A DNA stretch of 38,799 nucleotides from positions 663,141 to 701,939 of the forward strand of contig JBNGIO010006289.1 in NCBI GenBank assembly GCA_049999805.1, given 5' to 3'. Made by a program: the position numbers and the translations under genes. The DNA is from Folioceros fuciformis. Lineage: Eukaryota. Every line of letters begins with the position of its first letter. Within the stretch, counting starts at the first letter, position 1. Positions 1 through 38,799 of this stretch are shown one piece after another. The notes beneath the pieces are model-generated. The model saw nothing but the letters and a program-made list of their open reading frames with translations, was not told where the DNA came from and searched no databases.

Positions 1-95
1 ATGCCACTTTGTATTTGGCAGCGACAAGACATGCAGGTCTTGTGGTTATGATGGTCACATGTGACTGGATGTGGCCTTGACCCTTCTTCGTTCAG

Positions 96-1638
96 ACATC
101 TGCAACATGGCGAAAGACTTTGGAAAGGAAGACGTTTGTACTCAAATCAAACAACATGGTGGCACAGTGGTCATGAACTTAGTACCCTCTGTAACACATG
201 TGATTGCGGAGCGGAGTAGAGGTCCGTAACGGCAGCCTAACAGCTAGGATCACAAATGTACTTAGCAATTGATGCCGGAAATTGATCTTAACCGGGTGAT
301 GCAGGAATCCGATACGCAGCTGCAGCACAGAGTGGCATGGACGTTGTCTGCTTTTCATGGCTCAAAAAGTGCATTGAATGCAAAGAGCTGCTTCCTATCA
401 CTCCGAGGTGGGTCCTCTTGTGCAACTGCTGACGCACTGCGTAAGGCTGGCGGGACAAGCTCTCATCTACTACGCGAAATTGTTTGCAGGCAGTATCTGC
501 ACATGTCTACGTCGACAAAGCATAAGCTTCAGGAAGTAGTCGATGACTTCGGAGATGCATATTTTGAGCCGACAACCATTATCGAATTGCGCCAGGTAAG
601 GGCTTGTGGGGAGGGATAGCATGTCTTATCTGGGGATTATGACTTGGAAGTTTCCTCGTGAAGGACACCAGGATCTCTGAATGTTTTTGGCATGCGCAGG
701 TCGTTGACCGCATTTCGTGTCCGGACGATCAGCAATTCCTAGGCCGAGAAGCTGTCATTGACCTCGANNNNNNNNNNNNNNNNNNNNNNNNNNNNNNNNN
801 NNNNNNNNNNNNNNNNNNNNNNNNNNNNNNNNNNNNNNNNNNNNNNNNNNNNNNNNNNNNNNNNNNNACGCCATGTATTTAACCTGAATTCTGCTGTAAG
901 TTGGTCTATCTAGGCAGGAGGAGATCCTCAAAAGCTTTATCAATTGGTGGCTGTTTCTCGGTGCAGGGATCCTCAAGCTCACGTAGTAGCAAGATTATCT
1001 CTTAAAAGAATCTGTATAGCTGCAGCGATGTGGGGAGCAACTATTTCTCATCAACCGCACTCTGGAGTAACCCATGTCGTCTGCTACTTACCACGCGATG
1101 AGGAAGTCTCGTCCGGCTTTAGGGGGAGGTCGGTAACTGCAGCCGCTGCACTCTTTTCCCACTACGAACTTATGGCAATGCAAATTTGTCTGCAGAACGC
1201 TTACGCTCGGAATCTGCAAACTGTCTGAGGTGGTCTTCCCTACAGCTTGGTTCAGGAATTGTCACTGGAGGAAAGGACGAACGTGGTCAATCATCTATGG
1301 CTGGAGGCGTGTATAGTTGAGCAACAACTCCTGTCGCTTGATGAGTACGCTGTGAGGTACAACGATGCACCAAGTACCGTCTTTGACTAGTTCTTGAGCG
1401 TTGGGGTTAAACTCCTTGATGTGGACTGTGGAGTGAAATCAGAGATTACTCTGAAACTGTTGGGACCAAGCTGGTTGAGGGAAGCACTGTTACACATGTC
1501 CAACCAGACGTCCTGGGGCATTGTAAATTGGATGCGACCTGTTCGAGAACCAGGGATCCCAAAGATGTCCTGAAAAAGAGCGTGGCCCGTTCTGCGAGGC
1601 CGGATACGAAGCGTAAGCTGCGTTCGGTTGTACAATGA
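96..1638 (+). CDS. LIG4: DNA ligase IV, C-terminal tandem BRCT region (5' part lies outside the window; spliced; interrupted by an N gap; exact last exon uncertain)
   Basis: Spliced exons read ...QIKQHGGTVVMNLVPSVTHVIAERSRG|IRYAAAAQSGMDVVCFSWLKKCIECKELLPITPR|QYLHMSTSTKHKLQEVVDDFGDAYFEPTTIIELRQ (BRCT1 plus the XRCC4-interacting D.FGD.Y linker). These are followed by ...LKRICIAAAMWGATISHQPHSGVTHVVCY...VVNHLWLEACIVEQQLLSLDEY (BRCT2). The stop is at 1390 if unspliced, or at 1638 via a 1357-1442 intron. Confidence 0.85.
768..867. other. Assembly gap (100 N)
   Basis: Run of 100 n inside the LIG4 gene. Confidence 1.
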
Positions 1639-2507
1639 CAAGGTCCTGTCACAGCAGAGCTCCGAGGTGGGACCTCACAGTTCCATGCAACTTGGGAGGT
1701 CACTGTGACCAATAGAAGATTGAAGATCTAATGTGTACCGAAAAGTTGTAAACCGTCGTGATTCATTCCTCCGGAAATTGAGAAGTTTCTGGCCGTGGCC
1801 AGATTTCTCTGCCTAAACATCCCATGGCGTCAACGCAGCGATGCAGACACAAGTGGCAAGGAAGGCTACATCTGCACGGAACCAAATTCAATTGATCGAG
1901 CAGTGCATCAGCCGAGGCGGCATGACATCGCTGTTTTGATAGGTTGAAGAGACCATGCCGTTTGATACTCTTCCACCAAACCCGATGTAAGACATTTTTG
2001 TGTTGCTCCTCCATCTTGCGCTGACTTGTTGAAGGTTTCCTCTTGACCCGGTAATGAGTGGACGGACCATCTGATTTCGCTCCCGATAAGATGTCGATTC
2101 TCTGACATTTTTTGGGTCTGAGTCATGGTATCGGACGTGGATGCGTTTTCACAGTTATAGGCCCACGAGGAGATTGAACCTCGACAGAAATGCTGTCGTG
2201 AGAACAACAGGCCCTTCTGCCAGCAGTTCGTATTATAGATCCTGTATTTGCTCTGACTCGTTGCACCGTAGGAATGTGGCCATCTCTCCCAGCTTTCCTC
2301 GTGCGAATTCTCGTGACTCGTCGGAAGAGCTTCTGATGCAGCAGGAGTACGTGACGGGAATGCGAATGAAGACTAAGCTTTGGGTGAATGTAGAGTCTGT
2401 TCAATCTGCGGATATGTTCCGCAAGTCCGTGGATAGGTGCTTGGGCACCTCATGCTTCCAAGTAGAAATGTAATGTGGGTCAGCGGGTTAAGTTTCCACA
2501 GCGGGGT

Positions 2508-4324
2508 TCAGTCGCCGGAAATGCGGTTGTTCTCCGATCCGATGATGTCCGCCAGGTCGTCGGCAAGAGCTTCCTCGCGTCCCAGCACCGTGGTCAGGTG
2601 GTCAACTCCTGGGATGTGCTTGAGGCGAACATTGGAAAAGCGATTGGCCAGCTCAAGGCTGCACTTGGGTGGGCACACACAGTCTTTGTCGCCATACATG
2701 GCCCAAACAGAGCGGCCCGCGTTTTCCAGCACCCTCATGCACTTATCCACAACGTCGGCCCCAGCGCACAGCGTGTTATGAAAGGAGTGCCAGCCTGAGT
2801 TATGTGTGTGGCGCGTGAAGTCCCGTATGAAGGATTGTGGCAGCCTATTCTTGGGAACATGCCACCAGGTGAGCGCAGGGTGAACAATTTAAGACTCGCA
2901 ATAACAATCCGATGGAGGGATGTGGCTCACCAGTGTCCGACCACCTTGGGCACCATGAACAGGAGAAGAGGCTCCCACAGCCGGTGGTTCTTGCAGATGG
3001 TCAAACAGGACAGCCGTCCAACGTGCTCGTACCATGACATGACGGCGGAGCCAAAACACCTCATGGGCCAGACCTTCTTGGGAGCCACTTGACACAAGAA
3101 GTAGTGGCTGCTCCCTCGTACTTCCTCTGGGGCCGGAAAGTAGGGCTGCAATGCACATCACAAAGATGTAGAGAGAAAGCCTCAATGCGTAAGAACAAGG
3201 CCCCGTGGACCAACCTTGTATGCCCACTAATAGGAAGGGAAGGGAAAGCAAGCGAAGGGCAGGGAAGGGAAGGGAATGCATGACCCACCGGAGCTATAAG
3301 AGTGACCGACTGCACTACCCTCGGGTCCTGGGCTGCTAAAGCCAGCGCAATGACGCATCCCATAGAATGACCCACGACGTGAAACTTTTCCACCCCATAC
3401 TTGTGAGCAAGGGATCTCTTGATCATAGTTATCTGATCTGAGATAGTGTATCCAGAGTCCCTGGGCTTGGGACTCTTCCCCCAACCAAGTAAGTCAGGAG
3501 CAAAGAGGCGATACGAGCGTCCTGTCGACTTGGAAAGGTGAGAGAGCACAGCATGACTCCAAAAAGTGGAGGAAGAGAGAAAGCCATGAAGGAAAACCAC
3601 ATTCTTGGTGTCTGGACATCCCACCCCACCATTCCAGTTGCTCTCATTATTCGTGGTGTCTGGACAGGCCACACCGCTGCTGCCGTTGCTGTCCACAGAA
3701 ACATCTGACAACCCACCCTTTTGTCAGTTTACCCTTTTTATCACACACACCACATACCTCCAGCACTCGCAAACGTCACCAACCTTCAACATGAACGTAG
3801 AGATAATCATCTTCGCCCTGCCAGGAAGTGCATTCGTGGCAACTACAATCAGACCAGCAGGTATGATTGGACACCTTGTTGGTGGAAAAGAGCTTCCCAC
3901 CAACCTTGCCCTCCAAGACCCTGCCTTGCACAAGGCCCTTCCTCACCCATTCTGACAAAGCCCAGAGAGCGGACTGCCGACCCCCAAGTGCCTTCCGATC
4001 ACGACCGTGTCTGGCCCCGTACTGTACAGTCTGCGAAGGGTTATTGAATTGCAGACAATCCGCGACGTCATCTTTGCCACTCACACCCTCCAGACCGACA
4101 CTCCCAGAATCCGCACATTCCGTTCCGGATTGCTTGTGGCAGTAGCAAGACGAACAATGAGGGCACCAAATCGAATCAACCACCGCAAACACACAGCAAA
4201 GTAGTCCATCAAGAACATCAAGGTACGCAAACAGAACCAAGCTGCAAAGGTCCACCAGCAAGTCCCTTCCCCTCCACACGATCCAATTCAGGCTCTGCGC
4301 AGAACAAACGGGCCCCGGTCTCAT
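2508..4324 (-). CDS. BDG: BODYGUARD-family alpha/beta hydrolase (cuticle-associated); 4 exons approx. 4324-3784, 3704-3289, 3145-2931, 2844-2508
   Basis: BDG hallmark segments are LFAYLDVLDGLLC...SCYC, WSDCSCHECTSW, VVFLHGFLSSSTFW, APDLLGWGKSPKP, the GHSMG nucleophile elbow, VAPKKVWP..FGSAVMSWYEH, FTRHTHNSGWHSFHN, YGDKD and DHLTTVLGRE. GT-AG junctions join in frame. The start codon is uncertain. Confidence 0.9.
3233..3275. repeat. Degenerate (GAAGG)n pentanucleotide microsatellite in a BDG intron
   Basis: ggaagggaagggaaagcaagcgaagggcagggaagggaaggga. Confidence 0.7.
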
Positions 4325-4979
4325 CAGTCCCCGAAACTGAACAGGAATGCATGCACGGCACTCTAATCGACCCAACAATCATCGTCACCATGAAAGCCAT
4401 GGCCGGAGGAGGCTAGGTGTCGGAGCGCAGCAGAAGCCTGGGCGGAAGAGTGCTGGGAAGAGCGAGCGCAAGGACATAGTAATGACGGAAGTGGAGAGCT
4501 TCATTGGGTCGGAAAGAGAAGACCAAGCGCATCTCTTGTTGGGGCGCGCAGTTTTGCGGAGCATCCTCCTCGCAGGAAGGGCGCAGAACAAGTGGGTGTC
4601 GTCCAGCCGTCGTCTCATGGCTAATGCACCCCCTCTCCATTGGCCGGAACAAATTCCCCCCAGCTTTTGGTAGGCACTTCATTGTCAAATTTCGATTTTC
4701 GACTAACGTTCGTTAGGTCCATTTGTGCCGGACCCCTTACTTTTAAATTTTCAGACTGGTTACGCTTCGAATTCTAGATATTTTCTTAATTTAAGATATA
4801 CATAAGACAGTATATTAAATTTTAATTATTAAAAATATGGAAATTCATCTACTCTATGGACAAGGGGAACAACCCAACCAAGGTTACCAAAACAAAGGTA
4901 ACTAGCCCCAGGAACTTTCAAAATTATTATAAACATTTAAAATTATTGTAGCACTTCCTGTTACACTATGCTATATTTC

Positions 4980-5509
4980 AGTGGACGAAGACCTTCCTCA
5001 CCAAAGCCACCATAAGGTGAGAACACCATCCCAACCCGCCATAGGAGAAACAGCACAGCCTACAGTGGGGGGAGAAGGTGCACCTAAGGTGGGTAAGGTA
5101 TCCCACCCTACCTTGAAGGAGGAAAATGGTGCTTTGCTCTCCAAATGATGACCTGCCAAAAGCCGTGGCAACAAGAACATGAGACATTACCAAGGGAACC
5201 ACAAGGCGGAGATGTGGCATGACCCAGACCAACACTCTACCACTTTAGATGTGAATAAAAGAGGCAAGCGACTGCTAGTGAGCGAAGAGACGCCTTGAAG
5301 GGTCAAGCAGAATTTCGGAGATGATTATGGGGAATTGTCAGCAGGATCTAGAGAGCTCCATCACAGTTGGCTAAGTTTTGCAACAGGAGGCCCCACTTTG
5401 CTCGGCGTTCTACAAGATACTCATACGAGTCCACTTTTAATTTAGCTAAACATTGTTGTCGGGGTCTTAATGTTAGGCTAGAAAAGAAGGTAGGCTAGGA
5501 GTATAAGAT
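4980..5509 (-). mobile_element. Possible very degenerate non-LTR (LINE-like) 3' remnant; apparently continues at 10714-10950 on the other side of the copia insertion
   Basis: Broken minus-strand frames with CSCC...ES...VGWD loosely resemble the L1 C-terminal zinc-finger region. The similarity is weak and recognised by eye only. Confidence 0.25.
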
Positions 5510-5514
5510 GAGGG

Positions 5515-5696
5515 TGTTAGAATAGCTAACACATCAGCCTAATTTACTTCATCCAAACAACACCTCTCACGACTCTTCTACACACTCGTTGACACGCACC
5601 TGTTCAACATGTCCCTTCGTGGCATACACCTTGCGGCAGGTGACATTCCTAATTTAGTTCTTTCCTTCGCTCTCTTGATTTCTGTTCATCATTACA
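5515..5696 (+). repeat. 5' LTR (182 bp, TG...CA)
   Basis: Begins TGTTAGAATAGCT, ends CATTACA, directly followed by the PBS; aligns with 10534-10708. Confidence 0.95.
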
Positions 5697-5739
5697 TGGT
5701 ATCAGAGCATTTTAGTGCTCCTCCTTTTTGCCCCTAATC

Positions 5740-8700
5740 ATGGCAAGGGGAAGAGGATTTCCTAAGCAGAATCCAAGAGTTTGCGAACATTGTAAATTAC
5801 AACAGAATGTAGAAAGCCTGAGGTCAAATACCTCACAGCAATTCGATCTCATGAGTATTCTCATAGATAGAGTCAATTCCCTCAATATGTAGGTTGAGAG
5901 GCTTTCTTCTTCACAGCAAACCTCAGATCCCTCTAGATTCTAAGAGATTGTAGGTCTATCTAAAATGGTTGGTGTATCTTCTCAAATGTCTTGCACCTAT
6001 CAAGTAGACAAACTCACAATCACAAATTATAACATATGAAACATCAAATTAGAAATGCTTCTTAGAGGTTTTGAATTGTGGAGAGTGGTAGATGGTTTAG
6101 AACCTAATCCAAGAAATGTTGATCCTATTGCTTAAGCTGCTTGGCTTCTTAAAGATGATAAGGCCCAGTCTAAAATTCTCATCCATTGTGGAGACAATCA
6201 GATCAAACAGGTTAGAACCATAAAGACCTCCAAAGAGGTTTGGGACAAGTTTAAGGCCTCTTACCTTTAGACCGACACAACATCACATGTTGCAGTAAAC
6301 AAAAAACTACTGAACCTCCAACTCTCCGAAGAGCAACCCCTTCTTGAATTCTTGGATAATTTCCAGGTCATCATGGATGAAGCTGCCCTTGCAAGCCTTG
6401 ATGTTCCTCCACCACAACAAAAAATGATTTTGTTGTGTGCCATGCCACCCAGTTGGGGCCCCTTCCTCACCACACGTGGTGGAAATGCTACCCTAATCGT
6501 TCCTGAACTCATTGGCAAAATCTTGCAAGAATCCTCTATGCGGGGGCTTCTCAACCCAGGATCAGATGCCATCAAACCGATGGCCTTCTTCTCCACCAAC
6601 CAAGGAAAACGCAATCCACAGCAGCAAAAGCCGTCTCACCACCCAGGCGTTGGTGCTGGTGCTTCTACATCGAGCGGCTCTCCCACAAAGCCCAAGATCA
6701 TTTATCATTATTGCCAGAAACTTAATCACACCTCTCTAGAGTGTCAGAAGAAGGCCCGTGACAAGGCTAATGGAACTCTCAAGCCCCAAGCCAATGTAGC
6801 CATCTTTCTTGGTACTACCCTGCATCTGTTTTGTACAACAACCTATCACCACGCGATCATGAGAGACACTTCGTTCTTGGACACTAGAGCGACACAACAC
6901 ATGACTTCCCTACGCGAGTGGTTTACAACTTACTCAACTGCCCCAACTCCGTTTAAAGTTTTCATCGGTGATAATGCATCTCATGAGGCCATAGGTTTTG
7001 GCACCGTCTCTGTAAAACTTCGCACGGGGCACCTTACACCATTAGTCAATATTTTTCACGTTCCAGCCTTAGCACGCAATTTGGTCTTGGTCTGCCAAGC
7101 CACCCAAAATGGCAACACCTTAGACTTTTTCTATGATCACTACGTTGTCAAAACAACCATTGCTGGTGAGCCAGTGACTGTCACATGTCTTCAAAAAGGC
7201 TGCTTATACCTATTAGGTGTAGGCATTTCCAGCAGTTTCACTTCCTTAGCGATCACTAATTCTCCACATGTTGAAACAATTTGTTGGCATTGCCGACTGG
7301 GACACCCAAACTTACAACGTATGAAGGCTCTACAAATAAAATGTTTGGTGACCATCCCAACACCTCCTTTCAAGGATCTGCCCCTCTGTGAGGATTGTGT
7401 GATGGGCAGTCACCACAAGACTCCCTTTCCCAAAAGAGTCACCACTACACCTGACGATCTTCTCGATGTGGTTGTCTCTGATGTATGTGGCAAATACAAT
7501 CTCCTTGAGGTGCCAAATACTTTACGTTCTTTATAGACCTCAAATCTAGGTACACAATCCCTTATTTTTTGAGACAAAAATTAGGAGTCTTCCTTTGCTT
7601 TCAAAAATACAAGCCTCTTGTGCAAAATCAACTAGGTCGCAAGATCAAAACCCTCAAATCTGACGAGGGAGGAGAGTATACTTCTAATAAAATCCCGGCA
7701 TTTTCTGCTACGCATGGCATGAAACGGGAGTTCACCATACCATGCTCCTCAGAGAAAAATGGCAATGCTGAAAGTAAAAACAGAAATCTCCTAAACACTG
7801 CACGTAGCTTGCTTCACACTACTAGCTTGCCTCACTCTTTTTGGCCAGAAGCAGTCAACATTGCTTGTTACTTGCAAAATAGATTGCCTAGCTCTACGCT
7901 ACATGGTCTCACACCCTATCAAGTTTGGCATAATAGGCCACTAGTGTTGAGATGTCACCCCCGCCATGCTCAAAAGAGGTTAAAACAAGTTAGTTGAAGC
8001 AAGATGCAGAATCCCAAAAATAAGAGCACTATAACAAGGCTCTTAAACTCAAATAAAAGGAGAATTACAAAAAACAACACAATGCAAGTGAAGAGGGAGT
8101 TAGACTACAAATACTAGGTGGGTTCATCCCTTCTTTTATGGACCTATGGGTGGCACTCTCATTTCATGCCCAATATGGGATAAATGACCCCAAATCCTAC
8201 AATACCTTTTTGCCTAATATAACAAAGTCTAATAAGCTATATATATTAATCATAACCTTAATCACTCTTACCACTAATTAGTACAAACTCAATAAGCTGG
8301 ATTAGCACTAATTAATCTCAACATTAATCATGCTTAACAACTAGATCTTTCACTTTACGTATATTTGGCTGCCTTGCCTTCTCACACATTCCCGATGATA
8401 AGCGCATGAAACTAGATGCTAAGTTCGAGAATTTTTTTCTACTTGGGTATGGTGAGGATAAAGGTGTCAAAGCCTATCGGCTCCTTGCGGCTGCCAATCA
8501 TAGGATTTTCTACAGCCGGAATGTCATCTTCAACGAAGCAGCTTTGCTTCCAATTGAGGGCAGGGGGGGGACGCTCCCTCCTCAAGCCAAACTCCAATTT
8601 CCAAACTTACAAGTGCACCTAGTGAACAAGCCAATGCAGAAGATGTCATAAGTAAAGAGGTATCCATTGAAGGTGCACCTGTTCAAGCTGCTCCACCGGT

Positions 8701-10500
8701 AGTACCTCAAGCCGCTCCAATAACCCCACCTACTCCATCGACATCTCATTGGGAACACTTGGCTGAGTGGCTAAGGGCGGCATAAATTCCTCTTCCGGAT
8801 TCCGAACCTGAAGATGATTTCTTCACTCCTGATGGTGGTACCCCTACTTTACTCCAAGTTTTCCCTCAAATTTTACCCTACAACTGAAACATTCTCAACT
8901 ACAACCCCTCGTGTCTCCCTTAGAGCAAACAAGGGTCAATACAATTCTACAAAGTATCATGTTGAGGCATTTTTCGCCTCTCACACATTGATTAGTCAAA
9001 TTGCTAAATCACTACCATATAGTGAAGCTCTAAGTGATATCACTATCACTATCACAACAAAACCTGGCAGCTTGTAGACAAACCTCCCAACAGATCTGTG
9101 GTCACACGCAAATGGGTACTTAAGAAGAAGTATAATGCTCCTGGTAGCCTTAACAAACGTAAGGCTAGATTAGTTGCTAGGGGCTTCTCATAGAAAGAAG
9201 GTCTAGACTACAATGAGACCTTCAGCCCTGTCATAAAAATAACATCTCTATGAGTCCTAATAGCTCTAGCTGCAATCCATAATCTACATATTCACCAATT
9301 AGATGTCTAAAATGCATTTCTGAATGGACACCTACGTGAGGAGATTTACATGACCCAACCTGAGGGCTACATCGAAAAATCAAGCCCGACTAAGGTATGC
9401 CGGCTGCTTTGCACCATCTATGGCTTGAAGCAATCGCCTCAAATGTGGTATGAACGCCTACACCACTTCTTATTGTCCCTTGGTTATGTTAGATGCACAT
9501 TAGACTTCAATGTCTATGTAAAATGCAACTCAGATTTATTTGTGGTACTAGGCATCTACGTAGATGATATTCCTATCATGTCAAACAACTTGGCCTATCT
9601 AACATAGGGCAATGCAGACCTAGGTGCAGAAAATCCTAGGCATGCAAGTGCAACACAACAAATTTGCAGGCACTATCACCTTAGTGCAAGAAAAGTACAT
9701 AAATGATGTCTTGGCTAGATATAACATGTCAAACTACAAGCTTTTGCCACTCCTATGGGTGCTAGTCTCAAACTTTCCAAACACATGGAACCTTCCACTA
9801 AGGAAGAAAAGCTAAGTATGGCATTAATACCTTATTCCAATCTATGTGGAAGTGTTCTTCACGGTTCTAACATGACCAAGGTAGACCTTGCCTACACCTC
9901 AAGCAATTTGTCACAGTACATGGCCAATCCTGGCCCCCGTCACTGGACATCAGGCAAGAGGTCTCTCAGGTATATGAAAGGCAACTCCACTCTTAGGATT
10001 CGCTATGGAGGTACACAAGTTTCCAAAGAGCAACATCAGCTTTGTGGGTGGTTAGATTCGGACTGGGCTGGCGACACCGACTCAAGGAGGTCTACTACTA
10101 GTTACGTCTGCACCCTTGGTGGCGGTTCAGTCTCCTAGCGCTCTCGCAAGCAATCCACTATGGCGCTTTCGTCCATTGAAGCAGAATACATGGCTGCTGT
10201 TGATGCAGTCAAAAATTGCCTCTTCATTTGTATGCTACTTGCAGAGATTGGCTTCCTATGCTCTGGACCTGCTCCGCTCTTCTGCGGCAACCAAAGCTAC
10301 ATAGCTCTAATTTAGAATCCTCGGTTTCACGACAGGAGCAAGCATATTGCTCTTAGGAACCACTTCCTACGCGAGAAGGTTGAAGCTAGAGAAGTTGCCT
10401 TGCATTTCTGCTCCACCGCTAATCAATGGGCAGACATGCTGACCAAGGCTCTTCCTCGAACCAAGCTTGAAGCCTGTTGGGCAGGAGTTGGTCTCGTTTC
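5740..10500 (+). pseudogene. copia gag-pol polyprotein pseudogene
   Basis: ORF fragments 6352-7536, 7569-7997, 8406-8651, 9350-9607 and 9755-10138 carry the domain motifs. In-frame TAG/TAA/TGA stops and frameshifts occur throughout. Confidence 0.93.
7945..8339. mobile_element. Solo LTR (395 bp) of an unrelated retroelement inserted in the copia integrase
   Basis: Termini TGTT...AACA, 5-bp TSD ACTAG (7940-7944 and 8340-8344). Removing it restores YQVWHNRPL-DLS..(1-nt loss)..LRIFGCLAFSHIP..KLD. Confidence 0.9.
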
Positions 10501-10533
10501 TACATCATTGACTGTTCGATGAAGGGGGGGGGG

Positions 10534-10708
10534 TGTTAGAATAACTGACACATCAGCCTAGTTTACTTCATCCAAACAGCACCTCTCACGACTCTTCTAC
10601 ACGCACCTGTTGACACGCACCTATTCAACATGTCCCTTCGTGGCATACACCCTGGTGGTATTCCTAATTTTCTTTCCTTCACTCTCTTGATTCTTGCACA
10701 TCATTATA
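10534..10708 (+). repeat. 3' LTR (175 bp; terminal CA mutated to TA)
   Basis: Preceded by the PPT GAAG(G)n, similar to the 5' LTR, followed by TSD GAGGG. Confidence 0.95.
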
Positions 10709-11395
10709 GAGGGAGGGTTGTCAGCCTCTGGTGTGGAGTTTTGTGGCCGTGTGTTGTAATTAATCTTATCTTTTGGGCCCTCATTCTCTACCACCATGAT
10801 TATCCCCCTTCGAAAATTTGGGACTATGTTGTTGGGGACTTTAATAAGGTAGTCCCAAATTTCTCTTTCCTCGTGGTGGCTTTCGTCGACAATGCTTATC
10901 CATTGCTTTGTAAAGAGCATTAATGAGCTTCTTGGCCACCTAGTGGTAGGTCAATTTTTTCTTATTTCGTATTATAATATTTTGGGAGCAATTGGTAGTT
11001 TTGAAAACGATATTCGAAAGGAACTAGTACTTTTGGACTTTCGTTGGAGTACATTGGATTTTTCAAATAAAAAAATAAAAAATAAAGCTTAATAATTCTC
11101 TTAACCCTGTCGATAATGTCATACACGGTGCTCATAAGTTAGCTCTTCCTACCCCATGCCTTACCTGCATAAAGTCGCATGCGGGCATCCACGTCTGCCG
11201 GGAAGCCTGGGCTCGCAACAGAGTGTATTCGGGGCAGGTAGTTTCACGCTATCAGAATGGCAGCCCGATGCGATGCAATGCGAGAGGGGTAAGTAGGAGA
11301 AGGATAGGGAGAGCAGGTGGGGAGGTGGAGCATCGGTGCGGGAGCTGCAACGGCCAAGTAACCGCGCCCAAGCCCGCCTGCTTTCCCCGGCTGTG

Positions 11396-12634
11396 ATGGG
11401 TGCCGCGAAGCGTAGACGGAGGGCCGTGTGCCTCGTACTGCTGGGTTCGGCAGTACTGGTGTTGGCCATGGTGCTCACCACCGTGTTCCTCTTGAGAGAC
11501 AGCACTGAGAACACGATTGCGGAGCTGGCGGACCCGGACGTTGTTCTGCCGCCTTGCGTTCCCCGCGGGTACCTCTGCTCCGGCCTCCACTGCTGCAACT
11601 TGACTGTGGAGGAAGTGTTCTCCAGCCAGGACTTCGACGCCTTCTTCCCTAATCGCAACTGCCCCACCTGCCACGCCCAGGAGTTCTACTTCTACTACAA
11701 CTTCATCGAGGCCGCCAAAATGTTCTACCGGAAGGGTTTCGGGATCCTTGGGGGCGAAGAGATGCAGAAGCGGGAGATTGCGGCATTTCTGGCGCACGTT
11801 GCGCACGAGAGCTCATGTGGGTGTGGATCCGGTTCACCTGCTGCTGCTGCATTTGGCTTGGAGTGGAGTGAGGCTGAATCGCGTTTGTTTTACTCTTGTT
11901 TCCGCATCCAGGTGGGTATACGGGAATAGGGTCGCTGGGTGGAGCGTACGCCTACGGGTTGTGCTGGAATGTGGATCCCAACTTGGATAGCCTGCACTGC
12001 ACGCCGGATGTGTCGTACCCGTGCGTGCCCGGAGTCAGTTACCATGGGCGAGGAGCTATGCGTGTCTACGGGTAAGCAAGCGAGCAAGCATTGCCCACAC
12101 CTCCCCTGTCTGTCCTAACCTCCCGATGAATTGTATGGGTTGTGGGGCTCATGGAGCTGCTTTGCTTGGCCACAGTCGGAAGGGGTTCACTATTCTACTG
12201 CTCTGACTGTGTCTGTGTGCGATGGCTGTTGCATGAATGGCAGCAACCAGGAGTACGGCTGGATTGGGGAGGGTTTGGGTTTGGACCTGCTCCATCACCC
12301 TGAGTTGCTTCAAAACAATGCAACTCTGGCATTTGCATCTTCTTTGTACAAGTGGATGACAGAGCGGCCTGGCCGGCCATCGTCTCACAATGTCATGTTG
12401 GGTGCATGGAAACCCTCACAGAATGACACGTTGGCAAGCAGACTTCCAGGATTCGGACTGACGATCAACATATTGGCGCACAAGGAATGTGGGCATGGAG
12501 CTGATACCAACATGAATGACCGCGTTGCTCACTACAATGTCTTCCTGGGTTTACTAGGCAACGTACCTTCGGGAAACAATACGGAGTGTGGGAATCAAGG
12601 AGAATGGATCCCTCCCCAAGGTTCCTTTCTGTGA
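11396..12634 (+). CDS. GH19 chitinase-like protein (CTL1/CTL2-related) with an N-terminal signal anchor; exons 11396-11816, 11912-12071, 12244-12634
   Basis: MGAAKRRRR is followed by a hydrophobic helix. CTL-type segments are C...CCNLTVEEVF, GFGILGGEEMQKREIAAFLAHVAHESSCGY, YGLCWN, YPCVPGVSYHGRGA, DLLHHPELLQNNATLAF and WKPSQNDTLASRLPGFGLTINIL. GT-AG introns join in frame. Confidence 0.88.
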
Positions 12635-13051
12635 CTTCCATCGATCTGCTGCGTTTGCTCAGTGAGAAGGGGATGCGTGCTGTGGAAATTCATGTCCTCA
12701 TGTCACTTATGACCCTGGAGCTTCCATAATCCACCCGGATCGGCCTCAGCCCCGTGTTTGCCAGGTTACACCTCTATGGATGTAGGACCGTTGGATTATA
12801 TGTATATGTCATGCAGTACCATTGGATGGTCTGTGCCGCACATTTCCCCGGTGCAGCACAGTTGTATATTCTTCTGGGGGTTATGAAGTGCAACCACGAA
12901 CGAATGAAAGGGCTTTCCAAGGTGAATTCTGTCCGTTGGTGTTCATACTTTACAGCAGGTGTAAGGTTGCGCAAGCTGTCGAATCCAGACGCAACTAATT
13001 AATGTGGGGCAGGCCTCGGGGTCCTATAGGTTGCTTGGGACCGCACCTGCT

Positions 13052-13362
13052 TGTGACCGCAAGCCCCGGCTCCAGTGCGTAACCTCTGCTCCAGCCAGGG
13101 TGTTTTCTCACGTCACCCGTTTCAATTGTTTTGCGAATGGTGCTCACAGTAGGGCCTACAAAGCTGGGTTCGTCGGTGAAGGGGGATCTGTACGTAGCGC
13201 GAAACATGTTCTGCGTCCTATCCAAGTGTCGCGAAATTGGATGTAATTAGACCGCGTTTGAGGAAACGCAACTCATTAGCGGGTCTGAGACTCCTTCCTC
13301 AACCAGTCAACCCAGAGAGCTAGGGATTACGGTTTAGGGTACTACAGTACTTGCTTGTCACA
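13052..13362. mobile_element. Candidate solo LTR / small inserted element
   Basis: Inverted termini TGTGAC...GTCACA. CCTGC(T) occurs on both sides (13046-13051, 13364-13369) but is offset by one base from a clean TSD. Confidence 0.35.
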
Positions 13363-13372
13363 GCCTGCTGAA

Positions 13373-13455
13373 AGGGAAAGCTTGTCTTAGGCTCGTTCAA
13401 TGACCCACGTCTCGACTGCTAGGGAAAGCTTGTACTAGGCTCGTTCAATGACCCG
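13373..13455. repeat. Tandem duplication of about 35 bp (period about 48)
   Basis: agggaaagcttgtcttaggctcgttcaatgaccc / agggaaagcttgtactaggctcgttcaatgaccc. Confidence 0.85.
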
Positions 13456-13599
13456 TGCCTCAAGGACTATGAGTGACTTTTGTGTGGTCAAGGGGTCACT
13501 ATTGATTAGTTTGCATATATGTTAGGCATAATCTCAAAAAATGAGTAATAAATTTCATCTTGTTGATAATGGGTTTGAGGGTATGGAGACTTTATTGTA

Positions 13600-14750
13600 G
13601 AAAACAAGATGGAGAAATCTATTTCTCCAAAGAGACGGGAAACAACCCACGGAAGCAAGGATAACCTAGTCTACCCTTCCTTGCATTGATACGTCAATGT
13701 TTTCAAGGAACATCTTCAAGCCTTACCACCCTTTGGACATACTCAATTTTGACTTCATTGTTGTCAAGTTTGTTTTGCATTGTTCTTGTCCACCATACTT
13801 AAAGAGGTTTGATGTTTGCCTAGCTGAGGAGGTGGAGGCCAAATCCAATTGTGCAAGAATCAAAGAATAAAGTCTTGAGTAGATCAGTAAGCTTGCCAGG
13901 AAGAATTAGCATGCTATTGAATATTTGAGCACACACAAAAGCTATGCTCCATGTATACCATCCATATCCCTTATAATGGTTGGCTCCACAATTACTTGGG
14001 TGTTTAGTTTTTCTCCCCAAAAGATGCCAATCGGATCTCGAAAGTGACACATAACTCAGCTTAACTAAAATTGCAGCACATCTATTATAATCCCATATCT
14101 ATATCTATGCATCCTCTATTATCTAGCTACTCCTGACACACATGAAGGGACATTGGCAATCAAGGTAGGAGGCTTACATGCTTAGGCTTGGCGGACTAAA
14201 CAAGAAAGAAACAAGGAAGCAAGATTGCGAGGCCTCCAATTACACTATCTACATGCGTGAGGCCCTCCTTGGATCTCTAGAGTTAAAGTTAAATGAAGGA
14301 CTAAGCTCCTAACCTAGAGTTGCATATACAGTGATACATCTACTACAATCTTATATGCAAGAAGAAAATATGGGTTGCAAACCATGGAGGAAGAGGGCAC
14401 TTTGTAACTTGTGATGGTGGTGGCCTTGTCAACTTGAAGATCAATCACCGAGACAATCTTTTGAAGGACCATAGAGGCCGTCTATCTTATGTATGTTGTG
14501 AAATAAGAGAGAGAGATCACCTTGTGCCATTCTTGAAGTCATGGTAAGCATTGACAGGACGAAGAAGCATCTTGCTTGCATCCTATTGCACTTCCTACTC
14601 CTATGAGTTGTGGTGAACAAGACATGGCCTAAAAACATACAAGGTGTTAATACCTTGATTCCCATGAAACCACACAAGCAAGATATAGTATCCCAAAGTC
14701 ATCTAAAGCACAGCTACATTTGCGAGTGAGGAGGGAGGAAACTTGAATCT
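13600..14750 (+). mobile_element. Probable degenerate L1-type LINE ORF2 remnant
   Basis: Broken plus-strand frames SVSLPGRISMLLNI (cf. plant L1 LSLAGR..L..) and GSKIA..IT (cf. K..VAW..I). The DNA is AT-richer and lacks intron structure. Confidence 0.35.
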
Positions 14751-15614
14751 AAAGCTGACCAAGTCAAAAAAAGAAAAGTTGTTGTGAGGAGGAAGATGGT
14801 TGGTGTTCTGGCTCTAAAGAACTAGAAGCGTACGAAACCGCGTTCTGGGTAAAGCAGTCGGCTAGGCCCTTTATTCAAACAACAAGGCTTGGGACGAGGT
14901 GCTGGAGTAGACTTTCCATTCAAACTATGCTAGCCAGGCCTGCCAATTCTGAAACAACGTCAGCGACAAAACCGATAGAACTTCACGTGCTAGCTAGATA
15001 TTATTTTGACGAATGTGTAGGGAACACGGAATGTTACGTGGGTATGCAGTATCTGCATGACGCGTACAGATCCCTACCCTGAAGCCTACAGAAGCTGGGC
15101 AAGCTGAACACTGTCCATCGTGCACCTGAGTTGGGTACGTTTCCAGGCGATGAGCCCAGAACAGGACTACTTGGTTCGGAAGCGCAGCTCCCGGCACGTG
15201 GTGTGCGCAGGCGGCCCGGCGGGAGGTTCCTGTCCGAGGTGTAACACTATGTGTTGCATATATAGACATAGCAGGCAACAAGGTGGGGTCCCCTTCTTAA
15301 AGCTTGGTTATGACAGCAGCCGCATGTGGAGATTGTTGACTCTGTCTCAGCTCGAGGAAGTATCCTCTTGGAATCTGAGTCCTGACCTGACCTGGGTTGA
15401 CATGACTAAATTACTGCACCTGCTGGGATCGCCACGTACTGTCGCCAATGCACACCAAGCAGCAAAACACCGACGATCGCGCTTCACAGCAACCTGGGCC
15501 TGTCCCATAAATCGCGCCCATCTCACGCATTCCATCCAGGGCTTCTGTCCGCCTGCCTGCTTGCCTGGGCATCGTTCCAGTGAAGGAGTTTGACATCATC
15601 TGCCGACGCCGCTC

Positions 15615-16905
15615 ATGGCCGCCTCGTCTGCAGCAACGTGTGTTGCCCGCGCGGCCGTCATCGTCGTCTTCGTATCCGCGCTTCTTCCCTTCTCCACCGC
15701 AACCTCCTACGAGGTGTGTAGTGCTGTGTGCTGAATGTTCGCAGGCTGATTCCTGCTCTGGCTTGTTGTAGCCTTAGGGATGCCCAGGCAGCTAGGATTT
15801 GATTGGATCCCGGGCGTCTGTCTCACACGTGGCTTCCCGTCTCGCTTGCATATGCGCAGGCAGGAGGGTCCAGTCTGAGGAAGCAGTTGGCGGAGGCGAA
15901 GCTCAAGGCCTCCTACATCATTACCAAAGACATCTACAACGAGTTCCTGTTGCACAGGAACGATCCCGCCTGCACCGGCGCCAACTTCTTCAACTACTCT
16001 GCCTTTGTCCAGGCCACCAAAACGTTCCCCACGTTCGGGACCACTGGCTCCCTCCCAACCCGGAAGCGAGAGCTGGCGGCCTTCTTCGGCCAGACCTCGC
16101 ACGAAACTACAGGTGAAGGATGACACACTCAGTTGCTGGCCATGGCGTTGTCTGATAAATAATGCCACGGTCCCGCTGCTGGGATGCGTTGCTTTCTTAC
16201 AAGCTTGTTGCATTACCATGCACGGTGATGATAATTGGTACGCTGGTCCGTTGCAGGTGGCTGGGCTACCGCACCGGATGGCCCCTACGCCTGGGGCTAC
16301 TGCTTCAAGGAGGAGATCGACCAGAGCTTCGACTACTGCCAGGCCTCCTCTGAGTGGCCTTGTGTGGCGGGGCAGAAGTACTACGGCCGTGGTCCCATAC
16401 AGATTTCCTGGTACATGACTTCTCAACCTCACACCGCTTGCCAGTGCACCGTCGAATGCTATGGCTGCAGTTTGTGTGTCTTGTCACTCGCTCTCAGTGC
16501 ACGGGTCTTGACGTGGGCAGGAATTACAACTACGGGCCAGCCGGAAAGAGTTTGGGTTTCGATGGGCTAGGTAATCCAGGCTTGGTGTCCCAGGACGCTG
16601 TGCTGTCCTTCAAGACAGCCTTGTGGTTCTGGATGACGCCACAGAGCCCCAAGCCTTCCGCCCACGACGTCATCACCGGGCGATACAAACCCACAGCGGC
16701 GGACATCGCTGCCAATCGCCTGCCCGGCTACGGTCTCCTCACCAACATCATCAACGGCGGTTTGGAATGCGGCCCAGCCAACAACCCGGGAGGAGTGGCA
16801 AATGCCTACCAGGAGGACCGCGTCGGCTTCTACGAAAGATATGCCAGCATCCTTGGCGTTGACACCGGCTCCAATCTCTACTGCACGTCGCAAGCCAGCT
16901 TCTAG
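15615..16905 (+). CDS. GH19 endochitinase without a hevein domain (class II-like), secreted; exons 15615-15713, 15860-16112, 16257-16410, 16521-16905
   Basis: Signal peptide [29 protein letters not shown]. Motifs [56 protein letters not shown] and [11 protein letters not shown]; both catalytic Glu residues are intact. Confidence 0.97.
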
Positions 16906-17090
16906 CAAGCCTCCAGTGGATAGGTAGCAATGTCAACGTTTGCGGTAGGGTGTCTTTTTGCACATCACTACTCCCCTTGTGACGTGCCTCGCGGGTGATC
17001 GCCGTTGAGAGTGCAAGTGAAGAGGCATTTAATTTGTTTAATAAATACCAGTTATCATCCTCCACTAAAGCCTTCACAAACTATTGGGGT

Positions 17091-17099
17091 TTAGGGTTT
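17091..17099 (-). promoter_or_regulatory. Telo-box (AAACCCTAA) upstream of TRM82
   Basis: TTAGGGTTT about 75 bp before the TRM82 ATG; telo-boxes are typical of plant translation/RNA-processing gene promoters. Confidence 0.5.
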
Positions 17100-17172
17100 C
17101 TCACTAAATTTACCCTGGGTCGTTGAAGGGAGATGCAACCTGCTGCACCGTTGCTTGGAATTCCAGGCCGCG

Positions 17173-19468
17173 ATGGAGGAGGTCGACGGTCTTCCACCTC
17201 CCAGCTCCAAGGCAGTGGCCCCCGCTTTAGTAACCCTACCATCTTCCGGGCGATTCGTGGTGGTCGCTATCGGGGCTGCCCTTCGCGTCTTCGATCTCGT
17301 GTAATAATTCTCGACTTTGACCTAGGGTGTTTGTGGACCCCGATGAAGGGTGCCAGTGTGGGTGACCCGCGTGTCGTGGCAGTGAAAACGTGCCGGTCTC
17401 CTGCAAAGATGATTCTGCTCCTGCTCTACATTGGGATGCCATTCGAGCTATTTCTTTCAGCAGGGACGGCAAGCTTTTCGCATCCGCAGGTGATGACAAG
17501 CTTGTCAAGCTGTGGGACGCTTCTTCATGGCTCTGCCTCAAGACGGTGTCAGTTTGTACCCCTCGTTCTCTGCAATTTTCCTGAGTTGCAAGGGGTGCCT
17601 AAGCTTGTCCTGATTCTGTTTCATGGCGTTGGATCAGACGGCTTAACAAAAAAGTGAGTGCTGTTGCCTTCAGCCATGACTGCTCCTGGCTCATGTTTGC
17701 GGACAAGTTCGGTGTGGTCTATGTCACTTCCACGGGCGCGGAGACTCCTACTGCCGCACAGCGAGCACCCAGGCAGCTGCTGGCTCACTGTTGCAGCATC
17801 ATCACTGGCTTGGTAGGCAAATTCGAAAAGATTTCGTAATTGCCTGAAGTTTGGTGTGCTTGTTAGCTGTGTGGTTGGAGATGCTGCCCAGTTGGATTCG
17901 GTGACCGCCGAGTGTCTCATGCCCTGGGCTCTGTGTCATAATTTTTCTCGCTATAGGGGGCACGAGCTTATGATGGAAGGATTTACCTCCTGCTCAGTGA
18001 TGCTGGCTTGTCTGTCTTGTAGGAATGCTCACCGGATGGGAAGTTTGTAGCCACGTCTGATCGGGATTTTAAGATACGTGTACGTTTCATGAGTCAGGAT
18101 TCATCCTAAGGCATGTGCTCCCCTCACTGCAGGGTGTGTTTTGCGGTTGTTTCATTTTGTGTATTCGACTTCCATACAGGTCAGCCTCTTTCCCAGAGAC
18201 CCTCCAGCGGGGGCGCACGAAATAAATTCCTACTGTTTAGGACACACAAGGTACATCCTTGACCATATGTTCGTGGGGACATCGTCTACTTGCATCAGGT
18301 AGTTAGCTGTCATCGTGTCACTGAGATCTTCTGCAGCTTCGTATCTTGTATTGCATTTGCAGGAGGGCAGGATTCTCAATGTCTAGTATCTGGCGGCGGT
18401 GATGGAACGGTGGGTGTTTTTGTGGTGAGGTTGGTGCCTTGTCAGAGTTGCTCCAGGGACATGGCTGAGTCTTGTAGTAGTTGCATGTGACAGGTACGGT
18501 TGTGGCAGTATACATCTGGAAAACTGCTGGACCTCTATCAAACTAATCAAGAGGTTCGAGATGTGTGACCAAAGGCTGCTATCCTTTAAGGCTTAGATGT
18601 TGGGTTGGTGGTTTTGCTGAAGACAGGCCTTGATTGTCATGGCCTGACGGTCATCGTCATTTTGAGTTGTGAAGGCAGGAACAGACACGCGAGTTCAAAC
18701 TGAAGAGCAGGAGGTGACACAGGCCATTCATGCGATTTCTGTCTCTCACGAGGGTTCCCTAGTGGCAGCAACGGGAGAAAGGTGATTCATAGAAAGCTTT
18801 GCTACTTAGGACGTTTGGAACCTGTCTAGTTTCCGGTTAAAAAAAATTGGAAAATACGTGTGTGCAGGTTGGAAGGAATCATCTTGCTGAGGTGTGATAC
18901 CGCTCTGGGTAAGCTTTCCTATGTGAAGGTACGCTTTCCAAACGGTGATAAGTGTCTAGCGTGTTTGAGGCGCAGTGAGCGACCGTGTAAACCAACTGTC
19001 TCTGCTTGTCTGGTGCAGACTGTTGTGTCGACGGAGCGAATTTGCTCCACCAGCCTGGCGTTTGATCCTCAGGGCAGACTGTGGCTTGTAGCTGGGGCTG
19101 CAGCAACTGTGGAGACAGGTGACGAGTTTGTTACGCCAGAGGCTGCAGCCATAGCCGAGGCCAAAGGAAAAGCCATTGCAACGGCTGCCACTTGTTGTGT
19201 GGACGTTTTGCACACCACCAGTTTGGCGAACAACGATGCAGGGAGCGACGCGCGAGAGAAGGAGTCGAGTATCACTGATTCAGGGGGCCAAGCGCTTCTG
19301 GACTGTTTGCAAGGCAACAGGATAGTTGGTGCAGCTGAAACTGCCCAAGCTGCTGAAGCAGCCGAGCTGGCCATGAAGAATTTGCTGTCCAAGCGACAGT
19401 ACACTGTGCAACAAAGAGAGGACCGAAAACGTTTCCGCAATGATAGAAGGTTATCACGCGAAAGCTAA
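17173..19468 (+). CDS. TRM82: tRNA (guanine-N7)-methyltransferase non-catalytic WD40 subunit (TRM82/WDR4), multi-exon
   Basis: Spliced segments LFASAGDDKLVKLW, FADKFGVVY, LLAHCCSIIT, SPDGKFVATSDRDFKIR, GAHEINSYCLGHT, LVSGGGDGTVRLW, and the plant-type C-terminus NLLSKRQY....REDRKRFRNDRR. Confidence 0.92.
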
Positions 19469-19864
19469 TTTTGTCTTTTGTTGGTAACCCGATTATCTAG
19501 GAGTGCCTGGTGTTCTCGAGGGTGTGGTAGCCTTGGGTTTGGAATTGTGGACTGAAAAGTGCGGCATTTTTTTGTCGGGGCACTCACTTTGTTGCAACGT
19601 GGAAGTGACCTAGTCCTTCCGGTTGCTTCGGAGAAAGGGGTGTTTCTTGTCCTCTTCGGTCCTGCCGCCATTTCATAGGTACTGTACTACGTTGCCCACA
19701 TTTGAAATGTGCCACATCAGCGCACCAACCCATGGAGTGGTTGGGAAGTGAGGTTGGGCCGCAAATGTGCCGGCAACGCCGGCCTGCAAGGCCAGGCGAG
19801 GTAGCCTTCGCCTTCGGGTCTACTCTACGCGGAGCTTTGTCCTGCATCCTTGCGCGGATATAGG

Positions 19865-19940
19865 TATAAATTGGAGGCAAGGCAGAGCCGAGCTGAGCTG
19901 AGCAGAGTGGAGCAGAACAGAGGAGAGCAGAGCAGGGTAG
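19865..19940 (+). promoter_or_regulatory. TATA box followed by a degenerate (GAGCA/GAGCT)n pentamer tract upstream of the SLC1/DAACS gene
   Basis: TATAAAT at 19865-19871, then gcagagccgagctgagctgagcagagtggagcagaacagaggagagcagagcag. A possible 5'UTR intron runs GTGAGT(20067)...CGCAG(20159). Confidence 0.4.
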
Positions 19941-20210
19941 AGGCGCTTGGAATTACGGTGCCTTGACTCATCTTCGAAATTGACGCACGAGTGTTTTGCA
20001 GTTCAACCGGATCTGACTATGTGACACGCAATTTGCCTCATCTCCAGTCCATCGCCAGCTTGTTGGGTGAGTCACAGACGCACTTCTGGCCCACGTACGG
20101 GAATAAACCCAGCTCTATTCTTCCACTGGAGTGAAGCTTTTGCCTGTGGGTCGTCGCAGGGACTTATGTAGCGCCAGGGAGGACGCGAGCTCGGAGTTTC
20201 CCATTTTGCA

Positions 20211-22640
20211 ATGGCGGATGAGATTCATTCCGCTGTCACCGTGAATGGGGACTATGAGCATGGCCGTGGTGAGTCTGGTTTGCTGGAGCAATTTTTTGGC
20301 CCGACGCTTCGCTCGCCCAGTCCCATCATCCGCCTCCCCTTGTTGCGATGCAGAAAACACGAGTGCCAGGAAATCCCTGTGGAGGAGGTTTGCGGACACA
20401 TGGCTGCAGAGGAAGAAGCTTGTCTGGTGGACTATGCTGGGCGTTGTGTGTGGGATTGCCCTGGGTGGTGGGCTCTACAGCGTGAAACCATCAAGTCGGG
20501 CTGTGGAGCTCATAGGTAAGGCACCAACCTAGGCCCATCCCGCGTCACAAGCCTGCTCCTTTGTTGCTCCAGTGGGAGCTCCGTTCACAGCAAGTGGCTG
20601 TGATGGGCATTCGCAGGCTATCCGGGAGAGCTGCTGCTGCACGCGTTGCAAGAGCTCATCTTGCCTCTCATGACATTTGCGATCATGTCTGGTGTCTTCA
20701 GCTTGCGCCACACTCAGACAGGGTGAGATAGATATTCCATACCAATTGCATCACACCCACTGCCAGGGGTCCGTACCTTCAGTCCTTACCATTGCCTGAT
20801 TTTGTAGGAGCGGGAAGATTGCCAAATGGTCCATTTTCTACTACTTCATCTCCATGATACTTGCCATCGCCGTGGGGATATTGATGGTGTTCACTGTCAA
20901 GCCAGGCCACAGCAAGCCTTTCGACGACGCTGGGCTGGGAAAGTGCAGCCACCAGAATCAGAACTTGGTCAACTCCACTGCGTAAGTGAGCATTCTCAAT
21001 AATGGCCTGCTTGTGTTGGCGTCCGCAAGCACTTGCGACCTGCAATCGTATGACGGTGTCCATCCAAATCCTGCTGTCACGTTGCAGAAGCTCCTCCAGC
21101 ACAGCCACAAACACGGTGGACTCGTTGCTGGATATTGGACGGCAGCTCATCCCCACCAACATAGTGGCTGCTGCAGCTGCCCCGAATTACTTGGGTGTCA
21201 TGATGTTTGCCATCGTGTTTGCATTCTACCTCACGTCGCTGGGTCAGTTAGCTCTCCTAAGCTCTCAAGTCCTGGTCTTGCTTCTTTTTGCTGTGCTGCT
21301 CACTCCTCCAGGCCATGGGGACCCATTGTCAGGTCCAAGAGCGGAGCCTCTAATTCAGCTCATCGAGCTTGCCAACGACGTGATAGTGAAGATTGTAAGG
21401 CTGCTTGTTCCACGTATCATCATCTTGCAAGCATGTAGGCCCAGCTTGATGTGAGAGGTCACCTAAACGGCGGCTTGCAGATAAACGCCGTGATCTTGAC
21501 GACGCCCGTGGGGATCGCATCGCTCATCGCTGGCACCATCCTGTCAGCCTGCAACCTGGGCCACCTGCTGAAGGCACTGGGGGAGTATGTGGGTACCATC
21601 GTGGGGGCGTTTGCCGTGCACATGTTCGTGGTGCTGCCCCTCACCCTGCTCTTCATGTCACGTAGAAATCCCATCAAAGTTTTCAGGTGACGATCCACTC
21701 GCACTGCACGCAAGTATGCACCACTGCCATTGCCATTGGCCTACAGTGGAGATATGGTCGTAACTCACATGTGGCGTGCAGATCATTTGTGCCAGCTTTC
21801 ACAATGGGGTTCGGAACATCGTCCAGCGCTGCAACCATGCCCGTGACTATGCAATGCGCGGAAGCCTACGGTTGTCTTAAGCACATTGTGAAATTTGTGG
21901 TGCCCTTGGGCACCAACGTCAACCGCGATGGAACCGCATTGTATGAGGCCGTGTCAGTCATCTTCGTGGCTCAGGTGCGTACACACTCGTCACAGACATT
22001 CACCACATTGCACGCATTCCGCACACCGGAACGTAGTCTACCATTTAGGGGTGCCCCACGCAACCCAAAGTGGCTTGAATCCATCCCGCGTTCTATGTAC
22101 TCTGCCTGGCAGGCGCACGGGAGGAATCTTTCCGCGGGCAACGTGATTGTCATCTCTCTCACAGCTTGCCTGGCTGCCATCGGCTCGGCTTCAATCCCAC
22201 ATGCGGGCCTGGTCACATTGATCACCGTCATGCAGGTACGTCACGAGTATTCCTTCACTGTGTCGGTCGCGGTGCAAATGCGGCTCCAAGTTTCACTCAG
22301 CCCTTCCGCGGCTTTCTCAGGCAGTTGGATTTTCGGAATACATCGCCGATCTGTCCATCCTCTTCGCGGTGGACTGGCTGCTCAGCATGCTTCGCACGAT
22401 CGTGAACATCTGGGGAGATGCCTGCGCCTGCGTCGTGGTCGATGCCTGGGCGAAACTCGCGGACAAGGAGCGGGGTGTTCCGCTCGCACTCGCGGTCAGT
22501 GACCATCATCGCGAGGAAACACGTTTCTTTGACGTTTGCTCCCTCCCTTGCCGGACACGCCATTAACTCCAGCTGTTGTTTTCTTGTGCCCCGTGCAGTC
22601 CAAGCTGGAGGAAGCCAAAGCTGGTGACGAGCAGTTGTAG
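20211..22640 (+). CDS. SLC1/DAACS (dicarboxylate/amino acid:cation symporter, EAAT/GltPh family) transporter; 11 exons: 20211-20268, 20354-20515, 20617-20722, 20808-20981, 21088-21242, 21333-21394, 21481-21686, 21782-21974, 22113-22235, 22321-22494, 22599-22640
   Basis: All ten GT-AG junctions join in frame. Family motifs are GYPGELLLHALQELILPL (TM2), YYFISMILAIAVG..VKPG (TM3), IPTNIV, TPVGIASLIA, HP1 FGTSSSAATMPVT, TM7 VVPLGTNVNRDGTALYEAV, HP2 AAIGSASIPHAGLV and TM8 AVDWLLSMLRTIVNIWGD. Confidence 0.95.
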
Positions 22641-23620
22641 AAGGCGACTGATGGACTACCTTCTAGCCTTTGGCGTTCCAATATTGCTTTTGAATCTTAC
22701 CGGCCTTCCTCTCCATCGTTCTCCGTGTTCCGAGCACACTCCGCATGTGTGACTTGCCGCCAGCAGCTCTGCTGAGGTTCTGTGGTTTGAAGTATCGTCC
22801 TCTTCCTCGCCATCGCCATGCCCTAGAAATTGCAGACTTAGACCTAACGCCTGCGCCGTGTACATATGTACATACATGCACAACAAGAGGTCGGACGCTA
22901 AGGCATTTGTACAATAAATGAATGCGAATAAAGGAAGAAAAGGCTGGCAGGGCTTTGCTCCCGCTGCAGGCGCACTGATGCTTGGTGCGCCTATTTTTGA
23001 CACGTTCCTTCTTGCTGGCGTCAGGAAGTGGCGCCGAGCTTGGACGCTCGAGACCCGGCTTACGAGTTTACGCGTTGCGCCCGACGCGACCGGCAAGGGC
23101 CGCAGGTGTTTGCTGGGCCTGGCCAGCTCTTCGCTGTTGAAACCTCTTCTTCCTTCCGCTCCTCGATTTGCGGCGCTGCCTTTCGGGACTGATTCACTGC
23201 TATACCACCCTGCAATGTGCGACGCGATCGGCGGAATTTGCAATCTTCAAATCTGTGATAGCCTGCTACGATCGATCGTCCATCATCGGGGATGCGTTGA
23301 GCACACGCTGTTACCTTGGACTCGGCTTCAGTGAGTGTGGTCGTGGAGACGGGATCTGACGCAACGTACCGTTACTCGTTCGGAGGACTCATTTGAAAAT
23401 GGGGGCTTCTTTGCCAGGGCCATCCGTACAGTGACAGCAGAGTGCGACTCCAGAACGGGCGATGGAGAATCATCCGCGGCAGAACAAGTCGGCTGAGCAG
23501 TCGGCACGGGCAATTTGCGAAAAGAGAGGGACGAGCGGCCTGGGGAGCGTTGCAGATTGACTCAATTTAGCTTGTTGCCAGCAACGGAACCCGGTTAAGG
23601 AGGAGAGCACGACCAGCAAT

Positions 23621-25816
23621 ATGGGGGAGAGCTCTCTCAAGAAGAAGACGGGGATGGGATGGGCCTGGTGGGGGCTTACAGTAGTGGTGGTTGTGGCTGT
23701 CATTGCTGCAGCATTGCTGGCCATGAAGTACAGTAAGAACAGGAAAAGTTCCCATGGGGCGGAAGGCGGGGCGCTCATACCCTACAACTCACCCTACACG
23801 CCTCTTCCGGATCCCTCCATCAACTTCACCCAGGCTCTCGGCGTTACTCTTACCTTCTTTGACGTTCAAAAATGTACGCTTCCTTTGCTCTTGCATTGTA
23901 GGCTGGATGCGCTTGGATTGGCATTGTCCTGACCTGACCGCTTGTGCTGCTCGCCTCAGCTGGAAAGCTGCCTGCGGGGCAACCGATATCTTGGAGGAAT
24001 GATTCTGCGCTACAGGATGGGCAAGATGCCGGGCTAGATCTGACTGGAGGGTTGTACGATGCTGGGGATCACATCAAGTTTGGCTTGCCAATGGCATACA
24101 CTGGAACGGTGCTCGCCTGGGCAGTCCTCGAGTACAAGCAACAGCTGGAAGCTGCGGGGTTGCTGCCGCAGATCTTGGATGCTATCCAATGGATCACGGA
24201 CTTCCTCATTAAGGCCAGCCAGACTGAGAACGCATACTACTTTCAGGTAGGCGCGCATGTCGAGATCCGGCCTCTGGCCTTGGTTGAGGAATGTGTGCTA
24301 ATTAATGGCTTCTTCCCGGCCTGACACAGGTGGGAGATCCGCAAGCTGATCATGTTTGCTGGGTTAGAGCTGAGGATCTGGGAAGTATCTCCAGGCCTTC
24401 ATATCAAGTGAACGCCTCTGCTCCAGGTACCCTTGGTTGCCGCCAGCCTTCCATACCTGACCCAGGTATGGCTGCCAAGAAGAGCGTAGGTTGAATGAAT
24501 GCCATGGCCTTGACTAAGTTAGCGTGCAGGTTCCGATGTTGCTGGGGAAGCTTCAGCCACTCTGGCAGCTGCGTCCCTCGTCTTCCGATCCTTCAACTCC
24601 TCGTACTCGCAGACCCTCCTGGATCATGCTACACAGCTCTTCGACTTCGCTGACACATATCGGGGTGCATATAGCCGAAGTTTGCCATCGGTGGTGGAGT
24701 TCTACAACTCGACAGGCTACGTTGACGAGCTGCTGTGGGCGTCTGCGTGGTTGTACTACGCAACGGATGATTCCAAGTATCTCAATTACGTAACGGTGAC
24801 TAATGGCGCCAGGTTCGCGCGATGGGGAAGCACCGGGTGGTTCAGCTGGGACGACAAGCTTCCTGGTGTTCAGGTCTGGAATAATTCCCCGAGCTTCACT
24901 ACAGACAGGGACAATTGAGGAGGAGACGAGACTGACTGATTTGTATTACGACAGGTTCTTCTGGCAAGGGCCCTACTGGTGAACCCAGCTCCTGCTCAGC
25001 CAATGGACGCAACGACAACCACGGACCTGAAGAGCTACAAGAAGACTGCAGATGACCTTATGTGTTCTCTGCTCCCAGACTCTCCTACAGCAAGTCATAA
25101 CCGCACGAAAGGTCTGTTACTTTTGCTTGCAATTGGTGGAAGAGGTTCCAAACTGGGGCTCGTGCTGCAGCCTCACCGTGGCATTCCAACAGGTGGTATG
25201 CTGTGGATCAGCGAGTACAACTCAGCCCAACACGCAGTGAGCTCGGCCTTCCTGACCATAGTTTACAGCGACTACCTGCTGGCCAGCAAGCAGAACGTGA
25301 CCTGCTCGAACCGGATCTTCACACCCCAACGACTGAGAGAATTCGCAACCACTCAGGTCTGACCTAGCGGAGCCCGGTGCCTTGTTCTTTCCCTTCCTCA
25401 GCAATTGAATGCGGCATGTGTGAAGTGAAACTGACTGTCCCCACCTGGTGTCTTGGGCTTTGCTGTGGCAGGCCACATACCTGTTGGGATCAAATGCCAT
25501 GAACACAAGCTACCTGGTAGGATACGGAAAGAACTTCCCACAGTTCATCCATCACAGAAGCGCCTCCATCCCTTCCTACAACCACACCACCTGCCAAGCC
25601 GGCTTCTACTACCTCTATGTCGACCAACCCAACCCCAACGTCGCCACCGGAGCCCTGGTAGGCGGTCCCTTCCTCAACGACTCCTACACCGACTATCGCC
25701 CTAACCACATGCAAAACGAGCCCACTACATACAATAGCGCGGCGCTGGCGGGCCTCCTGGCCGGCCTCTCGTCGGGCCTGGGTGTGGGCGTTGCCGTGCC
25801 CCCCACTTTCGCTTGA
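23621..25816 (+). CDS. GH9 endo-1,4-beta-glucanase with an N-terminal membrane anchor (resembles the Arabidopsis GH9B5/GH9B7 type), about 7 exons
   Basis: A short basic N-terminus precedes the TM segment WGLTVVVVVAVIAAALLAM. Motifs are FFDVQK|SGKL-like, DLTGGLYDAGDHIKFGLPMA, QVGDP..DH.CW, YNSTGYVDELLWA, FSWDDKLPG, YLLGSN..SYLVGYG..P..IHHRSASIP and catalytic D.R.NH.QNEPTTYN. Confidence 0.95.
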
Positions 25817-26289
25817 TACCCTGCCGTGCTGGGCCCCTCTGGATTCGGTTGCGTTCGGCTCGTGATACACGCTAGTCACTCTCCCCGTTCCTGTTCCATA
25901 ATTTTTTCAGGCCATGTAATCATTCTCGTCGATACGTATGTACACTAGAAGTTATGTACCCAAACCGACAAAACGTTTTTCTCCCCCCGCCGCCCCTCCT
26001 TCGTATAGAGGCGGACCAGAATCTTTAACCGGATATTCAACAGCCTCGCCTCCCCGTCGTCGCCGGGCCCGGCTTGCGCGTTGCCCCGACTGCTGGTCTG
26101 TGGCACTGCGACTTCTTATTAGTACTGAGTCCCGCTCCCTGACGTGCGGCGTGCTGCGCGCGGTGCGTCGTGGTGCTTGGTATCAGTCTGTAGGCCGCTC
26201 GAGACATTCGAGCCAGCGTTGGAGCATTTGCTCTAGTGGGAAAGAGCAATTGGATACTCGGCGCCCTGCTGCGAGGATGCGGTGACAAA

Positions 26290-28465
26290 ATGCTGGGGAA
26301 GTGGCTCATCGGGCCGAATTGGTTCGGGGCCTGGGATCCAGCCGACCTCCTCTCCACTCCGCGATGGCCCGGGGCCTGCAATTTTCCCATTCCAGGCAGC
26401 GGGGCCATCGGCGGCTGCTTTTCTGCCGTGCTACAGGCTGCCGGGGGCCTGCTCATGATCTCTGACAAGGGCTGCCTGCACCTCAAGCACCTGCGCCGTC
26501 CTCCGCACCCGAATTGTACCCGACCTGCTTCCTCCTCTTCTCAGCGCTCTAGGTATCCGGCCTCCGCAGCTCGCCATGCCGCATCTCTCATGCTCAACAG
26601 GCTGGCCTCTCTCTTCCTCTCCTCTTCCTGCGCCCGGCCCGCCGATGCGTTCCAGGTTGTGGCAATTGCATATTCGGCTGCGGTCCTGCCTCCGCCACGC
26701 GACCTGTGAGTCTTCCTTCGTCCTTGTCGCTGAAGAGGGCTTCTCTTGTTTGTGCTGCTTGCTCATGTCGTACGGCTTCTGGTTTCTGCACCAGCAAGCC
26801 GTGCCCTGTGGACGCCAATCTCCAGCTCGCACTCGGCGACCAGCTTACCAGGCTGCAGGCGGCTCAGGAAGTGAGAGTGGAACCTAGGACCGGCGCGCAG
26901 TTCCCTTTGCACCTCTGCTTCCAGGATCTTGGGAAGGATGCTAACGACCTAGCTCCTCACTGCCAGGTGCTCACTGCACTCCAGCTTGGATTGAATTCGC
27001 TATGATTGGATTCCCAAAAACATTGCTACAGAATGGATGTCCAGCACTCATGGCCACTGCCGCCGTCGCAGGTGCTGGTGGGGGTAGGCGTGCGGAGCAA
27101 GACTATAGTCAAGTTCAAGTCGATTGACATCTATGCGTTTGGGCTATGTGAGCTTCCTTCCGCCTCGCAGGCAATGAGTATTTCCGAGGTCGAGGTAGTG
27201 GGATCACGTCAAGTAACTGACAAGGTGATCTCACTTCAGATGTACATCCAGAACATTTGCGGGCGCAACTGGGAGACAAATACGGGAATCTTCCACCTGA
27301 AGAGCTCAAGTTCTGCCCCGAGTTTTACGAAGATTTGCTTAGGTATCCTGTTGTTTATCGATGTCTCTTGGGATCTGCTGGAATACTGGATGGTTTTTGT
27401 TTTCCTTACCAGCAAACCATCTTGATCATTTGAGGTCTCCCATGTGTTATGTGTATCTCTCTGTGCGACTTTGTCGTCAGCAATGTAGCTCGTATGCGCA
27501 TTTCTGCGATTCCTGTCTGTGTCCGTTTCCTTGTGTCAAGATCATTAGTGCTGTTGTCTTTGATTGACCTTAAATTTTGGTCTGTTATGTGATCAGACAT
27601 GAGGTTGATATGACTGTACGTATGGTTGTGCATTACAAGGGCCTCAAAATGCACATGGTGCGAAGGTAAAGCTCAGTTTAGTATTGATCGATCATCAGCA
27701 CCATCAAGGTAAACCATCAGCAAGGTCGATGCAACGTTTGCCATTATGATCATCGGTTTTCTTTTCGTTGTGCGCAGTGCTTTTGAGTCCTCATTGAAGA
27801 ACCGTCTCATAAAGGTGCTCTTCTCATTATCTTGGTTGCAAACGTTATATCACGATTGCAAGGGGCTTCTAACTTTCGTTGCTTTGGTCTGTGGCAGATC
27901 AAGGGCGTCCCAGATGACAATGGCTTGCATACGTTCTGTTCCTACCTGTCTGAGGACGTGGCTATTTTTAGGGTATGTACATAAATGAATAGGTGTTCAT
28001 GTGAATGTTCGCCATGAGTAATGCTTGAGTGTAATCCGTTGTATCCCTTGTTTCTCTGTAGGGCTCCACTATCGATGTTCAATGGCAGCCTGGAGGGCAG
28101 CTCCGAACGATAAGTCCGTGATGGCTGATGCACTTGCAAGGTTTCATTTACTTCCGAAAACGTCCAGTGTCACACGGTGGTTGTACTAATGTTGAGCGAT
28201 GTGGATTTGTGCAGTTGAAGGCCGGCCAGTAGGGACAATTGTCAGCAAACATCTCTGCCGTACGGTTTTCTAACTTTGCTGAAATTCGTTTTGGTGGTCG
28301 ATGACGAACATTTCGTTCGGTGTTCTGAAGGTACTGACGTCAGTTCCGCACTTCGATGGTGTAGGAGCGTTCTTCGACCTGTACATTGGGGACCCGCCAG
28401 TCTCGCATTCAGCCAAGACCGAAATAGGAGAAAGTTTTGCTCGTATTTTGTCGCACGGGAGCTAA
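26290..28465 (+). CDS. FAP2: Chalcone-isomerase-fold fatty-acid-binding protein, FAP2-like, multi-exon
   Basis: VEPRTGAQFP, VLVGVGVRSKTIVKFKSIDIYAFGL|YVHP, FYEDLL|RHEVDMTVRMVVHYKGLK, SAFESSLKNRL, RGSTIDV, LC|RAFFDLYIGDPPVS..AK..IG. The N-terminal IPGS.AI...F segment resembles plant FAP2. The start codon is approximate. Confidence 0.85.
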
Positions 28466-28959
28466 TTATGAGTTGTAGATCCTGTGAGAATAATCCATTT
28501 TTTGAGGCCTCAACATTCCTCTTTGTCGTTAAGTGCTAATGTCATCGATAACACTGCGCACAATCTAGTATTTCCTACTCGAAAATTTGTCACGGCAGTG
28601 ATCAGTAAGACCTGAGATCATGACAGAGCAGCTGGTGGAACATCACCTGTTGCGAAAGACAATCAAGATTTACATTCAAAATTCGCACAACACTTGACGA
28701 ATTTTTGACGCCAGAGTGCCATTTAACTAGACCAAAGGAGGGCTAACTGGACAAGTGAAAGACGAGGTTCAAAGAACTTCCATGTCCGAATGCCTCCCCA
28801 ATTGTGGCAGAGCGCGTCAATTTTCACTACAGAAGTTGAAGGGGAAAGTATGACACAGGAGTTCGTACAATCAACAGAGAAGGGAGCCACGTTCGGGCCT
28901 CGGATTGCAGACGGGCAAAACAGAGGCTTGCTTTCTGCATTGAGCTCAGGCAAGGAACC

Positions 28960-29481
28960 TTATATCTTTCCGGTTCCCTCCGGACCTGGCTCTCCTCCCT
29001 TTTGTGGAGCCCTCTTGATGGGCAGCAAATCAGCAGACGAGCTAGCACCGACGTATCCCACAGAACCAACGGCCGCCAAGATGAGGAACTTCAACAATAA
29101 ACCCCGCTTGGTAAACAGACCAGCGAAGGTCTCAAAGAACTTGCTCTGCATTCCCATTGAATGACATAGTCAGAAATTAAGAAAAGCACGCAAGCCCGGC
29201 AATCTCAGATTCCAAAGCGGCGCGACAGCGACCTGGAGGGAGTTGTATGGTGATGGGCCGTCGGAGCCGTAGAGATCCCATTGGCCTGTGGTGTTGGCGA
29301 TGTCACCGAGGTCGAAGTAGACGCTCTTCTCCCCATACTTGGCGGTGGCGACTCCCACCTTCCGCGTGGGGGCTTTCATGGAGACGGAGCGGGCAGACGA
29401 GACAGCCAGCCTCTGTCCAGCAATGCTGCTGGAGCCCAGGCGCGAGGCCGTTGGCAGCGAGAGAGTGGTCATGGCCGCCAT
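28960..29481 (-). CDS. PSAH: Photosystem I subunit H precursor; exons 29481-29233, 29145-28960
   Basis: Transit peptide followed by [60 protein letters not shown]...DLLPIK. Confidence 0.97.
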
Positions 29482-29633
29482 AGATCCCGCCGCTGCTCCC
29501 ACCCAAACTTGATAGACGATAGTCCTCGAGCACGTCTTGACGGAAACAGGCTACAATCTGGGATGTGCTGGTGAAGAAAGTGCAGGCAGTCGGGAACTCA
29601 GCGAGCAGCCTTCCTTCCCCTTTGATTTCCAAG

Positions 29634-29649
29634 GATAAGACGGGATAAG
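29634..29649. promoter_or_regulatory. Two I-box (GATAAG) motifs upstream of PsaH
   Basis: GATAAG at 29634-29639 and 29644-29649, 10-bp spacing, about 160 bp upstream of the ATG of a light-regulated gene. Confidence 0.45.
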
Positions 29650-30450
29650 GAAAGAGGATTCGTCTGGCGTATAGCAGCCAGAGGGAGGAAACGAGCTAGA
29701 GTAGGACTCCAGTAGAGAGAGAAGGAACTTGTGGCACCAACCTTCGAACGTTGCTAACGGGCAACAAACATTCGACTTAACAGTGCCTACTCCGAACCTA
29801 TAAATCCCACATTGCTTCTGTTTCTCAATTTCTGGACTGGACATAAGAAGAACCTCTCGCACATCGATCTTCGGAAAAAAAAGGTTTTTTCAGTTATGGA
29901 GGAAGGACCCTTGCATGCCATGTGTGAGCGGGTAAGGGTTCGCAATCAACGCTTTCAGGGTTTAATTGTTTCCTCATTGCAATTAATATTTTTTTATCTT
30001 ATACATATGGTTGCAAAATTTATTGCCTTTGAAATCACTCTCGTATTAAATAGAATACAATGTGCTACAATGAAGGTCCTTGCATAATTTGTTATGGGAA
30101 TCTAAAGCCAATTTTATTTTACAAGTTGGATAAGCTAAGGTGCTTCAAAAGAATCCATCAACATCTCTAAGAAGGCAACCACTGAAAGATCACTAAAGAG
30201 CTTGGATGTTTTAGCCATGAAATGAAAGGTCGCTAAAGAGCTTAAACTCCTTAACCATGAAATCCAACAAGACGCACAACTCATGAGGTTGAAGAGATGA
30301 AGAACAACATGAATACGTGGTAAAAAGGAAAAGGGAAGACATTTCTTGAAAAGAAGAAGCAAGTTGCGCAAGAGGAAACATGCTGTAAACTAATTTAGTT
30401 ATAAAATAACCAAAGTTATCCTCACTAACATCGATAATGTGCGATAGGCT

Positions 30451-30613
30451 ATGCAGCATAGTAATCCTATCAATCTAATGCAAGAATCTACAAGTAAGAA
30501 AAGGTATGCACCATAGTAATCCTATCAATCTAACGCAAGGATCTACACGTAAGAAAAGGTATGCAACATAGAAATCCTATCAATCTAATGCAAGAATCTA
30601 CACGTAAGGAAAG
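30451..30613. repeat. Tandem repeat, 55-bp unit x3
   Basis: Units start at 30451, 30506 and 30561; consensus atgcaNcatagtaatcctatcaatctaatgcaagaatctacacgtaagaaaaggt. Confidence 0.95.
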
Positions 30614-31649
30614 ATGCATCCTTGCATAGAGGCGTGGTAGCAAGAACAATGCTATAATCTATCAATAGTTTATGGTGAGATACACAAATTTGAAGAGTGG
30701 ATGAATCTTAGGGCAAGCATTTATTATGAAAGATTAAAAGGGGACCTATATAAAAAGGGGTGTTGCAACTTCTATGAATGATGAACGCGAAGGAATACTA
30801 GACAATTACAAACTTCAATAGACAAATTGAAAAAGCAAAAGTATACAATAACATACAATACATACAAAGCTCTTGCCCTACTGGATTTCTTGTCCAATGC
30901 ATCCAAGCCCTCTAGTAACTTTTGGTCGATTGCCTTCTTCCAAATGCTAGTGGATCATTTCAACCATATTTACTAACATCATTATTAAATAGCTCTTGAT
31001 CATCGTCATTGTGACTTTATAGGTCGAAACTTCATATATAACTTCATCTCTCTAGGAGGCAAATAGCTCTCAATTTTCATTTGCATCATTGTCAAGCATG
31101 ATCCCATGCCGTAACTTATGTGCATGTAAATAGTAATTAGTTAATATTTAAGTTATGCTTATAAGTAGCATTAGTGGTAATTAATGAAATATTTAATTAA
31201 GATAATTAGAAAAATAATAATATTGTATACAAAGTTAATAAGATAGATAAAAAAAACTAGATGTCTGGATGTGGTTACATCATACCTCAAGTAGCAGGCA
31301 TAAAAGCCTAGGTTAGAAGTGTTTGCTGCAACTATAAGCTTGTATTTTCTTGAGTAGTCTTTCTTTGAAGGGGCATTCTCTTGAGTGCATCCTTTTGGAA
31401 ATGCATTCTCTTGTTGAAAATCCAATTAAGGTATGTGTAGTGCGTAAGACTACGTGATCTGATTGTGAATTAAAGAAGCCAAGCTATAGCTCTAGGAAAA
31501 TGTGGATGCAGGTGGTGAAGATTTTGCGATGCTTAAAAGAAGCAAACACTTCACTTTGATATAAATGTAGTACCATAATCTAGTGATTAATATGTATATA
31601 GTATAGTGTGGAGTGAATACTTATTAAATAATGAACCATGCATGAATAC

Positions 31650-32560
31650 AATGTTTAGCAGCACATATCACTTAGCATCATTGAAGATAGAACAAGCTTG
31701 AGCCGATGTTCGAAAACCAACTATGCAATGCACTTTTCCAAAAAGGATAAGGAGATTCTCAACTTGTTAAAGTTCATCTACTTCAATGTTATGAAAGAAT
31801 TGAGTTTCTATATGTATAAGGATCTTTGTGAGTTCATAATACAAAGACATATAATATAGTCAATACTTGCATGGAGCATGTGTTTTTTATCACCAATTTT
31901 TTATGTGAATAATAAAATGAGAGGTTATATGTAAGTCCATGGTTTGGGATGTTCATAAATGAGGGGACATATAAGGTAATGGTGCAACTCATAATTATTT
32001 ATGGGAAATATTTGTAACATGGGGCGATGTGAATGAAATTTTTGAAGCTAGCCAAGATTAAAAGTGCACATACATAAGAGGGATCTTCAATGCTTTGGTT
32101 AAGCAATTCCAGCTCTTTGATCTGGAGAGAAAATGAGTGAATTCACGAGCAATGAAGCCTCAGTCATGGTTGGCAAGGGTGAATGCTAGGAGATCACAAT
32201 GTTTTGAAGTTTTGACGTAATGTGAATCCATATTTTGCTCAAGCTCATTATGTTGGTTACTATCCATTACTTGCAGTTTTAAATACAACATCCAAGGTTT
32301 TCATCTTAGAGATAGCAGACAAAATTTTGAGGAAATTGTCTGCTACTCTTCATCATTCAAGCAAAAAGACTACGGCTTTGCGTGAATTGCAAGTGCATTT
32401 AAAAATGGTACTCTTAACTGTATCAAAAATTTATGATAACCATCAGTAAGCAAAAGGGCAAGCCATGAGTAGAAGAGTTTTTTTACAACTAGTTTTACTT
32501 AAATTTGCGCAAGAGTATAAGAGCCTAAATTTTTTGAGACCTTCGCATAATTCTTGAGAA
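31650..32560 (+). mobile_element. Decayed hAT-superfamily (ZNF862-like) transposase remnant
   Basis: SNEASVMVGKG (cf. TDGASVMxG), NPYFAQAHYVGY.PLLAV (cf. P....HC..H.L.LA) and LHHSSKKTTALRELQ (cf. F..S.KR...L..IQ). There are many stops. Boundaries and TIRs were not identified. Confidence 0.55.
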
Positions 32561-33439
32561 ATTAGGTATCATCTTAGAGTAGCCTAAGGTCAACAACAAA
32601 GGCATTCTTTGTAAACATGTTTTCACCGACATCATAAGGTTGATGCGCCACTCCCCATCCCTTTCCACAATGTCAACAAGTTCATGCATAGCAACTTCAC
32701 TCATTTCCAATCCATCATGGTTTGAATTTAGCAAGGAATTTAGAAGATGCACATGAATCTCTACATGAGGAATGGAGGAGCTCCCTTTCTATCCAAAAGG
32801 GGAGAACTCCCTTATGAGGAAACCCTGCACACACAGATCCAAGCCAGAAATTGCGAAAACGGCCACTGCAGGAGCCTAGGGGACATGAAATTTTTCAGCG
32901 CACACCTCCTACTATGTGCATGCATGCACGAGCAGAGTCTGAGGTGTCCACATGTGCGTCGCGTCCATGTTGAGCACGTGCGATGATGTTCTTCACCCCC
33001 AATCTCATGCTTGGGCGTTAATCTCCCTCCATCGCCATAGTTGAAGATGAGGTGGTTTTCCTTGCGGGCTTACTCATGAACGGGGAGGAGCATGCTATGC
33101 ATAACTAATGTATGTACCCCGCTCCTTATGGGTACACACGAAGAGGTATCCTGTACTTTCAATAATGCTTATATTTCACCATTTTAGATATTTTTTTAAC
33201 CCTTATTTTCCATGAAGAAAACTGTGAACTAGAATGATATGATGACGATGGTATAAACATCTCCAATAATTTTTCTGCTCAAATAGAAGGAGTCAATCTA
33301 TAAGTTCCTGAAATCTGTGAGGAAAGTCCCTCATGGACGTCGAGTACTCTGAGAAAATCATATGTTGCTGGGAAGCATATTGAAGAGCTTAGCGAATATG
33401 CTATGACACTATGAGTTTTCTAGTAATCGGGTCAAATAA

Positions 33440-34172
33440 TTTGTCAAATAATTACCTTCATTGTAGGTTTATCATCTAATTTGTTGCGCTATGCCTTAGG
33501 GATAAAAACATAAGCAATACAGCCAAAAACTCAAAGATGGTTGATGGAAGGCTTTCTGCCAATAAATATTTCATGAGGTGTCTTACCTTTTACAGTAGAA
33601 GTTGGTATTCAATTGATGAGATAGATTGTTGTTTGCATGGCTTTGGCCCATTAAGTTTTAGGTAATGTAGCTTAAGAGAGCAAGCAACCAGTAATCTTTT
33701 GAAGGCATAAATTTTTATTCTCTACTACGCCATTTTGTTGAGAGGTATTCATAACTGTAAGTTGTCAAGCTATACCTTCAACACAACAAAATGTAGCAAA
33801 GGTATTGGATGTGAATTCTCATCCATTGTTAGAATAGAGGGTCTTGAATTTCTTGTCCATAAGTCTCTGTGCCCACAGCATGTAACCTTGAAATACTGAA
33901 AGGCTTGACTTTTATATTAAAGGATGTATGTTGTAGTGAAGCGGATGAAGTCATCTATAAAAGTGATGAAGTATTTGCAACCACTAAAGGAGGGTGCAGA
34001 GATTGGGCCACAAATATCTGTATAAACTAACTCTAAAAGAGCATGGGCCCGATGTGGAGAGTTGTTGTGAAATGGAGCTTGGTGTCATTTAGTGAGGACA
34101 TAGGCCTCGCACAAAGACAGGGGTTCTATCTTTGATAGGGTGCGGTTTCTATACAAATTTCCCTTTGACAGT
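33440..34172 (-). mobile_element. Old copia integrase remnant
   Basis: Minus-strand LCEA..., LELVYTDICGPISAPSFSGCKYFITFIDDF, KTLYSNNG*EFTS, QQNGVVENKN, YLIN*IPT..KTPHE..GRKPSINHL*VFGC. Confidence 0.85.
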
Positions 34173-35315
34173 TGTATATATAGGATTGATCTAGGAGCTA
34201 CATGGTGAAGGAGAGGAGAGGAGGAGGAGAAAGAGAGGTCACACTCTCACAATGAGTCTCACACAATGAGTCTCTCACTATAGCAAGGGAGCTCAAGGGG
34301 GTACTTATACCCTCTAGAAGAGCTGGCTAGGAAGCTGCGCAAGAAGCTTCCTATAGATTAGCTTAAGCTAATCTAAACTAATGATACTTAACTAGACACT
34401 AATCTTAGACTAAACACATTAGTCTAAGCACATTGGGCTTTAATAACCCTACAACCTCCCACTTAAAGGCCAATTTACCTTTATAGGAGAGTGGTCTACC
34501 TCATGCCCATGACTGTCCGAGCTTGTGCAAATTGCTCCGAAGAGAGCCCCTTGGTAAGAACATCTGTAGGGTTCTGACTAGTGTGAACTTTGACAAGTTG
34601 TACCCTCTTGTCTTCCAACACCTCTCGAATGAAGTGATACTTCACTTCTACATGTTTGGTCTTCGCATGAAACACTGGATTCTTTGCCAATTGAATAGCA
34701 CTCTAGCTATCACAATGCAACAATGGCAGCTCAACCTTGATCCCCAAATCTCCCACTAAACGAGCAAGCCACATGGCTTCCTTGCACGCCTCAATTGCTG
34801 CAACATACTCGGCCTCTGTGGTAGATAGCGTTATGCACGATTGCAAACGAGATCGCCATGAGACTGCCCCTCTTGTGCACATGAAGAAATAACCTGATGT
34901 GGACCTCCTTTTGTCCATATCCCCTGCATAATCAGCATCCGTATATCCCACGACAGATGCAACTTCACTACCAAAACATAAGCACAAAGCTTTTGTACCA
35001 TTCAAGTACCTCATACCTCCTTTCACTGCCTCCCAATGCTTTCTGCGAGGGTTTGACATAAACCTGCTAACCACTCCCACTGCAAAGGCAATGTCAGGAC
35101 ATGTAGCAATCATTGCATACATCAAACTCCCTACAGCTGATGAGTATGGAACCTTCTCCATTTCAGCTTTGTCCTCCGCAAAGCTTGGGCAATCCTTGCT
35201 CGACAGTTTCACATATGGAGGCAACGAAGTACTCAATACCTTCCCCTTCTCCATATTGAAACGTTGAATCACTTTGTTAATGTATTCAGTCTGAGACAAG
35301 TAAAGCAAATGCTTC
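34173..35315 (-). mobile_element. Second copia element: RT C-terminus, RNaseH, PPT and 3' LTR (about 34173-34453)
   Basis: LYLSQTEYINKV...VPYSSAVGSLMYAM...YTDADYAGD...LSTTEAEY...CDS*SAI.LAKNPVFHAKTKH...DVLTKGL. The PPT AAGTGGGAGGT precedes TGTAGGG at 34453. The distal LTR end is approximate. Confidence 0.88.
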
Positions 35316-38300
35316 TGTTTATCAAGACATGGACTAGGATCGGCCGAACAGGAGCGAAACGTGCGTGAGAAAAAGATTGTGAATTATGTTGTGTCCGTCG
35401 GCCTTTGTGGTCGCGCGAACAGGAGGTCGGTACGGCAGTTAGCCGTTACCTAGCAGTTGGTCGTTGGCCTTCTGCCCATATAGCTAGGGTAGCGTTTCGT
35501 ATCTAAATATGTAAAACCCTAACTAGCATAAGTGTTCGAGTATTAAAGTAATTAGGGCACAGCCCTTTTCTAACACTCCCACTTGCTCGACACTTTGCGC
35601 CCGCCGCCAGCCTCCGGCAGGAAACATGAATCTTGGCTAGATGTCTCCGGTTTGGATCTGGATGGCCTGCCTTTTGCTTGTCGCTGGAATCATTGCTAAG
35701 CTCGAGAGAGCGTGCTCCGCATCACGCCGCCAGCGTCCTTCTTCAGATTGCCTTGAAGGCTTGTAGCGCCTTCCAAAGTTTTCTCGATGTCCAGAGTTGA
35801 ACATGTTGTTGGAGCAGGCAGAGATCGGCCGGAATGGCAGCTTGGCACTTCATTACTCTCCATGGTTCCGCGAGGATCTTGAGTGAGCTTGAATTTCCTG
35901 CAAAACAAACAGCATGCACCCATCCTTTTGTGCAGCTACCCTGGTGAGGTGCCGCCCTGACCAGTAATTGGTTTGTCTGTGAGGCCAAGGCCGGTGCAGT
36001 GCTTGTCGTGCTTATCTCGTGAGAGTGGCTTTGTAAATATGTCCGCTGTGTTGTCATCTGTGGGGACGTACTCTAGGTGGATATGCCTATCTGCTATTGC
36101 TTGCCGTATGAAATGAAACCTAACATCTATGTGCCTCGTGCGTGCGTGCATGACCGGATTCCGAGACAACGCGATGGCGGACTGATTGTCACAGAATTTG
36201 GTCGTTGGCTCAGGTTGTGTCATCCCGATGGAGTCCAGCAAAGCTCTTGCATGCAGCACTTCCTGTGTGGCCGATGTCGCTGCTATGTACTCTGCCGCAG
36301 TGGAGGACAGAGCAACGATTTGCTGCCTTTTACAGGTCCAAGAGATGGTGCTCCCACTCAAAATCACACAAAAAGCCGTGACCGACTTGCGAGTATCCTT
36401 ATCTCCTGCCCAGTCCGCATCATTAAAGCAGGCTAAAGTAGGAGGTATCTTGCCTGGCTGATGCTTGTACAGAAGGCCAAGCTTTGGATGCAATTTTAGG
36501 TATCTCAAAGCTCTCTTTGCCTTCGTCCAGTGCTGCTGTCTAGGGTTAGATATATACTTCGAAATGTTGTGAGAAGACAGAGCAAGATCCGGTCTCGTCC
36601 AGCCACTCAGCCAGACTAGGCATCCTGCTAGTTCGCCGTAGGGAATGCCTAACATCTCCTACCTCTCCTTGTCTGTAGTAGGTGCCTGGTCCACCGAGGA
36701 AAAGTCTCCCACTGCGAGAGGTGTACTTACAGACTTGCAGTCCTTCATGCCGAACTTTTCCAGGAGCCTGTACACATAATGCTCCTGATGGATAAAGATA
36801 CTCGAGTCAACCAGGTTGACGATTGCTGGCACTCCCAGGAAAAACTTGACCATGCCCAGGTCAGTGATTTTGAATTCTGAGGACAGGATGTCCTTCACTT
36901 TCTGCATGATCTTTGGTGCACTTGCAAAAATTAGCGTGTCATCAACATAGAGAGCGAGGTACGCCACCGCATCCCCTTCTCTCAAAATATAAACATTGCC
37001 ATCTAATGGTGATTGTACAAAACCTGACTTGATCAAGTATTGATGGATGCGATTGTACCAGGCTCTTGGAGACTGCTTCAGGCCATACAATGTCTTCTGT
37101 AGCTTGCAGAAGTGATTCGGATGGGACTTACTGACGTAGCCCTCCGGCTGCTCCATGTAAACTTCTTCTTCTAGGGTACCATTTAGAAAGGCGGTTTGTA
37201 CATCCATTTGGTGCACTTGCATCTTCATTTGTACAGCAACAGCCAGCAGTGCCCTTACAGAGGTAGACTTCACAACAGGAGAGAAGATCTCATTATAATC
37301 GAGGCCTTCTCGTTGTGACAACCCTCGCACCACTAACCTTGCTTTGAAGCGACTTGTGCTCCCATCAGGATGGAGTTTCCGCTTGAAGACCCATTTGCAA
37401 GTAATGGGTTGTCTGCCTGGAGGAAGAGGGCGCAGCTGCCAAGTATGGTTGTCGATCAAAGACTGATACTCTGAATCAATAGCAGCCTACCACTCTTTGT
37501 GCTCCTTTGAAGTCAAAACTTCCCGGTAGGACGCGGGTTCACCCAAATCTTGTGCAGCCATCAACGCTTGCGCCAGGAGAGCTCTGTGGGACACATTCGC
37601 TGCAGGCTGGGTGGTCTCCTCCACTACAGGCATACCTTCATGTCCTTCGTCTTCTGCAGCAGGTAAGACTTCGACGTGTACTTCTTCGACTGCTGGCAAA
37701 ATTGATGGCTCCTTTCTCCCCCATTTGACAGCAGGCCGAGAGAATGTTGGTGACAGTGGGGGCTCCTTCCAGTCAGCTGAAGAGGTAGTGTGATACCTAG
37801 TAGACCGTCTTGGTGCTCCCACTGCAGCTGGAAAGGGAATAGGCTCCTCAACCGCAGCCACACCACCCTCATTGTCGCTGTCCTCCTCGAAAAAGCTGAC
37901 GTCTCCCGGGGGTAAGTCAGTCTCTCCCTGAACGCCTGCCTCTGCATTGGTTGTGTTAGCAGGTTCATGATCCCCGTCATAGCTGTGAGAGTCACTGTCA
38001 CTGTCACTGTCACTGTCAGATGAAAGCTGACTATTGTTCTGAACATTGCTAGGCATGCTACTTGTACTACTACTGCTAAACAACGAATTTGTAGCTTCAC
38101 TATCTGACGAGCTACTCTGTGAATTATTGTTCTTGGACGTCTTGGAGCTTGAATCCAGAACATAGTGATCGTCAAATATGCCGTGCCGAGAGTAGCTTGT
38201 CTTTCGAGTTGTCGGATCGAAGACTTTATATCCCTTAATGCCCTCCGTGTAACCCACAAACAGCAGTTTGCGTGCCTTGTAGTCCATCTTCCGCCTAGTC

Positions 38301-38799
38301 TGTGTGGGGACATGGATATACACTGGTGAGCCGAAAACACGGAGGTGAGCTATTCGGGGCTTATGACCTGTCCAACGTTGATAAGGTGTCTCTCCAGTGA
38401 ATGCTGATGTTGGTAGTCTGTTCTGGATGTAGGTCACAGCTGAGACTGCCTCTGCCCAGTATCCTCGGGACAATTGGGCCTGATGGAGCATCGTCTTAGC
38501 ACCCTCTTGTATGTACCGATTCTTTCTCTCTGAAAGGGGGTTCTGGTCAGAAGAGTAAGCCACCGTAAACTGCCTTGCTATGCCTTCCTTCTCACAGTAT
38601 GCCTTGAAATCGCCAAGGGCCAGCTCACTAGCGTTATCACTTCTCAGGCTCTTCAGTTTATGGCCTGTAAAACGCTCCGCATACTGTATGTACCTAACAA
38701 ACATGTCTAACGCCTGACTTTTATGTGACAGAAAATATGTCAGGGTATAACGACTCCAATCATCTACAATGACCATGAAATACTTGGCCCCACCAAACG
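35316..38799 (-). mobile_element. Third (youngest) copia element: integrase, RT, RNaseH, PPT and 3' LTR (about 35316-35575); runs off the window
   Basis: One reading frame IVDDWSR..LRSDN..SERKNR / WVFKRK..KARLV..YGLKQSPRAW..LYVDD / DADWAGD..ADIFTKPL, broken only by TAG codons. PPT CAAGTGGGAG at 35585-35576, LTR TGTTAG...AAACA. Confidence 0.93.

Follow-up and report, generated by a model that had tools for sequence, protein, structure and literature searches.

A transcribed and spliced SLC1-family transporter gene in a hornwort genome, with clade-specific changes at its substrate and cation sites

A gene at positions 20211..22640 of the window (the whole stretch of 38,799 nucleotides of Folioceros fuciformis DNA that was analysed) reads as a member of the SLC1/DAACS family of carriers, and the questions that it raises are whether it truly belongs to the plant, how it came to be there and what its product carries. 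Few membrane transporters of animals, archaea and bacteria are understood as well as the SLC1 carriers; to our knowledge, the usual plant transporter inventories, built on Arabidopsis, do not include this family. A full-text literature search, partly of poor selectivity, found no paper on SLC1/DAACS proteins in plants, and DAACS was mentioned only for diatoms and oomycetes (PMC3237598, PMC5176271). The terms 'dicarboxylate', 'amino acid transporter', 'symporter' and 'glutamate' do not occur in the main text of the hornwort genome papers, the supplements of which could list the family. The first-pass annotation had described the system as undescribed in plants. This stands as far as papers are concerned, but public databases already carry orthologues that were named automatically, for instance as 'excitatory amino acid transporter 4-like' or 'Amino acid transporter'. 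What is new here is the remodelled binding site; the system itself is of a known kind and visible in databases.

The coding sequence, on the plus strand, comprises 11 exons with a total of 1455 nt and encodes 484 amino acids with no internal stops, running from an ATG at 20211 to a TAG whose last base is 22640, and all ten coding introns are of the GT..AG type (Table 1). It can be seen from a 6017-nt contig of run X3 (depth 243) that all ten are joined at exactly the positions of the model, with zero mismatches, and that one further intron is spliced out of the 5' UTR, giving a transcript with 11 coding exons and at least 12 exons in all. The species label of X3 is that of the probable source run, and X3 is probably an RNA run; for X3, as for X5 and X16, this is a guess, none of the runs with matches being on record as RNA. 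Among the coding joints listed, those shared by the two further species labels number 6/10 (X16) and 8/10 (X5), and the DNA run X1 is collinear with the genome at the gene. An alternative in-frame acceptor for intron 5 at 21311, giving a protein of 491 amino acids, was rejected because the seven additional residues are absent from 17/17 homologues and the spliced contigs use 21332. We conclude that this is a real, transcribed and spliced plant gene. The first-pass description of a complete 11-exon gene with plant-style introns is thus upheld by the model together with the X3 contig, and transcription is seen in the same spliced contig, probably of RNA.

Table 1. Features of the transporter gene, in window coordinates.
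Feature	Position	Strand	Details
5' UTR exon	20000..20066	+	Covered by the X3 contig, which then joins to 20160; true start further upstream
5' UTR intron, 93 nt, GT..AG	20067..20159	+	Joint in the X3 contig, depth 243; GTGAGT at 20067, AG at 20158-20159
Start-codon exon	20160..20268	+	Coding exon 1 is 20211-20268, phase 1 at its end
Coding exon 2: basic N-terminal stretch and TM1	20354..20515	+	Joints 20268/20354 and 20515/20617; alone no Pfam match
Coding exon 3: GYPGEL motif and TM2	20617..20722	+	SDF profile 29-58, E 0.021; joints in the X3 contig
Coding exon 4: TM3 with S124-M125 (Na3 ligand positions), start of extracellular loop	20808..20981	+	SDF profile 63-102
Coding exon 5: loop with N164-S-T sequon; TM4 without the animal insert	21088..21242	+	SDF profile 104-151
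Coding exon 6	21333..21394	+	Acceptor 21332; joint 21242/21333 in X3, X5 and X16; alone no Pfam match
Coding exon 7: TM5-TM6	21481..21686	+	SDF profile 174-239, E 6.9e-9; joints in the X3 contig
Coding exon 8: HP1 (GTSSS), TM7 with N355-R356-D357-G358-T359, Y362-E363	21782..21974	+	SDF profile 242-305, E 1.2e-22
Coding exon 9: HP2	22113..22235	+	SDF profile 307-345
Coding exon 10: TM8 with D431, S435, R438, T439, N442, D446	22321..22494	+	SDF profile 348-387; S435 at the presumed amino-binding Asp position
Coding exon 11: C-terminal tail and TAG	22599..22640	+	Joint 22494/22599 in the X3 contig
3' UTR, at least this length	22641..22900	+	X3 contig continues unbroken

The surroundings of the gene tell the same story as its structure. 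Two GH19 chitinases, a GH9 glucanase, PsaH and Ty1/copia elements are its neighbours, with plant genes standing on both sides, and the named best matches of the chitinases are almost all from angiosperms. As these are plant nuclear neighbours, the locus is not bacterial contamination, in agreement with the view taken from the sequence at first pass.

Membership of the SLC1/DAACS family was assessed through the individual exons. Of nine exon translations, seven have a match to Pfam SDF (PF00375), with E values from 0.021 to 1.2e-22. These matches follow the order of the profile, and together they span positions 29-387 of the 387 in the profile, although only exons 7, 8 and 10 singly pass the gathering score. 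PF00375 is present in all homologues. For comparison with solved structures we used, in place of the window protein, its orthologue P0001 from the hornwort Nothoceros aenigmaticus, which is the nearest protein (79-81% identity). P0001 matched 45 distinct PDB sequences, the best being EAAT1 (E 2e-65), with EAAT2, EAAT3, ASCT and GltPh (~1e-36) following; the homology to solved members takes in TM3-TM8 and the two hairpins. The tip of HP1 reads GTSSSAAT in the window protein and in nearly all alignment rows, and the motifs quoted at first pass (GYPGEL, GTSSS, LYEAV and IPTNIVAAAAAPNYLGV) are all found in the window protein. The family assignment is confirmed by the SDF matches over the exons and by the match of P0001 to solved EAATs and GltPh: by homology, the window protein is a SLC1/DAACS secondary carrier of the elevator type, with the trimeric elevator architecture predicted on the same grounds.

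Orthologues were found in liverworts, mosses, lycophytes, ferns, Klebsormidium, Mesotaenium and trebouxiophyte algae. No seed plant was named among the best 120 of 918 proteins at E<=1e-40, and the same database, as a positive control, gives mostly angiosperms for the neighbouring chitinase; the proposal that angiosperms do not commonly hold orthologues is in keeping with this search. A careful tree of 61 rows, with which quick trees were concordant, joined the window protein to that of Nothoceros with support of 100/100, as expected if the host is a hornwort. Support was 100/98 for the land-plant clade and 100/100 for the clade of the window protein, hereafter clade I, which comprises bryophytes, lycophytes, ferns, streptophyte algae and some trebouxiophytes. 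The green lineage and Euglenozoa were grouped at 100/99 and placed as sister to the animal EAATs at 97/92; the animal clade was supported at 99/98 without the window protein, which is its sister and not nested within it, and bacterial sequences fell outside at 100/100. Two origins had been offered for the gene, ancestral with loss in angiosperms or ancient transfer, and the first fits this tree better. Clade I appears to be an old group of the green lineage that was vertically inherited, and seed plants appear to be without a member. Taking family assignment, expression and evolutionary placement together, we have very high confidence in this part of the reading.

The extracellular insert between TM4b and TM4c measures 5 residues in the window protein, against 32-77 in 15/15 animal rows. 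Its shortness had been taken at first pass as part of a mosaic character. While the long insert is indeed absent, this is no mosaic feature, as the short state is common to every non-animal member, bacteria included. An N-glycosylation sequon lies in the TM3-TM4 loop in 22/26 clade I rows and in 9/38 other rows, and the N-termini before TM1 amount to only 6-21 residues in ferns and Selaginella. Because the extracellular-loop sequon is conserved and the fern and lycophyte N-termini are very short, the protein probably enters the secretory pathway, with the plasma membrane as its likely destination rather than plastid or mitochondrion.

What the carrier transports depends on its binding sites. 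In passages of PMC5110648, the Met of NMDGT in GltTk is a ligand of Na2 at the centre of a triangle formed by aspartate, Na1 and Na2, and the ligands of Na3 are two TM3 hydroxyls (T101 and T102 in rat EAAT3) together with the Asn and Asp of the motif. The distal carboxyl of the substrate is held by the TM7 Thr and the TM8 Arg (passages of PMC6482001), and binding of the distal carboxylate by this Arg is likewise stated in passages of PMC5750217. We compared these positions in a main alignment of 64 rows, 26 from clade I and 38 others. In TM7, where relatives read NMDG, NRDG was present in 26/26 clade I rows and 0/38 others, the window protein reading NRDGT; among 316 collected proteins it occurred in 44, all of them from clade I, and it occurred in 0/141 additional 50%-identity representatives. 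The second change concerns an Asp in TM8, mapped through the EAAT1 alignment, which we take to bind the alpha-amino group of the substrate; Boudker et al. are said to have described it, in 2007, as holding that group. This Asp is found in 0/26 clade I rows, compared with 36/38 others, and in 0/36 NRDG proteins with a readable TM8. In its place clade I has Gly (21 rows), Ser (2, namely Ser435 of the window protein and its Nothoceros counterpart), Ala (1) and Cys (1), the remaining row being aberrant. The non-clade rows that are without it are E. coli DctA (Ser) and one EAAT-like protein of Hydra (Gly); E. coli GltP, TcyP and SstT retain it. Within our own data it is only the contrast between DctA and GltP that backs the amino-binding role of this Asp, and DctA is a single dicarboxylate carrier. 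Thirdly, the TM3 pair is S-M in 26/26 clade I rows and T-T in 13/15 animal rows, the Na3 site being counted on the YY..TT stretch as placed by the EAAT1 alignment. A PLxxSS stretch was also considered as the Na3 site and discarded, since by that alignment it belongs to a different helix.

Around these changes much of the site is kept in clade I: the SSS of HP1, the Asn, Asp, Gly and Thr/Ala of TM7 (the Thr being replaced by Ala or Ser in many orthologues), and the Arg, Thr, Asn and final Asp of TM8. The Arg (R438 in the window protein) is found in all 25 clade I rows with a normally aligned TM8, and the TM7 Tyr-Glu pair, which in the animal EAATs is linked to H+/K+ coupling, is present in 26/26 (LYEAV in the window protein). 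Relative to the EAATs, the pocket has one negative charge fewer and one positive charge more. These clade-specific changes argue against a plain EAAT-like glutamate carrier, and the altered substrate and ion sites suggest that an organic acid is carried rather than glutamate.

The explanation that we prefer, and to which we assign as a whole, substrate class included, a probability of about 0.5, is as follows. Clade I retains the transport core of the family, with three functional positions rebuilt (Arg in TM7, Gly/Ser in TM8 and Met in TM3). The substrate would be an anionic organic acid in which the alpha-amino group is lacking. C4-dicarboxylates, among them malate, succinate and fumarate, would be the likeliest candidates, their two carboxylates being met by the two arginines. 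Coupling to Na+ would be weakened, and transport would probably be driven by protons (the Glu is retained), in line with expectation for a plant membrane. We therefore describe the protein, from its residues, as probably an H+-coupled carrier of dicarboxylates or other organic anions. Within this explanation the TM7 Arg could disturb the site instead of binding substrate, and some residual Na+ or K+ coupling is possible given the kept Tyr-Glu pair and motif Asn/Asp.

Some of the retained residues would also suit an ordinary glutamate/aspartate carrier like the EAATs or GltP, in which the replacements would do no more than adjust affinity or ion coupling. These retained residues include the TM8 Arg, which selects for acidic side chains, the TM7 Thr (often Ala/Ser), the HP1 SSS, N442 and the Tyr-Glu pair; among solved relatives, EAAT1-3 match best. 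The source names quoted above point the same way, but they are automatic. Against such a carrier stands the TM8 Asp, which is retained by all the E. coli amino-acid carriers tested and lost throughout clade I, and its loss is coupled with the gain of an Arg at the centre of the site; the substrates of DctA, the one characterised carrier without this Asp, are free of amino groups. Backbone carbonyls, too, make contact with the amino group of the substrate in solved carriers, and the Hydra protein likewise has Gly at the Asp position; transport of amino acids is therefore a possibility, and a glutamate/aspartate carrier is in our estimation somewhat unlikely.

A more far-reaching form of the organic-acid explanation, which we hold tentatively and think rather unlikely, is that clade I constitutes a plant-specific carrier of di- or tricarboxylates, driven by protons independently of Na+, that derived from an EAAT-like ancestor. 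The Arg would here act as a tethered cation that fills the place of Na2 and pairs with a carboxylate of the substrate. When the amino-binding Asp was lost, amino acids would have given way as substrates to organic acids of the malate or citrate type, and seed plants would have lost clade I once other organic-acid carriers took over. If this were true, its role in hornworts could be the supply of carbon to the cyanobiont or the organic-acid economy of the apoplast.

The shift in pocket charge would likewise be compatible with a substrate that is larger or more negatively charged, for example a tricarboxylate, a keto-acid or a sulfo- or phospho-compound, and the family is chemically broad, the E. 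coli SDF carriers being annotated for dicarboxylates/orotate, Glu/Asp, Ser/Thr and cystine. Nothing specific points to such substrates, however. An uncoupled anion conductance is known in the SLC1/EAAT family and is the sole footing for the related idea that the protein is mainly an anion channel or a sensor; against it, the elevator machinery and both hairpins show the residue conservation of true carriers. We judge this group of alternatives to be quite improbable. It is scarcely credible that the locus stems from bacterial contamination or from recent horizontal transfer, or that the copy is dead or silent: although most of the family is found in prokaryotes and animals, and passages of the hornwort genome papers report bacterial DNA in the data and some transferred genes (PMC7027989), the gene has eleven GT..AG introns (that of the 5' UTR included) spliced in a deeply covered same-species contig, coding joints in common with X16 and X5 under other species labels, an open frame over its full 484 codons, plant neighbours on both sides and a place inside the land-plant clade with bacteria firmly outside.

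Non-seed plants thus keep an expressed SLC1 member, in at least two paralogue groups, and this genome has a second paralogue. Clade I shows a fixed triple change at positions tied to Na2, to Na3 and, presumably, to the amino group of the substrate, and so may offer a natural experiment in the switching of substrate class and ion coupling within the elevator fold. It may also be a pointer to a transport activity that is present in bryophytes, lycophytes and ferns and missing from crops.

It is instructive to set the window protein beside the known systems. With animal EAAT1-5 (SLC1A1-3/6/7) and ASCT1/2 it belongs to the same fold family, at 36-37% identity over the whole window protein, and the GxPGE motif, HP1 SSS, the N.DGT frame of TM7, ALYEAV and the TM8 Arg, Thr, Asn and Asp are common to it and the EAATs. 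Clade I differs from the animal EAATs in a longer TM3-TM4 loop (about 30-35 residues, with the sequon), in Arg for the Met of NMDGT, in S-M for T-T in TM3, and in Ser/Gly for the TM8 Asp with Met for the Arg that follows.

The E. coli carriers DctA (C4-dicarboxylate/orotate:H+) and GltP (Glu/Asp:H+) fall in the same Pfam family and likewise have no TM4 insert. The Ser of the window protein at the presumed amino-binding position is also that of DctA, and the Met of NMDGT is missing from both bacterial proteins, which read NLDG. However, they are without the Tyr-Glu pair (YL and YQ), have Asn for the final TM8 Asp and a different HP2, and lie far from the window protein in the tree, with identities of 24.6% (DctA) and 26.6% (GltP). 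On the NCBIfam DctA and GltP models the window protein scored 171-185 bits, against cut-offs of 513-638, with the DctA score barely above the GltP score; on the DctA models NF002461 and NF009587 (cut-offs 513 and 570) four green-lineage proteins scored 153-185 bits. Membership of a bacterial equivalog was rejected, all cut-offs being far above these scores. Given the 24.6% identity and the low DctA model score, the sequence as a whole is therefore not 'DctA-like'.

The archaeal aspartate:3Na+ symporters GltPh and GltTk have the same architecture and match P0001 over nearly the full length (E ~1e-36), and presumably have Gln where the window protein has its proton-linked Glu; the residues of the site were mapped through these proteins. 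At the positions where GltTk has the Met ligand of Na2 and two TM3 hydroxyls on Na3, the window protein has Arg and S-M. Nearest of all outside clade I is a second green-algal SLC1 clade (Chlamydomonas, Pleodorina, Micractinium, Trebouxia, Chloropicon and Prasinoderma), which has 38-43% identity to P0001 and 39% to the window protein, supplies the top profile matches after clade I, belongs to the same green-lineage group (100/99) and likewise has no TM4 insert. Its proteins are longer (530-740 amino acids), they keep the Met and the TM8 Asp-Arg that clade I has replaced, and most of them read NMNG, with Asn for the Asp of the motif.

Reading of the stop-to-stop frames between 19800 and 23200 gave a series of open pieces on the + strand that could be chained from an ATG at 20211 to a TAG at 22638-22640, and GT..AG joining of these pieces produced a frame with no internal stops. 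For intron 5 two in-frame acceptors were available, giving a product of 491 aa (acceptor 21311, model A) or 484 aa (acceptor 21332, model B). The seven additional residues of model A were found in none of 17 aligned homologues, and model B was retained. Its coding introns are 85, 101, 85, 106, 90, 86, 95, 138, 85 and 104 nt long; the GC content is 47-59% in the introns, 56% in the coding sequence and 70% at third positions, the last two values being computed on model A. Seven of nine exon translations matched Pfam SDF (PF00375), their hits following one another along profile positions 29-387 of 387, and three exons alone exceeded the gathering score; exons 2 and 6, translated singly, gave no match to this profile. 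Given the order of these matches across the exons, we conclude that the SLC1/SDF observation at 20211-22640 is real and far beyond chance.

Among the 23 public runs listed, the DNA run X1 carries the entire stretch in one collinear contig and may be the run from which the assembly was made. X3, a run from another study with the same species label, contained 0.49 of the sampled words, which is the share expected of spliced mRNA given that coding sequence makes up 1455 nt, or half, of the 2901-nt stretch. It was found that a 6017-nt contig from X3 (depth 243, 0 mismatches) joins all ten coding introns exactly at the model B positions, and that it also joins an additional intron in the 5' UTR, which brings the transcript to at least 12 exons. 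Contigs from X5 and X16, which carry two other species labels, showed many base differences (likeness bands 90-95% and <90%) and, in the joints listed, had 8/10 and 6/10 coding joints, respectively, in common with model B, the others being off by a few inserted letters or absent from the rows listed. The RNA kind of X3, X5 and X16 is a guess by the tool, and contigs give no expression level, strand or transcript ends; still, transcription would be expected to give just this picture of a high-depth intron-less form alongside a DNA contig that retains the introns. The first-pass annotation had described a complete multi-exon gene with plant-style introns and had asked whether the locus is transcribed: the uninterrupted frame and the ten confirmed introns bear out the former, and the spliced contig, from a run of guessed kind, answers the latter in the affirmative.

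Other features of the window are collected in the following table. PsaH is a nuclear gene in the green lineage, and the window is plant nuclear DNA, most likely, to judge by the closest relative of the transporter, from a hornwort outside the genus Nothoceros.

Features accompanying the transporter gene in the window
Feature	Position	Strand	Remarks
alpha/beta-hydrolase exon	3061-3723	-	PF00561, E 1e-24; weak extra piece at 2508-2888 (-)
Ty1/copia pieces	6271-7997	+	gag-pre-integrase, integrase core, RVT_2 and retroviral SH3-like domain (both copia stretches together)
GH19 class I chitinase, first of tandem pair	11297-12634	+	
GH19 class I chitinase, second of tandem pair	about 15100 or 16354 to 16905	+	
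5' UTR intron of the transporter gene	20067-20159	+	93 nt, GT..AG
GH9 endoglucanase, directly downstream of the transporter	23938-25816	+	PF00759, three exons at E 1e-29 to 4e-36
fourth exon of the GH9 gene	24940-25362	+	weak match to PF00759
PsaH, photosystem I subunit VI, one exon	29170-29550	-	PF03244, E 6.5e-30
AT-rich block	30000-34000		GC 32-40% versus 45-60% elsewhere; no long open frame
long unannotated ORFs	34703-36658	-	may be part of the adjoining copia stretch
Ty1/copia pieces	36659-38797	-	continues past the window end

Homologues were sought in proteomes with exon 8 (E 1e-3; 77 proteins) and with P0001, the orthologue from Nothoceros aenigmaticus (EukProt EP00246), which is the nearest protein to the transporter at 79% identity over 391 aligned columns and 81% over 387, and which retrieved 918 proteins at E 1e-40. 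Among the best 120 of these 918, the named matches at 51-61% identity to P0001 were bryophytes, lycophytes, ferns and some algae. Orthologues were found in liverworts (Riccia, Marchantia polymorpha, M. paleacea and Calypogeia), mosses (Physcomitrium and Ceratodon, with two genes apiece), lycophytes (Selaginella and Diphasiastrum), ferns (Adiantum, Ceratopteris and Pteridium), streptophyte algae (Klebsormidium and Mesotaenium) and trebouxiophytes (Coccomyxa and Elliptochloris). A second group within the same best 120, at 38-43% identity, consisted of further green algae (Pleodorina, Volvox, Micractinium, Trebouxia, Symbiochloris and Botryococcus), and was followed by animals and bacteria. No seed plant was named among these 120 matches, which speaks, within that scope, against orthologues being common in angiosperms. 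This absence carries weight, short of proof, because angiosperms are plentiful in the database searched: a chitinase exon from the window retrieved 1004 proteins at E<=1e-30, and in the best 120 of them the named rows were nearly all angiosperms, with a top identity of 70% to a EukProt transcriptome entry. To our knowledge, Arabidopsis transporter inventories hold no SLC1/DAACS member.

We then compared a quick tree of 64 rows with a second set of 61 rows, run quickly and then carefully to completion. For the latter, E. coli SstT, TcyP, Rhodocyclus, the aberrant Selaginella c, Volvox, P0102, one Micractinium, Littorina, Adiantum nelumboides and Riccia sorocarpa were dropped, and Chlamydomonas incerta, Myrmecia, Euglena, Diplonema, two Chloropicon and Prasinoderma were added. 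The trees were concordant. In the careful tree (ultrafast bootstrap / SH-aLRT) the window protein pairs with Nothoceros (2 rows, 100/100) and then joins a liverwort group of M. paleacea a and b and Riccia (5 rows, 99/98); a second land-plant group holds lycophytes, ferns, mosses, M. polymorpha and Calypogeia (13 rows, 97/91). All land plants (18 rows, 100/98) fall with Klebsormidium, Mesotaenium and trebouxiophytes in what we call clade I (23 rows, 100/100). The green lineage plus Euglenozoa (38 rows, 100/99) is sister to animals (52 rows, 97/92), with bacteria outside (100/100). Diplonema, Prasinoderma, DctA and two planctomycete rows were flagged as long branches and four algal rows for odd composition, and the tree was rooted on the E. 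coli pair, so the order of the deep branches calls for caution. Clade I is also tight and distinct by profile search: a profile of 22 of its members, run against 1.84 billion representatives at E<=1e-3, found 15,977 relatives, of which only two stood out, at 794 and 611 bits, ahead of a third at 464. The next-best representatives were Chlamydomonas incerta, Myrmecia, Chloropicon, Prasinoderma, Euglena longa and Diplonema.

This pattern agrees with ancient vertical inheritance within the green lineage and a loss that took place in seed plants or earlier. The gene had been proposed to be either ancestral and lost or anciently transferred; the first of these options fits better, and a transfer from bacteria does not fit the tree. 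That clade I occurs both in streptophytes and in three trebouxiophyte rows may reflect either an early origin with many losses or a single transfer, from alga to plant or from plant to alga.

It can be seen in the 64-row alignment that clade I differs from its relatives at substrate and ion sites. The TM7 motif reads NRDG in all 26 clade I rows, whereas it is NMDG in 15/15 animal rows and 5/7 environmental bacteria, NLDG in DctA and GltP and mostly NMNG in the separate, second green-algal clade. The animal and bacterial TM8 pattern D-W-x-x-D-R-x-R-T-x-x-N-x-x-G-D is replaced by D-W-x-x-(G/S/A/C)-M-x-R-T-x-x-N-x-W-G-D, so that none of the 26 rows has the second Asp (21 Gly, 2 Ser, 1 Ala, 1 Cys and 1 aberrant Selaginella model), the Ser rows being the window protein and Nothoceros. 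Elsewhere this Asp is present in 36 of 38 rows; of the remaining two, E. coli DctA has Ser and a protein from Hydra has Gly. At the TM3 positions where EAAT1 has T-T, all 26 clade rows carry S-M, and 13/15 animal rows carry T-T. In a motif scan of 316 proteins (18 unreadable, and the window's own protein not included), NRDG occurred in 44, all of clade I, and none of the 36 readable at TM8 had the Asp; NRDG was found in 0/141 new representatives, and only four non-NRDG proteins lacked the Asp, including a clade I fern fragment reading NLDG. From the alignment and the scan together we conclude that the three changes are fixed, linked and private to clade I.

The TM8 Asp lost in clade I reportedly binds the substrate alpha-amino group (2007 work by Boudker and others); support for this role here comes only from DctA, with non-amino substrates and Ser, versus the amino-acid carriers GltP, TcyP and SstT, with Asp. 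According to Arkhipova et al. (2019; PMC6482001), the TM8 Arg binds the distal carboxyl together with the Thr of the motif, and change of that Arg to Cys is described as making GltPh a neutral amino-acid carrier (Scopelliti et al., 2018; PMC5750217). For GltTk, Guskov et al. (2016; PMC5110648) describe the Met of NMDGT as shifting to coordinate Na2 and as lying in the middle of a triangle whose corners are aspartate, Na1 and Na2; the Na3 ligands are given as a pair of TM3 hydroxyls (those of T101 and T102 in rat EAAT3) plus the motif Asn and Asp. We conclude from the aligned residues that the transport core is conserved, the distal-carboxylate Arg and the Tyr-Glu pair being kept, and that the site has been rebuilt, with loss of the putative amino-group Asp, a new Arg at its heart and loss of one predicted Na3 ligand.

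Relatives with other departures were also seen. In the second green-algal clade (P0095-P0110 and P0176) the Met and the TM8 Asp-Arg are kept and the motif Asp, a Na3 ligand in GltTk (PMC5110648), is lost in most rows; this looks like a separate, independent change in ion coupling. Outside clade I, P0120 (Hydra) and P0283 (4596 residues, SDF domain near 3633-3891) carry Gly in place of the TM8 Asp and keep NMDG. The deposited model of P0093 (Selaginella, 454 aa) is unlike all relatives from HP2 on and looks frameshifted or mis-spliced, for which reason the second tree does not include it.

A second SLC1 paralogue exists elsewhere in the same genome. A 4509-nt contig of X1 (depth 10.2; main contig 10.5) matches window positions 21907-21965 over 59 bases with 6 differences, diverges on either side and has an intron at a codon position identical to that of the window gene; its spliced form is present in the RNA-like runs X3, X5 and X16. 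As its flanking letters resemble moss and liverwort proteins of group B, one of at least two paralogue groups in non-seed plants, the A/B duplication may be older than hornworts.

We propose that the substrate would be an organic anion lacking an alpha-amino group; the simplest candidate is a C4-dicarboxylate, which would turn one carboxylate towards each of the two arginines. Coupling to Na+ would be reduced, a proton being the likely driving ion, and the new TM7 Arg may replace Na2, by analogy with cases in other transporter folds. The TM3-TM4 loop, presumably extracellular by family topology, has a sequon in 22/26 clade rows, including 21/21 from land plants (9/38 in others), and a Cys in 25/26; the N-terminus ahead of TM1 is 6-21 residues long in ferns and Selaginella and has six acidic residues in the window protein. 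The loop sequon and the short or acidic N-termini argue for the secretory pathway over a transit peptide. A true Glu/Asp carrier is a possible alternative, given that the distal Arg is retained, that the TM8 Asp is missing from one animal protein too, and that overall similarity prefers neither DctA nor GltP. A different anionic substrate, or a mainly channel-like role, is possible too. Contamination, recent transfer or a dead gene is contradicted by introns, splicing, plant neighbours and tree, all of which agree with the original view that this is not bacterial contamination.

The SLC1 family itself is known, and non-seed-plant orthologues are already deposited under automatic names. Full-text literature searching, partly poorly aimed, found no paper treating SLC1/DAACS in plants, in line with the first-pass description of the family as uncharacterised there; the main text of two hornwort genome papers does not mention it, and their supplements may list it. 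What the locus adds is a variant within that family, a conserved SLC1 subfamily of its own whose site is rebuilt, and it is readily testable.

Against solved structures, P0001 matched 45 distinct sequences, with EAAT1 at the top (E 2e-65), followed by EAAT2, EAAT3, ASCT1, ASCT2, an 'aspartate transporter', and GltPh and GltTk at ~1e-36. Identity with the window protein is 39% for the second algal clade, 36-37% for animal and for the nearest bacterial rows, and 26.6% and 24.6% for E. coli GltP and DctA. Curated bacterial models do not claim the transporter, the best, the DctA model NF002461, giving 171-185 bits versus a cut-off of 513. The protein had been called mosaic and without the animal TM4 insert. 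The insert is indeed absent: between the NIV and NYLG columns the window protein has 5 residues, compared with 32-77 in 15 animal rows. The other green rows also have 5, save one truncated algal row (0), as do 9/11 bacterial rows (8 in two). Since bacteria and green rows alike lack it, its absence is no mosaic trait, and on this alignment we conclude that the long TM4 insert is an animal novelty.
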